Shown: positions 1 through 64,000 of the stretch, piece after piece
Numbering within the stretch: the stretch's first letter is position 1
Layout: the number at the start of each line of letters is the position of its first letter
Assembly (NCBI GenBank): GCA_052034405.1
Contig: JBPOIO010000023.1
Span: 15,340-79,339 of the forward strand
Direction: 5' to 3'
Source of the DNA: Candidatus Magasanikiibacteriota bacterium
GTDB lineage: Bacteria; Patescibacteriota; Patescibacteriia; Magasanikbacterales; UBA922
Length of the DNA: 64,000 nucleotides
The notes under the pieces: generated by a model
Told to the model about the DNA's origin: nothing
Databases searched by the model: none
The model's input: only the letters and a program-made list of their open reading frames with translations
Made by a program: the position numbers and the translations under genes

Positions 1-590
1 CAGAATTTATGGGTGTTGTGATTGAAAAAATGAGTAAACGCAAGGGAAACATGACCCACATGCAAGCAACAGGAAACATGACTCGTATTATTTTTGAAAT
101 TCCAACTCGTGGACTTCTTGGATACCGTGGTGAATTTATCATGGATACACGCGGCGAAGGAATCCTCGCATCTCGTGTAATTGGATTCAAGCCTCACGTA
201 GGAACAATTGAAAAACGCTCTGTTGGTTCAATGATTTCAAGTGTGACAGGAAAAGCACTTGGATATTCACTGTGGAACCTCCAAGAACGAGGATCCCTCT
301 ATATTGGTCCAAATACAGATGTATACGAAGGAATGGTTATTGGAAACGTTGCCAAGGGCAATGACATGGCTGTGAACCCTACAAAAGGAAAGCAGCTCAC
401 CAACATGCGTGCTAGTGGATCTGACGATGCAATTATCCTCACTCCATTTTTGCCAATTACATTGGAGCGTGGTATGGAAATTATGACTGAAGATGAATAT
501 CTTGAAATTACTCCAAACAATATCCGCCTTCGTAAACAGTTTTTGACAGAAAATGATCGTGTACGCGCAGCGCGAAGTGGAAATAAGTAA
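1..590 (+). CDS. typA: Translational GTPase TypA/BipA, C-terminal fragment (5' end lies outside window)
   Basis: ORF open from the window edge (first ATG at 9). Sequence ...AIILTPFLPITLERGMEIMTEDEYLEITPNNIRLRKQFLTENDR... matches the conserved BipA C-terminal domain. Confidence 0.7.
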   Translation, partial: EFMGVVIEKMSKRKGNMTHMQATGNMTRIIFEIPTRGLLGYRGEFIMDTRGEGILASRVIGFKPHVGTIEKRSVGSMISSVTGKALGYSLWNLQERGSLYIGPNTDVYEGMVIGNVAKGNDMAVNPTKGKQLTNMRASGSDDAIILTPFLPITLERGMEIMTEDEYLEITPNNIRLRKQFLTENDRVRAARSGNK

Positions 591-624
591 GATTGACAAA
601 AAGTCCTCAAATAGGTTAGAATCT

Positions 625-894
625 ATGCCTATGATAACGCTTTTTTTCGTAGGCATTGCTGAGATGATCATCATTGCTGCTTGGACCAAAATGGTCTCTG
701 ACAACAAGATTTTGGCGAGTGGTGTCATTACCCTCATCAATATTGTGACCTGGTACTATGTTCTCGAACGTATTTTGCAGGACCTCGGAAATTGGAAAGT
801 GGTTGCGTTTTATGCAATAGGATGCGCACTTGGCACTATGCTCACCACTTGGTATTTCCAAGTAAAAGAAAAAAAAGAATCGGCAAGTCAATAA
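625..894 (+). CDS. Small hydrophobic membrane protein (2-3 predicted TM helices), unknown function
   Basis: ORF 553..894. Internal Met at 625 begins a hydrophobic stretch (MPMITLFFVGIAEMIIIAAW...). Followed by a terminator. Confidence 0.45.
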   Translation: MPMITLFFVGIAEMIIIAAWTKMVSDNKILASGVITLINIVTWYYVLERILQDLGNWKVVAFYAIGCALGTMLTTWYFQVKEKKESASQ

Positions 895-904
895 CCGCAA
901 CAAA

Positions 905-973
905 AAACCACCCGTATCTCCTTGCTTTATTTCCAAATACTTAGAAATAAAGGAATGTGTGCGGGTGGTTTTT
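905..973. terminator. Bidirectional intrinsic terminator, nested hairpin
   Basis: Outer stem AACCACCCG (905-913) pairs with CGGGTGGTT (962-970). Inner hairpin CTTTATTTC (925-933) pairs with GAAATAAAG (944-952). T-run follows on plus strand (969-973) and A-run precedes (901-906), so a U-run is present on both strands. Sits between convergent genes. Confidence 0.5.
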
Positions 974-1017
974 GATGTGTCGTCGGGCGGGGTTAAGGCA
1001 GGCTAGTTTATGAAGGT

Positions 1018-1161
1018 TTATCGCAGGAGGAGGCCAGCCAGTTGGAGAAGACAGCCTCCAATGGTCATCCCACTGAACAGGGCACAGACGATGAAGACGT
1101 AGTCTTCGACCTCTCGCCCTTGGAATTTCGAGGGGCTGAACTTTCCTTCTTTAGCAGACAT
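1018..1161 (-). CDS. Small GC-rich ORF, 47 aa, hydrophobic C-terminus (MSAKEGKFSPSKFQGREVEDYVFIVCALFSGMTIGGCLLQLAGLLLR)
   Basis: Not in ORF track (under 60 aa). Read directly: ATG is complement of 1159-1161, TAA is complement of 1018-1020. Local GC and GC3 (~60%) far above the window background. Own promoter upstream and the shared terminator downstream. Confidence 0.35.
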   Translation of the reverse strand: MSAKEGKFSPSKFQGREVEDYVFIVCALFSGMTIGGCLLQLAGLLLR

Positions 1162-1190
1162 GTTTTGCCTTTCGGGTTGACGAACAATTT

Positions 1191-1219
1191 ATAATATCAT
1201 TTTTTCTTGCTTTTGTCAA
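1191..1219 (-). promoter_or_regulatory. Sigma70-like promoter on minus strand, TTGACA-17-TATTAT
   Basis: Reverse complement of 1214-1219 is TTGACA. Reverse complement of 1191-1196 is TATTAT. Spacer is 17 nt. About 25 nt upstream of the small GC-rich ORF start; AAAGG SD-like motif precedes the ATG. Confidence 0.4.
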
Positions 1220-1235
1220 TATATCTTGCTACACT
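1207..1235 (+). promoter_or_regulatory. Candidate promoter TTGCTT-17-TACACT upstream of helicase gene
   Basis: TTGCTT at 1207-1212, 17-nt spacer, TACACT at 1230-1235. Same architecture recurs at 4449-4477 and 11188-11216. A hairpin AAGTC/GACTT plus T-run (1240-1260) lies in the leader. Confidence 0.35.
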
Positions 1236-1261
1236 AAGAAAGTCCCAAAAAGACTTTTTTT

Positions 1262-4135
1262 ATGTCCGAAAAAAAGCTCAATAAAGCCCAAGAAGAGGCT
1301 GTCCGCTATACGGATGGGCCGCTTTTGATTGTGGCTGGAGCTGGGACTGGGAAAACCACCGTTATTACCGAAAAGATAGCCTATTTGATAGAAAAAGAAC
1401 TGGCACATCCTGGACAGATTGTAGCGCTTACCTTTACCGACAAGGCTGCTCTTGAAATGCAGGATCGTGTGGACGAACGCCTTGAGTTGCCCTATAGCGA
1501 TATCCATATTTCCACTTTTCATACTTTTTGTCAGCGTTTACTCGAGCAGTATGCCCTTGAAATTGGTATTCCAAATAAATTCAAACTGATTACTGAGACT
1601 GATGCATGGCTTCTTATACGGGAGCATATCTATGAATTTGATCTCAAATATTTTCGTCCTCTTGGAAATCCCACACGCCATATACATGAATTTTTGAAGC
1701 ATTTTTCAAAATGTAAAGATGAAATTATTTCTCCCGAAGAATATATTCAGTATGTAAAATCTACATCCTTTGAAGATAGCGAAGAACAAGAACGTCTTGG
1801 TGAACTTGCTCATGCTTACCAAAAATATAACCAGCTCCTTCTTGAAAAAGGCTATTTGGATTTTGGCGATCTTATTTATTACTGTGTCAAACTGTTTCGT
1901 GAACGTCCAAATATTTTGAAACGTATTCAAAATCACTACAAATATATTTTGGTCGATGAGTTTCAGGATGTGAATTATGCGCAGTATCTTTTAACACAAT
2001 TACTTTCACAAAGTGCACAGCTTACAGTCGTGGGAGATGATGATCAAAGTATATACGCCTTTCGCGGAGCCTCTGTTTCAAATATTTTGAAGTTTCAAGA
2101 AGATTTTGGCAATGCAAAAAATATTGTCCTCAACGAAAATTATCGTTCGGATCAAAAAATATTGGATGCTGCCTATACATCGATTCAAAACAACAATCCT
2201 GATCGACTGGAAGTAAAATTACATATTGATAAAAAACTCAAGGCCGGAGTAAATTATCCAAAAGCGGCGGTTGTCCATTTGCATTCTCCTACACTTGCTG
2301 CAGAAGTAAAAAGTGTTGTTGAAGAAATTATACGTCTCAAAAATGAAAGTCTCTCTACGAGTTGGGACGATTTTGCAATTCTTGCACGTGCCAATAGTCA
2401 TGTAGAACCATTTATCCAGGGCCTTGAAAAAGCGGGGATTCCCTACGAATTTCTTTCGTCGATTGGACTCTTTCACCAACCCCTTGTGATGGATGCTATC
2501 AACTATTTCAAAATTTTGGATAATTATTTTGATTCTTCGGCATTGTATCGATTGCTGCGTATTGCATGTCTTGCTCTCTCAGAAGAGGATATGCAAAAAA
2601 TTACTTTCAATGCCCAAAAAAAATCTCTTTCTTATTATGAAGTCCTTTTGATCGCAGAAGAGCTCGAGCTTTCTGTAGAGGGTATTGAAAAATCAAAAAA
2701 GATTATTGAACTCATTCAAGAAGGTCTCATTGAATCTCGAAAAGAAAAACCTTCAATACTTTTGTATCACTTTCTTGAACGAAGTGGAGTACTCAAATAT
2801 TTGACAGACGAAGAGAGAAACGATAATCAATATATCATTCACCAGATTTATCAGCTTAATCAATTTTTTGAATTGCTCAAACAGTATGAAGAGAGCAATT
2901 CAGATGCGCATATACAAGGATTTTTGACGCAGTATAACTATACGATTGAATCGGGTGACGAAGGAAAAATGTACCAACCTGTTGACACTCCAGACTCGGT
3001 GAATATTTTGACTGTGCATGGATCTAAGGGGCTTGAGTTCAAGTATGTGTTTATTATCAACATGGTCGAAGAGCGTTTTCCTTCGCGTCGTCGAGGAGAA
3101 TCTCTTGAAGTTCCTGCCGCCCTCATCAAAGAAGGCCTTTCAGAAGGGGATTATCACTACCAAGAAGAACGTCGGCTTTTTTATGTTGCCATGACGCGTG
3201 CCAAAGAACGCTTGTATTTTACGAGCGCGAGTAGTTATGGTGGTGTACGAGAAAAAAAACTCAGTCGATTTTTGGATGAGCTCGGATATACAGCAATAAA
3301 AGGAGAAAAAATTCAGGCTTCAACAGAAATTATTGCCAGTCAAACGACTCCTCGACAGAGTATGAGCTATCAAATACCAGCATCATTTTCTTTTTCGCAG
3401 ATAAAATCCTATCAAACTTGTCCCTATCAATACAAACTCGCGCATATCATAAAAATTCCTACAAAAAGTAATGCCCATTTTAGTTTTGGAACCAGTATTC
3501 ACAGCACTTTCCAAAAATTTTATGAACAGGTGCAAGCGCTCAATACGCCAGCAACAAACTCAGTGATTGTTCCAAGTCTGGAGGAGCTTCTCGAAATCTA
3601 CAAAGCAAGTTTTATTTCCGATTGGTATAAAGATGCTGTGCAAAAAGAAAGTTACTTCAAAAAAGGACAGGAAATTTTGAAACTGTTTTATACTTCACAG
3701 GAAAATAATTGGCGCGTACCAGTAGCCCTTGAAAGTGCTTTCAAAATAAAAGTGGGGGACTATACACTGCGTGGACGCATTGATCGTATTGATCAGCTCC
3801 CAGATGGTACACTTGAAATTATTGATTACAAGACAGGAGAGAGTAAAGACAAGCTCACTGCCGAAGACAAAGAACAGCTTTTGATTTACCAAATAGCAGC
3901 CGAGACCAATCCGCAGTATCGTCATTTGGGTCGTGTTGAAAAGCTGACATTTTTTTATGTAAATGATACTATACAGATGTCTTTTGTGGGTAAAGAAAAA
4001 GAATTGGAAAAATTGAGTGAAAAACTCCACGAAACGATCAGGGCAATTCACTCAGGGGATTTTACTGCAAGTCCCTCTCCATTTATTTGCGCACATTGTG
4101 ATTTCAAAGATATTTGTGAATTTCGAAGCCTTTAG
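1262..4135 (+). CDS. UvrD/PcrA-family superfamily 1 helicase fused to C-terminal PD-(D/E)xK (RecB/AddB-like) nuclease domain with Cys cluster
   Basis: Walker A AGAGTGKTTV. UvrD motifs (VDEFQD, TVHGSKGLEF, YVAMTRAKERLY). C-terminal RIDRIDQLPDGTLEIIDYKTGE nuclease core. Terminal FICAHCDFKDICEF cysteines. Confidence 0.8.
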   Translation: MSEKKLNKAQEEAVRYTDGPLLIVAGAGTGKTTVITEKIAYLIEKELAHPGQIVALTFTDKAALEMQDRVDERLELPYSDIHISTFHTFCQRLLEQYALEIGIPNKFKLITETDAWLLIREHIYEFDLKYFRPLGNPTRHIHEFLKHFSKCKDEIISPEEYIQYVKSTSFEDSEEQERLGELAHAYQKYNQLLLEKGYLDFGDLIYYCVKLFRERPNILKRIQNHYKYILVDEFQDVNYAQYLLTQLLSQSAQLTVVGDDDQSIYAFRGASVSNILKFQEDFGNAKNIVLNENYRSDQKILDAAYTSIQNNNPDRLEVKLHIDKKLKAGVNYPKAAVVHLHSPTLAAEVKSVVEEIIRLKNESLSTSWDDFAILARANSHVEPFIQGLEKAGIPYEFLSSIGLFHQPLVMDAINYFKILDNYFDSSALYRLLRIACLALSEEDMQKITFNAQKKSLSYYEVLLIAEELELSVEGIEKSKKIIELIQEGLIESRKEKPSILLYHFLERSGVLKYLTDEERNDNQYIIHQIYQLNQFFELLKQYEESNSDAHIQGFLTQYNYTIESGDEGKMYQPVDTPDSVNILTVHGSKGLEFKYVFIINMVEERFPSRRRGESLEVPAALIKEGLSEGDYHYQEERRLFYVAMTRAKERLYFTSASSYGGVREKKLSRFLDELGYTAIKGEKIQASTEIIASQTTPRQSMSYQIPASFSFSQIKSYQTCPYQYKLAHIIKIPTKSNAHFSFGTSIHSTFQKFYEQVQALNTPATNSVIVPSLEELLEIYKASFISDWYKDAVQKESYFKKGQEILKLFYTSQENNWRVPVALESAFKIKVGDYTLRGRIDRIDQLPDGTLEIIDYKTGESKDKLTAEDKEQLLIYQIAAETNPQYRHLGRVEKLTFFYVNDTIQMSFVGKEKELEKLSEKLHETIRAIHSGDFTASPSPFICAHCDFKDICEFRSL

Positions 4136-4137
4136 CT

Positions 4138-4437
4138 ATGTCAATGACCCTTCTCGGTGACGCTCTCAAAAAACGAATGGGTATGGATAGACCTTTGCAA
4201 GCGCAGGCCGAGGCTGGTCTTTTGATTTCCCTTGCAGGAAGCATTCTCAATGATTTTGTGGGACCAGATAATAGCAAATATATAAAACCACTTTTTATCA
4301 AAAACCGTACGCTTACGATTACCTGTGCTTCTTCGGCACTTTCCCAAGAAATTCACCTCAATCAAGCAAAAATAATCAATCAAATCAATGAAAAGTTTGG
4401 TCAAAATGCCCTCGACCGTATTCGCTATTTGCTCTAG
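4138..4437 (+). CDS. DUF721-like (DciA-like) small protein
   Basis: 99 aa. Pattern LLGDALKKR...SILNDFVGPDNSKYIKPLFIKNRTLTITCASSALSQEIHLNQAKIINQINEKFG resembles the DUF721 family. Confidence 0.45.
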   Translation: MSMTLLGDALKKRMGMDRPLQAQAEAGLLISLAGSILNDFVGPDNSKYIKPLFIKNRTLTITCASSALSQEIHLNQAKIINQINEKFGQNALDRIRYLL

Positions 4438-4448
4438 GCCCTACTCGC

Positions 4449-4477
4449 TTGCCAAAAAGTCTAAAAAAGGCTACACT
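4449..4477 (+). promoter_or_regulatory. Candidate promoter TTGCCA-17-TACACT
   Basis: TTGCCA 4449-4454, 17-nt spacer, TACACT 4472-4477. Upstream of membrane protein gene at 4513. Confidence 0.35.
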
Positions 4478-4512
4478 AGAAGAGATGAAACAGTCTTTTT
4501 TTTGTAAACTCT

Positions 4513-4917
4513 ATGAATTTACGACAATACCTCTCTATCATGGCCTGTGCCACAGTTCTTGGCTGGGTTGCGTGGCTTTTTGTAATAATAAATGTAGACC
4601 CTTTTCAGGAAAACACTTTGGGCTTCTTTTTCTTTTATGTGAGTCTCTTTTTTTCTCTTATTGGGACAATTTCTCTGTTTTCATTTCTTATCACTCAAAT
4701 TTTTCCAAAACCCATGGTCCCGATGTACCGTTTGGTTCAAAAAAGTTTTCGTATTGGGCTTTTACTCTCTGGAATTCTCATTGTACTGCTTTTTCTCCAA
4801 GGAAAAGAAATTTTGACCAAATGGAATAGTATTTTACTCTTGTTTATTGGCGTTACCACAACTTGTTTTTTTCTTTCAACCAAATATTTCGTCAGTAAAG
4901 ATAACATGATTCAATAA
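4513..4917 (+). CDS. Polytopic membrane protein, unknown function
   Basis: 134 aa, several hydrophobic helices. Overlapping frame 4449..4829 is Cys-rich and judged spurious. Confidence 0.5.
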   Translation: MNLRQYLSIMACATVLGWVAWLFVIINVDPFQENTLGFFFFYVSLFFSLIGTISLFSFLITQIFPKPMVPMYRLVQKSFRIGLLLSGILIVLLFLQGKEILTKWNSILLLFIGVTTTCFFLSTKYFVSKDNMIQ

Positions 4918-4919
4918 GT

Positions 4920-6170
4920 ATGAAACAATCAAAATTATTTACCAAAACTCAAAAAGATATTAGTAAAGATGAAACAAGTGTCAATGCTCAATTTTTGCTT
5001 CGTGGTGGATTTGTGGATCGTCTGACTGCAGGTGTGTATAGTTATTTGCCTCTGGGACTTCGAGTTCTTCAAAAAATTGAAAACATTATTCGAGAAGAAA
5101 TGAATGCTGTTGGTGGACAAGAAATTTTGATGCCAGCACTTCATCCTCGTGAAAATTGGGATACTACTGGACGTTGGGATGTGGTAGATGTTTTGTTTAA
5201 ACTTATTGGTGCTGGTGAAAAAGAATATGCACTTGGAGCAACACATGAAGAAGTGGTGACACCTCTTTTGCAAAAAAGTATAACTTCCTATAAAGATTTG
5301 CCAACTTCCGTGTATCAAATTCAAACAAAATTTCGCAATGAAGCTCGTGCAAAATCTGGAATTCTTCGTGGACGAGAATTTCGTATGAAAGATTTGTATT
5401 CTTTTCATACAAACCAAGCAGATCTCGATCGATATTACGAAGAAGTTCATGCTGCGTACAATAAAATTTACGAACGTTGTGGACTTGGGGATACAACATA
5501 CTATACCTATGCATCTGGTGGAGCATTCTCAAAATTTTCTCATGAATTTCAAACTATTACTTCTGCAGGAGAAGATATTATTTATGTCTGTGATGCTTGT
5601 AGAGTTGCCTTGAATAAAGAAATTATTGAAGAAATTGGACTTCAATGTCCTGAATGTAAAAATACAGAGCTAAGAGAAGAAAAAGCAATTGAAGTTGGAA
5701 ATATTTTCAAACTTGGTACAAAATTTAGTGATGCCTTTCAATTTTCTTTTCAAGATGAACAAAATAACTTGTCTCCAGTGATTATGGGCTGCTACGGTAT
5801 TGGACCATCTCGTGTGATGGGAACTATTGTTGAGGTACATCATGACGACAATGGTATTATTTGGCCAAAGGCGATTGCGCCATACCAAGTACATTTGATA
5901 TCACTCTGTCGTGATGAAGCGGATATGCAAAAAGCAGAAGCATTATACCAAAGACTTTTGGAACAAAATATTGAAGTACTTTACGATGACCGTGACGGAG
6001 TTCGCGCTGGAGAAAAATTTGCAGATTCAGATTTGCTTGGAATCCCAGTGCGTCTTGTTATAAGTCCAAAAACAATTGAAAAAAATTCAGTCGAAGTAAA
6101 AATGCGAGCTGGTGCAGAGGCAAGTCTCGTTTCTCTTGATGAACTCGAAACATTTATACAATCAATCTAA
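4920..6170 (+). CDS. proS: Prolyl-tRNA synthetase, short form lacking INS editing domain, with zinc-ribbon insert
   Basis: Class II aaRS motifs (FRNEARAKSGILRGREFRMKDLYSFH). C-terminal anticodon-binding domain. CxxC...CxxC insert (YVCDACRVALNKEIIEEIGLQCPECK). Confidence 0.85.
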   Translation: MKQSKLFTKTQKDISKDETSVNAQFLLRGGFVDRLTAGVYSYLPLGLRVLQKIENIIREEMNAVGGQEILMPALHPRENWDTTGRWDVVDVLFKLIGAGEKEYALGATHEEVVTPLLQKSITSYKDLPTSVYQIQTKFRNEARAKSGILRGREFRMKDLYSFHTNQADLDRYYEEVHAAYNKIYERCGLGDTTYYTYASGGAFSKFSHEFQTITSAGEDIIYVCDACRVALNKEIIEEIGLQCPECKNTELREEKAIEVGNIFKLGTKFSDAFQFSFQDEQNNLSPVIMGCYGIGPSRVMGTIVEVHHDDNGIIWPKAIAPYQVHLISLCRDEADMQKAEALYQRLLEQNIEVLYDDRDGVRAGEKFADSDLLGIPVRLVISPKTIEKNSVEVKMRAGAEASLVSLDELETFIQSI

Positions 6171-6176
6171 TATCCT

Positions 6177-7223
6177 ATGTGGTTTTTAAAAAAAATGGGC
6201 AAAGATATTGGGGTTGATCTTGGTACTGCTTCAACTCGTGTGTATGTTGGGGAACGTGGTATTGTTATTCACGAACCAACGGTTGTTGCGGTGAACAATA
6301 AAACAAACCAAATTCTTTCTGTTGGTGCCGAAGCCAAACAAATGCTTGGGAAAATTCCACCGCATATTACAGTGACACGACCACTCAGTCACGGTATTAT
6401 TTCCGATTATGAAGCAGCAGAAAAACTCCTGAAATTTTTTCTTGATAAAATGCAAGAAGAAGGTGGGGCACTGCTCAATCGTCCACGAATTATTATCGGA
6501 GTACCGCTTGCGGTAACAGAGGTTGAAATCAAGGCCGTAGAAGATGCTGCTATTGCGGCAGGTGCACGGGATGTGTTTATTGTCCAAGAACCAATGGCAG
6601 CAGCTATTGGTGCTCGTATGCCTATTCAAGATGCCCTTGGAAACATGATTGTCGATATTGGTGCTGGAAAAACAGAAGTAGCTGTCATATCACTCCAGGG
6701 TGTGGTAGCATGGAAATCTACAAAAATTGCAGGAGATGAAATTAATAGAAATATTATCCAATACGCCCGAGATGTATTCAATCTTTTTGTCGGAGAAAGT
6801 CACGCAGAACAAATTAAAATAAAAATTGGATCAGCTGTAGAACTGCCAGAAACTTTGCAATTTGCAATGCGTGGACGAGATGTAATGTCAGGACTTCCAA
6901 AAGAATTGATGATTAGTGATGCACATATTCGTGAAGCCATCGAACGATCTTTGCGTGTTATTGTAGACACGATCAAAATGACACTTGAAATGACCCCGCC
7001 AGAGCTTACGGCAGATATTCACGAACGTGGAATTTTGCTTACTGGTGGAGGATCTCTCTTGCATGGAATTGACAAGCTTATTGCAGAAGCCACAGGTATT
7101 CCTGTACGTATTGCTGATGATCCAATTACTTCTGTAGTTCGTGGTACTGGAATTTTGCTTGATGATGCAGTACTTCTCAAAGAAATTGCATTACCATCGG
7201 CACGAGACATCCGTAAGTTATAG
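6177..7223 (+). CDS. mreB: Rod shape-determining protein MreB (actin homolog)
   Basis: DIGVDLGTASTRVYV phosphate-1 motif. MIVDIGAGKTEVAVISL. LTGGGSLLHGIDKLIAEATG. Confidence 0.9.
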   Translation: MWFLKKMGKDIGVDLGTASTRVYVGERGIVIHEPTVVAVNNKTNQILSVGAEAKQMLGKIPPHITVTRPLSHGIISDYEAAEKLLKFFLDKMQEEGGALLNRPRIIIGVPLAVTEVEIKAVEDAAIAAGARDVFIVQEPMAAAIGARMPIQDALGNMIVDIGAGKTEVAVISLQGVVAWKSTKIAGDEINRNIIQYARDVFNLFVGESHAEQIKIKIGSAVELPETLQFAMRGRDVMSGLPKELMISDAHIREAIERSLRVIVDTIKMTLEMTPPELTADIHERGILLTGGGSLLHGIDKLIAEATGIPVRIADDPITSVVRGTGILLDDAVLLKEIALPSARDIRKL

Positions 7224-7227
7224 ACGT

Positions 7228-8022
7228 ATGCATAAATCTCGTCTTCGGACATTTTTATCAATATTTTTTCTTATTGTTTTTTTTATTATTCTTCATTATA
7301 TTGGAGCTTTGAAAAAAACAGAATATTTTATACGTCAGGTATTATCTCCGCTTTCTTCTCGTATGTATCAAGGAAGTATAGCTCTCAAAGATGCTGAAAA
7401 TAACTTCCAAAGTGATCCAAAAATTGAGTTACAAAAAGCAGAAGAAAAACTTCTTTCTTGTCAGATTGATACAGCAAATATCAAAATTTTACAAGATGAA
7501 AATATAGAGTTGCGCAATCAGTTGAATTTTTTTACAACACAAAAATTTGTTCATGTAGGAGCCGAAGTTATTGGACGAAACATTGAACCACTTGGCAGTA
7601 CACTGATTATCAATCGTGGAGCAAAAGATGGTCTCAAAGATGGAAATGCCGTGGTTATTTCAAATGGAATACTTATTGGGAAAGTAGCCAAAGTAGAAGA
7701 AGAATCATCGCTTGTGCGTCTTCTCAATGACAATCAGAGTAAGGTTGCGGCGACTATTTTGAATCACGAAAAAAGTTTGGGGGTTATTGAAGGGGGATTT
7801 GGTATTAGTGTTCGTATGAATTTTATTCCACAGCAAGAAGATGTGCGGGTAGGGGATATGATTATTACTTCGGGTCTTGAACAGGGTATGCCTCGTGGTC
7901 TTCTTATTGGAAATGTAGCTGCGATTGAAAAAGAAGCCTACGAGCCTTTTCAAACAGCAACACTTTCTCCTGCCGCATCACTTTCTTCGGTTGCATTTGT
8001 CTCGGTTATTACGGGTAAATAA
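7228..8022 (+). CDS. mreC: Rod shape-determining protein MreC
   Basis: Internal ATG at 7228 just after mreB stop. N-terminal TM, coiled-coil, beta domain (VITSGLEQGMPRGLLIGNVAAIE). Confidence 0.8.
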   Translation: MHKSRLRTFLSIFFLIVFFIILHYIGALKKTEYFIRQVLSPLSSRMYQGSIALKDAENNFQSDPKIELQKAEEKLLSCQIDTANIKILQDENIELRNQLNFFTTQKFVHVGAEVIGRNIEPLGSTLIINRGAKDGLKDGNAVVISNGILIGKVAKVEEESSLVRLLNDNQSKVAATILNHEKSLGVIEGGFGISVRMNFIPQQEDVRVGDMIITSGLEQGMPRGLLIGNVAAIEKEAYEPFQTATLSPAASLSSVAFVSVITGK

Positions 8023-8066
8023 TGGACTCTTCGCACTATACTGTGCGAAGTAAGTGTACCCTTACT

Positions 8067-8597
8067 ATGAAAAATTTTCTTCGTTTTCTCTTTCTTTTTT
8101 TTATTACTCTTTTTGTTGTTGTTATACACTTTTTTATTGTGTATACCTTTTCATTTCCTTTTGACAAAGTGAATATACTTTTTATATATCTTATTTTTTA
8201 TTTACTGCTTACAGAACGTGGGAATGTGGTGTGGTTGGCATTTTTGACGCATATTTTTATCGAAGTATTTCCATCCAATATTTTTGGAGTAACACTTCTT
8301 TCAAGTTCATTGGCTTTTATATTTTCCTATTGGTTCCATATGTATTATATTACTAATAGAAAATGGTATGGAGCTACGACGCTTATTATTTCAACCTTGC
8401 TCTGTTATCGTATTTTGTATTCTGTATTTTTGTTTGTGTTTCATCGTATAGCACCAAGTAGTAGTCGGAGTATTCAATGGGCTGAACTGTGGCAATTGAG
8501 TGTGTATGAAATTGCTTTAACATCACTACTCTTTACATTTTTGTATCTTTTACTTTCAAAATTTTCAAAAACTTTTTCACGAGCACTGAGTAAATAA
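8067..8597 (+). CDS. mreD: Probable MreD-like polytopic membrane protein
   Basis: Position after mreC. Very hydrophobic 5-6 TM protein. Alternative start 8022. Confidence 0.5.
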   Translation: MKNFLRFLFLFFITLFVVVIHFFIVYTFSFPFDKVNILFIYLIFYLLLTERGNVVWLAFLTHIFIEVFPSNIFGVTLLSSSLAFIFSYWFHMYYITNRKWYGATTLIISTLLCYRILYSVFLFVFHRIAPSSSRSIQWAELWQLSVYEIALTSLLFTFLYLLLSKFSKTFSRALSK

Positions 8598-8599
8598 TT

Positions 8600-10597
8600 A
8601 TGTTTGCATTTTTGAAAAAAAGAAAATTCAAAAAACTCCAACAGGCTTCTTGGGTAGAAGATTCTTTTACTTTTGAAAATGGAGTTGGTCGTCAAGTTGC
8701 ATTACCACAAAGCGATCAATTTTTTGGAAGAAGTACCTCAAACAAAAGTATCTTTTATCTTTTTTTATTTTTTTGTTTTGCTTTTATTTTGTTATGGTCT
8801 CGTTTGGTGCATTTGCAGCTTGTGCAAGGAGCCTATTATCGTGAAAGAGCAGATATCAATAGTGAACGTATTGTTTCTATCCCATCCGAACGTGGTATTA
8901 TCTATGACCGCAATGATATTCCACTCACTCAAAATATTCCAAGTTTTTCTCTTGCCATTTCTCCCCAAGATCTTTCTCGAAAGAGTGAAGAGTTGTCACG
9001 GGTAGCCAAGCGATTAGCAGAACTGACAGGAAAGCCAGAACAAGAAATTTCTTCTACCCTCAATGATTTTCGATCAAATAAAAATAAATATCGTTCACTC
9101 ATTATTCAAGAAAATTTAGATTATGATACGGCGCTCAATTTTCAAGTAGAAGCATCGGATTTGCCAGGTATTCATATTGAGCGTGGAAGTAAACGCCTCT
9201 ATTATGAAAGTTATTCTCCCAATTGGACTCCACTTTTAGAAAAAAATGCAACGACAACAGTGAGTAGTTTGTCTCATGTACTTGGTTATTTAGCAAAAGT
9301 AAGTCCGAGTGAACTTTCAACTCTCGAAACAAAGGGGTATCTTTTGTCAGATAGTATTGGGAAAAATGGAATTGAAAAATTTTACGAAGAATATTTGCGA
9401 GGTATATATGGAAAACGACGTGTAGAAGTAGATACCTCGGGTCGTCAACAAGTTGTGCTTTCCGAAGAGGCTCCAAAACCGGGGAATCATGTTATTTTGA
9501 GTTTGGATCTTAAAATACAAAGCAAGCTCGAAGAAATAATGAAAGCAAACCTTGCAAAATTCAACAAACAAAAGGCAATTGCGGTAGCCATGAATCCGAA
9601 TACGGGTGAAATTTTGGCCATGGTAAGTTTACCAAGCTTCAACAACAATGATTTTTCTGGTGGAATCACTCAAGTAAATTATAGCAAATATATTGAAGAC
9701 AAAGATTTGCCATTATTTAATCGTGCTATTTCTGGAACCTATCCATCTGGTTCTACCATCAAACCTGCTGTTGCCGCTGCTGCTCTGCAAGAAAGAATCA
9801 TCACCCCGAACACAACAGTACGAAGTAGTGGTGGAATTCAAGTTGGTCCCTGGTTTTTTCCAGATTGGAAAGCTGGTGGACATGGTATAACCGATGTACG
9901 AAAATCTCTTGCCGAATCGGTCAATACTTTTTATTATACAATTGGTGGAGGAAATGGAAATATTACCGGTCTTGGTGTTGATAAAATTGACAGTTATTTG
10001 AAATTATTTGGTATTTCAAGTGAGCTCGGTATTGATGTACCAGGTGAAGCTTCTGGATTTTTGCCAAGTAAAAAATGGAAAGAAGAAACAAAAAAAGAAC
10101 GTTGGTATATTGGAGACACCTATAATCTTTCTATTGGACAGGGAGATTTACTCGTAACGCCTTTGCAAATTGCCAGTCTTACTGCGACAGTTGCCAATGG
10201 TGGAACTTTGTATCAACCGCACCTTTTGAAGGCCCTCATGGATCCAATAAGTAAAAAAGAAACGCCATTTGAAAACAAAATTATTCGTAAAGATTTTATT
10301 GATTCTCAATATTTTTCGACTATAAGACTTGGGATGCGTGATTGTGTACTTGCAAGTTCATGCCGAAGACTTTCGACGCTCCCTTTTGCTGTAGCTGCAA
10401 AAACAGGAACGGCACAGTGGAATAGTAACAAAGAAAATCATGCTTGGTTTACTTCTTTTGCTCCTTTTGAAAAACCAGAAATTGTCCTCACGGTACTCGT
10501 AGAAGAAGGACGTGAAGGAAGTGAAACTGCGGCGCCTATTGCCTATGATTTTTATAAATGGTGGGGAAGCTATCACCCTGTGGATAAAGAAATTTGA
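8600..10597 (+). CDS. mrdA: Penicillin-binding protein 2 (elongasome transpeptidase)
   Basis: N-terminal TM and dimerisation domain. Transpeptidase motifs STIKP (SxxK), SxN, KTGTAQ. Synteny with mreBCD. Confidence 0.85.
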   Translation: MFAFLKKRKFKKLQQASWVEDSFTFENGVGRQVALPQSDQFFGRSTSNKSIFYLFLFFCFAFILLWSRLVHLQLVQGAYYRERADINSERIVSIPSERGIIYDRNDIPLTQNIPSFSLAISPQDLSRKSEELSRVAKRLAELTGKPEQEISSTLNDFRSNKNKYRSLIIQENLDYDTALNFQVEASDLPGIHIERGSKRLYYESYSPNWTPLLEKNATTTVSSLSHVLGYLAKVSPSELSTLETKGYLLSDSIGKNGIEKFYEEYLRGIYGKRRVEVDTSGRQQVVLSEEAPKPGNHVILSLDLKIQSKLEEIMKANLAKFNKQKAIAVAMNPNTGEILAMVSLPSFNNNDFSGGITQVNYSKYIEDKDLPLFNRAISGTYPSGSTIKPAVAAAALQERIITPNTTVRSSGGIQVGPWFFPDWKAGGHGITDVRKSLAESVNTFYYTIGGGNGNITGLGVDKIDSYLKLFGISSELGIDVPGEASGFLPSKKWKEETKKERWYIGDTYNLSIGQGDLLVTPLQIASLTATVANGGTLYQPHLLKALMDPISKKETPFENKIIRKDFIDSQYFSTIRLGMRDCVLASSCRRLSTLPFAVAAKTGTAQWNSNKENHAWFTSFAPFEKPEIVLTVLVEEGREGSETAAPIAYDFYKWWGSYHPVDKEI

Positions 10598-10666
10598 CGA
10601 AAGAACACTTTCAGGATACTATTTATTTATCCGCTCCTTGCGGATTTATTTTATCTTTACCCAAAT

Positions 10667-11140
10667 ATGACTGATGATACTACTCAATATATCTCTGCAG
10701 AAAAATTGCAAGCTTTGAAAGATGAATTCAAACAACTTCGTGATGTTCGTGTCCCTGAAATTGCCAAACGTATTGATGATGCACGCCAAATGGGAGATCT
10801 TTCGGAAAATGCCGAGTACCATGCTGCACGCGAAGAAATGTCTTGGACACAAAGTCGTATAAAAGAACTTGAATTTATTTTGCAAAATGCGCAAATTATA
10901 AAAAGTGGTGGAGATGCTGGAAGTAAAAACATTACTATCGGGGCTGTTATTGTTGTAGAAGTAAATGGAAAAAAACGTGAATATACCATTGTTGGTGGCC
11001 AAGAAGCAGATCCAACACTTGGAAAGATCTCCAATGAGTCTCCACTTGGTTTGGCATTTTTGGGGAAAAAGAAAGGGGACAAGGTTTCGGTAACAGTTCC
11101 AGCGGGAGTACAAACCTATGAAATTTTGGAGATAAAGTAA
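10667..11140 (+). CDS. greA: Transcription elongation factor GreA
   Basis: 157 aa. N-terminal coiled-coil with GDLSENAEYHAAREE. C-terminal FKBP-like domain. Confidence 0.9.
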   Translation: MTDDTTQYISAEKLQALKDEFKQLRDVRVPEIAKRIDDARQMGDLSENAEYHAAREEMSWTQSRIKELEFILQNAQIIKSGGDAGSKNITIGAVIVVEVNGKKREYTIVGGQEADPTLGKISNESPLGLAFLGKKKGDKVSVTVPAGVQTYEILEIK

Positions 11141-11187
11141 CCTAATTTAAGCCAAATTTTACCAGTACCTCCGCTTGTCGGGGGTAT

Positions 11188-11216
11188 TTGCGTTTTATAG
11201 GGCATTATGATACACT
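11188..11216 (+). promoter_or_regulatory. Candidate promoter TTGCGT-17-TACACT upstream of lysS
   Basis: TTGCGT 11188-11193, 17-nt spacer, TACACT 11211-11216, ATG at 11243. Third instance of the same motif. Confidence 0.35.
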
Positions 11217-11242
11217 TTTAACGTAATTTAAAGCAAAAAGCT

Positions 11243-12727
11243 ATGACTATTCCAGAAATAAATATTAATGACGAACGATCTGTACGTCTCGGGAAAATAC
11301 AGGAACTTGAAAATCGTGGAGTGAATTGTTTTCCTGCACGAGTAAAACGTGAACATACACTTGCCGAGGCTCTTGAATCTGCAGAAACAAGCATTTGTTT
11401 TGTTGTTGGTCGTCTCATGACCAAACGCGACATGGGAAAACTCGCTTTTGCACATATTCAAGACGAAAGTGGCCGCATGCAGATTGCCTTCAAAAAAGAC
11501 GATCTTGGTGCAGAGTCATATGATTTATTTGCAAAACTTATTGATACTGGAGATATTTTACAAGTAACTGGTGAAAAATTTATTACGCATAAAGGTGAAC
11601 CATCGCTCCTCGTAAAAGAATGGAAACTCCTTGCAAAAGCAGTACTTCCACTTCCAGACAAATTTCATGGACTTCAAGACGAAGAAGTTCGCTACCGCAA
11701 ACGTTATCTCGATTTTCTCACAAACCCAGATCAAAAAGAAAAAATCATGGTACGCGCACGCATGCTTCAATCACTTCGTGGATTTTTGAATCGCAAAGGG
11801 TTTATTGAAGTAGAAACTCCAATGCTTGAATCTGTGGCATCTGGAGCTATGGCAGAATCTTTTGATACCCATCTCAATGCCTATGATCTTGATGTGCATC
11901 TTCGTATTTGTCTTGGAGAATTGTGGCAAAAAAGATTGATGGTTGGTGGATTTGAAAAAACATTTGAAATTGGTCGCGCCTTTCGTAACGAAGGCGTGGA
12001 TCACCAGCACAATCCAGAATTTACCATGATTGAATATTACTGGGCATATGCAGACTACGAGGATAATATGCGACTTCATGAAGAGATGATTCCGCTGCTT
12101 GTAAGTGAAAGTGTTGGAAAACTCGTGATTGAATCCGAAGGTCATACGATTGATTTTACCGCACCATATCCACGCGTGACTTTTCACGATACAGTGCTTG
12201 AACATTCTGGTATTGATATTAATGAGTACATGGATAGTGAGTCACTCAAATCTGTGATGCGAGAAAAAGGCTACGAAGTAGAAGAAACTGCAGAACGTGG
12301 AAAGCTTCTTGATAGTCTCTACAAACAGTCTGCTCGTCCGAGACTTATTCAACCAACATTCGTACTTGAATATCCAGTAGAACTCAAACCTTTGGCAAAA
12401 AAAGCAAGTGATCCACGCTATACAGAGATGTTTCAATTGATTGTTCGAGGATTTGAACTTTCAAATTCATACACCGAGCTCAATGATCCAATCGACCAAC
12501 GTTCACGCTTTGAAGAACAGGCGCGTATTGCAGCAACCGGTGAAGAAGAAGTCATGGCATACGACCGCGACTATGTAGAATCACTCGAACACGGTATGCC
12601 ACCAACAACTGGTACAGGTATTGGTATTGATCGTTTTGTGGCACTTATTACTGGATCACATACACTGCGCGAGACAATGGCATTTCCGATGATGAAACCG
12701 ATTGTTGAAGAAGAGGGTGAAAAATAA
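11243..12727 (+). CDS. lysS: Lysyl-tRNA synthetase, class II
   Basis: OB-fold N-domain. Class II motifs FRNEGVDHQHNPEFTMIEYYWAY and GIGIDRFVALITG. Confidence 0.9.
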   Translation: MTIPEININDERSVRLGKIQELENRGVNCFPARVKREHTLAEALESAETSICFVVGRLMTKRDMGKLAFAHIQDESGRMQIAFKKDDLGAESYDLFAKLIDTGDILQVTGEKFITHKGEPSLLVKEWKLLAKAVLPLPDKFHGLQDEEVRYRKRYLDFLTNPDQKEKIMVRARMLQSLRGFLNRKGFIEVETPMLESVASGAMAESFDTHLNAYDLDVHLRICLGELWQKRLMVGGFEKTFEIGRAFRNEGVDHQHNPEFTMIEYYWAYADYEDNMRLHEEMIPLLVSESVGKLVIESEGHTIDFTAPYPRVTFHDTVLEHSGIDINEYMDSESLKSVMREKGYEVEETAERGKLLDSLYKQSARPRLIQPTFVLEYPVELKPLAKKASDPRYTEMFQLIVRGFELSNSYTELNDPIDQRSRFEEQARIAATGEEEVMAYDRDYVESLEHGMPPTTGTGIGIDRFVALITGSHTLRETMAFPMMKPIVEEEGEK

Positions 12728-12733
12728 AATTAT

Positions 12734-13339
12734 ATGAATATTTCAGAATATATCGCTCATATTGAAAGTATTCCATACATAAAGGATTATACTTTTCCAT
12801 GGGAAATAACTGAAAATTTAAAAGATATAATTATAAAATTACAAGCTATTCTCCCAAAAGATCAATATATTATTGAAGATAGTATCGCAATTCATAAAAG
12901 CGCAGAAATTGAAGATAATGTTACTATAAAACCATTTACCATCATTGGAAAAGATTGTATCGTTCGAGCTGGAGCGTATTTGCGAGAGGGAGTGCTTCTC
13001 GGAGAAAACGTTATCATTGGTGCAAATTGCGAAATCAAACAAAGTCTTATCTGTACGGCTTCTCGAATTGCTCACTTAAATTATATTGGTAATTCAATTA
13101 TTGGAGAAGATGTAAATATCGAAGCAGGGGCTATTGTGGCAAATCATTTTAATGAACGTGAAGATAAAAAAATTACTGTTGTTATCAATGGAAAAACCAT
13201 GAAAACAGGTGTAACAAAATTTGGATCCCTTATTGGTGATGGTTGTAGAATTGGAGCAAATGCTGTTTTAAATCCGGGAACAATTTTAAAACCAGAATCA
13301 ATTATTGGTCGATTGACGCATATAGATCAAAATGTATGA
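12734..13339 (+). CDS. Left-handed beta-helix (hexapeptide-repeat) protein, acyltransferase / GlmU C-terminal-like
   Basis: Repeated [LIV]G-x-x-x-x-I hexapeptides (IIGKDCIVRAGAYLREGVLLGENVIIGANCEI...). No nucleotidyltransferase domain. Confidence 0.6.
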   Translation: MNISEYIAHIESIPYIKDYTFPWEITENLKDIIIKLQAILPKDQYIIEDSIAIHKSAEIEDNVTIKPFTIIGKDCIVRAGAYLREGVLLGENVIIGANCEIKQSLICTASRIAHLNYIGNSIIGEDVNIEAGAIVANHFNEREDKKITVVINGKTMKTGVTKFGSLIGDGCRIGANAVLNPGTILKPESIIGRLTHIDQNV

Positions 13340-13755
13340 AAACTGTCATGATATTTGGCACATTTGACATTGTCCACCACGGACATTTGAATCTTTTCAA
13401 ACAAGCACGAAAATATGGTGATAGGCTTGTTGCAGTGCTTGCACGAGATGAGCGTGTGAAAAATATCAAATCACGAGAGTCAGTTTATAATGAAAAAGAG
13501 CGAAAGTATTTTCTTGAACAAATTCGTCTCATTGATACGGTTGTGCTCGGCGATACAAAAGATGTTTACAAACGGATTAAAGAAATAAAACCAAATGTTA
13601 TTGTGCTTGGTTACGACCAAATGCATTTTACAGAAAAGCTTGAAGAAAAAATACAAGAATTCAAATTAAAAACAAAAATCGTACGAGCAAAGGCATATAA
13701 GCCAAAAGTTCTCAAAACAGGAAAGATTCGTACTATTTTGGAAACTAAAATTTAG
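13336..13755 (+). CDS. Cytidylyltransferase-like nucleotidyltransferase (TagD / RfaE-domain-II / RibL-like)
   Basis: GTFDIVHHGHLNLFKQARKYGDRLVAV (the (H/T)xGH motif). 139 aa. Confidence 0.6.
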   Translation: MKTVMIFGTFDIVHHGHLNLFKQARKYGDRLVAVLARDERVKNIKSRESVYNEKERKYFLEQIRLIDTVVLGDTKDVYKRIKEIKPNVIVLGYDQMHFTEKLEEKIQEFKLKTKIVRAKAYKPKVLKTGKIRTILETKI

Positions 13756-13756
13756 T

Positions 13757-14788
13757 ATGCGAAAACTTCTTATTGCCACCAGTAACCCTGGAAAATTCAA
13801 AGAAATGAAAGAATTTTTCAAAACTTCGGGTTTTGAAATTGTTTCACTTTCGGATCTTGGCATCACAGATGCACCAGAAGAACCCTATGATGTTATTGAA
13901 TACAATGCCATGCTCAAGGCCAAATATTACGCTGAGAAGACGGGGATCCTATCACTAGCAGATGATACGGGTCTTTTTATCCCAGCGCTGAATAACTGGC
14001 CAGGAGCCCACGCAGCACGAATTGCAGACACGACAGAAAAACGTCGTGAAACAGTTCTTGAAAAAATGAAAGGAATAGATGATCGAAAAGCATATTTTGA
14101 AGTTGCTTTAGCTCTTTATGATCCAACAGAAAAATTGAGTTTTTTGAGTTTTGGCCGTGTCGATGGAAGCATTCTCGAAACTCCACAAGGTGATGAGACA
14201 AAAGGTTTTGGATTTGATCAAATATTTTTTTCGAATGAATTGAACAAAGCGTTTTCCGAACTTTCTGTTCAAGAAAAAAATGCTACTAGTCATCGAGGAA
14301 AAGCCCTGATCAAGATGGAATATTTTTTGAAAAAACAATTTGGCGCACGAAATATCGTTGTGCCTTGTGCCATTGTTATTCAGAACGGAAAAATCCTCAT
14401 GCAAAAACGAAATGACCCGCATCGACCAAATTATCACGAAAAATGGGAATTTCCAGGTGGGGGAGTAGATTTCAAAGAACAGATCATTGAAAATGTAGTG
14501 CGAGAGACAAAAGAAGAAACAGGACTCATTGTAGAACCACTCAAATTACTTCAGCATATTGCAGTAGAATGGCAAGAATATCCGACATTTGCATACCAAG
14601 TGTATTTGATTCCTTATGTTTGCAAAATTGTTGGCGGTGAAATAAATCCACGCGATCACGAAGTCCTTGAAGCACGCTGGTTTGAACTTGATGAAGTGTC
14701 AAAGTATCCACTCGTCGGAGAAAATGCACGTATGTACGAAAAATTTTTACCAGAGCTCAAAGAAGTAATCAAAGAACATAATTTATAA
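13757..14788 (+). CDS. Fusion of non-canonical purine NTP pyrophosphatase (RdgB/Ham1) and NUDIX hydrolase
   Basis: N-terminal half has LLIATSNPGKFKEMKEF and a SHRGKAL-type end typical of Ham1/RdgB. C-terminal half has Nudix box GGGVDFKEQIIENVVRETKEETGL. Confidence 0.75.
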   Translation: MRKLLIATSNPGKFKEMKEFFKTSGFEIVSLSDLGITDAPEEPYDVIEYNAMLKAKYYAEKTGILSLADDTGLFIPALNNWPGAHAARIADTTEKRRETVLEKMKGIDDRKAYFEVALALYDPTEKLSFLSFGRVDGSILETPQGDETKGFGFDQIFFSNELNKAFSELSVQEKNATSHRGKALIKMEYFLKKQFGARNIVVPCAIVIQNGKILMQKRNDPHRPNYHEKWEFPGGGVDFKEQIIENVVRETKEETGLIVEPLKLLQHIAVEWQEYPTFAYQVYLIPYVCKIVGGEINPRDHEVLEARWFELDEVSKYPLVGENARMYEKFLPELKEVIKEHNL

Positions 14789-14794
14789 TCGCAT

Positions 14795-15142
14795 ATGCTT
14801 GACAGAGAAATAAAAAGAGAAATAAGTCCTTCAGAATTAACTCTTCTTATCAATGAAGAATTTCAAAATACATCACCTGCACTTTTAGATGAATGGGTAA
14901 TAAAACTTTTGGCAGAACCTAAAAATCATCCGAGTGTACGAACAGCCTTTCAAGAATTATGGAATGAAAAAGAGGAGCCGTCGATATATTTTCTCAAGGT
15001 TATGGCAATAATTCATAATTCTCCCTTCAAAGATCTTTGTCTGCAATATTCAAAAGATGGAAAATTTGGAACTCAAGAAATGGGAATTCATGAAATGGGT
15101 AATATCATGACAAATTATCGACAACTTACTCAACAAATATAA
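14795..15142 (+). CDS. Hypothetical protein
   Basis: 115-aa ORF filling the gap between neighbours. No recognisable motif. Confidence 0.4.
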   Translation: MLDREIKREISPSELTLLINEEFQNTSPALLDEWVIKLLAEPKNHPSVRTAFQELWNEKEEPSIYFLKVMAIIHNSPFKDLCLQYSKDGKFGTQEMGIHEMGNIMTNYRQLTQQI

Positions 15143-15151
15143 CTTAAATAT

Positions 15152-16408
15152 ATGATTGATATCAAATTTATACGCGAAAATGTAGAACTCATAAAACAAA
15201 ATTGTGCAAATCGTCATGTGAAAGTGGATATTGATGCACTTTTGTCAGCAGATGAAGAACGACGAAATATTTTGAAACAAATTGAAGACCTTCGTGCCAC
15301 TCGCAATAGTGGATCAAAAGGAAAACCTACTCCAGAAGAAATTGAAAAAATGAAGCTTGTCGGGGAGGAAATCAAAAAACTTGAAGAAACACAAGTTGGT
15401 GTCGATACAAAATATCGTGAACTCTTGATGCAAGTACCAAACCTGACACATCCAGATACTCCAGTTGGTGGTGAAGATGCATTCAAAGTCGTATTTGAAA
15501 AAACAGCAACTCCATTTGCATTTACTCCAAAAGATCACGAGGCTCTCATGCTCGACCTTGATATGATTGACTTTGAACGCGGTGCCAAAGTTGCAGGAGC
15601 CAAATTTTACTTTGCAAAAAATGATTTGGTTCGCCTCAATCAAGCCCTTGTGAATTATGGCATGGATATTGTAAGTAAACATGGCTACACGCTCATGGAA
15701 ACCCCAGACATGGCTAAAGTAGAAATTCTTGAAGGAATTGGTTTCAATCCACGTGGCGCAGAAACACAGGTTTACTCTGTAGAAAATACAGATCTTTGTC
15801 TGATTGGAACAGCAGAAATTACGGTTGGGGGATTTCACCAAAATGAAATGCTTGACCTTTCAAAAGGTCCAATCAAATATGTTGCCCTGTCACATTGCTA
15901 CCGCACCGAAGCGGGCGCATATGGCCGCACGAGTAAAGGACTCTACCGCGTACACCAATTTGCCAAACTTGAAATGTTTATCTATTGCCGACCAGAAGAG
16001 AGTGAAGCCTTGCACCAAGAATTGCTCGCTATTGAACGAGAAATCGCAGATGGTCTTGGATTCCCATATCGCGTGATTGACATCGCCAGTGGCGATTTGG
16101 GAGGTCCAGCGTATCGCAAATACGACATCGAGGCATGGATGACCATGAAGGGTGAAGGCGAAAATCAAGGGGACTATGGTGAAATTACTTCAACGAGTAA
16201 TTGTCTTGATTACCAATCACGCCGCCTCAATATCCGTTATAAAAAAGAAGACGGAACAACAGAATTTGTACATACCCTCAATGGTACTGCAGTGGTGCTC
16301 AGTCGTTTTCCAATCGCAATTCTCGAAAACTATCAAAATGCAGATGGATCAATCACTGTTCCAGAAGCACTCCGAAAATATATGGGTAAAGATCTAATCA
16401 CAAAATAA
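15152..16408 (+). CDS. serS: Seryl-tRNA synthetase
   Basis: N-terminal coiled-coil arm. Class II core (FRTEAGAYGRTSKGLYRVHQFAKLE, GTAVVLSRFPIAILENYQ). Confidence 0.9.
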   Translation: MIDIKFIRENVELIKQNCANRHVKVDIDALLSADEERRNILKQIEDLRATRNSGSKGKPTPEEIEKMKLVGEEIKKLEETQVGVDTKYRELLMQVPNLTHPDTPVGGEDAFKVVFEKTATPFAFTPKDHEALMLDLDMIDFERGAKVAGAKFYFAKNDLVRLNQALVNYGMDIVSKHGYTLMETPDMAKVEILEGIGFNPRGAETQVYSVENTDLCLIGTAEITVGGFHQNEMLDLSKGPIKYVALSHCYRTEAGAYGRTSKGLYRVHQFAKLEMFIYCRPEESEALHQELLAIEREIADGLGFPYRVIDIASGDLGGPAYRKYDIEAWMTMKGEGENQGDYGEITSTSNCLDYQSRRLNIRYKKEDGTTEFVHTLNGTAVVLSRFPIAILENYQNADGSITVPEALRKYMGKDLITK

Positions 16409-16409
16409 C

Positions 16410-17129
16410 ATGCAAAATAAAACACTCGTCATCATTCCAGGTTGGGGAGGAAGCCACGAAACATGGGCAGATTTTATGAACCTCATGAAGCCCTATTTCA
16501 AAGACGTCGTTTGTATTGATCTCCCTGGATTTGGTGGAGTTGATACTCCCAAAACTGTCTGGGGAGTAGAACAGTACGCTGAATATGTAAGGCGAAAAAT
16601 TGAAAAGTTACCAGAGGGACCAAAAGTTATCATGGGACATTCTTTTGGGGGGCAAGTATCAGCCTACCTCGTCGCCAATAACCCTCAAGTTGCCCAAAAA
16701 TATATTCTTGTAGCCGGAGCTGTTTTTCGTCCATCTCGTCCTATTCGCCGCGCCTTCTTTTTTATTATCGCAAAATTTGGTAAAATACTCTTCAAGATAC
16801 CCGTGATTGAAAATGTTGCTATTTGGGCCAAGAAAATACTCTACAAAACAGCAGACTCGCCAGACTATGCAGCCACAAGCGGCATCAAACGCGACATCTT
16901 CAAAAAGATTATTCGCCAAGACCTCAGCGAGCAGCTTCCAAAAATCACCATAGCAACCCTAATTGTCTGGGGAACACTCGATAGTTATCTTCCTGTCAAA
17001 GACGCATACAGAGCACAAAAATTGATAGCGCATTCCAAACTTGAAATTATTCCTGGTGGTACACACGGATTGCACCTTCACCAAAAACAAAAACTCCTTG
17101 AACTCATTACTAAATTTGTCTATGACTAA
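16410..17129 (+). CDS. Alpha/beta hydrolase fold protein
   Basis: GHSFGG nucleophile elbow. C-terminal HG...H. Confidence 0.7.
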   Translation: MQNKTLVIIPGWGGSHETWADFMNLMKPYFKDVVCIDLPGFGGVDTPKTVWGVEQYAEYVRRKIEKLPEGPKVIMGHSFGGQVSAYLVANNPQVAQKYILVAGAVFRPSRPIRRAFFFIIAKFGKILFKIPVIENVAIWAKKILYKTADSPDYAATSGIKRDIFKKIIRQDLSEQLPKITIATLIVWGTLDSYLPVKDAYRAQKLIAHSKLEIIPGGTHGLHLHQKQKLLELITKFVYD

Positions 17130-18693
17130 TAGTGTCGTAGTCTCTGGTTTTCTTATTATCTGTGCCTGGATTACTACAGCTCTTTTTGACTATCTCTCCT
17201 ACGCTTATTTTTGGCAGCTCAAAGAGTATCGACTTGATCGTTTCAAAGACTTTCTCAAAAGTAACCAAGGTGAAGAAATATGGAAGGACCCGCGTTTTTT
17301 GTGGCGGGGAATTGGAGCACTCGCACTTCTTATCTCACCCATAGCCTATATCGCAATTATCGTTTTAAGCTTGGATATTCTTTTTCTTTTCTTTTCAAAA
17401 AGAAAATTTCGTCGCCCAGTGTTCACTAAAAAAAGTATATTGATCCTTCTTTTTTCACTCCTTGCAGAAGTTTTTCTCTTTCAACTTTTTCCACTCAATC
17501 TTGCCTTGGTACTTTTCCTTCGATTTTTTATTATTTCTCTGTTGGTATTTTTATTTTATATTCCATCACGTCTTGCAAAATTATTTTTCATTTGGCGTGC
17601 TAGTACAAAGCTTGCCTCATATAAAAACCTTGTCACCATTGGCATTACCGGAAGTTATGGCAAAAGTTCAGTCAAAGAATTTTCTGCACATTTTCTTTCT
17701 GCAGACTTCAAAGTTATAAAAACTCCAAACAATATCAATAGTGAAATTGGTATTGCCAAATTTATTTTGAAAACAGATTTTACTGGAATTGATTTTTTTG
17801 TCTGTGAAATGGGAGCTTACCGAATAGGAGAGATCAAAACGATCTGTGATATGGTCAAACCAAAAGTGGGAATACTCACAACTATTGCCGAGCAACATCT
17901 TGCACTCTTTGGAAGTATCCAAAATATCCAATCTGCCAAGTACGAACTTCTTCGTGCAATTCCAAAGGATGGTTTAGTTATTACCAACGCAGATAATCCA
18001 CTGTGTACAGAATTCCTAAAGGATTTAAACTGCAAAAATATTGAAACCTGTGGAGTCGAAGAACGAAATCATCCAACATTTTTAATTGTACGCAACGAAG
18101 CAACTATCAAAGGCATTGAATTTGAAGGGATTTATCATGGACAAAGAGGGGATATGAATATTCCGGTTCTTGGTGCTCACCAAGCCTACAATGCAGCTCT
18201 CTCAGTCATGCTTGCTGTTAATATGGAAGTTGATCCACAACATATTGTTGAAGCCGGCAAAACAATTCCTCAAAACCTTCAAGGAACACTCAAAAAATAT
18301 AGCTATGGAAAAGCTACTATCATTGACGATAGTTACAATTCCAATCCAGCTGGTTTTCGTGCTGCTATCGAAGTACTCTCCATGTTTTCTTCCAAGAAAA
18401 AACGTATAGTCATTACACGTGGTATGCTCGAACTTGGGGATCAAAGTGATGAAATGCATGAAAAAATTGGCGAAGAAATTTCTTATTCCTGTGATGAACT
18501 TGTACTTATTACTCCAGATTTTGTGGATTCTATCAAAAAAGGAATTCGTGAAAAATATCACACCACGGTTCAATGTATTTTTACTCCAGAAAAACTTCTT
18601 GAATATATCAAAACTCTTAAAACAGAAGATTGTGTTGTTTTACTTGAAAATCGTATTCCAACACGAGTCAAAGAAGAACTGCACAAATCCTAA
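17122..18693 (+). CDS. Mur ligase family protein (MurF-like) with an N-terminal ~190-aa polytopic membrane domain
   Basis: Internal ATG at 17122 after the hydrolase stop. N-terminal hydrophobic helices. Then GITGSYGKSSVKEF P-loop and Mur ligase middle/C domains (DDSYNSNP). Confidence 0.7.
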   Translation: MTNSVVVSGFLIICAWITTALFDYLSYAYFWQLKEYRLDRFKDFLKSNQGEEIWKDPRFLWRGIGALALLISPIAYIAIIVLSLDILFLFFSKRKFRRPVFTKKSILILLFSLLAEVFLFQLFPLNLALVLFLRFFIISLLVFLFYIPSRLAKLFFIWRASTKLASYKNLVTIGITGSYGKSSVKEFSAHFLSADFKVIKTPNNINSEIGIAKFILKTDFTGIDFFVCEMGAYRIGEIKTICDMVKPKVGILTTIAEQHLALFGSIQNIQSAKYELLRAIPKDGLVITNADNPLCTEFLKDLNCKNIETCGVEERNHPTFLIVRNEATIKGIEFEGIYHGQRGDMNIPVLGAHQAYNAALSVMLAVNMEVDPQHIVEAGKTIPQNLQGTLKKYSYGKATIIDDSYNSNPAGFRAAIEVLSMFSSKKKRIVITRGMLELGDQSDEMHEKIGEEISYSCDELVLITPDFVDSIKKGIREKYHTTVQCIFTPEKLLEYIKTLKTEDCVVLLENRIPTRVKEELHKS

Positions 18694-18696
18694 ATT

Positions 18697-19944
18697 ATGA
18701 ATTTTTTCAAAACTCCAGTTTTTACGGGATTTATGCCAAATCTCCTCGCAAAAGAAGTGCTTCTCGCTCTCTCTTTTATGTTTCCTTGGAATTGGTCAAA
18801 ACTGCAATCGGGGAAAGCGCTCTCTTTACTCGAAAAACAATTCGAAACATTTTTTGGAATAAACTCTGTTATTGCTTTTGATAGTGGCCGTAGTAGCCTC
18901 CAAATTGCCCTAGAAAGCCTTGAAATGTCACAAAACGATGAAGTACTCCTCCAAGCCTATACCTGCTCTGTTGTGTCAAATGCCGTCATTTGGTCTGGGG
19001 CTCGTCCAGTATATGTTGATATAAACAAAAATTTCAACATGGACCCAAGTGATTTGGAGAAAAAAATCACTCCTCGTTCCAAAGTTCTCATTATTCAACA
19101 CACATTTGGAATTCCCGCAGATCTTGAAGCACTTGTAGCCATTGCCCAAAAACATAATCTTACTATCATTGAAGATTGTGCGCATGTCATTGGTGGTATG
19201 TATAAAAATAAAATGCTCGGAACTTGGGGAGATATTGCTATGCTCAGCTTTGGAACAGACAAATCTATTTCCTGTGGTCGAGGTGGAGCTTTGCTTACAA
19301 ATAATACAAATCTAGCAGAAAAATTTCGCAAAAGACAAAAAACACTTCCTCATCTTTCAAAAAAATATATTCTGCAACAACTCTACACTTTTATTCTTTT
19401 TTTTCTTTGCAAAGCACTGTATACTATTGGTATTGGAAAATTTGTACTCGCACTTTCAAAAAAATTGCATCTGAGTAGTCGAATTATTGAACAAAATGAA
19501 AAAAAAGGAAAGCAAAGTCCAAAATTTCCTGCACAATTGGCAAATACATTGGCAGAAATTGCACTTCATCAAATGAAACATTTGAATGAATTTAATGAGC
19601 ACAGAATTGCTCTTGCAGAAAACTATAAAAAAAATATACAAAATTCTCAAATAGAAACCCCAGAAAAAATTCAAAATATTCCATTTTTACGTTTTCCAAT
19701 TTTAGTCAAAAATCCAGCAAAACTTCACAAAATGGCGCAAAAAGAGGGGATACTCCTTGGAGATTGGTATACCACAGTTATTGCACCTTCTGATGTAGAT
19801 GAAAGTAAAATGGGCTATACAAAAGGATCTTGTCCCAATGCAGAAAAACTTGCGCAAAGATCAATAAATCTCCCAACACATATTCATATTTCTCAAAAAA
19901 ATCAAGAAAAAATCATCAAGATTGTAAATTCTTATGCCGAATAA
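18697..19944 (+). CDS. DegT/DnrJ/EryC1/StrS-family PLP-dependent sugar aminotransferase
   Basis: Fold-type I motifs (LLQAYTCSVVSNAVIWSGARPVYVD, AMLSFGTDKSISCGRGGALLTN). Confidence 0.8.
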   Translation: MNFFKTPVFTGFMPNLLAKEVLLALSFMFPWNWSKLQSGKALSLLEKQFETFFGINSVIAFDSGRSSLQIALESLEMSQNDEVLLQAYTCSVVSNAVIWSGARPVYVDINKNFNMDPSDLEKKITPRSKVLIIQHTFGIPADLEALVAIAQKHNLTIIEDCAHVIGGMYKNKMLGTWGDIAMLSFGTDKSISCGRGGALLTNNTNLAEKFRKRQKTLPHLSKKYILQQLYTFILFFLCKALYTIGIGKFVLALSKKLHLSSRIIEQNEKKGKQSPKFPAQLANTLAEIALHQMKHLNEFNEHRIALAENYKKNIQNSQIETPEKIQNIPFLRFPILVKNPAKLHKMAQKEGILLGDWYTTVIAPSDVDESKMGYTKGSCPNAEKLAQRSINLPTHIHISQKNQEKIIKIVNSYAE

Positions 19945-20965
19945 GCTGCGTATTCAAGAGATAGAAAGCCCACAAATTTGGGAATCTTTTGTTCGATCCC
20001 AAAAATCTACAGTTTTTGTACAAGCTCCTCAATATGGAGAATTTTATAAATCTCTTGGTGAAAATTTTTTTATTCTCGGAATTTTAAAAGAAGGGGAGCT
20101 TGTTGGAGGTTCTTTGGTAGTGACAACACATGCACGTCGTGGCAATTTCCTCTATCTTCCCTATGGTCCATTTTTACCAGAACAAAATAGGCAAGAAGCC
20201 CTGCAACTTTTCACAGAACACCTTGAAACATACGCAAAAAAACACAAATATTCTTTTATTCGTGTGAGTCCTTTTCTCGAGGAAAATGCTGAAAACATTG
20301 CTCTTTTCAAACATTGCAAATACCACCCTGCTCCCATGCATGCTCTTGCAGAAACAACATGGATTTTGAATATACAAGCATCCGAAGAAACACTTCTCAA
20401 AAACATGAACAAAAATCATCGTAATTTGATTCGTCGTTGTGAACGTGAAGGAGTTGTGATTACACAATCAACAAACCCAAAAGATCTTGATGGTCTTGAC
20501 GAAATGCTTGAGGTAACAGCACAAAGACATAACTTTACAAAATTTTCAAAAAAATATATTACTTCAGAATTCAAGAGTTTTCTCCCAGATAATACGGTTT
20601 TATTTGAAGCCAGACTTCCAGATGGTCGGCTCGATGGAGCTGCTATTATCATGTTTTATGGTACTATGGCCTGTTATCGTCATAGTGCTTCACTTGGCCT
20701 AGATAACAAGCTTCCAACCTCATATCTTCTTCAATGGAAAGTAATTCAAGAAGCTCAAAAAAGAGGCATGCACTGGTATAATTTTTGGGGTATTGCTCCC
20801 CTTGATGCCCACAAAAAACATCCATTTTTTGGTATTACCCATTTCAAAAAAGGTTTTGGTGGAGAAATACGAAATATTTTGCACTGTCAGGATTTTGTTG
20901 TCAGCAAAAAATATTATCTCAATTGGATTATAGAACAATTTCGAAAACGAAAACGTGGTTTCTAA
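19934..20965 (+). CDS. FemAB/FemX-family aminoacyl-tRNA-dependent peptidoglycan peptidyltransferase
   Basis: GNAT-duplication architecture. Motifs HRNLIRRCEREGV and ...AAIIMFYGTMACYRHSAS. Confidence 0.65.
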   Translation: MPNKLRIQEIESPQIWESFVRSQKSTVFVQAPQYGEFYKSLGENFFILGILKEGELVGGSLVVTTHARRGNFLYLPYGPFLPEQNRQEALQLFTEHLETYAKKHKYSFIRVSPFLEENAENIALFKHCKYHPAPMHALAETTWILNIQASEETLLKNMNKNHRNLIRRCEREGVVITQSTNPKDLDGLDEMLEVTAQRHNFTKFSKKYITSEFKSFLPDNTVLFEARLPDGRLDGAAIIMFYGTMACYRHSASLGLDNKLPTSYLLQWKVIQEAQKRGMHWYNFWGIAPLDAHKKHPFFGITHFKKGFGGEIRNILHCQDFVVSKKYYLNWIIEQFRKRKRGF

Positions 20966-20968
20966 AAT

Positions 20969-21925
20969 ATGAGAGATTTTTTTCATAAAAAAAATAAACA
21001 GACAGGACATATTCCACCGGGATATCGTTCTTTTGAACATAGCACGACAATTCCTGAAAAAAATAAACAAAGATCATGGAAATGGTATAGCAAAATTATC
21101 GTTATTTGTATTACTTTTTTGGGAACTTTTGGACTTCTTTTTTTACACCCTTTTTTTCAGATTCATACAATTCAAATTCGAGGTCTGCATCGTATTGAAG
21201 AAGGGGATATACGTGATACCGTAAATGGTATTCTCTCCTATAAACGTTTTTTGATTTTCCCACAAAATAATTTTTTTGTTCTTGATATTGATGATCTCCA
21301 TACTATTTTGGAACAAAAATTTGGTCTTCAAAAATTAACTATTACAAAACGCTTTCCCCATAGTGTACATATTGTTTTAGAAGAAAAACTTTCTTCTATC
21401 ATGTATGATAATGGCGAACAATATGCCATGATTGATGCGAAAGGAAAGGTTTCTGAAATTTTACGCATTATTGATGATAGTGAATGGCGTGTTATCAAAA
21501 AACGTGTTACAAGTACGAGTGAAGGTGGCACAGAAGTTTCTACTGAACAAATTGTTTCACGATTTCACACTCCAAATTATAAAAAAATTATCAGCGAAGT
21601 AGGGGACTATCCCCTCGTGTATGATAACAGAAGTAAAAAGGTAGGAAAAGGTGAACAAGTTTTGAATGAAAATACAGTCCAAGAAATCATTGAGTGGTAT
21701 GAAGCCCTCAAAAAAACAGATATTCCTTTTACTTATTTTTACTTGGAACAAGAGGTTGGTGATGTAACAATCAAAACCACAGAAGGTTGGAATATCAAAG
21801 CCAAACTCGATAAAAACATTCCAGAACAATTTCAAACCTTAGAATATATTTTGAAACAAAAAGTAAAACGTCCAGACATCCAATATATTGATGTTCGTTT
21901 TTCGGGTCGTGCTTTTTGGTTGTAA
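20969..21925 (+). CDS. ftsQ: Cell division protein FtsQ/DivIB-like (TM helix plus POTRA domain)
   Basis: N-terminal TM. POTRA-like IHTIQIRGLHRIEEGDIRDTV. Beta-domain PHSVHIVLEEK. Follows murF and fem genes. Confidence 0.55.
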   Translation: MRDFFHKKNKQTGHIPPGYRSFEHSTTIPEKNKQRSWKWYSKIIVICITFLGTFGLLFLHPFFQIHTIQIRGLHRIEEGDIRDTVNGILSYKRFLIFPQNNFFVLDIDDLHTILEQKFGLQKLTITKRFPHSVHIVLEEKLSSIMYDNGEQYAMIDAKGKVSEILRIIDDSEWRVIKKRVTSTSEGGTEVSTEQIVSRFHTPNYKKIISEVGDYPLVYDNRSKKVGKGEQVLNENTVQEIIEWYEALKKTDIPFTYFYLEQEVGDVTIKTTEGWNIKAKLDKNIPEQFQTLEYILKQKVKRPDIQYIDVRFSGRAFWL

Positions 21926-21990
21926 GAGAGGAGAGTGGGACTTCTTTTTGGCAGCGACTGTATGCTTGGTTTAAGGTATAAATATAGTGT

Positions 21991-22396
21991 CGCAGAATAT
22001 ATCTTATGCGACATGATTAAATGAGGCGCTTAAAACCACAGGTGTCAGTATACCACTCACTTTGAGAACTTTTCTAGGTCAGTCTTTAAAGAGCCTCTTA
22101 ATAGAAACCTGACAATCGATAATCCTTCTTTATATCTCTTTATTATATACAAATATATCAAAATCTCTTTGTAAAATCTGTTTTTAAAATTTTTTTTGTA
22201 CAAAATCCTTTTTGTTTTTTCAAAATTATTTTTTTAAAAGTTTCTCCGTATTTCAAATGATTCAAACAAAATTATTATATATAAAATATCTCTCACAAAA
22301 AAGAATTTTAAAATTGAAGAAGCATCTTTTTCAAGCTTTTGAATATTCCCCTGTCTCGTACTTCCCTTTTTGAATAATATTGTGCGACACTAGATA
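21991..22396. repeat. Imperfect inverted repeats flanking an AT-rich noncoding segment
   Basis: ATAGTGTCGCAGAATA at 21991-22006 versus reverse complement of TATTGTGCGACACTAG at 22377-22394 (14/16 identical). Local hairpin TGTCGCA(N12)TGCGACA at 21996-22021. No ORF over 60 aa. Confidence 0.3.
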
Positions 22397-22418
22397 AGTA
22401 GCAATAATTTTTTACACA

Positions 22419-22456
22419 TAAAAAAACAACCTAGCTTTTTTATGCCAGGTTGTTTT
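22419..22456 (-). terminator. Intrinsic terminator of dsbA-like gene
   Basis: Stem AACAACCT (22425-22432) pairs with AGGTTGTT (22447-22454). On the minus strand it is followed by a U-run (plus-strand A-run 22419-22424). Confidence 0.55.
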
Positions 22457-22473
22457 AAATTTATAGAGTAGTC

Positions 22474-23256
22474 TTATTTCAAGTATTGTTGGAGTTTTGC
22501 TTCTACAGAAGAGAAAGGTTCTGCTCCGTTAACAATAGTCGTTTCGCCATTTGGCCCAACGATAATGGTATTTGGAGTTCCTCGTACTCCCCCTTCGGCA
22601 CCACTGGTACTATCTCGTTGTACACGATCAGCATATTTTTTGCTGTCCACACAAGATTGAAATTTTGAAATATTTTTTACACCAGCTTCTTTTGCATAGT
22701 TTCCAAGTTGTGAAAGGTCAAGGCCATCATTTCCTGGGGTAACAGCATAAACTTTGTCAATAAATTCCCAAAATTTACCTTGTTCAGCCGCACATTCAGA
22801 GGCAATAGCTTCTGGTCGTGCTTGACTGTGAATACTATCAAGTGGGAAATGACGGAATACCCAGCGTACTTGTGTCCCATATTTTGCCATGATTTGTTGC
22901 ATGGTTGGGTGAAAAGTTTTACAAAATGGACATTCAAGATCACTATATTCGATCAAAGTTACTTTTGCATTGGCATTACCACGGATATGGTCAACTTTTG
23001 GGTCAACTGCTGCAACGGTTATTTTTGTTGGGGCAGCATTATTATCTGCAGCACTTGGGTTTTGTGCATTGTTGTTGAGAACAATGGGTGAGTTACTTCC
23101 ACTATCACTATCATTTGATTGAAAATACACTCCAATCATGATAAAAAAACCAAGTGTACAAAGAACGAGAATCGCTTCGACCACTCCAAAAATAAAAACC
23201 TGGATCGGACTCATGGTCGAGAGGAATCCGGATTTAGGCGCAACTGTGTTGTCCAT
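22474..23256 (-). CDS. DsbA-family thiol:disulfide oxidoreductase, membrane-anchored
   Basis: N-terminal TM. Thioredoxin CPFC active site. Low-complexity linker. Confidence 0.75.
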   Translation of the reverse strand: MDNTVAPKSGFLSTMSPIQVFIFGVVEAILVLCTLGFFIMIGVYFQSNDSDSGSNSPIVLNNNAQNPSAADNNAAPTKITVAAVDPKVDHIRGNANAKVTLIEYSDLECPFCKTFHPTMQQIMAKYGTQVRWVFRHFPLDSIHSQARPEAIASECAAEQGKFWEFIDKVYAVTPGNDGLDLSQLGNYAKEAGVKNISKFQSCVDSKKYADRVQRDSTSGAEGGVRGTPNTIIVGPNGETTIVNGAEPFSSVEAKLQQYLK

Positions 23257-23300
23257 AGGTGTATAAAAATAAAAAATGAATACACCTTATGATAGCATAT

Positions 23301-24254
23301 TTAGATATAGGGCTGCAAGAGTCCACGGAGCTCTGCAAGCGTTTTTACTTGAACAAGCTGCATACGAAGAGCTTTCATCTGAGATGGGTCTTCGCTGAGG
23401 CGACTTGCCTTAAAATACCAAGATAGATGTTTGCGAAAAGTCATCATTCCACGTTCACCATATTGAGCAATATGAAGTTCTGCATGTTCGAGAACACGAC
23501 GAACTCTTTCAGACATTTCAACTGTCTCTATCCCCTGTTTATAGAGAGAAAAAAACCAAGGATTTCCCAAAGCACCACGCGCAATCAAAACACCATCTGC
23601 TTTTGTTTGTTCCAAAACTTCACGCACGTGATGTGGCTCGTGAACATCTCCATTGGCAAGCAGTGGAACCCGAGCCATTGCTTTCGCCTGTGCAATTCGA
23701 GCCCAATCACTTTTTCCAGAATATCCCTGGGCTTTGGTACGACCATGCACCGTAATAAGATCTGCTCCAGCTTCTTCGATCACTGGAATAAAACGTTTGA
23801 AATCATCTGGATCACTCCAACCCAAACGAATTTTTACAGAAAGTGGAGTATCCCACAATACTGATTTCATTTCTCGAATAATAGCAGCCGCGCGTTCAGG
23901 CTCTTTCATAAGAGCACAGCCATTAAAATTACTGGTAATTTTATAGACAGGACAACCCATGTTAATATCAATACCTTCTGGAGCTGCATGTTTCATGACA
24001 ATTTCAGCAGCACGGGCCATGGTAAGTGGGTCAGAACCAAAAATTTGTTGCACAATAGGTCTCTCCCCTGCTACAAAGTCAGTCATCCCCAAAGTCTTGG
24101 CACTATCTCGAACAAGAGCCTCACTGCTCACCATTTCGCGAAAAACAACATCCGCTCCACCAATATTTCGTACAACCTGACAAAAAGCAGAGTCAGTCAT
24201 ATCTGCCATTGGTGAAAGCGCCAAAATAGGTTTTTGAAAATCAGTCCATTTCAT
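23301..24254 (-). CDS. dus: tRNA-dihydrouridine synthase
   Basis: TIM-barrel Dus motifs (LALSPMADMTDSAFC, IDINMGCPV). Start is 24254 or 24275. A TATAAT (minus strand, 24264-24269) favours 24254. Confidence 0.8.
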   Translation of the reverse strand: MKWTDFQKPILALSPMADMTDSAFCQVVRNIGGADVVFREMVSSEALVRDSAKTLGMTDFVAGERPIVQQIFGSDPLTMARAAEIVMKHAAPEGIDINMGCPVYKITSNFNGCALMKEPERAAAIIREMKSVLWDTPLSVKIRLGWSDPDDFKRFIPVIEEAGADLITVHGRTKAQGYSGKSDWARIAQAKAMARVPLLANGDVHEPHHVREVLEQTKADGVLIARGALGNPWFFSLYKQGIETVEMSERVRRVLEHAELHIAQYGERGMMTFRKHLSWYFKASRLSEDPSQMKALRMQLVQVKTLAELRGLLQPYI

Positions 24255-24281
24255 AAAAATGCCATTATACGACAAACATAT

Positions 24282-24312
24282 AAAAAAAGCAAGTCATAAA
24301 ACCTGCTTTTTT
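24282..24312 (-). terminator. Candidate intrinsic terminator (hairpin with U-runs on both strands)
   Basis: GCAAG (24289-24293) pairs with CCTGC (24302-24306) with one G-U. Flanked by A-run and T-run. Confidence 0.35.
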
Positions 24313-24331
24313 GTCTTTATAGAGAGAAGAT

Positions 24332-25726
24332 TTAACCAAATTTGGTATCTTTTGCAAATGAACCACCCTGTACACCACTATCCATAAAAATCTCTTCGGG
24401 GGCATTTGAAGGCGCAAGGAGTGATTCAATAGGAAGTCCCATTGGAGGTTCTGCACTTTTCATTTTTGTTTTTTGAAGTGATGGGGTTTTTACATGAGAC
24501 ATTGGAAAATGCCAAATAGTTGCGAGTTCTTCTACATTGAGAACACAGGGATTCGCCCCAGTACCAATTTTTCGTTTTTTATAAGCCTTCATGAGCAATT
24601 TTTTACGATCATTGCTTCGCTTTTTGGCAAACATATAGTGAGCCCCACTTGAAAATTTTGGTACAATAGAATTTGATGTTGGAATATTATATTGATGCAG
24701 TGCCCCAATAATAGCATTAACGGCACGACCAGGTTGAAAGACTTCTTTTCGTGCCAAATAAAGCGCACGCATTTTGGTTTTGAAGCCAAGCATGCTAATT
24801 TTTTTCTCCATAGCCTCAACTAAAGTTTTTTGGCCAGGAGTTAGAAAACTCAAATTATTCATAGGTCCACCATGATCGTCATGAGACTCCGAAGCTTCAC
24901 GTGCAAAAACTTGATCTCCTACTTGTTCAAGAAGTTTAAAGGGAGCCGAAGTAATAGCATCAACAATTTTATTTCCTCCATGGTGATGTGACTCGGCACC
25001 AATAATTTCGTTTATTTTTTCCATGGCGTGATGTTTCCAACTATTGGAAATTGGTTCGATCAAAATCTGAAACCAAATTTGTTCTCCAGGGCCAATACGT
25101 GTAAAACTCTCCAAAAATGCTCCCATTGGATCTTTTAAGACAGTATCTTTGGAAATGCTATGTTCAAATTCACGATAAGTACGAATAGGATAGGCATCGT
25201 CTGTTGCAAGAGTAAAATCCCCTGCCCACATGTCATACTCTGAATCTGGAAAAGTATCCGGAGCCTTGGTCACATAATCTTCTACTTCAATGACTTCAAT
25301 ATCAGGGTACTGTGCATACAGAGCCGCTTCAACCAAATCACGATAACTCTCTTCGGTACGAATCAAAAATTGAATATAACCCTCTATACTAATAATTTCA
25401 AAACTAAACCATTTTTGTTTGTAACCATGCCAAAATTTTTCACCAATACCAGGGTCATTGAAAGCTCCAGCAAGATGAAAGAAAAATTGTTCTACAGCCT
25501 TTGGTGTTTGTACATTAATAGCAGGAGTATCAACAGCAAGCAAAACCCATTTCCAACTATGTTTATAAAGCTCCTGACGATATTCTAGAAAGTATTCTTC
25601 AAATACAAGAGCAATAAGCCAAAAAAATATAAGATAGCCAAACATGGCAAAAAGTTGGGTGACGACTTCAAATGGAGTTTGAAGAAAAAAAACACTGATT
25701 GTATCCAAAATTGTTGCAAAGTCCAT
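24332..25726 (-). CDS. Hypothetical protein, N-terminal TM helices plus large soluble domain
   Basis: 464-aa ORF. No P-loop or other recognisable catalytic motif. Confidence 0.5.
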   Translation of the reverse strand: MDFATILDTISVFFLQTPFEVVTQLFAMFGYLIFFWLIALVFEEYFLEYRQELYKHSWKWVLLAVDTPAINVQTPKAVEQFFFHLAGAFNDPGIGEKFWHGYKQKWFSFEIISIEGYIQFLIRTEESYRDLVEAALYAQYPDIEVIEVEDYVTKAPDTFPDSEYDMWAGDFTLATDDAYPIRTYREFEHSISKDTVLKDPMGAFLESFTRIGPGEQIWFQILIEPISNSWKHHAMEKINEIIGAESHHHGGNKIVDAITSAPFKLLEQVGDQVFAREASESHDDHGGPMNNLSFLTPGQKTLVEAMEKKISMLGFKTKMRALYLARKEVFQPGRAVNAIIGALHQYNIPTSNSIVPKFSSGAHYMFAKKRSNDRKKLLMKAYKKRKIGTGANPCVLNVEELATIWHFPMSHVKTPSLQKTKMKSAEPPMGLPIESLLAPSNAPEEIFMDSGVQGGSFAKDTKFG

Positions 25727-25730
25727 AGTG

Positions 25731-25906
25731 CTTTAGTGTCCACCTGCAGCGTGTACAATCTTGTAGGTAATCATATAAATAAAAATGAGACCAAATCCTG
25801 TCCACCACCAACCATGAGTACCACTGATATAAGCCGCAGCATATACCAAAATACAAAGAAGCATGGCCAGAAATGAAACAAGATGTCGTACAAAACCATC
25901 TGTCAT
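25731..25906 (-). CDS. Possible small 2-TM membrane protein, 58 aa (MTDGFVRHLVSFLAMLLCILVYAAAYISGTHGWWWTGFGLIFIYMITYKIVHAAGGH)
   Basis: Read directly. Fills the gap between the hypothetical gene and secF. No SD. Confidence 0.25.
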
Positions 25907-26005
25907 AAAATAAAGCTATGAAATATATACATAGTATAACATAGCGCACAAAAAAAGAAAAACCTCGGATGAGATTTTTCTTTTTGAAAGAGAGCAAAGA
26001 CAAAA

Positions 26006-26926
26006 TTATTTTCTTGTTTTTCTCCATTCTTCCCAAGATACCAGAAGAGAACTTGCAATAAAAATTGATGAATAAGTTCCAAAGAATACTCCGATAATCA
26101 GTGCAAGTGAAAAAGATCTTGTTGTTTCTCCACCAAAGAAATACAGAGCAATCAAAGTCAATTGTACTGTAAGTGAAGTGTTGACAGAACGACCAATCGT
26201 TTCATTGACAGCAAGATTCACTGTCTGAGCAAAATCTTTGATACCTTTGAGCAATACTTTTTCACGAATACGATCAAATACTACGATCGTATCGTTAACA
26301 GAATAACCCAAGATTGTCAGCAAGGCTACAACAAAAGAAATATCTACTTCAATACCCAGAAAATGTCCAAGAAGTGAGAAAATACCCATTGTAATTACTA
26401 CATCGTGCAAGAGCGCTACAACAGCCGTTACACCATATTTCCATGAAGGAACAGATTTTGAGACCTTACGAAAGGCATAGGCAATAAAGAGCACAATACC
26501 AATAGATACGGCCAAAATAGCATAGAGTGATCGAGTTTTGAGCTGTTCACTAAATGCTGGTCCAATAGTTTCAAGACGTTCTTCACGAACTTGGACAGTA
26601 TCTTTTTGAAATTGATCACGAAGACCAAGAAGAATCTTTTGGTGTTCTGCTTCTGAAATAAATGGCAATTTTATAATAATAGATTGATCACCAGAAAATT
26701 GCAGTTTTGATGGAGTAAATCCAGTTTTTTCAATAGTTGTCCTTATTTCAGTTGTCTGTGGACGAGCGCCACCAGTAAAACTCACTTCAAGAAGTGAACC
26801 ACCAGTAAAATCAAGTCCGGGTTTCAGACCAAAAACAAATAAAGAAATAAGACTGGTCACGAATAAAATTCCTGAAAAGATAAAGGCAATATTTCTTTTT
26901 TTAATAATTTCGTACAACATAGACAA
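26006..26926 (-). CDS. secF: Protein translocase subunit SecF
   Basis: 6-TM SecF pattern (LDFTGGSLLEV, ...YSVNDTIVVFDRIRE). Confidence 0.85.
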   Translation of the reverse strand: MSMLYEIIKKRNIAFIFSGILFVTSLISLFVFGLKPGLDFTGGSLLEVSFTGGARPQTTEIRTTIEKTGFTPSKLQFSGDQSIIIKLPFISEAEHQKILLGLRDQFQKDTVQVREERLETIGPAFSEQLKTRSLYAILAVSIGIVLFIAYAFRKVSKSVPSWKYGVTAVVALLHDVVITMGIFSLLGHFLGIEVDISFVVALLTILGYSVNDTIVVFDRIREKVLLKGIKDFAQTVNLAVNETIGRSVNTSLTVQLTLIALYFFGGETTRSFSLALIIGVFFGTYSSIFIASSLLVSWEEWRKTRK

Positions 26927-28987
26927 TTATTTGGATGAATTATTTTTGTCACCTTGTTTGAAACCAAGAAACAAAAAGTGAGCACGATTTTCAAACCAAG
27001 GAGCAATAAATCGAAGCATAACACGAGTCACTGTAATCGCAGTAAACAAACTCACCAAGATACCAAGAGACAATGTTACCGCAAAACCTTTGACAAAACT
27101 TGAACCAAACCACATAAGAAGGACACAGGTAATAAGTGTTGACATGTTTCCATCGCGAATAGAAGACCAAGCACGAATAAATCCTTCTTCAATACCTGTT
27201 TTCAATGATTTACCAAGACGAAGTTCTTCTTTCAAGCGTTCGAAGATCAAAATATTTGCATCAATCGCAATACCAATAGACAGGATAAAACCAGTAATAC
27301 CTGAAAGTGATAGTGTTACTCCAATAAATTTGAATACCGCAAGTGTGAGTACAATGTACAGACCAAGTGAGAATACAGAAAGAAGTCCTGGTAAACGGTA
27401 ATAAAGAACCATGAAGATAAAGATGAGCAGTACTGCGATTTCAGCCGCTCTCAAACTCTTATACAGAGAATCAGCACCAAGACTCGCACCAATACTTTGC
27501 TGAGAAAGAAGTGTTACTGGTACAGGAAGAGCTCCAGCATTGAGACGTTGTGAAAGAAGTTTTGCTTCTGTTACATTGAATCCTCCAGTAATAACAGCTT
27601 GACCACCAGTAATTGCTTGATTCACATTTGGTGAACTAATTACTTCTCCATCAAGGAAAATACCCACAGGTTTTCCAACATTTTTTCGAGTGATTTCTTC
27701 AAAGAGTTTGGCACCTTCTTCATTAAATTGAAGAGATACTTGAATTTCTGAAGTTTGAGGATTTGTTGTAACTTCTGCTTTTTTCAATTGTTTTCCAGAT
27801 AATGCTGTTGTTTTCCAAGCATCAGTTGGTGGAAGTACTTCTTCTTTTGTTTTTTTGTCCAAGAAAATTTTCCAAATTTCGTAATCTTTGGTTACATTTT
27901 CTGCTGTTTTATAAATAATATGATAACCAAATTGTGTTTCTACTGGTCCAACAATTTCTCCAGCCTTGGCAGCAAATAATACATTTTCAAATTCTGAAAT
28001 CATGACTCCTTTTGGGAATGTTCCAAGTTCACCACCTTTTACAGCAGTTGAACGATCTGTTGAGTATTGTTTTGCAAGATCAGAAAAGTTTTTTGCATTT
28101 GCTTGTGCATACACATCTTGTGCAATTTTGAGCGCATCTGCTTTTGTAGATGTTGCAGTACAACCAGGAGCTCCACTAAAACAAATCAAAATATGTTTTG
28201 ATGTTACTTCTACTTCACCAGATTGTTCTTTTCCACGTTTCAAAATATAGTATCCATCTGCTTCGTCAAGAACTTTATCTGTAAGTTGACCTTCTTTGGC
28301 TTTTTCTGCCCAAGGATATGCAATTTGATTATTTTGTGCATATTTTTTTACAAACCCCATATATCCTCCATTGTTTTTTGTTGCTTCATCTTCTGAATAT
28401 TGTTTGGCAACATTTTCAAATGGAGTTTTTTTCTTGAGATCAATAAGTGCAGTATCTGCTTTTGTTTTTTGAGCCGCATTAAAATCTGCAATCATTTTTT
28501 TCTCATCTGCAGTCAAATCACGTGGGACTTCTTTATTTTCTTCTTTAAATTCCAAAATTGGAGTTTCACCAATCAATTTTGTTGCTTCGCTAACATCGGT
28601 TACTCCAGGAAGTTCTACATTAATATGATATTCATTTCCTACTTTACTTGTTTCAATGTTTGGTTCCCCTACTCCAAAACCATTGATACGACGTTCAATA
28701 ACATCGCGGGCACCTTCAACCGCTCCACTACGTTCTGTTTGTGCAAGATTTTCTACATTTGCGTTATAAACAAGATGTACACCACTTTGAAGATCAAGCC
28801 CAAGACGAAATTTTTTCTCTGGAACATGTGGAATACTCATGTGAATTTTTGAGTTGACCTTGTCAACACCACGATTTACTTGTTCTGGAACAACAAAAGA
28901 GAGACTGGCAAGAAAGAGAACGATAACTCCAGCAATTCCCCAACGGATTTGTGAACGAAGGTTAACTTGTGTTTTTTGTGCTTTCAT
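26927..28987 (-). CDS. secD: Protein translocase subunit SecD with parvulin-type PPIase-like insert in periplasmic domain
   Basis: SecD TM core at C-terminus. Periplasmic region has PpiC-like segment (SKHILICF...AKQYSTDRSTAVKGGELGTFPKGVMISEFENVLFAAKAGEIVGPVETQFGYHIIYKT) and a second degenerate copy upstream. Confidence 0.85.
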   Translation of the reverse strand: MKAQKTQVNLRSQIRWGIAGVIVLFLASLSFVVPEQVNRGVDKVNSKIHMSIPHVPEKKFRLGLDLQSGVHLVYNANVENLAQTERSGAVEGARDVIERRINGFGVGEPNIETSKVGNEYHINVELPGVTDVSEATKLIGETPILEFKEENKEVPRDLTADEKKMIADFNAAQKTKADTALIDLKKKTPFENVAKQYSEDEATKNNGGYMGFVKKYAQNNQIAYPWAEKAKEGQLTDKVLDEADGYYILKRGKEQSGEVEVTSKHILICFSGAPGCTATSTKADALKIAQDVYAQANAKNFSDLAKQYSTDRSTAVKGGELGTFPKGVMISEFENVLFAAKAGEIVGPVETQFGYHIIYKTAENVTKDYEIWKIFLDKKTKEEVLPPTDAWKTTALSGKQLKKAEVTTNPQTSEIQVSLQFNEEGAKLFEEITRKNVGKPVGIFLDGEVISSPNVNQAITGGQAVITGGFNVTEAKLLSQRLNAGALPVPVTLLSQQSIGASLGADSLYKSLRAAEIAVLLIFIFMVLYYRLPGLLSVFSLGLYIVLTLAVFKFIGVTLSLSGITGFILSIGIAIDANILIFERLKEELRLGKSLKTGIEEGFIRAWSSIRDGNMSTLITCVLLMWFGSSFVKGFAVTLSLGILVSLFTAITVTRVMLRFIAPWFENRAHFLFLGFKQGDKNNSSK

Positions 28988-29067
28988 AAATAAAAAAAAT
29001 ACAACAGATGTGTGCTATCTTACGTTATTTCAAAAAAAAGGTCAATACGTCTATACACAGGCTTCAA

Positions 29068-31908
29068 CTAGCCCCCACGCTCCATGCGTTGGCGCTTTCT
29101 TCGGTCTTTTTTACTCTCATGCTTTTTTCCATCATTTTGAACTGTGCGTACTGCTTTTTGGGATACCTCACTACTTCCCTCTTGGACCAAGTTGTCGTTG
29201 GCCATAATTGTTGGCACGAGTTCAATTCCATGCTGTACCTTATAAAATGCATAGACCACCTCTTTTTGGATATTGAGAAGAAGTGCTTGAAACATTTGAT
29301 AGGCCTCGCGTTTGTATTCAATAAGTGGATCACGCTGTCCATATCCACGAAGACCAATACCGGTGCGCAAATAATCGATATTGATAAGATGTTCTACCCA
29401 AAGCGTATCAATACTACGAAGAAGCAATGACTTTTCAATCGAATGCATTATTTTGTTTGCTTCTTCGGGATTCACTTGTAATTTTTGAATTGAGTTTTCA
29501 ATTTTTGTATATTCTTCTTTTGCTCGACCAAAAAGATACTGGATTATTTCTTCTTTTGCTTCGATTTCTTCGAGTTTTCCAGATTGCTGATGCGCTCCCA
29601 TTTCAAAAACTTTTGCCTTATCAGCTTCTGTAAATGAATATATTGTTGCCATTACCTGACAAATTTCTTGAAGATTCCAATCTCCATGTTCACGACTTTC
29701 TTCATTCTCAACTTCTACTTCCAATTTTTGAGTATGAAATTGTACAACTTGTTCGATTTCATTTTCTACAGAATTCAAAATCATGTCTTTAAGTGAGACA
29801 AATTTTACTTCTTCAACTTTTTCCAATTCTTCATCAACTTCTTCTTCGTCACTCACAAGAGGACTTGGTTTTTCTGTTATACCAATTTCCATGTCGTAGA
29901 GTTCCAAAATATTTTTTCGTTTTTTATATATAACAGAGCGATGACGATTGAGCACATCATCATATTCAAGCAAATGTTTACGAATATCAAAGTTATGACC
30001 TTCTACTTTTTTTTGTGCATTCTCAAGAATTCTTGAAATCATGTTTTGTTCAATCGGCATGTCGTCTGGCACCTTCATGCGTGTCATCACATTTTTGAGA
30101 CGATCCCCAGCAAAAATACGCATCAAGTCATCGTCTGTTGAAACAAAAAATTGTGTTTCTCCAGGATCTCCCTGACGACCAGAACGTCCACGAAGCTGAT
30201 TGTCGATACGACGCGCTTCATGACGCTCGGTTCCAAGGACAAAAAGTCCACCAGCAGATTTTACAATTTCAATATCCTCTGCACTCGCTGGCGTTCCACC
30301 AAGTTTGATATCCACACCACGTCCAGCCATATTGGTAGCGAGGGTCACTGCTCCAGGTCGTCCGGCTTGGGCAATAATTTCTCCTTCACGTTCATGATTT
30401 TTTGCATTCAAAATTTCGTGAGTGATACCAAGACTATTCAAATAGTTACTCAAACGTTCATTTTTTTCTACAGAAATAGTACCCACCAAAATTGGCTGTT
30501 GTTTTTCTCTACATTCTTGAATTTTTTTTGCAACGGCTTTGAATTTTACGACTTCATCTTTATAGATTCGATCTGGCAAATCCACGCGTGCAGCAACTTT
30601 ATTGGTTGGGATAACCAACACATCGAGGTTATAAATACGACGAAATTCTTCTTCTTCTGTTTGCGCAGTACCTGTCATACCAGACAACTTTTTGTACATG
30701 CGGAACAAATTTTGAAATGTAATCGTCGCAAGTGTTTGACTCTCACGTTGAATTTTTACATTTTCTTTTGCTTCAATTGCTTGGTGAAGTCCTTCACTAT
30801 AACGGCGACCTTCCATTTTTCGTCCAGTAAACTCATCAATAATCATGACTTCATCTCCATCAACCACATAATCTTTGTCACGTTTGAAAAGCACTTCGGC
30901 TTTGAGCGCTTGTTCAATATGATGAATTGTTCGAATACCAGCTTCTACATAAATATTTTCAATACCGAGCCATTTTTCAAATTTTTCAATACCTTGCTCA
31001 GTCAAATTCACACTGCGCATTTTTTCATCTTTGTTATAATCGGTATTTTCCGAAAGTCCACGAACGAGTTTTGCAAATTGATAATATTGATCATTGGCAT
31101 CTTCATTTGGTGCAGAAATAATAAGCGGTGTACGAGCTTCGTCTACCAAAATAGAATCAATTTCATCGACAATCGCATAATGCATTTCATTGCCTGGTCG
31201 CATAACCATTTCTGAAATATCCTGGACCATGTTATCACGCAAATAATCAAAACCATATTCGTTATTGGTTCCGTAGGTAATATCACAAAGATATGCTTCT
31301 TGACGACTCGAAGCTCGCAAATATTCATTTTCTACTTTGAATACTTGTACTTCATTTTCTTCACTCGAAATAGTTTCTGCGCTTGGAGCGATAACACTTG
31401 GGTCAAAAACATAACTCACACGCATGTTTTGGATAATACCCGTAGACATGCCAAGAAAATGATAAATTTTCCCCATCCATACAGCATCACGACGTGCGAG
31501 ATAATCATTGACTGTTACTACGTGTACACCTTTGCCTTCAAGTGCATTGAGATAGGCCGGAAGTGTTGCTACCAATGTTTTTCCTTCACCAGTTCGCATT
31601 TCAGAAATCATACCATTATGAAGTGCCATACCACCAATCAGCTGCACATCAAAATGACGCATACCCGAAACGCGTTTTGCTGCTTCACGCACAGTGGCAA
31701 AAGCCTCGGGAAGAATATCATTCAAAACTTCTCCCTCTGAGAGACGTTTTTTGAATTCAGCTGTTTTGGCTTTGAGTGCATCATCTGAAAGCGCAGAAAA
31801 ATCAGCTTCTAGAGCATTGATTTGTTCAACAACTTTTTGATATTGCTTAATAATCTTGGAATTTTGACTCCCAAACACTCCTTCGTAGACAGATTTTAAA
31901 AGACTCAT
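29068..31908 (-). CDS. secA: Preprotein translocase ATPase SecA
   Basis: MRHFDVQLIGGMALHNGMISEMRTGEGKTLVATLPAYLNAL. DEAD-like motor. 946 aa. Confidence 0.9.
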   Translation of the reverse strand: MSLLKSVYEGVFGSQNSKIIKQYQKVVEQINALEADFSALSDDALKAKTAEFKKRLSEGEVLNDILPEAFATVREAAKRVSGMRHFDVQLIGGMALHNGMISEMRTGEGKTLVATLPAYLNALEGKGVHVVTVNDYLARRDAVWMGKIYHFLGMSTGIIQNMRVSYVFDPSVIAPSAETISSEENEVQVFKVENEYLRASSRQEAYLCDITYGTNNEYGFDYLRDNMVQDISEMVMRPGNEMHYAIVDEIDSILVDEARTPLIISAPNEDANDQYYQFAKLVRGLSENTDYNKDEKMRSVNLTEQGIEKFEKWLGIENIYVEAGIRTIHHIEQALKAEVLFKRDKDYVVDGDEVMIIDEFTGRKMEGRRYSEGLHQAIEAKENVKIQRESQTLATITFQNLFRMYKKLSGMTGTAQTEEEEFRRIYNLDVLVIPTNKVAARVDLPDRIYKDEVVKFKAVAKKIQECREKQQPILVGTISVEKNERLSNYLNSLGITHEILNAKNHEREGEIIAQAGRPGAVTLATNMAGRGVDIKLGGTPASAEDIEIVKSAGGLFVLGTERHEARRIDNQLRGRSGRQGDPGETQFFVSTDDDLMRIFAGDRLKNVMTRMKVPDDMPIEQNMISRILENAQKKVEGHNFDIRKHLLEYDDVLNRHRSVIYKKRKNILELYDMEIGITEKPSPLVSDEEEVDEELEKVEEVKFVSLKDMILNSVENEIEQVVQFHTQKLEVEVENEESREHGDWNLQEICQVMATIYSFTEADKAKVFEMGAHQQSGKLEEIEAKEEIIQYLFGRAKEEYTKIENSIQKLQVNPEEANKIMHSIEKSLLLRSIDTLWVEHLINIDYLRTGIGLRGYGQRDPLIEYKREAYQMFQALLLNIQKEVVYAFYKVQHGIELVPTIMANDNLVQEGSSEVSQKAVRTVQNDGKKHESKKDRRKRQRMERGG

Positions 31909-31925
31909 AAAAAACAGGGTTTAAA

Positions 31926-31954
31926 TAGTTGCCGTATTATAGCATGGTAGAGCT
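31926..31954 (-). promoter_or_regulatory. Sigma70-like promoter for secA, TGGACA-17-TATAAT on minus strand
   Basis: Reverse complement of 31949-31954 is TGGACA. Reverse complement of 31926-31931 is TATAAT. Spacer 17 nt. About 18 nt upstream of secA ATG. Confidence 0.45.
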
Positions 31955-31955
31955 C

Positions 31956-31988
31956 TTTTGTCCATATAAAAAAAGTGGCTAAAATAAG
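31956..31988 (-). terminator. Intrinsic terminator downstream of hpf
   Basis: AAGTGGCT (31963-31970) pairs with AGCCACTT (31977-31984). U-runs on both strands. Confidence 0.55.
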
Positions 31989-32013
31989 CCACTTTTTGTG
32001 AATTTCCCAAGGT

Positions 32014-32400
32014 TTAGCCCCCTTCGTATTCTTCACTATAGTCGTCGTTATCTTCGTCTACATCATACTCTTTTTGACCCCGAATTTCATCTTTATCAAT
32101 ACGACGCATTCTTTCTTTGACATCTTCAAGTTCTACTTTGAGATGATCTTTTACTTTATCAATTGCTTTATAAAGGTCTTGTTCTTCTTTGACCACACGA
32201 AGAGTGCGACCAGGAATATCAAGAGTCACTTCTGCATAAAAAATTTCACCTTTGTTGTGATGATGACTTTGCATCCCCACATCTATTTCTGCTTTTGTTA
32301 TATTATCAAAAAATTTTTCAAGACTTGTGATTTTTTCTTCAGCATATTCTCGAATTGCTGGAGTGAGTTCTATTCCTGTTCCGTGGATTGTGATAATCAT
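32014..32400 (-). CDS. hpf: Ribosome hibernation promoting factor (HPF/RaiA family) with acidic tail
   Basis: MIITIHGTGIELTPAIREYAEEKITSLEKFF matches the HPF N-terminal beta-alpha-beta-beta-beta-alpha fold. Confidence 0.8.
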   Translation of the reverse strand: MIITIHGTGIELTPAIREYAEEKITSLEKFFDNITKAEIDVGMQSHHHNKGEIFYAEVTLDIPGRTLRVVKEEQDLYKAIDKVKDHLKVELEDVKERMRRIDKDEIRGQKEYDVDEDNDDYSEEYEGG

Positions 32401-32417
32401 ACATTGTACGGTTAAAA

Positions 32418-33353
32418 CTAAATCAATTGAATTTCTTCTTCTATAGATATTCCAAATTTATTGTACACTTTTTCTTTTATTTCATCAATGAGAGTCAAAA
32501 CATCACTCGAACTTGCACTCCCAAGATTTATAATAAAATTTCCATGCGTATCGCTTACTTTTGCATTTCCTACCTGAGCCCCTTTCATACCCGCTTTATC
32601 AATAAGCCATCCTGCAGAAATAATTCCTTTTTGTTTGAATTCTTCAGGTACTTCAAAATTGAGTTTTGCTTGTCCAATTTCAAAATTTTTAAAAATACAA
32701 CCGGTAGATGCAAATCCCTGTGGTTGAGTCTTGCTGCGATATTGCAAAAACTCCAATGCTTTTTTCATGCCGTCTTTGTTTTCGGATTTTTCAAGTTTTA
32801 AATGCACTCGTAGTACCACAGCACCACTGTCTTTGAACATACTATGACGATAGTGAAAATCACACTGCGCATTGCTCAGCATTACCAGCTCACCATCCAT
32901 ATAGGCTTCGATCTTTTCTACATTATTACTCATGTCACTTCCCATAGCTCCTGCGTTTCCTCGAACCGCGCCACCAATAGTACCAGGCACTCCCACGCCC
33001 CATTCAAATCCAATAAAACCTTCTTTCATGGAGAGATTGGCAATGGCAACGGTACTGCATCCAGCATCTGCAATGATCCCAGTATCTGTCACTTCTGTTT
33101 TTTTTGTGTTGATATTGATCACAACACCTGTATATTCACTATCAGAAGCAAGCATATTACTACCACCACCGAGGATAAATCGTTCAATCCCCTCTTCGTC
33201 AAGAAATTTGAGGAGATCTACCAGCTTGTCAGTTTCGTCAACAACAACAAAAAGTTGGACTGGTCCACCAATTTTGAAGGTTGTATGCTTACTCATGGGC
33301 TCATTGAGCTTCACTTTTCCGTAGTTTTTGAGCTTTTTATAAAGTTCCATCAT
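32418..33353 (-). CDS. murB: UDP-N-acetylenolpyruvoylglucosamine reductase
   Basis: FAD-binding domain (TTFKIGGPVQLFVVV, ILGGGSNML) and C-terminal MurB domain. Confidence 0.85.
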   Translation of the reverse strand: MMELYKKLKNYGKVKLNEPMSKHTTFKIGGPVQLFVVVDETDKLVDLLKFLDEEGIERFILGGGSNMLASDSEYTGVVININTKKTEVTDTGIIADAGCSTVAIANLSMKEGFIGFEWGVGVPGTIGGAVRGNAGAMGSDMSNNVEKIEAYMDGELVMLSNAQCDFHYRHSMFKDSGAVVLRVHLKLEKSENKDGMKKALEFLQYRSKTQPQGFASTGCIFKNFEIGQAKLNFEVPEEFKQKGIISAGWLIDKAGMKGAQVGNAKVSDTHGNFIINLGSASSSDVLTLIDEIKEKVYNKFGISIEEEIQLI

Positions 33354-33354
33354 A

Positions 33355-33383
33355 TTGCCATAATCAAATTTTTGTCCTATACT
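33355..33383 (+). promoter_or_regulatory. Candidate promoter TTGCCA-17-TATACT for ATP-grasp gene
   Basis: TTGCCA 33355-33360, 17-nt spacer, TATACT 33378-33383. Predicted TSS ~33390, i.e. about 94-nt leader. Confidence 0.45.
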
Positions 33384-33385
33384 AA

Positions 33386-33483
33386 GGTCTACGCATTTAA
33401 CCTTTTCGCTTTCCTCGCCCTGGGCTCGGGGATGCCCTCTGCGGAGGTCGTAACCCGCTCAAAGGTCAAATGCTTACGCCCTT
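33386..33483 (+). promoter_or_regulatory. GC-rich structured 5' leader (candidate riboswitch or cis-regulatory RNA) of ATP-grasp gene
   Basis: About 65% GC in an AT-rich genome. Long-range helix GCATTTAACC (33393-33402) with GGTCAAATGC (33464-33473), 9/10 bp. Several internal GC hairpins (GGGC...GCCC, GCGG...CCGC). Lies between promoter and ATG at 33484. Confidence 0.35.
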
Positions 33484-34689
33484 ATGCATATGCCAAAAAT
33501 ACTTTTTTACATTACTCGAGATATCGAAAGAGCACTTGGCCTTTCTGTAGATAATGAAGGCTATTTTATTATCTCAAATTCTACCCCCTTTAGCAAGCAA
33601 ATCGCTCTTTTACATCCAAATGTTTTACTTGTTGAAGAAAGCCAACTTCTTGATACCCATGAACTTTTGCAAAAGCAGAGTGTTCAAGATTTTATTACGC
33701 AAAATTCAAATAACATGAAGCCAAATATTTTGGTTTTCAAAAATACTTCTATTATTGAAAAAATTTGTACAGAAAACAATTGGAATCTCCTCAATCCAAG
33801 TGCAAAACTCTCTCAAATGATCGAAGAAAAAATTACACAAGTTGAATGGCTCGGGAGTCTCACAAAATATCTTCCTCCACACAAAATTCAAATTGCCCAT
33901 GATGTTGTGTATGACGGCATGCCATTTATTTTGCAGTTCAATCGTGCACACACGGGACTAGGAACGATGATGATTTCTTCGACTGAACAACTTGCCGAAA
34001 TACAAAATAAATTTCCGGATCGTCCTGTTCGCATCACGCAGTTTATTGATGGTGCCATGCTGACGAGTAACAATGTTGTCTGTCCTGATAAAGTTTTGGT
34101 TGGCAATATCAGCTACCAGATTACCGGTACGCCACCATTTACAGATAATCCATTTACAACTATTGGCAATGATTGGGCCCTTCCACATGTTTTGTTGAAT
34201 GATGAGTTGAAAGCGCAATACCATACGATTGCCACAGAGATTGGAAACAAACTTCGTGAAAGCGGATGGAAAGGACTCTTTGGAATTGACGTTATACTCG
34301 ATACAGCAGAAAATAAATTGTATTTGATCGAAATCAATGCAAGGCAACCAGCAAGTACCACTTACGAAAGTATTTTGCAAGAAAAAAATACAACTTTTGC
34401 TGCACACCTCTCAGCGCTCACAGATACTCCAAGTAACGAATTAACTCAAATCACAACAGGTGCGCAGATTATTGTTCGCAATGGTGAACTCATGCAAGAC
34501 AAAACCCAAGATACGATTATCCAAAACTTAAAAAACCTCAATTTTGATCTGAACATCATCCCCTACACCAATACAGACCCAGGTTCAGATTGGATTCGCA
34601 TTCAGACAACCCAGTCTTTATTTACAGAACATAATAAACTCAACGAACTTGGAGAAAAAATAAAAAAAACTCTTGAAGAGTCTCTATAA
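33484..34689 (+). CDS. ATP-grasp fold ligase (possibly a divergent D-Ala-D-Ala ligase or other peptidoglycan amino-acid ligase)
   Basis: C-terminal ATP-grasp signature GLFGIDVILDTAENKLYLIEINARQPAS, analogous to Ddl RVDFF...YLNEINTMPGFT. Adjacent to murB. N-terminal Ddl motif GGxSxEHEVS absent. Confidence 0.7.
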   Translation: MHMPKILFYITRDIERALGLSVDNEGYFIISNSTPFSKQIALLHPNVLLVEESQLLDTHELLQKQSVQDFITQNSNNMKPNILVFKNTSIIEKICTENNWNLLNPSAKLSQMIEEKITQVEWLGSLTKYLPPHKIQIAHDVVYDGMPFILQFNRAHTGLGTMMISSTEQLAEIQNKFPDRPVRITQFIDGAMLTSNNVVCPDKVLVGNISYQITGTPPFTDNPFTTIGNDWALPHVLLNDELKAQYHTIATEIGNKLRESGWKGLFGIDVILDTAENKLYLIEINARQPASTTYESILQEKNTTFAAHLSALTDTPSNELTQITTGAQIIVRNGELMQDKTQDTIIQNLKNLNFDLNIIPYTNTDPGSDWIRIQTTQSLFTEHNKLNELGEKIKKTLEESL

Positions 34690-34702
34690 AATGAAGGGTA
34701 AC

Positions 34703-34828
34703 GGACGGGCTGTGGTAAGTTGAGATGCTCGACCAAATCAACTATTCCATCTTCAGTTGGTATGCGTGTTGGAGTGACAACAAGCTTACCTACTGATAAA
34801 GGAAACCATTCGGCTACCCAGCCCGTCC
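34703..34828 (+). ncRNA. Candidate structured GC-rich RNA element (unknown class)
   Basis: Closing helix GGACGGGCTG-(T)-GGTA (34703-34717) with TACC-CAGCCCGTCC (34815-34828), 14 bp. Internal hairpins CAACT/AGTTG and TGTTG/CAACA. No ORF. GC far above background. Ends just before a TATATAAT box. Confidence 0.3.
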
Positions 34829-34865
34829 GCCCATATATAATCACAACACAGCATAATTGTCAACT

Positions 34866-35660
34866 ATGAACAACAAAACTCTCTCACAACCCGCACTCGA
34901 TATTATCAAAAATTATTCTCAGCTTGTCTTTGGCGACAAAAAAATAAACTGCCCCTACTTCAACAACCGCCGCAGCAAAGTTCGCGCAGGGTTGCGGGTA
35001 ATGATTGGAAAAGGCAACCCAGAAGAAATTATTGACGAAGCAAATCTTTTTGCACTCCGAGAAAAAATTGATCTCAAAAATTTATCAAGCGAGGCAATAA
35101 AACAATTTCTCGTTGATCACAATCTTGGACTTGATTGTTCTGCCTTTGCCTATTATATTTTGGCAGCAGAATACGCAAGCAAGACAAAAAATAAACTTTC
35201 TTCCAAGATATTTTATCCAAATATTGGACTTTTGCGAAAACTTCTCACCAAACTTCGCCCTGTAGAAAATATTGGGGTCAAAACTTTGGCACAGGAAAAA
35301 AACTCACATCTTGTTTCGCTCTCTGACACTGCTCCGGGAGACTTTGTAAGTATTTTAAATTCAGGAAAAGAACACAACCTCAATCATATCCTCGTCATTT
35401 ACAAAGTTGAATACGAAGAAAACCAGCCAAAAACATTGTACTATGTACATTCTTTTCAATGGTCCACAGATGGAAAATATAATCATGGAATAAAAACAGG
35501 GCGCATTGAAATTACTGATACGAAAAAAACACTGCTCGAGCAAAAATGGATTGAATCCGAAAAAACAGCTGAACAAAATGAAACTTACCTCCGAGCAAGT
35601 GATGCCGAAGTACTCGAACTCAAACGACTGAATGTATTATTAACAAAAAATCCTGCTTGA
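34866..35660 (+). CDS. Hypothetical protein (265 aa)
   Basis: ORF track 34857 (TTG) with first ATG at 34866. Followed by a terminator. Confidence 0.5.
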   Translation: MNNKTLSQPALDIIKNYSQLVFGDKKINCPYFNNRRSKVRAGLRVMIGKGNPEEIIDEANLFALREKIDLKNLSSEAIKQFLVDHNLGLDCSAFAYYILAAEYASKTKNKLSSKIFYPNIGLLRKLLTKLRPVENIGVKTLAQEKNSHLVSLSDTAPGDFVSILNSGKEHNLNHILVIYKVEYEENQPKTLYYVHSFQWSTDGKYNHGIKTGRIEITDTKKTLLEQKWIESEKTAEQNETYLRASDAEVLELKRLNVLLTKNPA

Positions 35661-35680
35661 GTGCAGGTTTTTTTATTTTT
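35645..35680 (+). terminator. Intrinsic terminator
   Basis: CCTGC (35652-35656) pairs with GCAGG (35663-35667). Then TTTTTTT (35668-35674). Overlaps the stop codon. Confidence 0.55.
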
Positions 35681-35777
35681 CTTCTAAATACCTCCGAGGA
35701 GATTTTCAAAAGGAAGGTCCGCGCGAAGTGCACGGAAGGATGGCGGCCCAATATCCGCCAGAATAGGGTTGTTTCGC

Positions 35778-36197
35778 CTAGAGCTTGCGCAGCTCGGCGA
35801 GGACGACCCACATATTCGAGACGTAGAGGTAGTAGCGCTGGAACAGATCGCTCGTGGCGGTCGGGATTCGTTCAAAATCCCCAGTCGCCAGATCTGCGGG
35901 CTCATTGCTGTAGCCCATTTCACGGAGGCAGCGCATCACCTCGGCAATGACCGACTGAATCCGCTGGTACTTCACGCCCATCGGATCAGCGTTCTTCACC
36001 CAGTTGAGCAGCAGCCCACGGATGGCCGAGAGGTGTTCCGCCTCCGAGTCATCACGATCCGCGCCAAAAACCTCTCGCAGTCGAAGTCCGTACATGACGG
36101 AAAAACTCCTGGCCCCGTCTGGGACAGGGCGAACTTGGTGTGGCTTTTGGCCACCATGGCCGCCAGCCTTTGTCGTTCCAGGACAATGGGGCACCAA
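35778..36197 (-). CDS. Hypothetical protein on a high-GC island (probable horizontally acquired gene)
   Basis: Region 35700-36230 is ~60% GC. Minus-frame codon third positions are strongly GC-biased (over 70%), whereas the antisense plus ORF 35769..36326 is not. Possible internal start at MYGLRL... Confidence 0.45.
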   Translation of the reverse strand: MVPHCPGTTKAGGHGGQKPHQVRPVPDGARSFSVMYGLRLREVFGADRDDSEAEHLSAIRGLLLNWVKNADPMGVKYQRIQSVIAEVMRCLREMGYSNEPADLATGDFERIPTATSDLFQRYYLYVSNMWVVLAELRKL

Positions 36198-36334
36198 TTA
36201 AACGAACGAGCACCAAATAAGGAGTTTATTATATTTTTAAAATTTATATGTGGACGAATGGAACGACCCACAAATCTACCACAATTCCTCTCCCTTGTCA
36301 ATCCCCACATTCTCTGCTATACTTGAAGAAAAAT

Positions 36335-37465
36335 ATGCCTATTTCAGCAGAATCTATCTCTCTTCTTCGAGAAGCCATTTTATTTGGTCTTGTTTCTTGT
36401 TTTTCAGCATTTCTATGGGCACCAGCACTCACCAAGATCCTCTACAAATACAAAATCGTCCGCAACAACCCCTACGACCCAACCCTCGCTATGGAAGGAC
36501 GCAAAGACAAATCTGGCATCCCTATTATGGGAGGCCTTTTGATTATCATCACCGTTGCAGTCATTACTATGCTCTTCAACTGGGAGCGCAAATTTACTTG
36601 GGTACCAATCTCGGTCATGCTCCTCGCGGCACTGCTCGGTGGCGTTGACGACGTACTCAATATCTATGGTGAAAAACGCCGCAATCGTGACCTCAAACAT
36701 ACCCTGCGTCTCATCCGCATTCACAAAAATATTTTTACCCGCATCTGGCTGACTCTCACACTGCCATGGGCCCTGTTCAAACGCACTTCCCTTTGGCTGG
36801 GTTCACATCCTGGCAAAGGTATGCAGGTTCATGAACGACTACTCCTCCAATTTGTCGCAGGCGCTATCACAGCATGGTGGGTCTACTTCAAGCTTGGTGA
36901 ACACTGGAGAGAAATTCATATTCCATTTGATGGCTTTCTCAATATTGGCTGGTGGATTATTCCGCTCATCATTTTCTTTGTCATGTTTACCGCCAATGCA
37001 GTGAACATCGCAGATGGTATGGATGGTCTTGCAGGAGGATCTCTGATCACCACTTTTTCTGCTCTCACAATTCTTTCTTGGATTGCAGGGTACCACGAGA
37101 TTACACTGCTCAATGCTACGGTTGTTGGGGCACTTATTACCTATACCTATTTCAATATCAAACCAGCGCGTTTTCAAATGGGCGACGTTGGCTCACTTGG
37201 CATGGGCGCACTGCTTGCGATCAATGCTATTGTGATAAATCACATGCTCCTCTTGCCGCTTCTTGGTTTTATTTTTTATGTAGAAATTTTGAGCGTGATA
37301 GTCCAAATCTTTGGCCGCACTTTTCTCGGGAAGCGTATTTTCAAAATGGCGCCACTCCACCACCACTTTGAACTCATGGGTTGGGGCGAAGAAAAAACTG
37401 TCATGCGTTTTTGGATTATTCATGCAGCGTTTGTACTGCTTGGTATTTGGGTTGCCTTGTACTAA
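36335..37465 (+). CDS. mraY: Phospho-N-acetylmuramoyl-pentapeptide transferase
   Basis: NAVNIADGMDGLAGG, MGDVGSLGMGALLA, KMAPLHHHFE. ATG at 36335 (ORF track start 36248 lies in the GC island). Confidence 0.9.
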   Translation: MPISAESISLLREAILFGLVSCFSAFLWAPALTKILYKYKIVRNNPYDPTLAMEGRKDKSGIPIMGGLLIIITVAVITMLFNWERKFTWVPISVMLLAALLGGVDDVLNIYGEKRRNRDLKHTLRLIRIHKNIFTRIWLTLTLPWALFKRTSLWLGSHPGKGMQVHERLLLQFVAGAITAWWVYFKLGEHWREIHIPFDGFLNIGWWIIPLIIFFVMFTANAVNIADGMDGLAGGSLITTFSALTILSWIAGYHEITLLNATVVGALITYTYFNIKPARFQMGDVGSLGMGALLAINAIVINHMLLLPLLGFIFYVEILSVIVQIFGRTFLGKRIFKMAPLHHHFELMGWGEEKTVMRFWIIHAAFVLLGIWVALY

Positions 37466-37476
37466 ACAAAAATAGT

Positions 37477-38178
37477 ATGAAAGAATATCTGAAATGGGAT
37501 GAACAAATAATTACAGACTTCTCAGACGAAAACATCAATAACCTTTATGACAAAGGTTATGTTTTTACTCGAAAAGAAAAAGGCCTGATGCATCAAACCC
37601 GCAGTGTCCGAATAAATCTCTCCAAATTTGACCTCAGTAGCGAAAATCGCCGCATTTTGCGAAAAACCGAAAATATTCAAATGGGCATCATCCCACTTCC
37701 CTTTCCAGATTATCATTGGAGTATTGGTAAACTTGCCAAAGATTTTTATGATACAAAATTTGGTGACGGGACATTTAGTGCAAACAAAGTCAAAGAATTG
37801 TTGACTGACAGAAATAAAAGCAACTTTACTTCGCTTTTTGTTTATTTTTCTGTAGCAATTCCAAAAGACCCAACAGCACCTATTGCAGTTGATCCTGAAA
37901 ATATTTTTGGATATTGCATTGCCATTGAAACAAACAAGATTCTCCATTATTCTTATCCTTTTTATGATCTTGAAACCGCTCCAAAAGACATGGGAATGGG
38001 TATGATGACCCGTGCCATTCAATCTGCCAAAGCAAGTGACAAAAAATATATCTACCTTGGTAGTGCACAGCGCCCAAACGATACCTACAAATTTCAATTT
38101 GAAGGTATTGAGTGGTTTGATGGTGAAAAGTGGCAGACTGATTTTGAAGAGTTGAAAAGTATTTTACAAAAAATATGA
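37477..38178 (+). CDS. Aminoacyl-tRNA--protein transferase family protein (ATE1/Bpt-like, GNAT fold)
   Basis: C-terminal YIYLGSAQRPNDTYKFQFEGIEW resembles the ATE_C/Bpt motif YLGYWI...KM.YK..F.P.E. N-terminal region is ATE_N-like. Start at internal ATG 37477. Confidence 0.5.
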   Translation: MKEYLKWDEQIITDFSDENINNLYDKGYVFTRKEKGLMHQTRSVRINLSKFDLSSENRRILRKTENIQMGIIPLPFPDYHWSIGKLAKDFYDTKFGDGTFSANKVKELLTDRNKSNFTSLFVYFSVAIPKDPTAPIAVDPENIFGYCIAIETNKILHYSYPFYDLETAPKDMGMGMMTRAIQSAKASDKKYIYLGSAQRPNDTYKFQFEGIEWFDGEKWQTDFEELKSILQKI

Positions 38179-38618
38179 AGGAAAAAGAATACCTTACAAA
38201 AGAAATAATAATCCAAAATATTTTGGCAAAATCTTCGTATTTTCCCCAAAATAAAGAAAAAAAAGAAAATTATCCTGAAAAAGGTTACATTTTATTTGAG
38301 TATGGCACAAAAGTATTAGAATTAGGTTATGAATTCGACTCAAATGGTATTGTCGCTGTCACTTTTATAAAATCCAAAAATGATGAAAATGAACATAAAC
38401 CAGAAGAAACAACCCTTCTATATGAGGCAGCAAAACAGACTATGCAAAAACTATCAAACAATTTTAAAAGACTCCTTCATTATCAAATGATAACCGCTGA
38501 CAAAAAAATGCTTGCGTGGGCACAAACGACAGGGAGAAACTTATTTCATTGGGAAAGTGAAGAACACACAGAAACGGAAGCCCAAAGGTTTTCTGTTACC
38601 ATTTATCCAAATTTATAA
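38175..38618 (+). CDS. Hypothetical protein, tandem paralog A
   Basis: 147 aa. Shares clear similarity with the next ORF (LYEAAKQTMQKL...WAQTTGRNLFHWESEE vs LYKAAKILLQRV...WAQSQGNEIFDWDSME). Confidence 0.5.
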   Translation: MKEKEYLTKEIIIQNILAKSSYFPQNKEKKENYPEKGYILFEYGTKVLELGYEFDSNGIVAVTFIKSKNDENEHKPEETTLLYEAAKQTMQKLSNNFKRLLHYQMITADKKMLAWAQTTGRNLFHWESEEHTETEAQRFSVTIYPNL

Positions 38619-38659
38619 AATACTTTTTTCTTTTCCAAACATAAACAAAATTTACCTTT

Positions 38660-39079
38660 ATGAATTCAGAAAACGAAAGATACACCTCCATTTCTCAAAA
38701 TATTCTTGCAGAGGTAAAAGAAAAAAAACAACACAATACAGAATACATCCTTAAATTTGGGGGAAGACGTCTTACTCTTTTGATCATAGAAAGTCAAAAA
38801 GAGATTATGGACTATCTTGAAAATACCAGCGATACTCCAGAAATAGGCTCTACTACAGAACTCTACAAGGCAGCAAAAATTTTACTCCAAAGAGTCGTCA
38901 ACACAAGACGAGAAAGCCTCAAATATGTTATGAGAACCAAAAGTTCTTCAATCCGTGAGTGGGCCCAAAGTCAAGGAAATGAAATTTTTGACTGGGATAG
39001 TATGGAAATAGACGAGCGTCGAGGTGCTGACTCTCTTTTTTACAAAACATTTAGCCCTGAAAATAACGACACTGTATGA
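38660..39079 (+). CDS. Hypothetical protein, tandem paralog B
   Basis: 139 aa. Paralog of 38175..38618. Confidence 0.5.
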   Translation: MNSENERYTSISQNILAEVKEKKQHNTEYILKFGGRRLTLLIIESQKEIMDYLENTSDTPEIGSTTELYKAAKILLQRVVNTRRESLKYVMRTKSSSIREWAQSQGNEIFDWDSMEIDERRGADSLFYKTFSPENNDTV

Positions 39080-40464
39080 AACACATTCACTTCATCGGCA
39101 TTTGCGGAGTCGCCATGAGCGCACTTGCCATTGCTTTCAGCAAAAAAGGCTATACCGTCACTGGAAGTGATGCGGGTTTTTATCCTCCGGTTTCCACCAA
39201 TCTTCTCGCACACAAAATTCCTTTTTATCCTGGCTGGCATGTAGACAAAATGACCAAAAACGGTGTCCCAGATCTTGTCATAGTTGGAAATGTTGCTAGT
39301 TCAAGCAACCCAGAATGGCTCTATGTTCAAGAACAAAAAATCCCCTACCTCTCATATCCAGAAGCAATCGCCGAATATTTTCTTGGAAAAAATTCTATTG
39401 TCTGCGCTGGAACCTATGGCAAAACTACCAGTTCAACTTTGCTTGCTTGGATCCTGCGCAATGCCAAGTTTGACCCAAGCTATATGTTTGGTGGCGTGCC
39501 TGTCAACGAATTTGATTCTGCGTCAATATCTGATGCCCGTGAATATAGCGTGCTTGAAGGAGACGAATACAAAACTTCAGGCTGGGACAATCGTCCAAAA
39601 TTTGCACTCTATGCGCCAACACATTTGCTTCTCACCAGTGTGAGCTGGGATCATGCGGATGTGTATCCAACAGAGCAAAGTTATTTTGATGCATTCAAAA
39701 CACTGGTTGCGACTATCCCAAAAACAGGCCTGCTTGTTGCATGTACCGAAGGAAAAAACATAGATCTTGTTTTGCCTTCTTGCAAATCACAAATTGTTTT
39801 TTATGGCAAAGCCAAACATGCAGACTACATGTATCGCGACGTACAACAAACCGAAAAAGGCCTCTACTTTGATATCCTCAACAAAAAAGAAGTCTACCAT
39901 ATAAAAACTTCAATTCTTGGTGAATACAATGTTGAAAATATGGTTGGATGTTTTGCCATGGCCCGTGAAATTGGCATTGATGCAAAAACAATTCTCGAGA
40001 GTTTTGCATCTTTTCGTGGTATCAAACGCCGTCTTGAAAAACGCCTCACTGGACCAATCACGGTGATCGACGATATTGCACATTCCCCTGCCAAAGCGGC
40101 GTCACTTCTCGAAACTCTTCGCAAAACATACAAAGGAAAAATCATTGCTGTTTTTGAACCAAATACTGGGAACCGTCAACAAGAAGCAATTCCACAATAC
40201 GATCAGGCTTTCAAATACGCCGATACCGTCGTTATTCCACGCCTCACCAAGCTCAAAATCGATCCAAATGATACAGAAAGCCCCCTTGAAGGACAGGATT
40301 TACGAGATGTGATTCATACAACACATAAAGATGTTGAATATATTGAACAAGACGAAACCCTCGTCAAATATCTTATCCAAAATAGCAAAAAAGGCGATGT
40401 TATTGCCTTTCTTGGTTCACATGGATTTCGTGGTATGATTGAAGAAACTATAAAACAACTTTAA
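39076..40464 (+). CDS. MurC/Mpl-family UDP-N-acetylmuramate--amino acid/peptide ligase
   Basis: HFIGICGVAMSALA N-terminus. GTYGKTTSSTLLAWIL P-loop. EGDEYKTSGWDNRPKF...WDHADVY resembles the Mpl/MurC EADEYD...FDHADIF block. Confidence 0.8.
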   Translation: MKHIHFIGICGVAMSALAIAFSKKGYTVTGSDAGFYPPVSTNLLAHKIPFYPGWHVDKMTKNGVPDLVIVGNVASSSNPEWLYVQEQKIPYLSYPEAIAEYFLGKNSIVCAGTYGKTTSSTLLAWILRNAKFDPSYMFGGVPVNEFDSASISDAREYSVLEGDEYKTSGWDNRPKFALYAPTHLLLTSVSWDHADVYPTEQSYFDAFKTLVATIPKTGLLVACTEGKNIDLVLPSCKSQIVFYGKAKHADYMYRDVQQTEKGLYFDILNKKEVYHIKTSILGEYNVENMVGCFAMAREIGIDAKTILESFASFRGIKRRLEKRLTGPITVIDDIAHSPAKAASLLETLRKTYKGKIIAVFEPNTGNRQQEAIPQYDQAFKYADTVVIPRLTKLKIDPNDTESPLEGQDLRDVIHTTHKDVEYIEQDETLVKYLIQNSKKGDVIAFLGSHGFRGMIEETIKQL

Positions 40465-40468
40465 CTCT

Positions 40469-41107
40469 ATGCTTAATATTCCACCAGGTCTTGCCCTTGA
40501 TATTGATGATACACTTTGTCACACACTTATACATCTTTTAGATCAGCTTCAAAAAAACTTTGGCAGTCCAGAAAATCTCACAGCAGCAGAACTTGTAAAC
40601 AAATATTCACATACTTCAAAAATCCCTTACTGGAATGAACCAGAACATCACACATGGAAACTCGCACTCCTTGAAACAGATGAACTCTACGAAAATTTAG
40701 ATATTATTGAAAATGCAAATTATATCATACAAAAAATTGAAGCAGTAATACCAATATCTTGTTATATTACTGCACGACCAGAAGGTACAACAGCAGTAAG
40801 TAAACGCTGGCTCAAAAAATATAACTTTCCTGAACGAGAAGTCATTAGTAAACCAAACTCAGTAGCATACGAAGACGGCAACAAATGGAAAGCCCAACTC
40901 CTCACACAATACCATCCTCAATTGCTCGGGATTGTAGACGATAATCCTGGAATAATTTCAGCGCTTCCCGAAAATTACAAAGGGACTGTATTTTTGTACA
41001 GTCACCTTGAATACACAGGTCCAACACCAATCAACGTCATCCCCTGCAAAGATTGGGATACTGTCTACAACAAAATTATTTCCCTTCGTCCACAATCTCA
41101 GCCATAA
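40469..41107 (+). CDS. HAD-superfamily hydrolase (5'(3')-nucleotidase-like)
   Basis: LALDIDDTL (DxDxT motif I). About 212 aa. Confidence 0.6.
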   Translation: MLNIPPGLALDIDDTLCHTLIHLLDQLQKNFGSPENLTAAELVNKYSHTSKIPYWNEPEHHTWKLALLETDELYENLDIIENANYIIQKIEAVIPISCYITARPEGTTAVSKRWLKKYNFPEREVISKPNSVAYEDGNKWKAQLLTQYHPQLLGIVDDNPGIISALPENYKGTVFLYSHLEYTGPTPINVIPCKDWDTVYNKIISLRPQSQP

Positions 41108-41243
41108 CCTCATCTCCATCAATTTTTTCGATAATAAGAGAAATTCCACACATTCCACATTCAACGATCTGACCAACCGTAAGTTCTGCGTAAGAACTCA
41201 AATCAACTGGATTTTTGCATTCAGGACAAATAAGATGCATACT
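41086..41243 (-). CDS. Small zinc-ribbon protein, LysW-like architecture (52 aa, MHLICPECKNPVDLSSYAELTVGQIVECGMCGISLIIEKIDGDEVMAEIVDEGK)
   Basis: Read directly (under 60 aa). CPEC...CGMCG four-Cys ribbon and acidic C-terminus as in LysW/ArgW carrier proteins. Overlaps the 3' end of the HAD gene by about 20 nt. Confidence 0.4.
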
Positions 41244-41261
41244 TGATTTTTAAAAGTAATA

Positions 41262-41287
41262 ACAGTATTATATCAAGATATTACTGT
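41262..41287. promoter_or_regulatory. Palindromic candidate operator in divergent promoter region
   Basis: ACAGTATTAT (41262-41271), 6-nt spacer, ATATTACTGT (41278-41287). 9/10 inverted repeat between the zinc-ribbon gene and the PLP enzyme gene. Confidence 0.35.
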
Positions 41288-41298
41288 ATTTTCAAGCT

Positions 41299-42180
41299 AT
41301 GAAAACACCACAAAAACCCTACGGAGAATTGGCAAAAAAAATGGGCCTCACTGAGCTCTGGTTCAAACGTGAAGACCTGCACCCATATGGCTCCCACAAA
41401 GGTCGATCGATTCCACAGATGATCAAAGAATACGCCAAACTTGGAAGCACGCAATTTGTGATTTCTTCTTCTGGAAACGCAGCGCTCGCGGCTATTATTG
41501 CTGTCCAAAAACACAATCAAAATAACCCAACACATGTGAATCTTACTGTGTACGTTGGACAACACATTGATGCAGAAAAATTGACCCGTCTCAAAAAAGA
41601 AATTACAGATACTTCTATTACAATCGAACAAGTTGAAAATCCAAAACAAATGGCTTTTCAAAAAGATAAAAGTGCAGAAGCCAAGAATCTTCGCCAATCC
41701 ACTGATGACCTCGCCCTTCGCGGATATGCCGAACTCGCAGACGACCTCTCCAAAATTCCAAATCTCGAGGCAGTTTTTATCCCTACTTCTTCTGGTACCA
41801 CTGCCCAAGCACTTGGCGAGGCATTCCAAAAAATGAATCTTCCTATTCAAATACACATTGTGCAAACTACAACAACCCACCCAATCGCAGAAGCATTCGA
41901 TACAACATTTACTCACAGCGACGAAACATCTCTCGCTGGCGCGATCGTTGACAAGATTGCTCACAGAAAAGACAAAGTTGTGGAAGCAATAAAAAACACC
42001 CATGGTTCTGGGTGGGTTATAACAAATACTGAAATTGAAAACGCAATGAATTTGGTCAAAGAAAATACTGATTTTACACTTTCATCAAACAGCGCACTGT
42101 CTCTCGCAGGCCTTCTCAAAGCGCAAAAAAATGACTGGAAATGGACCGGTCCGGTCGCCTGCCTAATTACTGGTAGATAA
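41299..42180 (+). CDS. PLP-dependent enzyme, fold type II (Trp-synthase-beta/Thr-synthase/Cys-synthase superfamily)
   Basis: HPYGSHKGRS resembles the PALP lysine motif (PTGSFKDRG). Gly-rich IPTSSGTTAQALG loop. Confidence 0.65.
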   Translation: MKTPQKPYGELAKKMGLTELWFKREDLHPYGSHKGRSIPQMIKEYAKLGSTQFVISSSGNAALAAIIAVQKHNQNNPTHVNLTVYVGQHIDAEKLTRLKKEITDTSITIEQVENPKQMAFQKDKSAEAKNLRQSTDDLALRGYAELADDLSKIPNLEAVFIPTSSGTTAQALGEAFQKMNLPIQIHIVQTTTTHPIAEAFDTTFTHSDETSLAGAIVDKIAHRKDKVVEAIKNTHGSGWVITNTEIENAMNLVKENTDFTLSSNSALSLAGLLKAQKNDWKWTGPVACLITGR

Positions 42181-42600
42181 TTTATTTCGCACCAACTCAA
42201 TAATTTCATTTTGCTCCTCGTAGGGCGTTGTCACTTCTTCGTCAAACAAGTCAAACCATTTTCCTCTGTGCACCTTGTCTGACGGGATTAAATGCATTTC
42301 CACCTGCACAGTCTCAAACAAAAAATAATGAATAACCTTATATTCAGAACGCAACATACTCATGCGTTCTTTTTTCCCAAGATATTCAACTAATTTCAAT
42401 TCAGCGATACCCACCTCTTCTTCAATTTCTCTTCGGGCAGCAGCTTCGAAGTCCTCGCCTTCTTCTACATGGCCCTTTGGCAAAAACCAAGCGCCATCCA
42501 TATATTTTTCTTGCTGCTCCATCGCAATCATATAGCGATCGCCTTCTTTACGAAGCACCACCCCGCCAGCAGAGACTCGTGTAGGAATTTCTTCTGTCAT
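42163..42600 (-). CDS. NUDIX hydrolase
   Basis: Nudix box GHVEEGEDFEAAARREIEEEVGI. Confidence 0.8.
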   Translation of the reverse strand: MTEEIPTRVSAGGVVLRKEGDRYMIAMEQQEKYMDGAWFLPKGHVEEGEDFEAAARREIEEEVGIAELKLVEYLGKKERMSMLRSEYKVIHYFLFETVQVEMHLIPSDKVHRGKWFDLFDEEVTTPYEEQNEIIELVRNKLSTSN

Positions 42601-42610
42601 AATAATATAT

Positions 42611-42844
42611 TTACTTTCTCTTCATATCACCAAGAACATCCCGCAGCGACACAATCGCCCAAACCCCATTCAAAACCAAAAATGGATAACTGCGCAGCAA
42701 CACAGCATATACTATCAAGAGTGCACTCCCAATCAAATTCAGTACATCATATTTCAAATCCGTATCTTTCCAGCGATGTGTTTGCTCCAAAATAAATGCG
42801 ATCAAAATAAGTGCAGCCCCACTTGCCCCAATAAAAGTCGTCAT
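42611..42844 (-). CDS. Small membrane protein (2 TM)
   Basis: 77-aa hydrophobic ORF filling the gap between NUDIX and methyltransferase genes. Confidence 0.4.
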   Translation of the reverse strand: MTTFIGASGAALILIAFILEQTHRWKDTDLKYDVLNLIGSALLIVYAVLLRSYPFLVLNGVWAIVSLRDVLGDMKRK

Positions 42845-43539
42845 AGATGTGCGATAGTAATAATATTTTCTCCATTCGCTTTATCCGAGCGATTTTCTTT
42901 TTTTGTATAATACTGTTCGTCCACTACAAATCCAGCACCTGTAAACAAAGAATCCAGCTCTTCCAGAGTAAATCCATGATAATAGCGCTCACCCAAAATA
43001 GAACCTTCTGCATCTCTCCATGGCACCAAAAAATCTCCATTTCCAAGGTCCTGATATTTTCCGAGTCGTACTTGCTTCAATCCCCATTCTCCAAACAAAT
43101 TCCAATTGGATAAAATTACTTTTCCATCAGGCTTCAAAACTCGTTTCATTTCTTCGAGGGCTTTATTTTGAAAATCCAGTCCAGGAATATGCTGCAGTGC
43201 AGCGATACAAAAAATCACATCCACACTTTTATCTTCCAAAGGAATGGCCGTCATAGTTCCTTGTATAAAAGTCCCCTCACGAAACTGTTTTCGGGCCAAA
43301 ACCAATAATTCTTCACTTTGGTCTACCCCAATATAGGATATTGGCAAATCCGTAAATATCTGGTATAATCGTCCATTACCACAGCCAAGGTCAAGTACCA
43401 CGTCATTTTCTTTGACAAAAGCATGAAAAGGCTTGAGCTCTTGCCACACATACTGACGAGTATCGGAAAAGTGTTTGGCTATGGTATTATATACCTGTAA
43501 ATTTTGTTCAATAAGTTGGCCCGCAACAAGTTTATCCAT
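42841..43539 (-). CDS. Class I SAM-dependent methyltransferase
   Basis: VLDLGCGNGR motif I. Start at 43539 or 43575 (ORF track). Confidence 0.7.
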   Translation of the reverse strand: MDKLVAGQLIEQNLQVYNTIAKHFSDTRQYVWQELKPFHAFVKENDVVLDLGCGNGRLYQIFTDLPISYIGVDQSEELLVLARKQFREGTFIQGTMTAIPLEDKSVDVIFCIAALQHIPGLDFQNKALEEMKRVLKPDGKVILSNWNLFGEWGLKQVRLGKYQDLGNGDFLVPWRDAEGSILGERYYHGFTLEELDSLFTGAGFVVDEQYYTKKENRSDKANGENIITIAHL

Positions 43540-45216
43540 ATGGATACAGTTCAGATAGAAGAAATGATGATACAAATTTTAGAAAAAAAGCCCTCTACAA
43601 AAGACGAGCTCAATTTTTGGCGGACAAAAATGGCAAGTGAATTCAAGACCAACCAGCCACCCACTCGCCTTCTTCTCGTAGCATATCAGAATTTACTCAA
43701 AAAGAAAAGAATCAAACGCCACAAAGATTTTGAAAAGCTCCTCACCAAAGCAGATATTCGCAGTAGCTCGGGAATTTCTGTTATTACGACACTTCTGAAA
43801 CCCTATACCTGCCCAGGAAAATGCATCTATTGTCCAACAGAAGTCCGTATGCCAAAAAGTTATTTGGCAAGCGAACCAGCAGCCGCACGATCTCTGGCCC
43901 TCAACTTCAACCCCTACAAGCTCATGCAATTGCGTATAGAGATGCTCGAGCGCAATGGCCATTCTACAGACAAAATTGAATATATCACCAAAGGTGGAAC
44001 CTGGAATGCCTATCCACTCAAATACCAATACTGGTTTATTTTGGAATCCTTCAAAGCCTGCAATAATTTTTCTCGCCGAAAACAAATTCCAGAAAGCGAA
44101 GAATCTGACTGGAATGATCGACCACTTGAAGAACTCCAAAAAGCACTCGACATTGAAATCAAATACAATGAAAAATGCGCGCATCGTATTATTGGACTTA
44201 CCCTCGAAACACGACCAGACGCCATCTCGCCAAAAACTATTTACCACATGCGCCGCCAAGGTTGCACCCGTGTAGAACTTGGTCTGCAAGCACCTGACGA
44301 TAAAATTCTCGAACTCATCAAACGTGGTCATACAGTAGAGCAATTTCGCAAAGCGATTTATTTGCTTCGCCAGGCTGGATTCAAAGTCGACCTTCACTTT
44401 ATGCCAGATCTCCCAGGAACTACCCCAGAGCACGATGTAGAAATGTACAAACTGCTTTTTAGCGACCTAGGCCTTCGACCTGACATGGTCAAAATTTATC
44501 CAAATGCAGTCATCCCCTCTGCCGAACTCTACCAATGGTTTCTTGATGGACGCTTCAAACCATATGGCGAAGAAGCACTCTTCAAATCCCTTCTCGAAAT
44601 GAAACTTGCGACTCCTCGCTACTGCCGCATATCACGCCTCATTCGCGACATTCCAGCAAACGAAATTGAAGGTGGAAACAAAATCACCAACCTGCGTGAA
44701 ATGCTCGAGACAGAACTCAAAAAACGCGGGCGACACTGCGTCTGTTTGCGTTGCCGTGAAATCTCTCGCCAAAAAGACAATATTCCTCTTGAAACAGAAC
44801 CCACACTTTTTGCGGATGAGTATGATACTATTGGTGGAAAAGAATATTTCATTACACTCGAAGACCCAAAACGCGTAGCCGTATTTGGATTTTTGCGTCT
44901 TCGTATCCCCGACCAAGCAAACAAAATTGATACGATTCAAAAACAGTTTGATAGCTATCTCCCAGAACTCAAAGACTGCGCATTTGTCCGCGAACTTCAC
45001 GTTTACGGAACATTGGTTGGAATCGGCAAACGAAATGTTGATGCCAGTCAGCATAAAGGATATGGAAAAAGACTTATGGCAGCAGCAGAAAAGATTGCCG
45101 CAGAAAATGGATACGGCAAAGTCGCTGTTATTTCTGGAGTTGGCGTGCGTGGATATTACCGCAAACTTGGCTACAAACTTCGAGGTACTTATATGATAAA
45201 AAACCTCTTTATATAG
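43540..45216 (+). CDS. elp3: Elp3-family radical-SAM plus GNAT protein (tRNA uridine-34 modification enzyme homolog)
   Basis: Radical SAM CPGKCIYC (Cx3Cx2C). Central Elp3-like region. C-terminal GNAT (GYGKRLMAAAEKIAAENGYGKVAVISGVGVRGYY). Start at 43540 or 43504. Confidence 0.8.
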   Translation: MDTVQIEEMMIQILEKKPSTKDELNFWRTKMASEFKTNQPPTRLLLVAYQNLLKKKRIKRHKDFEKLLTKADIRSSSGISVITTLLKPYTCPGKCIYCPTEVRMPKSYLASEPAAARSLALNFNPYKLMQLRIEMLERNGHSTDKIEYITKGGTWNAYPLKYQYWFILESFKACNNFSRRKQIPESEESDWNDRPLEELQKALDIEIKYNEKCAHRIIGLTLETRPDAISPKTIYHMRRQGCTRVELGLQAPDDKILELIKRGHTVEQFRKAIYLLRQAGFKVDLHFMPDLPGTTPEHDVEMYKLLFSDLGLRPDMVKIYPNAVIPSAELYQWFLDGRFKPYGEEALFKSLLEMKLATPRYCRISRLIRDIPANEIEGGNKITNLREMLETELKKRGRHCVCLRCREISRQKDNIPLETEPTLFADEYDTIGGKEYFITLEDPKRVAVFGFLRLRIPDQANKIDTIQKQFDSYLPELKDCAFVRELHVYGTLVGIGKRNVDASQHKGYGKRLMAAAEKIAAENGYGKVAVISGVGVRGYYRKLGYKLRGTYMIKNLFI

Positions 45217-45236
45217 CGAATTTGTAGCATTTTCTA

Positions 45237-45265
45237 TTGACAAAACGAGCAAAATCATGTATACT
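45237..45265 (+). promoter_or_regulatory. Consensus sigma70 promoter TTGACA-17-TATACT
   Basis: TTGACA 45237-45242, 17-nt spacer, TATACT 45260-45265. Drives the GC-rich unit downstream. Confidence 0.5.
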
Positions 45266-45335
45266 GCAAGGTCCTTGTTTGGATGTTCTTTGCAAGGGTG
45301 GCACTATTTTCTTTTTATAAAGTGAAAAAAAGAGA

Positions 45336-45584
45336 ATGTTGCCACCCTTGACCACTGACCCAACTGAGGAGAATGTCGTGATTTTTCGCGTGAATTTGGA
45401 AGAGGCACGCCGTATGCGTGCAATGCTGGAGTGGTGGGATAAAAACCACCACAAGATGCACATCATCAAGCCGATCATCACAAACCACAACAACAACCAA
45501 GGGACGCTCGACGTCGAGCTCCCGATCTCGCCCGACGATTCGTGCGACCTCCTCCCCTCGGCCAGCGGCGAATTCCGCCTCTGA
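45336..45584 (+). CDS. Small GC-rich ORF (82 aa), possible horizontally acquired gene fragment or coding part of an sRNA-like unit
   Basis: GC3 about 80% in the 3' half (ATC ATC AAG CCG ATC ATC ... GAC GTC GAG CTC CCG). Start codon enclosed by 11-bp hairpin CAAGGGTGGCA (45291-45301) with TGCCACCCTTG (45339-45349). Tandem terminators downstream. Confidence 0.35.
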   Translation: MLPPLTTDPTEENVVIFRVNLEEARRMRAMLEWWDKNHHKMHIIKPIITNHNNNQGTLDVELPISPDDSCDLLPSASGEFRL

Positions 45585-45616
45585 GCAAAACACGGCGCCA
45601 CGCGCCCACGACAGCC

Positions 45617-45685
45617 CCCGTCCGCCCTCACTTCGAGGCGCGGACGGGACAAGAAAAAAGCAGCTTTTTCAAAGGCTGTTTTTTG
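45617..45685 (+). terminator. Tandem intrinsic terminators
   Basis: 13-bp GC stem CCCGTCCGCCCTC (45617-45629) with GAGGCGCGGACGGG (45635-45648). Then CAGC (45661-45664) with GCTG (45675-45678) plus TTTTTT. Confidence 0.55.
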
Positions 45686-45743
45686 TTGCCTTAGCTATAG
45701 AAAAATGATACACTTAGTGCGATAATTTTGATCTAAGTTTTTA

Positions 45744-47009
45744 TTGTTATTAATGAATTTTATGAATACTCAAAAAATCGCCCAGTTTGATCCCGAGCTC
45801 CAAGCCGCTATCACCCACGAATTGCAGCGTCAAGAATCTGGTCTTGAAATGATCCCATCGGAAAATTTTGTTTCTCTTCCCGTTCTCGAAGCACTTGGGA
45901 GTGTCCTCACCAACAAATATTCCGAAGGCTACATTGGCAAACGCTATTATGGTGGATGTGAATTTATTGATGTTGCAGAAGGCCTTGCTATTGACCGTGC
46001 CAAACGACTTTTTGGAGCAGAACATGTCAATGTACAACCACTCTCTGGTGCACCAGCCAATGTAGCCGTATATTTTGCCCTCCTTGAGCCAGGCGATACA
46101 ATTTTGGGAATGGATCTCTCTCATGGCGGACACCTCACCCACGGGCATCCTGTGACCTATATGGCCAAGGTATTCAACTTTATTCGATACAAAACAAACG
46201 CTGAGGGAAACATTGACCTCGACAATCTCCGTGCCATGGCACTTGAACACAAACCAAAAATGATTTTGGTTGGATATAGCGCCTATTCTCGTGAAATTGA
46301 TTATGCTGCAGTCAAAGCCATTGCCGATGAAGTTGGAGCTCTCACCATGGCAGATATTGCTCATATTGCAGGACTTATCGCTGGAGGCGAAATGAACAAT
46401 CCAGTGCCACTTTTTGATGTCGTCACCACAACCACCCACAAAACACTTCGTGGACCTCGTGGTGGTATGATCATGTGTAAAGAAAAACATGCCAAAGCAA
46501 TCGATAAAGCAGTTTTCCCAGGACTCCAAGGTGGCCCACACGAAAACAACATTGCAGCAAAAGCAATTGCCTTCAAAGAAGCACTCGAACCAGAATTCAA
46601 AACATATGCACGCCAAATTCGCCTCAATGCCAAGACACTCGAGCGTAAATTTCGTGAATACGACTACAAACTGATGTTTGGTGGCACTGACAATCACCTC
46701 CTGCTCATCGATGTCACTCCAAAAGGCATTACAGGAAAAGAAGCACAACATGCACTTGACCTTGCGGGTATTACCGTCAACAAAAATATGATTCCAGACG
46801 ATCCACGCTCCCCAATGGACCCAAGTGGTATTCGTCTTGGTACTCCAGCGCTCACCACTCGTGGCATGAAAGAATCTGAAATGGAAATAGTTGCGGATCT
46901 TATCAATCGCGTTATTATGAGTTTCAAAGACGAGAAAGTACTTGCAGAGGTTCGCGAAGAAGTACGCAGTCTCGCTGCAAAATTTCCTCTCTATCCTGAA
47001 CTTCACTAA
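45744..47009 (+). CDS. glyA: Serine hydroxymethyltransferase
   Basis: [26 protein letters not shown] (PLP-lysine). Confidence 0.9.
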
Positions 47010-47012
47010 TCT

Positions 47013-48212
47013 ATGCTTCGCCATACAAAGCACAAAATTGCAACGCAGCACCAAAGTCCAGATGGCCGGGTATTTTCTTGGCTGTCACTTATTACAGCGA
47101 TCGGAAACGGAATATTTTTTACTATATTCCCTATCATTCTTTTGGATAAACTCAAAAATGAAAGCCTCGTTGGCTATTACTACTCGGCAATTGCTGTGGT
47201 TATTCTCTTTGCTTGTGTCTATAGCACCGTACTCTTTCAAAAATACTCACGTGTGCTTATTGCCAAAACAGCTCTTATTGGAACAGCGAGTGTACTATTT
47301 CTCATGACACTCCTTGAACAAGTATGGTCTCTTGCTGGTTTTGATATTATACGCAATATTAGTATTATCACCCTTGGAGTAGCACTAAGTATTTTTATTG
47401 ATGACTTTACAGAAAGAAAAAATCTTGCCAAAGCCGAAGGAAAGTTTTACATGTTCAATAACATTGGACTTTTGATCGGGCCAGTCATCGGAGGCTATAG
47501 CGCCAAATATTTTGGAGATTCATCTATATTTATTTTAGCTGGATTTTTTTATCTCATTGCACTCTTTGTTTTTTTGTACCAACATCTCTACCAAAAGAAT
47601 CCTCGTATCACTCATGGCAAACATGAGGAAGACATTCACGAATTGTTTCAAAATATAAAAACATTTTTTCAGAACAAAGAATTTCGTAAAGTTTTTATTC
47701 TTGCTTTTGGCCTCAACTACTGGTGGGCAGTAAGCTTGATTTATATTCCTCTTGAAATAAAAAATCTTGGCTTTGGAGATAATATTGTTGGTTGGATCGT
47801 TGCGGCCATGGCTATTCCACTTATTCTCTTTGAACGAAATACTGGACGAGTCGCTGATAAACGTGGCATCCGATTCCCTGCAACACTTGGATTTTCACTC
47901 CTCGTACTTTTTGTCCTCAGTTTTCCACTCTTGTACTTCAAACCAATCCTTGCACTTATTGCCTTTGCGATAGTAAATTTTGGTGCAGCATGGGTTGAAC
48001 CACTCCAAGAAACATATTTTTTCAAAGTTGCAAAAAAAGAAGAGCGTGAAAAGCTCTATGGAATCTATAATGCAGCACAACCATTTTCATCTATTGTGAG
48101 TCCCTTTATAGGAGGTTTTCTCTACTTTCTTGGTGGATCCAAAGGACTTTGGCTTGGTACAGCAGGCTTTTTGCTTTTGTTTGTCTATAACGCACTACGC
48201 ATCAAAAAATAA
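47013..48212 (+). CDS. MFS transporter
   Basis: 12 predicted TM helices. 399 aa. Confidence 0.75.
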   Translation: MLRHTKHKIATQHQSPDGRVFSWLSLITAIGNGIFFTIFPIILLDKLKNESLVGYYYSAIAVVILFACVYSTVLFQKYSRVLIAKTALIGTASVLFLMTLLEQVWSLAGFDIIRNISIITLGVALSIFIDDFTERKNLAKAEGKFYMFNNIGLLIGPVIGGYSAKYFGDSSIFILAGFFYLIALFVFLYQHLYQKNPRITHGKHEEDIHELFQNIKTFFQNKEFRKVFILAFGLNYWWAVSLIYIPLEIKNLGFGDNIVGWIVAAMAIPLILFERNTGRVADKRGIRFPATLGFSLLVLFVLSFPLLYFKPILALIAFAIVNFGAAWVEPLQETYFFKVAKKEEREKLYGIYNAAQPFSSIVSPFIGGFLYFLGGSKGLWLGTAGFLLLFVYNALRIKK

Positions 48213-48216
48213 ATAC

Positions 48217-49443
48217 TTACTTCTTCAAATAGTCCCGTCCTTTGAGTTCAGGTGGAAAATAGTCCTGCTCCACAGGGCCATCAAAATCAGGGTTATATTT
48301 ATAGCCCTTACCATAATCAAGTTCCTTCATAAATTTGGTCGGAGCATTGCGTATATGCAATGGCACCCCGAGATGTGAAGTCGTCTTGGCATCATCCGAG
48401 GCTTTTTTGTATCCAGTATACAAAATATTTGACTTTGCAGACTTTGCACAGTATACCACAGCCTGGGCCAGATTTACTGCACATTCTGGCATACCAATCT
48501 TGTGCGTTGCATCATAAGCTGCGTTTGACTGAATCAAAGCCTCACTATTGGCCATACCAATATCTTCACTTGCGAATCGTATCACACGACGTGCCACATA
48601 AAGCGGATCCACTCCCCCTTCAAGCATCCTCGCAAGCCAATAGAGTGCCGCATTGGCATCACCTCCACGCATAGACTTGTGAAGAGCAGAAATAATATTA
48701 TAAAACTCTTCACCCTTGTTATCAAAAACCAAATGACTTCGCTGCAGTGCTTCTTTGATATCTTCTTTTTGCAAAATTATTTTTGTATTTTTTCCATATG
48801 CTGCAACAGCAAGTTCAAGTCCATTGAGGGCACGACGCGCATCACCACCAGAAAGGTTCGCCAAAAGTTCCAATATTTCGTCACTGATTTCAATCTCTCG
48901 ATTCCCCAATCCAAATTCTTTATTAGACAAAGCTCGTTTCAAAAGCGTTACAATATCCTGCACTTCCAAATTTTTTAATACAAAAACCTGTGAGCGTGAA
49001 AGCAAAGCGTTGATCACTTCAAAAGACGGATTTTCTGTTGTCGCGCCAATCAGGGTCAGTGTTCCATTTTCTACATATGGGAGCAATGCATCTTGCTGTG
49101 ATTTACTCCAACGATGAATCTCGTCAATAAACAAAATTGTTTTTTGACCTTTTTGAAGTAATACTTCAGCTTCTTTTATAATTTTTACAAGTTCTGCTTT
49201 TCCACTCGAAACTGCCGAAATTTGTACAAAAAAAGACCCTGTTTGCGCAGCAATAATACTTGCAAGCGTTGTTTTTCCTACCCCTGGAGGTCCCCAAAAA
49301 ATAAGAGAACGAACTTGATCTGTTTCAATAAGTTTTCGTAGCAGTGCACCTTCGCCGACAATGTCAACTTGACCAACAAAATCATTGAGGCTTTTTGGTC
49401 TCATCTTGTCCGCGAGTGGGATGTGTGTAAGATTCAAAGTCAT
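48217..49443 (-). CDS. rarA: Replication-associated recombination protein A (RarA/MgsA, AAA+ ATPase)
   Basis: GPPGVGKTTLA Walker A. ILFIDEIHRWSKSQQDALL. C-terminal MgsA domain. Start trimmed to 49443 to avoid overlap with the PLD gene. Confidence 0.85.
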   Translation of the reverse strand: MTLNLTHIPLADKMRPKSLNDFVGQVDIVGEGALLRKLIETDQVRSLIFWGPPGVGKTTLASIIAAQTGSFFVQISAVSSGKAELVKIIKEAEVLLQKGQKTILFIDEIHRWSKSQQDALLPYVENGTLTLIGATTENPSFEVINALLSRSQVFVLKNLEVQDIVTLLKRALSNKEFGLGNREIEISDEILELLANLSGGDARRALNGLELAVAAYGKNTKIILQKEDIKEALQRSHLVFDNKGEEFYNIISALHKSMRGGDANAALYWLARMLEGGVDPLYVARRVIRFASEDIGMANSEALIQSNAAYDATHKIGMPECAVNLAQAVVYCAKSAKSNILYTGYKKASDDAKTTSHLGVPLHIRNAPTKFMKELDYGKGYKYNPDFDGPVEQDYFPPELKGRDYLKK

Positions 49444-50614
49444 AATTATTTTCAAGTTTTGCCTTTCGAAACCAAATAGTATAGAGCTTGTAGGCAAACC
49501 ATTCTTTGAGTTTATGCCACCAACTTCGTTTATCCCAATGAACCGTATCAAGGTCATCCGAATCTTTGAGCCATTCTTCAAGTTTTGTTTTGAGTCGTTT
49601 TACAAAATCTGGATCTTTGATCAAAATATTTGCTTCATAACAATCATAAAAACTTGTATGATCGAGATTACTACTTCCAACCATAGCAAAATCATCATCA
49701 ATCACTACACCTTTTCCATGCATCATTTGTTTGGTCAAGTGAATTTTGACACCAAATTTTTTCATGAGTGCAAACAAAAAATACGACGCGTAGGTCACAA
49801 TACGCAAGTCATTTCGAAAGGGAATGAGTAAATCAATACGAATTCCCCTGCGTCGTGCTGCCCACAATGCCTTCAAAAATTCTTTGTCGGGGAAATAATA
49901 GGGCGAAAAAAGTATAATTCGTTCACGTGCTTTGATAAAACCTTCGGTATATTTTTCACGTACATGTGAAGCAGAGCTTGATGGATCATCATAAATAAAA
50001 TCCACCCCATCCTCGCGTACTCGAAAATGATACTTGAGCAAATGATCGACATTTTTTTTGTCACCACCACAAATAATATACATCTTGGCAAAAGAACGTA
50101 ACAGTGATCGGACAACTTTTCCCTCCACCTTTACATGAAGATCCAACCAATCTTCCATACGTTTTTGAACATTCACTCCGCCAATAAATCCAATATGTTC
50201 GTCAACAACCAAAATTTTCCGATGAGTTCTTGACCAAAGACGTTTCCACCAACCACGATATTTCTTTTTGCGTTTATGAAAAAACAAAAGATCTACTCCA
50301 GAAGCTTTGAGCGATTCAACACGAGATTTGGAAAACCAAAAAGTCCCCAGCGAATCAATAATAAGTATCACCTTCACTCCTTCACGAGCTTTTTGCTCCA
50401 AAATATCAAAAAATGGATGTCCCGCTTCGTCATCTGCAAAAGTAAAAACCTCCCAATAAATAGACTTTTTTGCCTCAAGAATAGCCTTTTTCATGGCCCC
50501 CCAGGCTTCTTGGGTACTGCTATAAATATCGTAGACTGACTTGGTCATACGGGCAGAGAAAATAAAAAAGTAGAATGATAATTCTACTTTACTCCAGACA
50601 TAAATTTTTTTCAA
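49382..50614 (-). CDS. Phospholipase D family protein (cardiolipin synthase-like)
   Basis: Two HKD motifs (HRKILVVDEHIGFIGGVN and HGKGVVIDDDFAMVGSSNLD). Alternative start 50548. Confidence 0.75.
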   Translation of the reverse strand: MKKIYVWSKVELSFYFFIFSARMTKSVYDIYSSTQEAWGAMKKAILEAKKSIYWEVFTFADDEAGHPFFDILEQKAREGVKVILIIDSLGTFWFSKSRVESLKASGVDLLFFHKRKKKYRGWWKRLWSRTHRKILVVDEHIGFIGGVNVQKRMEDWLDLHVKVEGKVVRSLLRSFAKMYIICGGDKKNVDHLLKYHFRVREDGVDFIYDDPSSSASHVREKYTEGFIKARERIILFSPYYFPDKEFLKALWAARRRGIRIDLLIPFRNDLRIVTYASYFLFALMKKFGVKIHLTKQMMHGKGVVIDDDFAMVGSSNLDHTSFYDCYEANILIKDPDFVKRLKTKLEEWLKDSDDLDTVHWDKRSWWHKLKEWFAYKLYTIWFRKAKLENNYDFESYTHPTRGQDETKKPQ

Positions 50615-50620
50615 GAGATA

Positions 50621-51310
50621 CTATTCAATAATCGTTCCATCAAACTTCTTTCCCGAAAGTGCGGCCTCAAGAGTCTTGAGATTCCGACCATCAACAAAAA
50701 ATACCTTCAAGCCCAATTTTCTTGCAAGTTTACTTGCCATTGGGTCAAAGGGTGTATTCATGCCTGGTTTTCGTTCTTTTGGAATAACATTATCACAAAA
50801 ATATTTCCAGTCTGTACGTTCAATCTTCACTGCATCTTTGAACTGATTTGGATCTTTGTCATAAACATAGGAAATATTTGACAAATTGCACACTTCTTTC
50901 ACCCCATAGGTCTCGGCCAACTTCACAGCACTATGGTCAGTCGTAAACCCTGGTTTCCAGCCAGCTGCAATAATAAGAGATTTATTTGTTTTTACTTTCA
51001 CTCGTGGATCCATCACAATATGTGGATAAGCAAGATCTCCAAAAAGTGCATGCACAAAACGTGCATTGGTATAGGTCACTGCAATTCCCAGCCAATCGAG
51101 CTCTTCCTCCGTCATTTTTACTACTTCCGATGCTGCATTTTGATACTGACGGCAGGTTGCTCCACCACCAATAACAATAATAAATTTTTCACCGCGTTTG
51201 ATACGTTTCAAAAGCATTGCTCGAAATCCTCGAAGAAATTCAATATCAAAACCAGTCTTCGGAATAATAATAGAACCACCAACAGACAAAACTTTGAAAT
51301 TATTTTTCAT
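50621..51310 (-). CDS. pyrH: UMP kinase
   Basis: Amino-acid kinase fold (KVLSVGGSII, IVIGGGATCR). Synteny with frr. Confidence 0.85.
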   Translation of the reverse strand: MKNNFKVLSVGGSIIIPKTGFDIEFLRGFRAMLLKRIKRGEKFIIVIGGGATCRQYQNAASEVVKMTEEELDWLGIAVTYTNARFVHALFGDLAYPHIVMDPRVKVKTNKSLIIAAGWKPGFTTDHSAVKLAETYGVKEVCNLSNISYVYDKDPNQFKDAVKIERTDWKYFCDNVIPKERKPGMNTPFDPMASKLARKLGLKVFFVDGRNLKTLEAALSGKKFDGTIIE

Positions 51311-51319
51311 GGTGTATAT

Positions 51320-51487
51320 TTAGTGAGAAAAAGGACTTGGATGTGCTCGAAATTTTTTATTTGTTGCCTTTATATGTACATGAGCATTTTGACTTTTCAA
51401 AAGTTCGGGTCGATTTGATTTGAAAGTGCTTGGAGTTCTATAGGCAGTTTTGCCTTTTCCAGCACGACTTGAGGCATGATTTTTCAT
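51320..51487 (-). CDS. Possible small basic protein, 55 aa (MKNHASSRAGKGKTAYRTPSTFKSNRPELLKSQNAHVHIKATNKKFRAHPSPFSH)
   Basis: Read directly (under 60 aa). Lys/Arg-rich. Fills the gap between the holin-like gene and pyrH. Confidence 0.25.
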   Translation of the reverse strand: MKNHASSRAGKGKTAYRTPSTFKSNRPELLKSQNAHVHIKATNKKFRAHPSPFSH

Positions 51488-51499
51488 ATGTAAATAGAG

Positions 51500-51853
51500 C
51501 TAAATATTCTGAGAATTTTTTTTGAAAATACTATGAACCAATATATTCACAAAACTCATAATCAGCGCTCCAAAAAATGCTGCTTGAAAACCACTTACAT
51601 CAAAACCTTTGACAATAGTTCCTGCGAATTTAAATAGAATAGCATTGATAATCAACGTAAAAAGTCCAAGTGTCAAAATATTAACCGGTAATGTCAATAT
51701 CACCAAAATTGGCTTCAAAATAATATTTATAAGGCCAAGGACAAGGGCTGCAACAAAGGCCGCATACCAACCACTCACATGAATACCCGAAACATACTGT
51801 GAAATGATAAGAAGCGTTGCAGCATTCAAAATCCACCGTAAAAATATATTCAT
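51500..51853 (-). CDS. Phage_holin_4_2 / DUF360-family 4-TM membrane protein
   Basis: GWYAAFVAALVLGLINIILKPILVILTLPVNILTLGLFTLIINAILFKFAG matches this family. Confidence 0.55.
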   Translation of the reverse strand: MNIFLRWILNAATLLIISQYVSGIHVSGWYAAFVAALVLGLINIILKPILVILTLPVNILTLGLFTLIINAILFKFAGTIVKGFDVSGFQAAFFGALIMSFVNILVHSIFKKNSQNI

Positions 51854-51908
51854 AAGAAAATATTATTAATAATTTTAAAGAAAGCACCTCATCGGTGCCT
51901 TCTAAAAA

Positions 51909-52463
51909 TTAAATCGTTTGAATTTCAGTTTCTTTTTCTTCTCCAATACGTTTGATATGATCATTTTGATCACGAACCATACGTTCAAGTTCATCCTGAA
52001 GTGAAAACTTTTCATCTTCGGCGAGTTCTTTTTCTTTGTAGGCTTTATCAATCACAGAACGAACATCTTCACGAACCTGACGAAGTGCGATACGACCTGC
52101 TTCGAGTTTTTGGTGCAAAACTTTGATAAGATCAGCGCGTCTTTCGTGAGTCAAATCTGGAAGAGAAAGACGAATCAATTTTCCATCGTTTACTGGGTTA
52201 ATTCCAAGTGGAGAATTTCGAAGACCTATTTCTACTACCTGCATCAAACCTTTGTCCCAAGGGTCAATATTGAGTGTTTTGGCATCAGCCACAGAAATAG
52301 ATGCTACGGCTTTGAGAGGTTGTCTTCCTCCATAGGCTTCAATAGGAATATCCTCAACAATAGCAGGAGTAGCACGACCTGTACGAAGTGAACTAATATC
52401 TGTTTTGAGGTGTTCTACAACAGCTGAAAATTCTCCTTTGTGCATTTCTAGAATTTGGTGCAT
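51909..52463 (-). CDS. frr: Ribosome recycling factor
   Basis: 184 aa. RTGRATPAIVEDIPIEAYGG...PLTHERRADLIK. Confidence 0.9.
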   Translation of the reverse strand: MHQILEMHKGEFSAVVEHLKTDISSLRTGRATPAIVEDIPIEAYGGRQPLKAVASISVADAKTLNIDPWDKGLMQVVEIGLRNSPLGINPVNDGKLIRLSLPDLTHERRADLIKVLHQKLEAGRIALRQVREDVRSVIDKAYKEKELAEDEKFSLQDELERMVRDQNDHIKRIGEEKETEIQTI

Positions 52464-52483
52464 ATTCAGTAAATATTAATTAT

Positions 52484-53563
52484 TTATTGCTTTGGGGGTA
52501 CCGTAAAGCCGATATACAGTATATTATCTTGTTCTGGGTGAATCAAGAGGGCTGTAGGGATCTGGTCTGTTGGTAATTTCTTTGTAATCCAGTTTATACC
52601 ACCATCTATGGTTTTATACAAGACCGAGCGATTTTCGATAGTACCGGTATAATACATTTCTCGGTCGTTTTTTGGATTAATAGCAAAGGCATAAATTTTG
52701 ATCGTACCAGGGGCATTGAGGGTGTTCATAGCTTCCCAGGTATCTCCACGGTCAGATGAAGACAAAATACCATAGCTTGAAATCCAATATACCTGGCCTT
52801 CTTTGGTTGGACTGATTATAAATTTACGAAATTCCACAGCACCACTGAATTTTTTCAAAGCTTTGAGACTACTCGTCCATGTTTTTCCTCCGTCATCACT
52901 GCGATACAAACCAGCATCACTCGTAGCAACATACAAAACGCCTTCTTTGTAAGGATCTACATAAAAAGATAAAACTGAAGTTTTGAAACGTTTCAAAAGT
53001 TGTGTACTAATACCGGTATCGTTACTTACGAGCAAATCTCCTTTTGATTTCAAAATATACACGCGACCTGGTGAAAATGGATCAGTAGATACATTCACGA
53101 TACGGTCATTTGAGGGTTCACGATAAATTTCACTCCAACTTCGATTACAATCCGTACTTTCAAATAACTTTGTACCATCAGTAGCATACAAAATACATTT
53201 GTCTTTTGGATTGATAGCAATACTATAGATAAATCCACTGTTCAATGGCTCAGGAGAAAGCTGCCAAGTTTTACCAGAATCATAGGAATAGAACATTCCA
53301 TTTCCACGAGATCCCCAATACAGGGTATTTGGTGCTTGTGGGTCATTTAAAAGTTTGTATACACTCACTTTTGAAAGACTTGTCGCAGCTCCAGGACCTG
53401 GCAAAATAGAAATAGATTTCCATGTTTCGGCTTTGTCAGTCGAAACAAAAACTCCAGCCGGCCCAACACTCGTTGGAGTATCACTTGAAAATGGTGAACA
53501 TCCAGCTCCTAAAAGAAGGAGTCCTGCTACAGCAGCAAGCCCCCAAGAGAGGTTTTTCTTCAT
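52484..53563 (-). CDS. Lipoprotein with BNR/Asp-box repeats (beta-propeller, Ycf48-like)
   Basis: Signal peptide with lipobox LLGAGCS. Repeated S-x-D-x-G-x-T-W motifs (YDSGKTWQ, SDDGGKTWT, SDRGDTWE, DGGINWI). Confidence 0.6.
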   Translation of the reverse strand: MKKNLSWGLAAVAGLLLLGAGCSPFSSDTPTSVGPAGVFVSTDKAETWKSISILPGPGAATSLSKVSVYKLLNDPQAPNTLYWGSRGNGMFYSYDSGKTWQLSPEPLNSGFIYSIAINPKDKCILYATDGTKLFESTDCNRSWSEIYREPSNDRIVNVSTDPFSPGRVYILKSKGDLLVSNDTGISTQLLKRFKTSVLSFYVDPYKEGVLYVATSDAGLYRSDDGGKTWTSSLKALKKFSGAVEFRKFIISPTKEGQVYWISSYGILSSSDRGDTWEAMNTLNAPGTIKIYAFAINPKNDREMYYTGTIENRSVLYKTIDGGINWITKKLPTDQIPTALLIHPEQDNILYIGFTVPPKQ

Positions 53564-53578
53564 AAAAAAAGTTAAATA

Positions 53579-54487
53579 TTATGGAATTGAAAGAAGTAAA
53601 TTTTCCATTACGAGTCTTGGATGAATATTTTGCCCAAGCCTTGCAATAGTTTCCTCTATAATATCATACAATGCCACAAGTGTACCAGAGGAACACTGGG
53701 GAAAGCTTTGTTCCGATCGTAGTAAAGTATCCAAAGAGGCTTCCCAAATCTGCAAAATATCTTTGAGTTCTTCACGTCCTTCAATATGTGCCTTTTTATC
53801 CCCAAAGAGTGGTTCAACTATAGCAAGTTTTTCAAAAAATGCTTTATGAAACAGTGAAAAAAATCTTTCAACTTCTTTTTTGTATATTTCAAAAGTTTCT
53901 GGATTTTCAATCCAAGTGAGCGCAAGTCCAGGCAATCCTCTTGAAGACTCCACTATTTCTGGCAGATTTTTTTCTTGAGGAAAAAGTCCCTGAAGTTCTG
54001 TCAGCAATTTTTCTTTTGGTACTGACAAAAGTTGTATTGTCTGCACACGAGAGCGAATTGTCGATACTATTTTTTCTTCGTTATTTGTCAACAAAAAAAA
54101 GAGAGTTGGAGTTGTTGGTTCTTCAAGTGTTTTGAGTAGTGAGTTTGCAGCATAGGCATTCATTTTTTCTGCATCTGGAATCAAAACAATGTTATATTTT
54201 CCAGCAATTGGTGAACGTGCTGCTTTACTCAAAACGAACTGGATATGCTCCACCATAATATCACGTTTCAACTTTCCATCTTCGTCAACCCGTTCTAGCT
54301 CCAAAAAATCTGGATGAATGGCAAGTTTTTCAAGTGCAATTTCAAAAATATTCGCAATAATTTGTTTTGCCAAAGTTGTTTTGCCAACATGTTCTGGTCC
54401 TACAAAAAGATAGGCATGGTGCATGCTCTTGTTTTTTTGCAATGTTTCAAAATAGCTCAGTTGTTTGCTGTGGCCAATAATTTGCAT
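53579..54487 (-). CDS. holB: DNA polymerase III delta-prime subunit (clamp loader)
   Basis: HAYLFVGPEHVGKTTLA. SRC-like TIRSRVQTIQL. Start at 54487, 4 nt after GT4 stop. Confidence 0.75.
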   Translation of the reverse strand: MQIIGHSKQLSYFETLQKNKSMHHAYLFVGPEHVGKTTLAKQIIANIFEIALEKLAIHPDFLELERVDEDGKLKRDIMVEHIQFVLSKAARSPIAGKYNIVLIPDAEKMNAYAANSLLKTLEEPTTPTLFFLLTNNEEKIVSTIRSRVQTIQLLSVPKEKLLTELQGLFPQEKNLPEIVESSRGLPGLALTWIENPETFEIYKKEVERFFSLFHKAFFEKLAIVEPLFGDKKAHIEGREELKDILQIWEASLDTLLRSEQSFPQCSSGTLVALYDIIEETIARLGQNIHPRLVMENLLLSIP

Positions 54488-54491
54488 AAGT

Positions 54492-55607
54492 TTAGAATGA
54501 TAAAAGAATCTGCACTGTTTCACGAGCACACTTCTCCCAAGAAAAATCTTGTACACGAATACGACCTTTTTCAATAAGTTTTTGTCTCAAATCTGCGTTT
54601 GTACACAATGTTTGCATCGCGTCAGCAATGTCTTCAATATCTTGAGGTTCTACCAGTATGGCGGCATCCCCTGCTATTTCTTCGGTACTGGTATTTTTTG
54701 AAGTTATGAGCGGTACTCCTGCTGCAAATGCCTCGAGTACTGGAATTCCAAACCCTTCGTAAAGCGTCGGAAAGACAAAAACTTCAGCTGCTTGAAAAAT
54801 CGCAGAAATATCTGCTTGCTCAACATATCCTGGGTGAATAATATCTTTTGCAAATTTGCTTGTATGTATTGCTGCTTCAACTTTTTCTCCTCCATATCCA
54901 GGTTTTCCAATGAGGACAAGTTGCATTTCATCGTGATGATAAGACTGTCGAAGCCTTTCAAAAGCTCGAATAGTAGCAACATTATTTTTCTTTTCTTCAA
55001 GACGTCCAACAGAGAGTAAAAATGGTTTTTTGATCTTGTATTTTTTGAGTGTTTCTACAATTTCTGTTTCAGATTTTTGCTCTGTAAATTTTTGATCAAA
55101 TCCATGATTCACGAGCACAATATTTTTTTGATCGCTGTCTATCAAAGCTTTGAGTTCGTTCTTTGTAAAAATACTTGGGACAATCACACGCCACAATTTT
55201 TTTACTGCATATTTGGCACTCCACAAACTATACCAACGTTCAAAAAAATTATAACTTTTGGGAAATCGCAGTGCAGCTACATCGTGAACTGTCATCACAG
55301 TTTTGCGAGGGTGAATCAATGGAAAAACGTGAGCCGGCACAAACAATACGTCAGGAGCATGAAACAGCATCTCGTAACTCATACGAATTTGTGTCCAAAA
55401 TCTTCGTGGGGGCCAGCGCAATACTTTACTTGACCAATTTACCGGTAACTTCGCCAAATCCCCTTCCAATGGTTTTTCGGAATACAAAACAACATTCACA
55501 CTCTCAGGGACAATTTTTTTCATCTCTTCAATCAAAAAAAAGGCGTACCATTCAACGCCTGTTTTTTGTGCATTATTTGCTCGTGATGCATCAATACCTA
55601 TTATCAT
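54492..55607 (-). CDS. Glycosyltransferase family 4
   Basis: GT4 C-terminal E-x7-E region (FPTLYEGFGIPVLEAFAAGVPLI). Confidence 0.75.
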   Translation of the reverse strand: MIIGIDASRANNAQKTGVEWYAFFLIEEMKKIVPESVNVVLYSEKPLEGDLAKLPVNWSSKVLRWPPRRFWTQIRMSYEMLFHAPDVLFVPAHVFPLIHPRKTVMTVHDVAALRFPKSYNFFERWYSLWSAKYAVKKLWRVIVPSIFTKNELKALIDSDQKNIVLVNHGFDQKFTEQKSETEIVETLKKYKIKKPFLLSVGRLEEKKNNVATIRAFERLRQSYHHDEMQLVLIGKPGYGGEKVEAAIHTSKFAKDIIHPGYVEQADISAIFQAAEVFVFPTLYEGFGIPVLEAFAAGVPLITSKNTSTEEIAGDAAILVEPQDIEDIADAMQTLCTNADLRQKLIEKGRIRVQDFSWEKCARETVQILLSF

Positions 55608-55610
55608 AGC

Positions 55611-56618
55611 TTACTTCGTAGCCAAAATACTGCGTTTATATGTTTCCAAATTTTCAAGCGCAATACCAGTCCCCTTTGCCACACAAAGCAGTGGTTCATC
55701 CGCAACATAACAGGCAACACCAGTCGCTTCCGAAATAAGCGCGTCGAGGTTGCGAAGCATGCTCGATCCCCCTGCCATCATAATTCCTTTGTCCATCACA
55801 TCTGCAGAGAGTTCTGGTGGCGTCTCATGTAATACTTCTTTGACCGCTTCAATAAGCCCCTGCAAATCATGCTGCAAAGCTTCGGTGGTATCATTACTCG
55901 TCACCGTAATCGTACGAGGAAGTCCTGTCACATTATCACGCCCTTTTACTTCCATGGTAAGTGGTGTATCCATGTACATTGCTGAACCAACTTTAATTTT
56001 TACCTCTTCCGATGATCGATCACCAATCGCCATACCATACTTACGACGAATAAATTCAGCGATAGAAGCGTCAAATCGTGTTCCTCCGATACGCACTGAA
56101 CCACAAGATACAATTCCACCGAGCGAAATCACAGCAATTTCTGCAGTTCCTCCACCAATATCCACAATCATATGACCCGATGGACTCCCAATTGGGATAT
56201 CTGCTCCAATAGCAGATACAATCGGTTCTTTGATAATATACGCAGCTCGCGCTCCTGCTGCCATAGCAGCATCAATTACCGCACGTCTTTCGGTTGAAGT
56301 AATACCAGCTGGTACCGCAATCATTACCTCTGGACGAAAAATACGCACCCCACCAAGGGCTTTGTTGATAAAATAACGCAGCATGGCTTCTGTTGTACGA
56401 TAATTGGCAATCACACCATCTTTGAGTGGACGCTCAGCCACAATAGTGTCTGGAGTACGCCCAATCATTTCTTTTGCTTCAATTCCAACTGCCAATACTT
56501 TTTTTTCTAATTTTGAAACTGCTACAACAGATGGTTCGTTAATTACAATACCACGCTTTGGTACATACACCAGCACATTTGTTGTCCCAAGATCAATTGC
56601 AACTTTTTTTACCCACAT
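55611..56618 (-). CDS. Second MreB-like actin-family protein
   Basis: AIDLGTTNVLVYV. IVDIGGGTAEIAVISLG. MAGGSSMLRNLDALISEATG. Paralog of 6177..7223. Confidence 0.85.
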   Translation of the reverse strand: MWVKKVAIDLGTTNVLVYVPKRGIVINEPSVVAVSKLEKKVLAVGIEAKEMIGRTPDTIVAERPLKDGVIANYRTTEAMLRYFINKALGGVRIFRPEVMIAVPAGITSTERRAVIDAAMAAGARAAYIIKEPIVSAIGADIPIGSPSGHMIVDIGGGTAEIAVISLGGIVSCGSVRIGGTRFDASIAEFIRRKYGMAIGDRSSEEVKIKVGSAMYMDTPLTMEVKGRDNVTGLPRTITVTSNDTTEALQHDLQGLIEAVKEVLHETPPELSADVMDKGIMMAGGSSMLRNLDALISEATGVACYVADEPLLCVAKGTGIALENLETYKRSILATK

Positions 56619-56630
56619 AATAATTTATTT

Positions 56631-58130
56631 TTATAAACCAACGTCAAAAGTTCTATCCACTTTCAAATTTGTTTTTAATGTATAGAAAGTATTGCCCCAA
56701 TCTTTTTTCTCTTCTGCAGGAACAGCAGACTGTATATTTTTAGCAAAATTCAAGTTCAAGGTCAATGCGGTATCAACAATTCCAAGTTCTTTTTGAACCA
56801 AAAGTGAATATTTTTTTGCTTTTATCTGATCGCTCACAGAATTTGGCAAAATATAGCTAAATTCCAAAGTTCCAACCTTTCCAGGTTCAATAGCGATAAA
56901 GGTCCCAAACCAATGGTGCGCCAATTCTTCGCCTTCGTCAACTACCCCAGGAAGTGGACTACGATCTGTCTTCATCGCACCTTTGACATCAAGCAGCTTA
57001 GCACCACTAGGTACATAGACCCGAGCATAGGTTCTATAACGACTCGTACGCCAATCAAATTTTCCTGTATGAGTGTAGGTCATTTTGGCATGTGCCACAA
57101 AATCATTTCCACGAGGCTCAATACTATATTCCAAATTTCGTACTATGGCATGATCGGTTTTGAGTGCTGCCAAATTGGCATCAACCCACAGAAGATAATC
57201 ACTTGCTGGAGCTTTGACTCTACCTGTCCAACCAAGGTTATTGATCACACGTTCAAGTTCTGCATCTTTTGAATAAAAAATAATATGTTTTTCATTTCCA
57301 AGATCACGAAGCAAACTACTATAATCTCCAAAATGTAAAAAGGCATCTGTTTTGAGATGCGACAAAAGCGCATCCATAAATGTTTTTATAATTCCTTTTC
57401 GATTTTCAAAATCACGACCACTTTTTTCCCAATCATATTCTACGGTATATTCCAATTTTTCTATTACATTCTCTGAGGTAAACAAATCTCCCTCAACAGT
57501 AAAAGGTCCTGTGATTTTCATAAGCCTCTCGAGTACTGTCGGAGTAAACGCAACCACGGTATCAATTTCATCGGCGGCAATACCATTTTCACCTTTATAC
57601 AGTTCCAAGGCTTTTTGTGCAGAAACTGCAAAATCTGGTGACCAATTGGAATCACGAAAATACCAACGATCAACGCCAAGATGATCTGTCAAAACCTGTG
57701 GCGCTGTTGGTTTCCAAGAAGCTGGCGTCTGGTGATCCAAAACTTCTGTTCCTTCAATTTTGAGTACATGTATTTTTCCTTGATCCACCCGAATTGCAGC
57801 ATAGAGTCCCAAAAATCCACCTCCGGGACGCATTTCTGTATTATTTTGAAACAAAAATAAATAAGTTCGAGGTTTGGTAAAACCCAAAAATTGAGGAAGT
57901 AGTGCAGAAAAATCACCACTTGGATCACCTACCAAAGTATTTACTTTGTTTTGTACTACAGCACTTGTCAAAAGCTGTTCTGGAGAAATATTTTTTATCT
58001 TGTAATAAGCATAGGCAGAGGCACTTCCAACGAGTGCTGCAATAATACAAACGAAGATAAATCCTTTAAAGCCTTTGAACATATTTTTTCTTTTAAATAA
58101 TGATAAATATTTCTCTTTTATTTGCCTCAT
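56631..58130 (-). CDS. DUF4012-domain protein (membrane-anchored, cell-envelope polysaccharide-associated family)
   Basis: N-terminal TM. QNNTEMRPGGGFLGLYAAI hallmark. Confidence 0.7.
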   Translation of the reverse strand: MRQIKEKYLSLFKRKNMFKGFKGFIFVCIIAALVGSASAYAYYKIKNISPEQLLTSAVVQNKVNTLVGDPSGDFSALLPQFLGFTKPRTYLFLFQNNTEMRPGGGFLGLYAAIRVDQGKIHVLKIEGTEVLDHQTPASWKPTAPQVLTDHLGVDRWYFRDSNWSPDFAVSAQKALELYKGENGIAADEIDTVVAFTPTVLERLMKITGPFTVEGDLFTSENVIEKLEYTVEYDWEKSGRDFENRKGIIKTFMDALLSHLKTDAFLHFGDYSSLLRDLGNEKHIIFYSKDAELERVINNLGWTGRVKAPASDYLLWVDANLAALKTDHAIVRNLEYSIEPRGNDFVAHAKMTYTHTGKFDWRTSRYRTYARVYVPSGAKLLDVKGAMKTDRSPLPGVVDEGEELAHHWFGTFIAIEPGKVGTLEFSYILPNSVSDQIKAKKYSLLVQKELGIVDTALTLNLNFAKNIQSAVPAEEKKDWGNTFYTLKTNLKVDRTFDVGL

Positions 58131-58175
58131 ACATTTTTACTTGTCCATGACTGTGGTCAATACAAGTAAAAATGT
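58131..58175. promoter_or_regulatory. Perfect 14-bp inverted repeat abutting the DUF4012 start codon
   Basis: ACATTTTTACTTGT (58131-58144), 17-nt spacer, ACAAGTAAAAATGT (58162-58175). No U-run, so more likely an operator or RBS-occluding hairpin than a terminator. Confidence 0.4.
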
Positions 58176-58225
58176 ATCTCGGCTCCATAAAATGAAATAT
58201 TTATCTGTGTCTCAAAAGTAAAAAA

Positions 58226-59725
58226 CTACAACGATTTTCTCTTTTTTTGAGAAACATTAAATCCCAAATATTTTCCAAACATCAAATGGGTAATCGAATC
58301 AATTGCGGGAATAGCCCCCACCAAAATCAAAGTAACAGGAAGCAGCGCCCACTGCAAAATCATGGAAATATAAGCATGTTTTGAAAAACTCTGTGGTCTT
58401 TTTGGAAGAAGCAAAAAACTCAGTGTAGCTGAAACAAATAAACCAATGAGCGCAATACGCATCAAAATTTGTAAGATATGTGGCGTATTGAAATACAGAG
58501 CACTCTCACGCACCCAGTCTGGAGCAAACCAAATTGGAAAACGTCCAAGTACCGTAATCAAAATAGCCACAACAGCCCAAGACCACTTCCCTTCCCACTG
58601 TGAAAACATCCATTTTGCTTTTGTAGCAAATGGCATATCTTTTCCTTTGCCATTTTTTCCAAATTCCCAAAGCAAATAAGGAATATGTTCTGTACCCCAA
58701 GCCCAACGTCTCTTTTGCTTGTACAAATTTACAATACTTTTCCACCAAGAATCATCACGCACCGTATCCATAGAAACAGGAATATACATTGGTGTTACCT
58801 CGTAGTCTCCATTATAGCGCAAAAGACATTGAAAAAAAATACGTGAATCTTCACTGACAATACGTTTGTCATGATATCCTGCATCAAATAAGGCTTGAAA
58901 ACTCATGGAATGTGAAGAAAAAGTCACCAGCGTATCTTGACGAGACAGTGCATTGAGCATCCAAAAAGTTGTACCAAATGCCATAATACGAAGTACCATT
59001 GGCGATTCCCAAATATTATTGTTATAGAGCACCACTGGTTGAAATGAACTGTGTGTTGGGTTTGGATGCGTACAATACAAATAGGTCAAATAACTAAAAT
59101 ATTCTTTATGACAAATCGTATCAATATCAAAAACCGTTACAATCACATCCGCATAGTCAAGACCTTTTTTATCAATATAACTTTTCATTTGTGCTTCGGC
59201 ATAATTCAAATTGGAACCTTTTCCAGGAATTTCATCGGGTAAATCCTTTGGGTGCAAAATTCCCACAATATCACCAAAACAAGTTCCAAATTTTTCTTGT
59301 GCATTTTTCAAAACTTCTTCATAGCGTTCTTTTGCTCGTTCTTCTCCAGCAATTACAATAGTAAATTTACTTTTATCATAAATAGAATCACAAACACTTT
59401 GCATTGCTGTTTCTACCACTTCCCAATCTTCTTTGTACAATGTCAAAAATATAACATGATGTTTGCTTTCCCAGCCCTTTGCTTCTTCAAATAAAACTTG
59501 TTTCCAATGTACTTGACTCACTTTACGAAAACGCATCCATGCAAGTATCAGATAAAAAGAAAAATAAATAACTTTGGTAAGCCAATAAATATCAAAAACA
59601 ATAACAAAATAAATCATCGCAAGTGGATGAGTAAAAGACAAAACAGCCGCACCGATCAAAGTGAGCCAAACCGTAATACCCGGCAACATTTCAAAAAAAC
59701 GATACTTGTGATAATTACTCAGCAT
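58226..59725 (-). CDS. Family 2 membrane glycosyltransferase (processive synthase-like)
   Basis: D,D,D and QKRRWAWG (QxxRW) motifs. N- and C-terminal TM bundles. Confidence 0.75.
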   Translation of the reverse strand: MLSNYHKYRFFEMLPGITVWLTLIGAAVLSFTHPLAMIYFVIVFDIYWLTKVIYFSFYLILAWMRFRKVSQVHWKQVLFEEAKGWESKHHVIFLTLYKEDWEVVETAMQSVCDSIYDKSKFTIVIAGEERAKERYEEVLKNAQEKFGTCFGDIVGILHPKDLPDEIPGKGSNLNYAEAQMKSYIDKKGLDYADVIVTVFDIDTICHKEYFSYLTYLYCTHPNPTHSSFQPVVLYNNNIWESPMVLRIMAFGTTFWMLNALSRQDTLVTFSSHSMSFQALFDAGYHDKRIVSEDSRIFFQCLLRYNGDYEVTPMYIPVSMDTVRDDSWWKSIVNLYKQKRRWAWGTEHIPYLLWEFGKNGKGKDMPFATKAKWMFSQWEGKWSWAVVAILITVLGRFPIWFAPDWVRESALYFNTPHILQILMRIALIGLFVSATLSFLLLPKRPQSFSKHAYISMILQWALLPVTLILVGAIPAIDSITHLMFGKYLGFNVSQKKRKSL

Positions 59726-59728
59726 AAC

Positions 59729-60406
59729 TTAAACAGCATTTAGAACAATAACAAACTCCCCTTTTTCCGACATATTTATTTTTGCAATATCCGAAATTTT
59801 TCCACGATAGACCGTCTCAAACTTTTTTGTGAGTTCACGAACAATCATCACTTTTCGCTCCGCTGCTACAAATTCTGAGAGACTCGCAATAGCTTTTTTG
59901 ATGCGATGATTGGATTCAAAAAATACTACCGTATATTCTGAATCTGCCACGATCTTAAAAAATTGTTGACGTTTATTTTTATGTGGAGGAAAACCAAGAA
60001 ACAAAACCTTGTCTGTTGGAAATCCAGAAATACTCAGAGCCGCAGTCAATGCTGACACTCCTGGAATTGGTACCACTTCAATGACAGAATTTGTATCGCT
60101 TGACGTCAAAAACTCTATGAGGATATTTCCTGGGTCACTAATACCCGGAGTCCCAGCATCACTCACAAGAGCAATATCTTTACCATCTTCAAGCATCTCT
60201 CGAATTTCCATCATTTTACTCATATCACTATGATGATGATAACTCATGGTTGGAGTCTTGATTTCAAAATGATTGAGCAAGTTTATTGTCACACGTGTAT
60301 CTTCACACAAAATACAATCAACGCTCCTGAGGGTTTCAAGAGCGCGAAAAGTCATATCTGACAAATTCCCAATCGGCGTAGCGACAATAAAAAGTTTTCC
60401 TGGCAT
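59729..60406 (-). CDS. rsmI: 16S rRNA (cytidine1402-2'-O)-methyltransferase
   Basis: Tetrapyrrole-methylase fold (LFIVATPIGNLSDMTFRALETL, ALVSDAGTPGISDPG). Confidence 0.85.
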   Translation of the reverse strand: MPGKLFIVATPIGNLSDMTFRALETLRSVDCILCEDTRVTINLLNHFEIKTPTMSYHHHSDMSKMMEIREMLEDGKDIALVSDAGTPGISDPGNILIEFLTSSDTNSVIEVVPIPGVSALTAALSISGFPTDKVLFLGFPPHKNKRQQFFKIVADSEYTVVFFESNHRIKKAIASLSEFVAAERKVMIVRELTKKFETVYRGKISDIAKINMSEKGEFVIVLNAV

Positions 60407-60414
60407 AGATACTT

Positions 60415-60771
60415 TTATTTTTTTTGGTTAAGAGATCTTTCAAAGGCATCAACATCGCCCCCCAATTCAGTGTCATCCTCCCAAAAACCATGACCTATAG
60501 GAGCTTCATCAATAGTACGATGCTTTTTATATTTGGGATCTTTAGGATTCCCGATAACACGAGCAGTTGGATGTACAATTTCTGCAGGAGGATGGGATTC
60601 TGAAACTGGTTTTATTTCAACTCCAGTAGCATCCAAATCTTCAAGTGTTTCTAAAACAGCATGGAGACCCATTCCTTCTCCTCGAGCACCTGATTTTGAA
60701 GCATCTTCCTCTGCTTGAGTAGCTTCCTTTATCCAACTCTTTGGTTCTCCTTCTAGTTTTTTCTCACTCAT
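60415..60771 (-). CDS. Hypothetical acidic protein
   Basis: 118-aa ORF filling the gap. Confidence 0.4.
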   Translation of the reverse strand: MSEKKLEGEPKSWIKEATQAEEDASKSGARGEGMGLHAVLETLEDLDATGVEIKPVSESHPPAEIVHPTARVIGNPKDPKYKKHRTIDEAPIGHGFWEDDTELGGDVDAFERSLNQKK

Positions 60772-60851
60772 ATAAATATGTTTAAAATTTCCTCTATCCT
60801 ACCAATAAATATCAAAAAAAGCAACTCTCAACTTTTGAGATATTCAAAAAT

Positions 60852-63173
60852 ATGTTATACTTGAAATATATGAAAAAAGGCATCCAAATACCTCTTATTT
60901 TCGTTCTACTTCTTGGTAATATACTTCCACAAAGTGTTTTGGCATCTGATTTTAACCCCAACTACCTCATCAGTGATGAGCAAATGCAAGACTATACAAG
61001 CATGACCAAGAGCGATATTGATCTCTTCCTTGACCAAAAAGGAAGCTATTTGCATACCTACAAAACAACAGACAAAAATGGAGAAAAAAAGAAAGCCGCT
61101 GATATTATTTATCAAGCTGCCCACGAATACAAAATCAATCCAAAATATCTTCTCGTAAAACTCCAAAAAGAACAAAGTCTCATTAGTGACCAAAATCCAA
61201 GCGAAAAACAACTCAACTGGGCAACAGGCTACGGTGTTTGCGATGCCTGTTCTATGGACGATCCAAAAATTCAAAAATGGAAAGGTTTTGGCAACCAAAT
61301 AGATAGTGCGGCAGGAATCATACGTTGGTACTACGACCACGAAGATGAACAAAATTGGATAAAGACCGCAAACAATACCTATACCATAGATGGACAAAAC
61401 GTTACTCCCACCAACAATGCCACTGCATTTCTCTATACCTACACCCCACATATCCAAGGAAACCAAAATTTTTGGAATCTTTGGCAAAAATGGTTTCAAG
61501 GTGGATACCCAGATGGAACCCTTTTTCGTTCTGCCCAAGATCCAACCATATACCTTCTTCAAAATGGAAAAAAACGTGCATTCAAAAGCATGACTTCTCT
61601 GGTGACACGTTATGATCCAAAACGTATTCTTACGGTTCCCGAAGCTGAAATCAATCGCTACCCTCTTGGGACAGCTATCAACTTCCCAAATTTTTCTCTT
61701 CTCAAACTAGATTCCAAATATTATTTACTCGACGACGATACCCTGAGACCCTTTGATTCAGAAAAAACCGTTCAAAAAATTGGATACAATCCAGACGAAA
61801 CTATTGATATCGAAGCAAGTGATATTGAAGGCATGCCTATTGGTGAAACCATTACAGTCAAAAATTCCGACAACCCACTCGGAGAAGTTGTTTATATAAA
61901 AGAAACTCAAGGTTGGTATTTTATAAAAAACGGAATTTCACATGCTATTATTGATCCACAACTGAGCAAAATTGCATTTCCTGGAATCAAAACCAGAAAT
62001 GCCCTTCTGGCAGATCTCCAAGATGCTACAGCTGGTGACCCTATCAAATTCCCAGATGGAACCCTTCTCAAAACTCCAACCAGTCCAAAAATTTATGTTG
62101 TAGAGCACGGCAAAAAACGCCATATTAGCGATGAAAAAATGTTTTTGGCTCTTGGCTACCAATGGAGTAACGTCATCACCACAAACGAACTCATGAGTTC
62201 ACTCTACCCTATTGGACCAGCACTTTCTCTTCCAGATTCTATTGCCAGTACCCTTGATGGTCCAAGTAGTCCAGGAGAAAATCCAAGTACTTCAAATAAT
62301 ACACAAAAAACTTTTGATACTGTAAAAAAAGGCAGTGATGGACTCCCTATTTTTGTAGATACTGGAAGTATGTATTCTATAAATCCAAGTAGTACGACGT
62401 ACGTTGGAAAACAATTTGATACAAATGTAAATACCTATCTTGTTGCAGATGCAAGTACTGGAAAAATTTTGGCTGGAAAAAATATTGATGTGGTTCGCCC
62501 CCTTGCATCATTCACCAAAGTCATGACTGCGAATCTTTTGATGAAAAAAAATATTTCACTTTCCAAATCAGTAACATTCAACAAAGCAGAACACCAGGGT
62601 CTTTATGGTTCATTTCGCCTCGTTGACGGAGAAAAAGTTCGCAATGCAGATATTCTCTCCACCATGCTCGTATCTTCAAATAATACTGCCACACGCATGA
62701 TTGTGGATGGTATAGAAAAAAACGAAGCCACATTTACCAAAGACATGAATGCTCTTGCCAAACTCTGGAATCTCAAATCAACAAAATTTTCCGAACCAAG
62801 TGGAGCAGATCTTGGTAATATTTCAACAGCACGAGATTATCTCAAAATTTTTACTGAAGCAACAAAAAACAAAACACTCCTTGATTTCCTTGGAGCAAAA
62901 AGCTACAAATATGACGAGGTTCTTGACAAAGACAACAACCCAAACCACTTTGATAGCAATAGTAATGAACTGATGAAACGAAATGACCTCTCTTTTACAA
63001 TACTTGCCAGTAAAACCGGATATCTGATAGAATCAGGCGCAGGCCTTGCTATGCGAATAGAACGCAAAAGTGATAAAAAACAATTTATTATCATTACTAT
63101 GGGCAACCCAGACTATGACCGCAGATTTCTTGCCCCAGAAAAATTGAGCGAATGGACTTTGAAAAACTTTTAA
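60852..63173 (+). CDS. Secreted multidomain protein: N-terminal repeats plus C-terminal S11 D-Ala-D-Ala carboxypeptidase (PBP5/DacA-like)
   Basis: Signal peptide. Duplicated module (PDGTLFRSAQDPTIYLLQNGKKRAFKS vs PDGTLLKTPTSPKIYVVEHGKKRHIS). C-terminal SFTK (SxxK), SSNN (SxN), KTG motifs. Confidence 0.75.
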   Translation: MLYLKYMKKGIQIPLIFVLLLGNILPQSVLASDFNPNYLISDEQMQDYTSMTKSDIDLFLDQKGSYLHTYKTTDKNGEKKKAADIIYQAAHEYKINPKYLLVKLQKEQSLISDQNPSEKQLNWATGYGVCDACSMDDPKIQKWKGFGNQIDSAAGIIRWYYDHEDEQNWIKTANNTYTIDGQNVTPTNNATAFLYTYTPHIQGNQNFWNLWQKWFQGGYPDGTLFRSAQDPTIYLLQNGKKRAFKSMTSLVTRYDPKRILTVPEAEINRYPLGTAINFPNFSLLKLDSKYYLLDDDTLRPFDSEKTVQKIGYNPDETIDIEASDIEGMPIGETITVKNSDNPLGEVVYIKETQGWYFIKNGISHAIIDPQLSKIAFPGIKTRNALLADLQDATAGDPIKFPDGTLLKTPTSPKIYVVEHGKKRHISDEKMFLALGYQWSNVITTNELMSSLYPIGPALSLPDSIASTLDGPSSPGENPSTSNNTQKTFDTVKKGSDGLPIFVDTGSMYSINPSSTTYVGKQFDTNVNTYLVADASTGKILAGKNIDVVRPLASFTKVMTANLLMKKNISLSKSVTFNKAEHQGLYGSFRLVDGEKVRNADILSTMLVSSNNTATRMIVDGIEKNEATFTKDMNALAKLWNLKSTKFSEPSGADLGNISTARDYLKIFTEATKNKTLLDFLGAKSYKYDEVLDKDNNPNHFDSNSNELMKRNDLSFTILASKTGYLIESGAGLAMRIERKSDKKQFIIITMGNPDYDRRFLAPEKLSEWTLKNF

Positions 63174-63182
63174 TTTTCTGCT

Positions 63183-63974
63183 ATGTCACTTGTTTTTGCC
63201 GGACTTACCCCACACCCACCGCTTCTTATTGAAAATATCGGAAAAGAAAATTTGAATAAACTCAAAAATACAAAAGAAGCCCTTGAGCGACTTGAAGAAG
63301 AACTCTACCTTTCACATCCTCAAGTATTATTTGTTATTTCACCTCATGAAGGAATTCACGAAAGAGCTTTTGTTATCAATGTACATGAAAACTTTACATC
63401 CAATTTTGAAGAATTTGGCGACCTTGTCACAACAAAAACATGGATGAGTGCTGGAGACTTTGGGGCTCGTATTGCACACGAAGGACAAAAATTTCACTTG
63501 CCTATTCGTCTTATCAACGAAGAAAAAATTCGTTATGGAGCCACTATACCGCTTCATTATTTGACAGCACATTTACCCAATATAAAAATTGTACCTATTG
63601 GATACAGTGGACTTTCTACCAAAGATCATATGGCTTTTGGAGAACTTCTCAAAGAAATTATTTTGCTCTCTGGAAAACGCATTGCAGTCATTGCCAGTGG
63701 TGATATGTCACATTGTATGAGCAAAAAATCTCCCATGCCCTATAATCCAAAAGGAAAAGAATTTGATGAAACACTCCAAACACTTCTTCATACTCGAAAT
63801 ACTCTCGGCATTAGTCAAATTGACACAACACTTATTGAACAAGCTCAAGAGTGTTGCTACAAGTCCCTTCTTATACTCCTTGGAATTCTCAAAAATGTAG
63901 ATTATCAATTTGAAAATTATTGCTACGAACATCCATTTGGTGTTGGATACCTGACTGGAAATTTTAGATTATAG
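63183..63974 (+). CDS. LigB-type class III extradiol dioxygenase / Memo-like family protein
   Basis: TPHPPLL near N-terminus. ASGDMSH metal-binding-like motif. 263 aa. Confidence 0.55.
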   Translation: MSLVFAGLTPHPPLLIENIGKENLNKLKNTKEALERLEEELYLSHPQVLFVISPHEGIHERAFVINVHENFTSNFEEFGDLVTTKTWMSAGDFGARIAHEGQKFHLPIRLINEEKIRYGATIPLHYLTAHLPNIKIVPIGYSGLSTKDHMAFGELLKEIILLSGKRIAVIASGDMSHCMSKKSPMPYNPKGKEFDETLQTLLHTRNTLGISQIDTTLIEQAQECCYKSLLILLGILKNVDYQFENYCYEHPFGVGYLTGNFRL

Positions 63975-64000
63975 AGTATTGAAAATAGTTTTTATGGAAC

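What the first reader, a model, noticed from the sequence alone, without database searches (positions are those of the whole stretch)
17122..18693. MurF-like Mur ligase fused to an N-terminal polytopic membrane domain
Mur ligases are normally soluble cytoplasmic enzymes. Here ~190 aa of hydrophobic helices (about 5-6 TM) precede the GITGSYGKSS P-loop and the Mur ligase middle and C-terminal domains. A membrane-tethered MurF could channel UDP-MurNAc-pentapeptide directly to MraY, or the N-domain may be an unrelated fused transporter or anchor.
Basis: seen in the sequence. Interest (0 to 1): 0.55.

Follow-up and report, generated by a model that had tools for sequence, protein, structure and literature searches.

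The report
Membrane-embedded MurF ligase of CPR bacteria
This is an intact cell-wall enzyme (a MurF-type ligase) whose usual nucleotide-binding head has been replaced by a conserved five-helix membrane domain; the design is shared by hundreds of uncultured CPR/Patescibacteria species, is auto-annotated as plain MurF, and I found no paper describing it.

Summary
Window 17122-18693 (+) is one uninterrupted 523-aa ORF. Residues 1-168 are a hydrophobic helical domain. Residues 169-523 are the Mur ligase central and C-terminal domains, and they match MurF far better than any other Mur ligase.

The membrane domain is not added on top of MurF. It replaces the canonical N-terminal uridine-binding domain. 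Positive-inside counts over 31 homologues favour five membrane helices, N-terminus out, ligase in the cytoplasm.

The domain is more than a greasy anchor. Its two cytoplasmic loops carry motifs that are near-invariant across 233 relatives: QLKEYRxDR and RRPxxTxK. It has no Pfam family and no fold relative in the PDB. Every full-length protein that carries it is this kind of ligase.

At least 199 species genomes, mostly Magasanikbacteria and other CPR lineages, carry it. It always sits in the cassette alpha/beta-hydrolase, TM-MurF, DegT-type aminotransferase, FemX-type transferase, beside division genes. In one lineage the cassette lies between murE…glmS and mraY-ftsW-murG, roughly where murF normally sits.

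Most likely it is these organisms' D-Ala-D-Ala-adding enzyme, working at the membrane. Not excluded: it acts on a lipid-linked precursor, or it is a paralogue. I rate it a new variant of a known kind, of moderate to high interest.

The parts
17122..18693 (+). TM-MurF gene (523 aa): 5-TM N-domain plus Mur ligase central and C-terminal domains
   Evidence: Single ORF. Pfam domains. Best NCBIfam match is TIGR01143 murF, 242 bits against 58 bits for murE. Best PDB sequence and fold matches are MurF.
17122..17625 (+). N-terminal membrane domain, aa 1-168. Helices 2-33 (TM1), 57-71 and 75-91 (TM2a/2b hairpin), 103-122 (TM3), 127-166 (TM4, running on into the ligase).
   Evidence: Hydropathy. AF2 pLDDT 90, pTM 0.80. 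Positive-inside counts. No Pfam family. No PDB fold relative.
17215..17241 (+). Near-invariant loop motif QLKEYRLDR (aa 32-40), just after TM1, predicted cytoplasmic
   Evidence: Q32 and Y36 100%; K34 98%, R37 97%, D39 and R40 95%, E35 94%, L33 88%, over 233 family members. Coordinates.
17410..17433 (+). Basic loop RRPVFTKK (aa 97-104) between TM2b and TM3, predicted cytoplasmic
   Evidence: P99 100%, T102 97%, K104 91% over 233 sequences. The loop averages 5.1 K/R and 0.2 D/E.
17641..17667 (+). ATP-binding P-loop GITGSYGKS (aa 174-182)
   Evidence: Read in the sequence. G174, T176, G177, S178, G180 and K181 are >=95% conserved.
17644..18213 (+). Mur ligase central domain (aa 175-364), with E229, H259, K273 (AKYE) and N289 (NADN)
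   Evidence: Pfam PF08245, 4.6e-37. Conserved residues.
18307..18642 (+). Mur ligase C-terminal domain (aa 396-507), with DDSYNSNP (aa 402-409, nt 18325-18348) and TRGMLELG (aa 432-439)
   Evidence: Pfam PF02875, 1.5e-13. Aligned with DDSYNAN and the ELG motif of E. coli and T. maritima MurF. Conservation.
16410..17129 (+). Alpha/beta-hydrolase gene, first gene of the conserved four-gene cassette
   Evidence: Pfam Abhydrolase_1/6. Directly upstream of TM-MurF in essentially all loci that extend that far.
18697..19944 (+). DegT/DnrJ/EryC1-type PLP sugar aminotransferase, third gene of the cassette
   Evidence: Pfam 4.8e-69. PseC/QdtB-like. Candidate PLP lysine K189 conserved, and a conserved insertion at aa 215-261. 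Synteny.
19934..20965 (+). FemAB/FemX-type aminoacyl-tRNA-dependent peptidyltransferase, fourth gene of the cassette
   Evidence: Pfam FemAB 2.2e-35. Weak FemX hits in NCBIfam and PDB. Synteny.
20969..21925 (+). FtsQ-like division protein (POTRA), downstream neighbour in Magasanik-type loci
   Evidence: POTRA_1 at 2.5e-4, which is below the Pfam cut-off. Conserved position.
15152..16408 (+). Seryl-tRNA synthetase, conserved upstream neighbour in Magasanik-type loci only
   Evidence: Pfam labels for the homologous genes. Synteny.

Best explanation
This is the MurF (D-Ala-D-Ala-adding enzyme) of a set of CPR/Patescibacteria lineages, in a rebuilt form.

What the sequence shows. The central and C-terminal domains keep the residues associated with Mur ligase chemistry. 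That chemistry is established for the family: ATP-dependent acyl-phosphate formation on the stem peptide, then attack by the incoming amine. The canonical N-terminal domain, which in ordinary MurF holds the uridine-ribose of UDP-MurNAc-tripeptide, is gone. A conserved domain of five membrane helices, N-terminus outside, stands in its place. Its last helix runs straight into the helix that precedes the P-loop strand.

What I infer. The catalytic cleft sits on the cytoplasmic face of the membrane, next to two strongly conserved basic loops (QLKEYRxDR and RRPxxTxK). Those loops take over holding the diphosphate or nucleotide handle of the substrate, or dock the ligase to its partners. The enzyme makes MurNAc-pentapeptide at the membrane, where MraY, the neighbouring FemX-type transferase and the division machinery use it.

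The enzyme belongs to a conserved four-gene unit: alpha/beta-hydrolase, TM-MurF, DegT-type aminotransferase, FemX-type transferase. The role of the hydrolase and the aminotransferase is not explained.
For: Intact ORF with conserved architecture.
- Searches show one ORF and the same architecture in relatives.

MurF identity of the ligase part.
- TIGR01143 murF scores 242 bits against murE 58 and murC 57.
- The top PDB sequence hits are all MurF: 3zl8, 1gg4, 2am1, 4cvk, 4qdi.
- The top Foldseek hits are MurF, E about 1e-25 over roughly 377 aligned columns.

Catalytic residues kept.
- P-loop, E229, H259, K273, N289, DDSYNSNP, E437 and H446 are retained.

Canonical domain 1 absent.
- Searches find no trace of it.
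- Its normal role is the uridine-ribose pocket (PMC11569785; PMC6085368).

Topology.
- Three K/R-rich segments average 6.8, 5.1 and 6.1 K/R. The short connectors average 0.6.
- The AF2 models are confident.

The N-domain is functional rather than a mere anchor.
- Loop residues are near-invariant over 233 sequences.
- All 113 long hits also carry the ligase.

Cell-wall context.
- The cassette is conserved in about 80 loci next to ftsQ or ftsA.
- In L069 the order is murE-murC-murA-glmU-glmS-abH-TM-murF-degT-femAB-mraY-ftsW-murG-ftsA, with no canonical murF.
- No MurF-like ORF without the membrane domain occurs in any of the 84 fetched loci.
Against: - No whole genome could be scanned, so a second, canonical murF elsewhere in these genomes is not excluded.
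- The murF HMM score of 242 bits is below NCBIfam's curated cut-off of 288.6.
- Nothing here shows which substrate or which incoming amino acids are used.
- The constant company of a sugar aminotransferase and an alpha/beta-hydrolase is not explained by a plain MurF role.
- The strict motif scan found the family in 199 species genomes only. It therefore looks like a feature of particular CPR lineages, not of all CPR.
Confidence: 0.6

Rival explanations
1. Same enzyme chemistry, different substrate carrier. TM-MurF adds the dipeptide to a lipid-linked intermediate (undecaprenyl-PP-MurNAc-tripeptide, with or without GlcNAc) rather than to the UDP-linked one. The membrane domain and its basic loops would bind the polyprenyl-pyrophosphate handle. 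MraY would then act before MurF in these bacteria, or TM-MurF would repair lipid-linked precursors that lack D-Ala-D-Ala.
For: - The uridine-binding domain is entirely missing.
- In its place is a membrane domain whose conserved residues are basic and sit at the membrane-cytoplasm interface.
- There is a precedent. [quoted passage not shown]
- The neighbouring FemX-type enzyme has lipid II-using relatives: the best PDB hit, 6snr, is 'Lipid II:glycine glycyltransferase'.
Against: - No direct evidence.
- In L069 and L076, MurE also lacks its N-terminal domain yet has no membrane segment. Loss of that domain therefore does not by itself imply a lipid substrate.
- From general knowledge, MraY strongly prefers the pentapeptide.
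- Membrane tethering alone explains the architecture more simply.
Confidence: 0.17
2. TM-MurF is a paralogue, not the housekeeping MurF. The four-gene cassette (hydrolase, ligase, sugar aminotransferase, FemX-like transferase) would build or modify a different membrane-bound glycopeptide, such as an extra stem-peptide or amino-sugar decoration or a secondary wall polymer. A canonical MurF encoded elsewhere would make UDP-MurNAc-pentapeptide.
For: - The cassette is a tight, self-contained unit that keeps together even where its surroundings change.
- It contains a DegT-type nucleotide-sugar aminotransferase with no role in the textbook pathway.
- The murF HMM score is below the curated cut-off.
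- This window also holds a second, divergent cell-wall-like cluster with an MraY-like and a MurC/Mpl-like gene, so paralogous wall systems may exist in this genome.
Against: - In L069 and L076 the cassette lies inside an otherwise ordinary murE…mraY-ftsW-murG cluster that has no other murF.
- Similarity to MurF is far higher than to any other Mur ligase, and the C-terminal DDSYNSNP and ELG motifs are MurF-like.
- No canonical murF appears in about 1.2 Mb of flanking CPR sequence.
Confidence: 0.15
3. The architecture is an artefact: two adjacent genes (a small membrane protein and a truncated murF) joined by a sequencing or assembly error.
For: One JGI assembly of a near-identical strain calls the gene as 106 aa plus 424 aa, the sequences diverging in the A-rich tract.
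Against: - The ORF in the window is uninterrupted.
- More than 230 full-length homologues of 480-620 aa from independent assemblies have the same architecture.
- The boundary is a continuous, confidently predicted helix, aa 127-166.
Confidence: 0.01

Closest known systems
Canonical MurF (UDP-MurNAc-tripeptide:D-Ala-D-Ala ligase; PDB 1GG4, 3ZL8, 4QF5, 4CVM)
   Same: Central ATP-binding domain and C-terminal domain, with the P-loop, E, H, K(AKxE), DDSYNxNP and ELG motifs. Best sequence and fold match. Located in dcw/division gene neighbourhoods.
   Different: The roughly 75-100-aa N-terminal domain that forms the uridine-ribose pocket is absent. A 168-aa five-helix membrane domain with its own conserved motifs replaces it. 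Canonical MurF is soluble.
MurT of the MurT/GatD lipid II amidotransferase
   Same: A Mur-family ligase that works at the membrane on a peptidoglycan precursor. [quoted passage not shown] Its fold is also recovered by Foldseek: 9sq9 and 9sqj, E about 1e-15.
   Different: From general knowledge, MurT is soluble, has a DUF1727-type C-terminal domain, needs GatD and amidates rather than ligates. No MurT family appeared among the 21 NCBIfam matches of this protein, and no gatD-like gene was seen among the annotated cassette neighbours.
PgsB/CapB of the poly-gamma-glutamate synthetase
   Same: A Mur-ligase-family amide ligase that localises to the membrane, with a predicted N-terminal signal/anchor sequence and a cytoplasmic C-terminus (PMC7490850).
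   Different: PgsB has a single N-terminal hydrophobic segment, not a conserved five-helix domain, and works with PgsC/PgsA. No PgsB family match was found, and no pgsC/pgsA-like families were labelled among the annotated neighbours.
Natural Mur chimeras (MurD-FtsW, MraY-MurG, MurE-MurF), surveyed in PMC10214165
   Same: They show that Mur ligases can be fused to polytopic membrane proteins (MurD-FtsW). They also show that MurF's N-terminal 'cap' can be dispensed with when another module covers it, as in B. pertussis MurE-MurF, PDB 8F5D.
   Different: Those are fusions of two complete, known enzymes. Here the partner is a domain with no Pfam family and no PDB fold relative, not seen standalone among full-length hits, and it replaces a whole ligase domain. 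That survey took only proteins over 600 aa from named species, so it would have missed this family.

Membership tests
Mur ligase superfamily | Central ATP-binding domain (PF08245) with P-loop, Mg-binding Glu, conserved His and the carbamylatable Lys | tested here: met
   PF08245 at 4.6e-37, aa 175-364. GITGSYGKS, E229, H259 and K273 conserved.
Mur ligase superfamily | C-terminal domain (PF02875) | tested here: met
   PF02875 at 1.5e-13, aa 396-507.
MurF subfamily | Closer to MurF than to MurC/D/E, Mpl, FolC, CphA or MurT in sequence and fold | tested here: met
   TIGR01143 scores 242 bits against at most 58 bits for murE, murC and murD. The top PDB sequence and fold hits are all MurF.
MurF subfamily | Score above the curated NCBIfam cut-off for TIGR01143 (288.6 bits) | tested here: not met
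   242.2 bits. Only profile positions 73-403 of 418 are matched because the N-terminal domain is missing.
MurF subfamily | Canonical N-terminal domain forming the uridine-ribose pocket (three-domain architecture) | tested here: not met
   No Pfam match in aa 1-173 at E<=10. PDB MurF chains align only from residue 73-102 onward. The region folds as membrane helices.
MurF subfamily | Position in the dcw cluster next to murE/mraY | tested here: inconclusive
   In L069 and L076 the gene lies between murE…glmS and degT-femAB-mraY-ftsW-murG. In the window and most other loci it is next to ftsQ or ftsA but not mraY.
MurF subfamily | Adds D-Ala-D-Ala to UDP-MurNAc-tripeptide and is the only such enzyme in the genome | not testable with these tools
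   No biochemistry was possible, and only +/-10 kb around each homologue could be fetched. No second murF was seen in 84 loci.
MurT (lipid II isoglutaminyl synthase subunit) | MurT-type sequence with DUF1727 C-terminal domain and a GatD partner gene | tested here: not met
   No MurT model among the 21 NCBIfam hits. The C-terminal domain is PF02875. The neighbours are abH, DegT and FemAB.
PgsB/CapB | PgsB-type sequence with pgsC/pgsA neighbours | tested here: not met
   No PgsB/CapB model among the NCBIfam hits. No pgsC/pgsA-like families among the annotated neighbours.

The most novel reading that the evidence does not exclude
In these CPR lineages the last peptide-adding step of peptidoglycan precursor synthesis has moved from the soluble UDP-linked intermediate to a lipid-linked one. 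TM-MurF would use its membrane domain and basic juxtamembrane loops to hold undecaprenyl-pyrophosphoryl-MurNAc-tripeptide, so that MraY acts before MurF. The co-inherited hydrolase, sugar aminotransferase and FemX-type transferase would further tailor the lipid-bound precursor. That would be a reordered peptidoglycan pathway.
Probability: 0.15. Interest if true: 0.85.

Novelty: new variant of a known kind. Interest (0 to 1): 0.58.

Why it matters
Mur ligases are textbook soluble enzymes, and their N-terminal domain is the part that recognises the UDP handle of the precursor. A large, conserved family exists in which that domain is swapped for a dedicated membrane domain. This shows that the boundary between the cytoplasmic and membrane stages of cell-wall synthesis is not fixed.

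The family offers a natural test of the long-standing idea that Mur enzymes hand intermediates directly to MraY. It also raises the possibility of a lipid-linked MurF reaction.

It defines a protein domain for which I found no description (motifs QLKEYRxDR and RRPxxTxK), and a conserved four-gene cell-wall cassette in CPR bacteria, whose envelopes are largely unexplored. Practically, automatic annotation calls these proteins plain MurF and hides the difference.

Tried and rejected
- **Frameshift or two-gene artefact.** Rejected. The ORF is continuous and more than 230 homologues share the architecture. The one split call in a JGI assembly falls in an A-rich tract.
- **Upstream TTG start at 17041.** Rejected. 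Homologues and the identical public protein start at the ATG at 17122, and the extra 27 aa overlap the upstream gene.
- **AlphaFold-database fold search.** Not available on the machine.
- **N-domain as an independent protein or fused to other enzymes.** Not seen. All 113 hits of at least 450 aa carry the ligase. The 34 shorter hits look like contig-end or frameshift fragments.
- **Second copy of the N-domain, or other Mur ligases, in the window.** Only the MurC/Mpl-like gene at 39076-40464.
- **PgsB/CapB or MurT membership.** Rejected.
- **DegT-like neighbour as a membrane protein.** Not supported. Its conserved insertion at aa 215-261 is not the most hydrophobic stretch in the family average.
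- **Literature.** Four searches found no description of a membrane-embedded MurF. The Mur chimera survey does not list it.
- **Whether the same genomes also hold a canonical murF.** Could not be tested.
Full report

Yes. One search lists one ORF, 17041..18693, on the + strand. The ATG at 17122 gives a 523-aa protein. That ATG overlaps the stop of the upstream alpha/beta-hydrolase gene by 8 nt (ATGACTAA), which suggests the two genes are transcribed together. An identical 523-aa protein exists in public data (P0001), and relatives align from this methionine.

Pfam places Mur_ligase_M at aa 175-364 (4.6e-37) and Mur_ligase_C at aa 396-507 (1.5e-13). The P-loop GITGSYGKS is aa 174-182.

The preceding 168-173 aa are strongly hydrophobic. 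The family median GRAVY is 0.79, against -0.10 for the ligase part. Kyte-Doolittle peaks fall at about 4-29, 59-92 and 100-146.

There is no stop or frameshift. The one split version, a JGI assembly of a near-identical strain called as 106 aa plus 424 aa, diverges inside an A-rich tract at about aa 92-100. I treat that as an assembly or base-calling error.

**2. What is the ligase part?**

It is MurF-like, not generically Mur-like.
- NCBIfam's murF model TIGR01143 scores 242 bits. murE, murC and murD score 51-58 bits.
- The best PDB sequence matches are all MurF: T. maritima 3ZL8 at 2.6e-30, then E. coli 1GG4, S. pneumoniae 2AM1, P. aeruginosa 4CVK and A. baumannii 4QDI.
- An AlphaFold2 model of the whole protein (pLDDT 89, pTM 0.82) is closest to MurF structures by Foldseek: 4QF5 at E 1.9e-25, about 377 aligned columns, TM-score 0.72 on the target.
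- Residues associated with Mur ligase chemistry are kept and conserved in the family: the P-loop, E229, H259, K273 in AKYE, N289 in NADN, DDSYNSNP at 402-409, E437-L438-G439 and H446.

I therefore expect an active ATP-dependent amide ligase.

**3. What is missing, and what replaces it?**

The murF profile is matched only from position 73 of 418. PDB MurF chains align only from residue 73-102 onward. No Pfam family matches aa 1-173 even at E<=10.

So the canonical N-terminal domain is absent rather than preceded by an extension. In ordinary MurF that domain forms the uridine-ribose pocket (PMC11569785). [quoted passage not shown]

In its place AlphaFold2 predicts, with pLDDT 90 and pTM 0.80, these helices:
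- 2-33;
- two short helices, 38-46 and 48-54;
- a hairpin, 57-71 and 75-91;
- 103-122;
- a long helix, 127-166, that continues without a break into the helix preceding the P-loop strand.

Over 31 homologues, three segments are rich in K/R: 31-59 (6.8), 92-104 (5.1) and 149-170 (6.1). The connectors 73-75 and 123-126 and the N-terminus have almost none. By the positive-inside rule this gives five membrane helices, N-terminus outside, ligase in the cytoplasm. This topology is inferred, not shown.

**4. Is the membrane domain just an anchor?**

Probably not. In an alignment of 233 family members, the N-domain is only about 33% identical to the query on median (the ligase part is about 50%). A few positions are nevertheless close to invariant:
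- Q32 100%, K34 98%, E35 94%, Y36 100%, R37 97%, D39 95%, R40 95%, G50 95%;
- P99 100%, T102 97%, K104 91%;
- A160 99%, K163 91%.

All of these lie in the predicted cytoplasmic loops or in the connecting helix. Within the bilayer, only charge-type conservation is seen: R/K62 86%, D/E85 84%, and E116 and R134 about 60%.

This is the pattern expected for a scaffold that presents a structured, basic, juxtamembrane surface next to the catalytic cleft. It is not the pattern expected of a transporter.

**5. How widespread is it, and in what company?**

A profile of the N-domain alone, run against 1.84 billion representative proteins, found 795 clusters at E<=1e-3 and 283 at E<=1e-10. All 113 listed hits of at least 450 aa also carry the MurF-like ligase. 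The 34 shorter ones end abruptly, like contig-end fragments. So the domain was found only in this architecture.

A scan of one genome per GTDB species for the motif [WL]QLKEYRxD found 199 genomes. Most are titled Magasanikbacteria. Others are titled Parcubacteria, Paceibacter, Peregrinibacteria, Peribacteria, Gracilibacteria, Microgenomates or Spechtbacteria.

Many records are titled 'uncultured Gammaproteobacteria', and a few Nitrospirota or Anaerolineales. They share the same CPR-type gene order, so I take those titles to be unreliable.

In about 80 loci the gene order is alpha/beta-hydrolase, TM-MurF, DegT-type aminotransferase, FemAB-type transferase. This order is essentially invariant wherever the contig extends far enough.
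- In Magasanik-type genomes, Ham1-NUDIX and SerRS lie upstream and FtsQ downstream.
- In other lineages FtsA is nearby.

In L069 the cassette sits inside a large wall/division cluster: murE-murC-murA-glmU-glmU-like-HAD-glmS-abH-TM-murF-degT-femAB-mraY-ftsW-murG-x-ftsA. L076 has the same upstream half. This is roughly the slot where murF normally lies, and no other murF is present there. No MurF-like ORF lacking the membrane domain occurs in any of the 84 fetched loci.

**6. Most likely mechanism (confidence about 0.6)**

Shown:
- an intact MurF-type catalytic module;
- loss of domain 1;
- a conserved polytopic replacement;
- a cell-wall and division gene context.

Inferred:
- The enzyme is these organisms' D-Ala-D-Ala-adding enzyme.
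- The ligase hangs from the inner face of the membrane.
- The QLKEYRxDR and RRPxxTxK loops substitute for domain 1 in holding the diphosphate or nucleotide end of the precursor, or dock the ligase to partners.
- The product is released where MraY and the FemX-type enzyme work.

**7. Rivals**

(a) *Lipid-linked substrate* (about 0.17).
- For: the uridine-binding domain has been replaced by a membrane domain with interfacial basic residues. MurT gives a precedent: it acts on lipid II and lipid I but not on UDP-linked precursors (PMC6085368).
- Against: MurE in L069 and L076 has also lost its N-terminal domain without gaining membrane helices. Domain loss alone is therefore not diagnostic.

(b) *Paralogue in a separate glycopeptide or modification pathway* (about 0.15).
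- For: the cassette is self-contained, it includes a nucleotide-sugar aminotransferase of the PseC/QdtB type, and the murF HMM score is below the cut-off.
- Against: the L069 and L076 context, and the absence of any other murF in the flanks.

(c) *Artefact* (about 0.01). Refuted by the homologue survey.

**8. Comparison with what is known**

The protein is a member of the Mur ligase superfamily, and by sequence and fold it belongs to the MurF branch. It fails two formal MurF criteria: the curated HMM cut-off and the three-domain architecture with the uridine-binding domain. I therefore file it as a new variant rather than an ordinary member.

Related precedents:
- MurT, a Mur-family ligase that acts on a lipid substrate;
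- PgsB/CapB, a Mur-family ligase that localises to the membrane, with a predicted N-terminal signal/anchor and a cytoplasmic C-terminus (PMC7490850);

The chimera survey considered only proteins over 600 aa from named species. It would have missed this family of 520-545 aa from uncultured organisms.

Four full-text searches found no paper describing a membrane-embedded MurF. Public annotations call these proteins plain MurF.

**9. Verdict**

The finding is real and conserved. As far as the searchable literature shows, it is undescribed: a new variant of a known kind.

A cell-wall specialist would be surprised that a core Mur ligase has exchanged its substrate-handle domain for a dedicated membrane domain across hundreds of species. 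The family also makes the idea of Mur-to-MraY hand-off, and the possibility of a lipid-linked MurF step, directly testable.

The main gap is that no complete genome could be scanned for a second murF. There is also no biochemistry. Interest 0.58.

Noticed in passing
window 16410-20965; loci L001-L084: The cassette alpha/beta-hydrolase, TM-MurF, DegT-type PLP sugar aminotransferase, FemAB-type transferase is conserved as a block in about 80 CPR loci, even where the surrounding genes differ. A nucleotide-sugar aminotransferase and a hydrolase have no role in textbook peptidoglycan precursor synthesis, so the precursor may carry an undescribed modification.
   Followed up: partly
L069 476-1672 and L076 1606-2808: MurE in these CPR genomes is only 398-400 aa. 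Mur_ligase_M starts at aa 33 and the murE profile is matched from position 70, so MurE too lacks its N-terminal UDP-binding domain, here without any replacement.
   Followed up: partly
window 33484-41107: A second cell-wall-like cluster, next to murB (32418-33353, minus strand). It holds an ATP-grasp protein (33484-34689); an MraY-like protein of 405 aa whose first ~190 aa match nothing (36248-37465); an arginyltransferase-like protein (37381-38178); a divergent MurC/Mpl-like ligase (39076-40464, 270 bits, below the murC cut-off of 335); and five ORFs that matched nothing in the libraries searched.
   Followed up: partly
window 26927-28987 (-): SecD with PPIC-type peptidyl-prolyl isomerase (rotamase) matches (two stretches; best at aa 247-358) between the SecD_1st (aa 90-150) and P1-head (aa 391-488) matches, followed by SecF (26006-26926) and SecA (29068-31908).
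   Followed up: no
window 13757-14788: Fusion of an RdgB/Ham1 non-canonical NTP pyrophosphatase (aa 1-195) with a NUDIX/MutT-like domain (aa 200-330), conserved upstream of SerRS in Magasanik-type loci.
   Followed up: partly
window 18697-19944: The DegT-type aminotransferase keeps the candidate PLP lysine (K189). It also has a roughly 45-aa partly hydrophobic insertion (aa 215-261) that is present in all 65 aligned homologues from the cassette.
   Followed up: partly
window ~17395-17440; proteins P0121/P0122: In a JGI assembly of a near-identical strain, the TM-MurF gene is called as two pieces (106 aa, annotated 'DNA modification methylase', and 424 aa). I read this as a frameshift in the A-rich tract, probably a sequencing error, which shows how annotation can hide the architecture.
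   Followed up: yes
loci L005-L061 (record titles): Many GTDB representative MAGs carrying this CPR-type gene order are titled 'uncultured Gammaproteobacteria', and a few Nitrospirota, Anaerolineales or Bdellovibrionales. One is a 914-kb contig. The titles look like placeholder or mis-binned taxonomy.
   Followed up: no
window 24332-25726 (-): A 463-aa ORF between the Dus and SecF genes has no Pfam family at E<=0.001.
   Followed up: no

Follow-up and report, generated by a model that had tools for sequence, protein, structure and literature searches.

Two parvulin domains inserted in the P1 domain of SecD suggest a translocon-tethered prolyl isomerase in Patescibacteria

The window, by which we mean the whole 64-kb stretch of DNA analysed, carries secA, secD and secF on one strand, together with a gene for a DsbA-like thiol oxidoreductase (Table 1). 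In at least 60 of 80 related loci secF follows secD directly, and in 54 a secA homologue lies upstream of secD. In addition, an uncharacterised membrane protein is conserved beside secF in 53 of these loci. The window also encodes FemAB and Mur genes, which, together with the anchored DsbA-like protein and the literature on the group (PMC9166423), suggest a monoderm-like envelope. Scans of the 64-kb window for tRNAs and Rfam families returned no matches.

Table 1. Features of the secD locus and of the SecD polypeptide, with positions in the window
Feature	Residues	Coordinates	Strand	Basis or remark
secD ORF with parvulin insert	686 aa	26927..28987	(-)	ATG start, TAA stop (ORF listing)
TM1	13-37	28877..28951	(-)	Hydropathy scan; helix 5-32 in AF2 model
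P1 base, N-terminal part	58-150	28538..28816	(-)	SecD_1st; Thermus SecDF 25-117
Parvulin copy 1, degenerate outer domain	151-252	28232..28537	(-)	Rotamase_3 43.4 bits alone
Outgoing connector	253-260	28208..28231	(-)	Within one predicted strand, 245-268
Parvulin copy 2	261-361	27905..28207	(-)	Rotamase_3 93.7 bits alone
Return strand	362-380	27848..27904	(-)	DSSP strand 354-377; extends copy 2 beta4 back along copy 1
P1 head subdomain	381-490	27518..27847	(-)	
TM2-TM6	500-664	26996..27490	(-)	SecD_SecF_C, hydropathy, Thermus TM region alignment
secF		26006..26926	(-)	Begins right after secD stop; TIGR00966 282.7 bits
secA		29068..31908	(-)	SecA-type by reading translation; 80 bp upstream of secD, same strand
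Membrane-anchored DsbA-like thiol oxidoreductase, CPFC		22474..23256	(-)	Pfam Thioredoxin_4 and DSBA

Judged by its sequence, the secD product is a genuine SecD with an RND-type bundle of five TM helices, the partner of the adjacent SecF, and is predicted to take part in proton transport. NCBI holds an identical protein (P0001). The SecD profile TIGR01129 matches at 369.2 bits against a cut-off of 244.4, aligning residues 62-658 with profile positions 1-397, and Pfam assigns SecD_1st to residues 91-151, SecDF_P1_head to residues 392-489 and SecD_SecF_C to residues 493-658. The P1 periplasmic domain, with both its base and its head subdomain, lies between TM1 and TM2, and the N-terminal position of TM1 places the following ~460 residues outside the cytoplasm. 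The N-terminal part of the base closes with the invariant strand P-I-L-E-F-K-E, in which L145 and F147 are present in all 225 non-redundant intact relatives. The TM2-TM6 region holds the conserved motif AIDANILIFER, with D576 and N578 invariant in the relatives' alignment A1, and its 'iaidanilifer' aligns with 'aavdgnvlsfer' of Thermus SecDF. We take the conserved membrane Asp to be the proton-pathway residue of Thermus SecDF TM4, D340.

About 230 residues are inserted directly after the strand LEFKE, where the P1 base passes into the P1 head. Residues 25-117 of Thermus SecDF align with residues 53-149 of this SecD and residues 147-430 with residues 382-666, so that ~232 residues stand where canonical SecD and SecDF proteins (Thermus thermophilus 3AQP, 3AQO and 5YHF; Deinococcus 5XAM/5XAN) have ~29, and the Pfam P1-head profile goes unmatched over its first ~16 positions. 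On the whole protein, Rotamase_3 and Rotamase (E=2.2e-37 and E=4.2e-34, respectively) match over two stretches each, and the two copies scanned separately both exceed the Rotamase_3 gathering cut-off of 22.5 bits. The insert consists of these two parvulin domains and their connectors and nothing else. The preliminary description of this locus had read the P1 region as carrying a PpiC/parvulin segment with a degenerate copy upstream, and hence as fusing a foldase to a translocon accessory subunit. We recover this arrangement, with one canonical and one degenerate domain, both above the Pfam gathering score and both covalently within the SecD polypeptide. The interval on which that description had staked its claim, residues ~190-370, does give a significant Pfam parvulin match, but its limits are here redrawn to ~151-380 for the insert, ~151-252 for copy 1 and ~261-361 for copy 2. 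The junction between base and insert is common to the 225 relatives. Across this set, conservation within the insert peaks at the catalytic and proline-pocket positions, and median identity to the SecD studied rises from 39% in copy 1 to 52.5% in copy 2 and to 63-68% in the SecD core.

A parvulin active site is made up of a dual His on beta1 and beta4, a Cys or Asp and a Ser on the alpha3-beta2 loop, and a proline pocket of Leu, Met and Phe; as reference positions in Pin1 numbering we take H59, C113, S111/S154, H157, L122, M130 and F134. Copy 2 has the corresponding residues H265, S309, D311, L321, M329, F333 and H356. Its His pair is intact in 221 of the 225 relatives (H265 in 222, H356 in 223), and the other sites are similarly retained (S309 in 221, Asp or Glu at 311 in 221, M329 in 196 and F333 in 219). 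The segment TQFGYHII aligns with the corresponding motif of PrsA, PpiC and SurA-P2, the nearest PDB sequence is PrsA (E=6e-16), and close structural matches include the peptide-bound PPIase domain I of SurA (2pv1) and the parvulin of PpiD (2kgj). Copy 2 is therefore a parvulin by profile score, by fold and by its catalytic and pocket residues, and its residue pattern makes it most likely an active, non-phospho-specific peptidyl-prolyl isomerase. An intact-looking parvulin site is also compatible with negligible PPIase activity. A family of three-parvulin stand-alone proteins (the P0138 family) scored very high against copy 2; it was considered as a possible donor of the insert or as the lineage's own free PrsA-like protein and was set aside, its relatives belonging to Planctomycetes, to Myxococcota and to genomes with contigs of 7-12 Mb.

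The beta1-alpha1 loop of copy 2 contains Cys269 and Cys276. Both are present in 203 of the 225 relatives, both are missing in 22 and no relative has one alone. Such a pattern points to a C269-C276 disulfide that probably staples the substrate-side loop of copy 2. The DsbA-like protein of the window has a hydrophobic N-terminal anchor and a CPFC motif in its translation; its gene shows no synteny to secD in related loci, and we therefore claim no operon-level link between the two.

Copy 1 covers positions 34-111 of the 116 in the Rotamase_3 profile and has no canonical beta1 at its N-terminal side. Where the beta4 His would lie, at position 247, this SecD has Tyr, and the 225 relatives include 124 with Asn, 22 with Glu, 20 with Tyr and 9 with His. 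At position 373, the presumed site of the beta1 His, it has Lys, with Arg in 148 relatives and His in 16. Copy 1 is without the dual His but scores as a parvulin by profile, and its nearest PDB sequence is PrsA (E=8e-7); it has the parvulin fold and is predicted to be non-catalytic. The domain is full length in 225 of 225 relatives and has conserved residues of its own (N206, G208, W226 and G252).

The absence of an N-terminal beta1 can be viewed beside the simpler SecDs of the sister lineages Veblenbacteria and Kerfeldbacteria, which have a single parvulin at the same insertion site, followed by an A-S-H-I-L strand. Copy 1 is the positional counterpart of this single domain. Of 122 one-parvulin SecDs, 120 have the beta4 His and 117 the His of the trailing strand; the two His occur together in 117, and 2 sequences have Tyr at both positions. 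When the trailing strand was moved in silico ahead of the domain, the PF00639 match reached profile position 1 and the Rotamase_3 score rose by 8 to 10 bits, and LEFKE never aligned as a parvulin beta1 in these permutation tests. The one-parvulin form hence appears to be circularly permuted, with its His-bearing beta1 strand C-terminal to beta4. The same permutation of copy 1 in the SecD studied left the score unchanged; in this copy, strand and site alike are degenerate. Of the 9 relatives with H247, 5 also have H373, a residue that occurs in 16 of the whole set of 225 (Fisher p=1e-4, with phylogeny ignored). This co-occurrence, together with the predicted strands described below, suggests that copy 1 is permuted too, and the return strand would then be its beta1-equivalent. 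In a literature search that took in few subscription journals, we found no described family of permuted parvulins.

Two independent AF2 runs, one on the full-length protein and one on P1 alone, both gave continuous strands at residues 245-268 and 354-377 by DSSP, the first of which is 208-231 in the numbering of the P1-only model. Across the insert, pLDDT is 93-97 when P1 is modelled by itself and about 90 when the full-length protein is modelled, and the corresponding pTM values of 0.58 and 0.39 leave the inter-domain geometry uncertain. The positions of the two His pairs sum to nearly the same number (265+356=621 and 247+373=620), which fits a single antiparallel register. From these observations we infer that residues 245-252 pair with 370-377. 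Copy 2 looks to be nested at the tip of the beta4/beta1 hairpin of copy 1.

At least 80 species representatives of GTDB have two-parvulin SecDs, among them Magasanikbacteria, Falkowbacteria, Uhrbacteria and Buchananbacteria, and the species that have them probably number in the hundreds. The size of the insert differs by lineage, at about 131, 240 or 350 residues. The parvulin-bearing SecD is a clade-wide design, with one-parvulin, two-parvulin and larger-insert variants, and no peculiarity of one genome. A published description of a SecD-parvulin fusion did not turn up in a search of literature mostly outside the subscription journals.

The known parvulin foldases of the Sec pathway provide the closest comparisons. 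Against the NCBIfam models, SecD scores 77-78 bits for PrsA (cut-offs 343-361) and 58-78 bits for PrsA and SurA taken together (cut-offs 343-394), and no SurA_N-type Pfam family matches it at E<=0.1. Its parvulin domains have no flanking chaperone module and are internal to a polytopic SecD instead of standing alone, which sets them apart from PrsA, SurA and PpiD; because this module is absent, we do not regard the insert as PrsA or SurA. In SurA, PpiD and PrsA, chaperone function resides mainly in the non-parvulin modules. E. coli SurA (1M5Y) likewise has two tandem parvulins, one degenerate and one active-type, and matches copy 2 well in both sequence and structure. However, SurA is soluble, its parvulins are arranged in series whereas those of SecD are proposed to be nested and permuted, and most of its chaperone activity lies in an N-/C-terminal module that parvulin SecD does not have. 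It also serves outer-membrane proteins, in contrast to the monoderm-like envelope suggested for the host of parvulin SecD. SurA has been reported to bind the holotranslocon at SecDF, with an AlphaFold prediction (PMC9987972) in which both SurA parvulins sit on the P1 head. PrsA of Bacillus subtilis and B. anthracis (4WO7, 1ZK6, 6XD8) is similar in being a membrane-tethered extracytoplasmic parvulin that acts on Sec substrates in monoderms, but it is a lipoprotein dimer with a single parvulin in an NC chaperone domain, whereas the scaffold in parvulin SecD is P1.

PpiD of the E. coli PpiD-YfgM complex (8ZHT) is a protein of its own, with a single membrane pass, a chaperone module and a parvulin that is inactive. 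It binds SecY and is without the covalent linkage to SecDF that parvulin SecD has. A functional parallel is the dome on the Sec translocon of M. pneumoniae, formed by PrsA-like parvulin lipoproteins that cross-link to SecD, in which substrate density touches a catalytically intact parvulin domain (bioRxiv 10.1101/2025.04.25.650208, 10.1101/2024.09.05.611430). In this Mdp dome (Mpn444/436/489), as in parvulin SecD, a genome-reduced bacterium couples parvulin foldases physically to SecDF/SecYEG and combines one intact parvulin, which in the dome faces the emerging substrate, with degenerate paralogous domains. The Mdp proteins are nevertheless very large PrsA-like lipoproteins with chaperone modules that assemble non-covalently, unlike the small bare domains of SecD, and the two are not homologous as systems.

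Taken as a whole, the reading that best explains these observations is a translocon-tethered PPIase, a rigid and nested two-parvulin module carried on SecD P1, to which we give a probability of roughly 0.6. The module would be inserted after LEFKE, the strand connecting base to head, with an outer, permuted copy 1 and an inner copy 2 set into the tip of its beta4/beta1 hairpin, and with two long antiparallel strands (245-268 and 354-377) traversing both domains. It would adjoin the P1 head, which in SecDF holds preproteins as they emerge and moves with the proton-motive force. Riding beside the head, the module would probably lie where it meets Sec substrates as they leave SecYEG. We infer that copy 2 would catalyse Xaa-Pro isomerisation in nascent secretory proteins during or just after translocation, and that copy 1, without a catalytic His pair, would most likely serve as a stalk, a substrate-contact surface or both. 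The P1 head may act as the 'holder', the role that the chaperone module has in PrsA, SurA and trigger factor.

Why such a fusion should exist is a separate question from how it works, and an explanation of its origin is for this reason compatible with a tethered PPIase. The preliminary description had suggested that the SecD parvulin may make up for missing PrsA or SurA in a reduced genome. In full, this idea would have reduced genomes lose their free foldases of this type and keep the SecD parvulin as sole extracytoplasmic PPIase. We consider it doubtful. Consistent with it, the 64-kb window has no other parvulin ORF, none is present around secD in 80 related genomes (875 kb in all, ±6 kb per locus), and the stand-alone multi-parvulin proteins most like copy 2 belong to Planctomycetes and Myxococcota and not to Patescibacteria. 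However, according to a survey of CPR, every class has members with a PrsA annotation (PMC9166423). These KO-based calls might themselves be matches to SecD-embedded parvulins; the supplement of that survey mentions neither PrsA, K07533 nor SecD.

The retention of a degenerate copy 1 bears on a different alternative, in which the insert is a holdase or anti-backsliding clamp and no enzyme, the parvulins adding polypeptide-binding surface and the 'catalytic' residues of copy 2 serving binding only. The P1 head would then capture substrate over an enlarged area, as with the inactive parvulin domains of PpiD and SurA-P1, and Jensen et al. discuss how a chain that partly folds or is bound on the trans side may be kept from backsliding. 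Copy 1 lost its His pair yet persists at full length with its own conserved residues, and the close structural matches include both a peptide-bound SurA domain and the PpiD parvulin. Inactive parvulins, however, typically lose their catalytic residues, as copy 1 did, and the outer domain lost exactly these residues where a second intact domain exists. Catalysis predicts that the His/Ser/Asp-Glu set be kept almost throughout, as it is in 221 of 225 sequences for copy 2 and in 117 of 122 one-parvulin forms, and on this balance we find a purely binding role unlikely, somewhat more so than the compensation idea.

The location of the insert, exactly after the hinge or connector strand LEFKE, could also point to a regulatory or structural role at the joint between base and head. 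Here the module would limit the PMF-driven swing of P1, or would be a spacer or docking platform for another part of the envelope, be it YidC or a factor of the cell wall or pilus, with no direct part in substrate folding. The predicted continuous beta-ribbon, suggestive of a rigid stalk, the lineage-variable insert size and the uncharacterised membrane protein beside secF would all suit such a role. A spacer or regulator has no need for a conserved parvulin active site, however, and the insert is most strongly conserved at precisely its catalytic and proline-pocket positions, which makes this role improbable. Finally, a mis-assembly, frameshift or chimeric gene call can be dismissed, with nothing found in its favour: the module is internal to an uninterrupted ORF with SecD P1 elements on both sides, and the same junction recurs in 225 non-redundant sequences, which are independent and come from many different assemblies and sources.

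If the tethered PPIase reading is correct, a stronger version can be entertained, tentatively and with less confidence, in which SecD is a one-polypeptide 'translocate-and-fold' device. The PMF-driven swing of the P1 head would mechanically hand emerging chains to the attached isomerase in a large clade of Patescibacteria, and the permuted, nested and disulfide-stapled module, a domain within a domain within a domain, would be a new and undescribed parvulin topology. The fusion would in addition be a natural Rosetta-stone sign of a general functional partnership, across bacteria, between the P1 head of SecDF and the parvulin chaperones (SurA, PrsA, PpiD and Mdp).

The handover of proteins from SecYEG to folding factors is still being worked out. 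The link between SecDF and parvulins has so far come from low-resolution EM with AlphaFold docking for SurA (PMC9987972) and from in-cell tomography in Mycoplasma (bioRxiv 10.1101/2025.04.25.650208). A covalent fusion in this many species, with its active-site pattern under selection, provides independent evolutionary evidence for the partnership. Parvulin SecD also offers a compact and defined construct for studying whether PMF-driven P1 movement is coupled to catalysed folding, and the family supplies natural cases of parvulin circular permutation and of nested domain insertion. Databases annotate the parvulin-bearing proteins as plain "SecD", a label that hides the foldase and affects censuses of extracytoplasmic chaperones in Patescibacteria.

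On the basis of its sequence, the product of secD is a bona fide SecD, with TIGR01129 (NCBIfam) scoring 369 bits over residues 62-658 against a cut-off of 244, and the gene order secA-secD-secF is kept across the set of 80 related loci. Pfam places PPIC-type rotamase domains in two stretches between the two P1 pieces (Rotamase_3, E=2e-37; Rotamase, E=4e-34). The preliminary description had proposed a parvulin signature in the P1 region together with a degenerate upstream copy. Both parts of that observation hold, as each segment alone gives a significant parvulin profile match (93.7 bits for the downstream copy 2 and 43.4 bits for the upstream copy 1, against a gathering score of 22.5). In alignment with Thermus thermophilus SecDF (3AQP), residues 25-117 and 147-430 correspond to window SecD residues 53-149 and 382-666, and therefore ~232 residues replace ~29 in Thermus. 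The insert starts directly after the conserved P-I-L-E-F-K-E strand at the end of the P1-base profile and ends just before the P1 head. The hydrophobic TM1 comes before this region, so the parvulin module is extracytoplasmic. Pfam finds no SurA_N or PrsA-type chaperone module in the window SecD, and the scores for the NCBIfam PrsA and SurA equivalogs lie well under their cut-offs.

Sequence features of the window and of SecD (residue counts from 225 non-redundant two-parvulin SecDs)
Feature	Position	Strand	Description
secD	26927-28987	minus	single uninterrupted ORF, 686 aa
secF	26006-26926		next ORF downstream of secD; TIGR00966, 283 bits
SecA-like ORF	80 bp upstream of secD		assigned from its own sequence
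DsbA-like protein	22474-23256	minus	thioredoxin fold, membrane-anchored, CPFC active site
464-aa ORF	24332-25726	minus	hydrophobic N-terminal segments
Envelope genes	18697-21925 (+) and 32418-40464		DegT-type aminotransferase, FemAB, MurB, Mur ligase, MraY-type glycosyltransferase 4
ATP-grasp protein	33484-34689		NCBIfam matches weak, sub-threshold
TM1	SecD 13-37		hydrophobic
SecD_1st	SecD 91-151		Pfam
SecDF_P1_head	SecD 392-489		Pfam
SecD_SecF_C	SecD 493-658		Pfam
Copy 1	SecD 151-252		247: N124, E22, Y20, H9; 373: R148, H16
Copy 2	SecD 261-361		H265 222, H356 223 (together 221), S309 221, D/E311 221, M329 196, F333 219
C269 + C276	copy 2		both present in 203, both absent in 22, only one present in 0

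The one-parvulin SecDs of sister lineages bear on the architecture of the insert. In these proteins the PF00639 match begins only at profile position ~8-10, so the His-bearing β1 is missing ahead of the domain, and a strand A-S-H-I-L-I lies 19-24 residues past β4. Among 122 such SecDs, 120 have the β4 His and 117 the trailing His; 117 have the pair and 2 have Tyr at both positions. Ser208 and Asp210 are near-invariant. When the trailing strand is placed ahead of the domain in silico, the PF00639 match reaches back to position 1 and the Rotamase_3 score of two proteins gains 8.4 and 10.5 bits; in none of the re-permutation profile scans does the LEFKE strand of SecD itself align as β1. From these results we conclude that the SecD-borne parvulin appears to be circularly permuted, with β1 supplied after β4. 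Copy 1 is the positional counterpart of the one-parvulin domain, with the common pattern L-T-x-E-x-x-K...N170...A177...F190...S198-x-D200...G207-G208, and copy 2 is a complete canonical parvulin between copy 1's β4 and the return strand. A nested arrangement is supported by the models from two independent AF2 runs (full-length, pLDDT 80, low pTM of 0.39; P1-only, pLDDT 86, insert 93-97, low pTM of 0.58), each of which has two unbroken 24-residue strands, 245-268 and 354-377. The His-pair position sums are nearly equal (265+356=621, 247+373=620), as expected because one antiparallel ribbon would give this. In addition, His373 occurs in 5 of the 9 relatives keeping His247 versus 16/225 overall (Fisher p=1e-4, phylogeny ignored). 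The nested topology is thus well supported for the family, and for the window SecD we infer it.

The motif ...GGELG...TQFGYHII of copy 2 aligns residue-for-residue to PrsA, PpiC and SurA-P2, and copy 1 has lost the catalytic pair. Relative to the window protein, copy 2 has a median identity of 52.5%, copy 1 of 39% and the SecD core of 63-68%. The co-varying C269 and C276, in the β1-α1 loop of copy 2, follow the pattern that a disulfide would give. The DsbA-like protein, with its CPFC active site, indicates extracytoplasmic disulfide formation in this organism; its gene has no synteny with secD in related loci. In one alignment of relatives, the subgroup free of the Cys pair, which includes SecDF-length forms, carries ~12-15 additional residues in copy 1 as a hairpin-like insertion (e.g. 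GNDGYIYSDGQLIAQEG), and its connector following copy 2 is ~7 residues longer.

The SecDF structures of Tsukazaki and Furukawa reportedly show the P1 head holding unfolded preprotein at the SecYEG exit and, driven by the proton-motive force, swinging about the base-head hinge. Placed beside this hinge, a rigid parvulin module would encounter the substrate emerging from SecYEG; there copy 2 would catalyse Xaa-Pro isomerisation, and copy 1 would serve as a stalk and perhaps offer a binding surface too. The 'holder' role that the chaperone module has in PrsA, SurA and trigger factor would fall to the P1 head. SecDF is where SurA binds the holotranslocon, and in an AlphaFold prediction both SurA parvulin domains sit on the P1 head (PMC9987972). 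The Sec translocon of Mycoplasma pneumoniae carries a dome of PrsA-like parvulin lipoproteins that cross-link to SecD, with putative substrate density touching the sole catalytically intact parvulin domain (bioRxiv 10.1101/2025.04.25.650208, 10.1101/2024.09.05.611430). By analogy, these precedents make a translocon-coupled parvulin mechanism plausible. SurA, the Mdp proteins and the window SecD are alike in that one intact plus one degenerate parvulin recurs.

The preliminary description suggested that the fusion may compensate for a lost PrsA, which would explain why it exists and is compatible with an enzyme mechanism. There is no other parvulin in the 64-kb window or in 875 kb of related flanks; a CPR survey records PrsA annotations in all CPR classes (PMC9166423). 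Rivals to the translocon-coupled enzyme are that the module is a pure holdase or anti-backsliding device, or a hinge regulator or spacer. An artefactual fusion is excluded, as the same parvulin-SecD junction recurs across independent relatives, which also excludes mis-assembly.

The best 120 matches in a 5.8-billion-protein collection (55-100% identity) all carry Rotamase and SecD Pfam domains; those with a name are labelled just 'protein translocase subunit SecD' and come from Candidatus Magasanikbacteria or the Patescibacteria group. An exhaustive phmmer search of 1.84 billion cluster representatives with the junction region (residues 88-400) returned ~30 that align over the whole junction in one stretch, at identities down to ~33%, including single-chain SecDF forms of 1015-1075 aa. 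A scan of GTDB species representatives gave 579 relatives, an upper bound because the search pattern falls in the SecD part; each of the 80 loci retained spans junction residues 2-313, with identities of 40-57%, and the taxa in the record titles are Magasanikbacteria, Falkowbacteria, Uhrbacteria, Buchananbacteria, Parcubacteria and the Patescibacteria group. In NCBI taxonomy, Magasanikiibacteriota belongs to the Patescibacteria group, Parcubacteria group, and these lineages probably fall in GTDB class ABY1. Many fusion-bearing GTDB representatives (loci L001, L002, L005, L016 and others) bear the title 'uncultured Gammaproteobacteria bacterium isolate binchicken_...' or one like it. Their SecDs are 45-57% identical to Magasanikbacteria SecD (L051 is OZ246416.1, an 886-kb chromosome), and the label looks like a placeholder or mis-assignment.

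In one-parvulin representatives, SecD is 533-624 aa long and its only parvulin occupies the same site. This form is abundant: the best 120 matches to one example, P0177, all carry one parvulin, and among their names are Veblenbacteria, Kerfeldbacteria, Nomurabacteria and the Patescibacteria group. A larger insert of ~350 aa is found in P0162 (776 aa). Further variants (P0152, P0236 and P0261, 1015-1075 aa; P0227, 794 aa; P0193, 795 aa) include single-chain SecDF with a parvulin insert, N-terminal extensions and an interrupted P1 head. Stand-alone proteins with three or four tandem canonical parvulins (P0138, P0139, P0143 and P0146, 366-414 aa; P0151, 796 aa; P0164) have kin in Planctomycetes, Myxococcota and other large genomes, and are not of the SecD insert's lineage.

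SecD and parvulin are textbook families, and public databases already contain fused sequences, named plain SecD, for which Pfam matches are precomputed; in the full-text literature searched we found no description of a SecD-parvulin fusion or a permuted parvulin. The protein offers natural fusion evidence for a SecDF-parvulin chaperone partnership, a compact experimental handle on translocation-folding coupling and an unusual nested, permuted domain architecture.

The 464-aa ORF has no match in Pfam, NCBIfam or PDB; in 53/80 related Patescibacteria loci a same-strand homologue lies downstream of secF, which makes the ORF product a candidate Sec-associated or envelope protein. The peptidoglycan and envelope genes fit a walled cell. 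Across the whole 64 kb (1-64000), no match to a tRNA, tmRNA or Rfam family reaches the gathering threshold. GC content of the window is 34-45%, and cumulative GC skew declines steadily from ~16 kb on.

Follow-up and report, generated by a model that had tools for sequence, protein, structure and literature searches.

The ATP-grasp gene next to murB encodes a putative carboxylate-amine ligase that forms, together with an NlpC/P60 (C40) cysteine amidase, an obligate and often covalent two-enzyme module. Judged from its residues, the ligase is a catalytically plausible carboxylate-amine ligase and not a divergent Ddl, and we give somewhat better than even chances to the proposal that the module acts on peptidoglycan stem-peptide-type substrates. 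The features discussed below are collected in Table 1; "the window" refers throughout to the whole 64-kb stretch of DNA that was analyzed. The reading frame originally predicted for the ligase gene, including its strand and its length, was confirmed by ORF listing.

Table 1. Positions of the ligase-amidase module, its putative signals, the inserted elements, and neighboring genes in the window.
Feature	Position	Strand	Description
murB, divergent neighbor	32418..33353	-	NCBIfam murB 276.5 bits vs cut-off 259
Promoter-like site TTGCCA-17-TATACT	33355..33383	+	Consensus scan 10/12; ligase-amidase operon
GC-rich insertion of ~80 nt, 5' leader	33402..33482	.	Terminal inverted repeats; 55% GC
Putative ATP-grasp carboxylate-amine ligase gene	33484..34689	+	401 aa; CPR-specific family
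Structured insertion between ligase and amidase	34696..34835	.	140 nt; 14-bp GC-rich closing stem
NlpC/P60 (C40) cysteine amidase, ligase partner	34866..35660	+	264 aa; predicted cytoplasmic
Bidirectional intrinsic terminator	35652..35667	.	Terminator scan; end of two-gene operon
mraY	36335..37465	+	Pfam Glycos_transf_4; TIGR00445 191.7 bits; next conserved gene downstream
ATE_C/arginyltransferase-like (Fem-like GNAT) gene	37477..38178	+	Conserved cluster
murC/mpl-like Mur ligase	39076..40464	+	TIGR01082 murC 270 bits, mpl 251 bits, both below cut-offs
Stand-alone NUDIX hydrolase	42163..42600	-	Pfam NUDIX; homologous to the NUDIX fused to or inserted at the ATP-grasp elsewhere

The ligase is an ATP-grasp enzyme outside the Ddl family

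The original prediction offered two identities for the ligase, a divergent Ddl or a novel peptidoglycan amino-acid ligase, and drew a parallel between its C-terminal motif and that of Ddl. The motif, LYLIEINARQPAS, is present and starts at residue 279, but it is a generic Mg-binding element, E283-I-N285-A-R287, i.e. E-x-N followed by Arg, a feature of the biotin-carboxylase/PurK/L-amino-acid-ligase class, and not the T-x-P-G of Ddl. Five residues (K116, D269, E283, N285, and R287) do not vary across 61 sequences of the ligase family, and the protein joins an ATP-grasp fold to the conserved Mg and ATP ligands of the superfamily, namely the Asp, the E-x-N, and a Lys that opens the central domain; its three-domain fold and E-x-N-x-R are the features of the L-amino-acid ligase class. 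It is because of this E-x-N-then-Arg site, in place of T-x-P-G, and of the invariance of the catalytic residues that we regard carboxylate-amine ligation as plausible and a Ddl identity as not. At the strand that in ATP-grasp enzymes usually carries the 'xxK' motif, the ligase reads ILQFNRAH, with Q151 and N153 invariant; since the Lys there is apparently replaced, nucleotide binding may be atypical.

Profile searches place the protein in the superfamily at a distance from every named family. The Pfam match to ATP-grasp_3 is marginal (24.2 bits vs a cut-off of 23.2), and the top NCBIfam match, PRK06524 ('biotin carboxylase'-like), covers residues 60-290 with 56.5 bits, short of its cut-off of 684; the NCBIfam models for 'Ddl_archaea', PurT, LdmS, GshB, and PylC score 12-24 bits, far under their cut-offs. 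Neither the single protein nor a 61-sequence profile found a significant match among PDB chains by sequence. In fold class the protein groups with PurK, PurT, PurD, biotin carboxylase, and the L-amino-acid/peptide ligases and not with Ddl, and the nearest structural neighbor is not of the Ddl type. A confident match to PurK had been named beforehand as evidence against a role in the cell wall; the resemblance exists at the level of the fold (10-17% identity, TM ~0.65-0.70), but no PurK model matches the ligase at E ≤ 0.1. Since the similarity to PurK is confined to the fold, is equaled by the TM scores that peptide ligases give, and comes with no sequence-model match, we assign no purine function to the ligase.

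Two other elements of the original prediction stood up well. The N-terminal signature of Ddl is indeed absent, with no match to a Ddl N- or C-domain at E ≤ 0.1 (Pfam Dala_Dala_lig_N/_C, NCBIfam), and the window indeed lacks a canonical ddl, as none of 58 large ORFs scanned matches Dala_Dala_lig in Pfam. A phmmer search of the window ORFs of at least 80 aa with the E. coli DdlB sequence returned nothing at E ≤ 10, and no Ddl-like ORF was found in any of 89 related loci. The divergent-Ddl reading itself does not survive: the homology to Ddl is at the superfamily level only, and neither the fold class nor the E-x-N-x-R is that of Ddl.

A C40 amidase is the constant partner of the ligase

The amidase gene lies directly 3' of the ligase gene in 86 of the 89 loci, the remaining 3 being cut by a contig end. 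The association is covalent in 32 of 268 collected family members (including 25 of the top 150 representatives); the proteins of 612-779 aa in the ligase family are ATP-grasp domains fused to a homologue of the amidase of the window. These 32 fused proteins thus unite a synthetase-type domain and a papain-like amidase in one polypeptide, while in the window the two are separate genes. The ORF call starts the amidase at TTG 34857; its homologues favor the ATG given in Table 1.

The amidase has the papain-like core and the catalytic residues of the C40 family, its orthologues exceed the Pfam NLPC_P60 cut-off, and Cys91, His174, and His195 are kept without exception across 58 sequences, so that the Cys-His-His triad is intact. 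A predicted model of the protein (pLDDT 91.8) was matched to MepS (10.4), a gamma-D-Glu-L-diamino-acid endopeptidase (9.7), CwlO (9.3), YkfC (8.8), and LytE (8.8). The top of the match list consists exclusively of peptidoglycan-peptide hydrolases, with the Gsp amidase at 6.5, and the relatives closest in structure cleave the gamma-D-Glu-diamino-acid bond and others of the stem-peptide type. A signal peptide or transmembrane segment was found in neither the ligase nor the amidase; the module is therefore predicted to act in the cytoplasm. Both genes are under purifying selection, with dN/dS values of 0.22 (ligase) and 0.15 (amidase) against the 89%-identical relative L007, and the neighboring genes are constrained more tightly in the same comparison (murB 0.06, mraY 0.03, hpf 0.05).

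A third domain recurs in the family. Members other than the one studied here (P0103, P0072, and others) carry a C-terminal NUDIX domain, and a NUDIX lies between ligase and amidase in loci L028, L032, and L070. ATP-grasp genes that at first appeared 'interrupted' (e.g. in L081 and L086) were an artefact of keeping one domain per match.

The module lies among genes for peptidoglycan precursors

The neighborhood is rich in genes for the wall and for cell shape: the Pfam matches of the 58 large ORFs include two mreB, mreC, PBP2, a MurF-like ligase, FemAB, and an FtsQ-like protein, in addition to murB, mraY, a murC/mpl-like ligase, and an S11 DD-carboxypeptidase. Base composition over the window is ~38% GC, which together with the homologues assigns the DNA to a Magasanikbacteria-like member of the Patescibacteria/CPR. 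The adjacency to murB that had been noted is correct, but the two genes are not co-directional; murB is on the minus strand across a spacer of 130 nt, so that it and the ligase gene are divergent. This arrangement recurs: of the 89 loci, 82 have a divergent murB and 58 have mraY downstream, and the Fem-like ATE_C and murC-like genes occur in 51 and 45, respectively. The dominant order is secF-secD-secA-hpf-murB on the minus strand and, on the plus strand, ligase, C40 amidase, in some cases a GT87-like membrane protein, then mraY, ATE_C/Fem-like, murC-like, and more genes.

Conserved position is to be read with care. Synteny across the clade extends over the entire region, secDF, secA, and hpf included, and the adjacency to murB and mraY could be inherited gene order and not functional linkage; because the unrelated secA and hpf are also syntenic, adjacency within the clade is weak evidence on its own. 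In the Paceibacter-type loci L014, L059, and L080, the pair instead diverges from mraZ-mraW, with which the dcw cluster begins, and this is a second, independent wall-related context; in loci L018 and L049 the pair sits among unrelated genes. Of the two identities first proposed for the ligase, that of a novel peptidoglycan amino-acid ligase is viable, and it gains support from the conserved amidase adjacency, the fusions, and the two wall contexts.

The flanking elements are insertions and not conserved regulators

The promoter-like sequence upstream of the ligase gene is conserved in L001, L007, and L009. A weak Rfam match to 'STnc370' turned out to be the hairpin of the downstream terminator with its U-tract. 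The original prediction saw GC-rich structured RNA elements on both sides of the ligase gene and took them as a sign of tight regulation. Structure was borne out on the downstream side, where the 140-nt element has a minimum free energy of -64 kcal/mol and a z of -5.9 vs shuffles; the upstream element is GC-rich, but its fold (z = -1.4) is no better than chance. Neither element matched Rfam, whether the window was searched at the gathering score or positions 33300-36400 at E ≤ 1.

The distribution of the elements among relatives bears on what they are. The upstream element occurs in L007 and L008, is missing at the exact site in L001 and L009, and is inverted within the same spacer in L010; in its absence at the exact site and its inversion, it behaves more like a miniature mobile element than like a leader RNA. 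L007 and L008 carry the 140-nt element in nearly identical form, and L001, L004, L005, L006, and L009 lack it. In these five loci the two genes of the module are fused, overlapping, or within ~30 nt of each other, and in L001 and L004 mraY follows shortly after them. A search of metagenome contigs with the closing-stem pattern of the 140-nt element gave 20 matches, all in unrelated DNA of 57-74% GC and attributable to chance, so that there is no multi-copy support for this element. Self-splicing or read-through across the 140-nt spacer was considered and rejected, the two ORFs being in different frames and most family members being two genes. Both flanking elements are thus lineage-specific insertions resembling small mobile elements, and are not conserved regulators: neither keeps its position across orthologous loci, and neither belongs to a known RNA family, as would be expected of a cis-regulatory RNA. 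Since they are lineage-specific and not conserved, the claim of tight regulation is unsupported.

A further GC-rich block (positions 35692-36210, 57-61% GC) is a protein gene on the minus strand and not RNA. Its 105-aa ORF has a Shine-Dalgarno sequence and its own terminator, gave no family match, and is found among the relatives in L007-L009 only.

The ligase family is widespread in CPR bacteria and undescribed

A word-indexed search with the ligase gave 1604 matches, and 50%-identity representatives, searched exhaustively with a profile, yielded 1831 proteins at E ≤ 1e-3, 421 of them at E ≤ 1e-30; in a scan of one genome per species, 386 species-level genomes carried the family. The named carriers are Magasanikbacteria, Patescibacteria, Parcubacteria, or Paceibacter. 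This CPR synteny is also seen in many bulk-submitted metagenome-assembled genomes titled 'uncultured Gammaproteobacteria', a label that is probably wrong. The literature searched on ATP-grasp enzymes, CPR/Patescibacteria/Magasanikbacteria, peptidoglycan, and Ddl contained no description of the ligase family and no statement about ddl in the Patescibacteria, CPR, or Magasanikbacteria lineages. The kind of chemistry is a known one, but the family and its ligase-C40(-NUDIX) architecture are undescribed in the literature searched, and no curated family or solved structure claims them.

Proposed function and alternatives

The reading that we favor, by a modest degree of confidence, is that of a carboxylate-amine ligase and amidase module working on peptidoglycan stem-peptide-type substrates; the link to peptidoglycan is one that we infer. 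Substrates of this type appear most likely because the module is placed within the operon structure of peptidoglycan precursor synthesis, with murB on one side and the order module-mraY-Fem-like-murC on the other. By the chemistry of its superfamily, the ligase would convert a substrate carboxylate into an acyl-phosphate at the expense of ATP and couple it to an amine, giving a peptide or isopeptide bond. The amidase would act on substrates of the same class, hydrolyzing typically a gamma-glutamyl or D-aminoacyl bond, and in doing so might either supply or trim the substrate of the ligase or edit its product. Candidate substrates are free D- or L-amino acids or peptides, or UDP-MurNAc-peptides. 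Three versions of this general reading can be envisaged: the ligase may add a branch or side chain to UDP-MurNAc-peptide, as Aslfm does (PMC2922099); salvaged peptides may be re-ligated for the murC/mpl-like ligase; or the ligase may be a non-orthologous Ddl.

This last version is also an alternative in its own right, in which the MurF-like ligase would receive D-Ala-D-Ala, or a different D-aminoacyl dipeptide, from the ATP-grasp enzyme, and the fused C40 domain would act as an LD- or DD-carboxypeptidase that frees D-Ala from scavenged stem peptides. We consider it unlikely, although several observations speak for it: no ddl was found in the window or in the 89 related loci (~1.1 Mb in all), while the window encodes users of D-Ala-D-Ala (the MurF-like ligase, PBP2, and the S11 DD-carboxypeptidase); folds of the L-amino-acid-ligase type make dipeptides; and the best structural match of the amidase, MepS, bears a PDB name that includes LD-carboxypeptidase activity. 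Set against these are the homology to Ddl at the superfamily level only, the fact that the window covers a fraction of the genome, so that a canonical ddl may lie elsewhere, and the consideration that a simple dipeptide ligase needs no fusion to a peptidase or NUDIX.

A comparably low probability attaches to a synthetase/amidase pair acting on a small molecule outside the wall, either like glutathionylspermidine synthetase/amidase (GspSA) or as a gamma-glutamyl tailing and trimming cycle. On this account the position of the pair in the cluster would be inherited synteny.

The stem-peptide proposal also has a bolder form, speculative and, in our estimate, rather improbable, in which the fused ATP-grasp/C40 (±NUDIX) module of Magasanikbacteria-type CPR is a machine that salvages and rebuilds stem peptides in place of the canonical enzymes. 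Here the C40 enzyme would trim scavenged, host-derived stem peptides or UDP-MurNAc-peptides, the NUDIX would open UDP-MurNAc-peptides, and the ATP-grasp enzyme would re-ligate the freed D-amino acid or peptide. It would thus serve as a non-orthologous Ddl or stem-peptide ligase that works off the nucleotide and feeds the MurC/Mpl-like and MurF-like ligases.

A RimK/LysX-like ligase for protein or peptide tails, with a LysW-like protein as its possible target and the C40 enzyme releasing the product, seems very unlikely to us. A 54-aa LysW-like zinc-ribbon protein with an invariant acidic C-terminus, ...VDEGK, is encoded 6.4 kb downstream of the ligase, and its conservation extends to 31 loci that share this syntenic block; gamma-glutamyl amides are, moreover, cleaved by C40 enzymes.

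A PurK- or biotin-carboxylase-like carboxylase in nucleotide, purine, or cofactor metabolism is scarcely credible, since no PurK or biotin-carboxylase sequence model comes near its cut-off, purE and other purine genes are absent from the window and the loci, the TM scores are no better than those for peptide ligases, and an obligate peptidase fusion fits such an enzyme poorly.

Significance

The CPR make up a large share of bacterial diversity and are mostly uncultured; many of their building blocks are not self-made, and how they construct a wall is largely unknown. The module is a concrete, testable candidate for a lineage-specific step in the synthesis, salvage, or editing of stem peptides. 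Should it stand in for Ddl or build an unusual branch, what is predicted of wall chemistry in the CPR and of their susceptibility to antibiotics (D-cycloserine, vancomycin) would change, and a new architecture (ATP-grasp + C40 ± NUDIX) would be added to the systems that form peptide bonds. Should it have nothing to do with the wall, it nonetheless represents an unannotated family of bifunctional synthetase/amidases.

Comparison with known systems

The L-amino-acid/peptide ligases share their fold class with the ligase at 10-15% identity, and the LdmS model scores 18.7 bits on it vs a cut-off of 475. We know of no such ligase that is fused to a C40 amidase or NUDIX or that lies in a murB/mraY operon. 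PurK, PurT, and PurD resemble the ligase in fold, but their sequence models fail (PurT, 23 bits vs a cut-off of 502), and the ligase differs from them in having no purine gene context and in being obligately paired with a peptidase. With Ddl it has in common the ATP-grasp superfamily, an E-x-N Mg site, and a plausible role beside Mur genes.

Further parallels are found among non-Ddl ATP-grasp enzymes of wall synthesis. In the archaeal pseudomurein pathway, an ATP-grasp enzyme (NF053643, 'Ddl_archaea') that is not a Ddl is encoded beside a MraY-like gene, its role in wall precursor synthesis being assigned from context only (PMC11915815). Its model is the second-best NCBIfam match of the ligase (E = 1.3e-5, 24 bits vs a cut-off of 500), but it belongs to another domain of life and lacks a C40 partner. 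For a 'peptidoglycan amino-acid ligase', the D-aspartate ligase Aslfm and other ATP-grasp enzymes that attach D-amino acids to peptidoglycan precursors offer the closest functional precedent; according to PMC2922099, which cites Bellais 2006, these are non-Ddl ligases that act on UDP-MurNAc-peptide. No NCBIfam model named for Aslfm matches the ligase at E ≤ 0.1. To our knowledge, Aslfm has not been described as a fusion to a peptidase.

The amidase, for its part, differs from MepS, YkfC, CwlO, and LytE in having its own N-terminal domain of ~85 aa (with invariant CPY[FY]NN and GKG) and an insert, in lacking a signal peptide and SH3b or LysM domains, and in being fused to the ligase in many lineages. 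For the combination of the two activities the nearest parallel is GspSA and trypanothione synthetase. Specific homology of both domains to GspS and the Gsp amidase was not found, the likeness being one of architecture: an ATP-dependent amide synthetase and a papain-like amidase (CHAP/NlpC-P60 superfamily) that act on the same type of bond are there joined in one polypeptide.

GC-rich elements around the ligase gene

The ligase and its partner NlpC/P60 amidase gene (C40), which are fused or overlapping in relatives, are split in the window by a 140-nt element with a predicted minimum free energy of -64 kcal/mol (z = -5.9). The copies of this element in the relative loci L007 and L008 are nearly identical to it, whereas the adjoining ligase gene shares just 88% nucleotide identity. 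The ~80-nt element in the spacer upstream of the ligase looks like a miniature mobile element; its copy in L010 lies in the opposite orientation to that in the window, and one compensatory change in its stem, CCTC..GAGG to CCTT..AAGG, sets the window apart from L007. A further block has 57-61% GC against 38% for the genome and carries a 105-aa ORF. This ORF has a Shine-Dalgarno sequence (AGGAG) and a terminator to itself, with no match in Pfam or NCBIfam, and besides the window the block is confined to the nearest relatives L007, L008 and L009. The ORF looks like a small, recently acquired gene.

Features of the window, with coordinates in relative loci where compared
Feature	Position	Strand	Detail
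MreB paralogues	6177-7223; 55611-56618	+; -	both full-length
MurF-like ligase	17041-18693	+	TIGR01143, 242 bits (cut-off 288.6)
Region with FemAB	19934-21925	+	FemAB, 19934-20965
~80-nt GC-rich element	33402-33482		murB/ATP-grasp spacer; terminal inverted repeats; L010 2132-2204
ATP-grasp ligase	33484-34689	+	L007 3299-4504
140-nt element	34696-34835		14-bp GC-rich closing stem; multi-branched fold
GC-rich block	35692-36210		ORF terminator 35736-35718
105-aa ORF	35778-36095	-
Arginyl-tRNA-protein-transferase-like gene (ATE_C)	37477-38178	+	GNAT/Fem-like
LysW-like zinc-ribbon protein	41076-41240	-	54 aa
Threonine-synthase-like PLP enzyme	41299-42180	+

Divergence of the ligase gene

In a single pairwise comparison of two close strains, the window and L007, the ligase gene has a dS of 0.36, roughly twice the ~0.17 of its neighbours, and a dN/dS of 0.22 against 0.03-0.06. 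These raised values could reflect recombination at the ligase gene or relaxed constraint.

The hpf-murB / ligase-C40-mraY synteny is of the type found in the candidate phyla radiation (CPR), and it recurs in dozens of MAGs deposited in GenBank as 'uncultured Gammaproteobacteria bacterium' (loci L010-L089), one of them a single contig of 1.34 Mb; this naming is probably a taxonomic error made in a bulk submission.

Other cell wall and carrier-like genes

The ATE_C gene lies directly 3' of mraY in 51 of the 89 loci, and its product is a possible tRNA-dependent transferase for which the wall precursor would be the substrate. FemAB is a separate gene of the window; with a DegT-type sugar aminotransferase it lies between the MurF-like ligase and an FtsQ-like gene, the spot where dcw clusters often have ddl. 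The MurF-like ligase has an N-terminal extension of ~190 aa that matches no domain. Two MreB paralogues, MreC and PBP2 are encoded in an organism whose genome is very small.

The zinc-ribbon protein and the PLP enzyme keep a divergent pairing that is constant across 31 loci, and the acidic C-terminus of the former, (I/V)VDEGK, is invariant. The protein may be a carrier, or a split zinc-ribbon subunit of the PLP enzyme; its likeness to the LysW/ArgW amino-group carrier model (NCBIfam NF041070) is weak, scoring 25 bits where the cut-off is 75.
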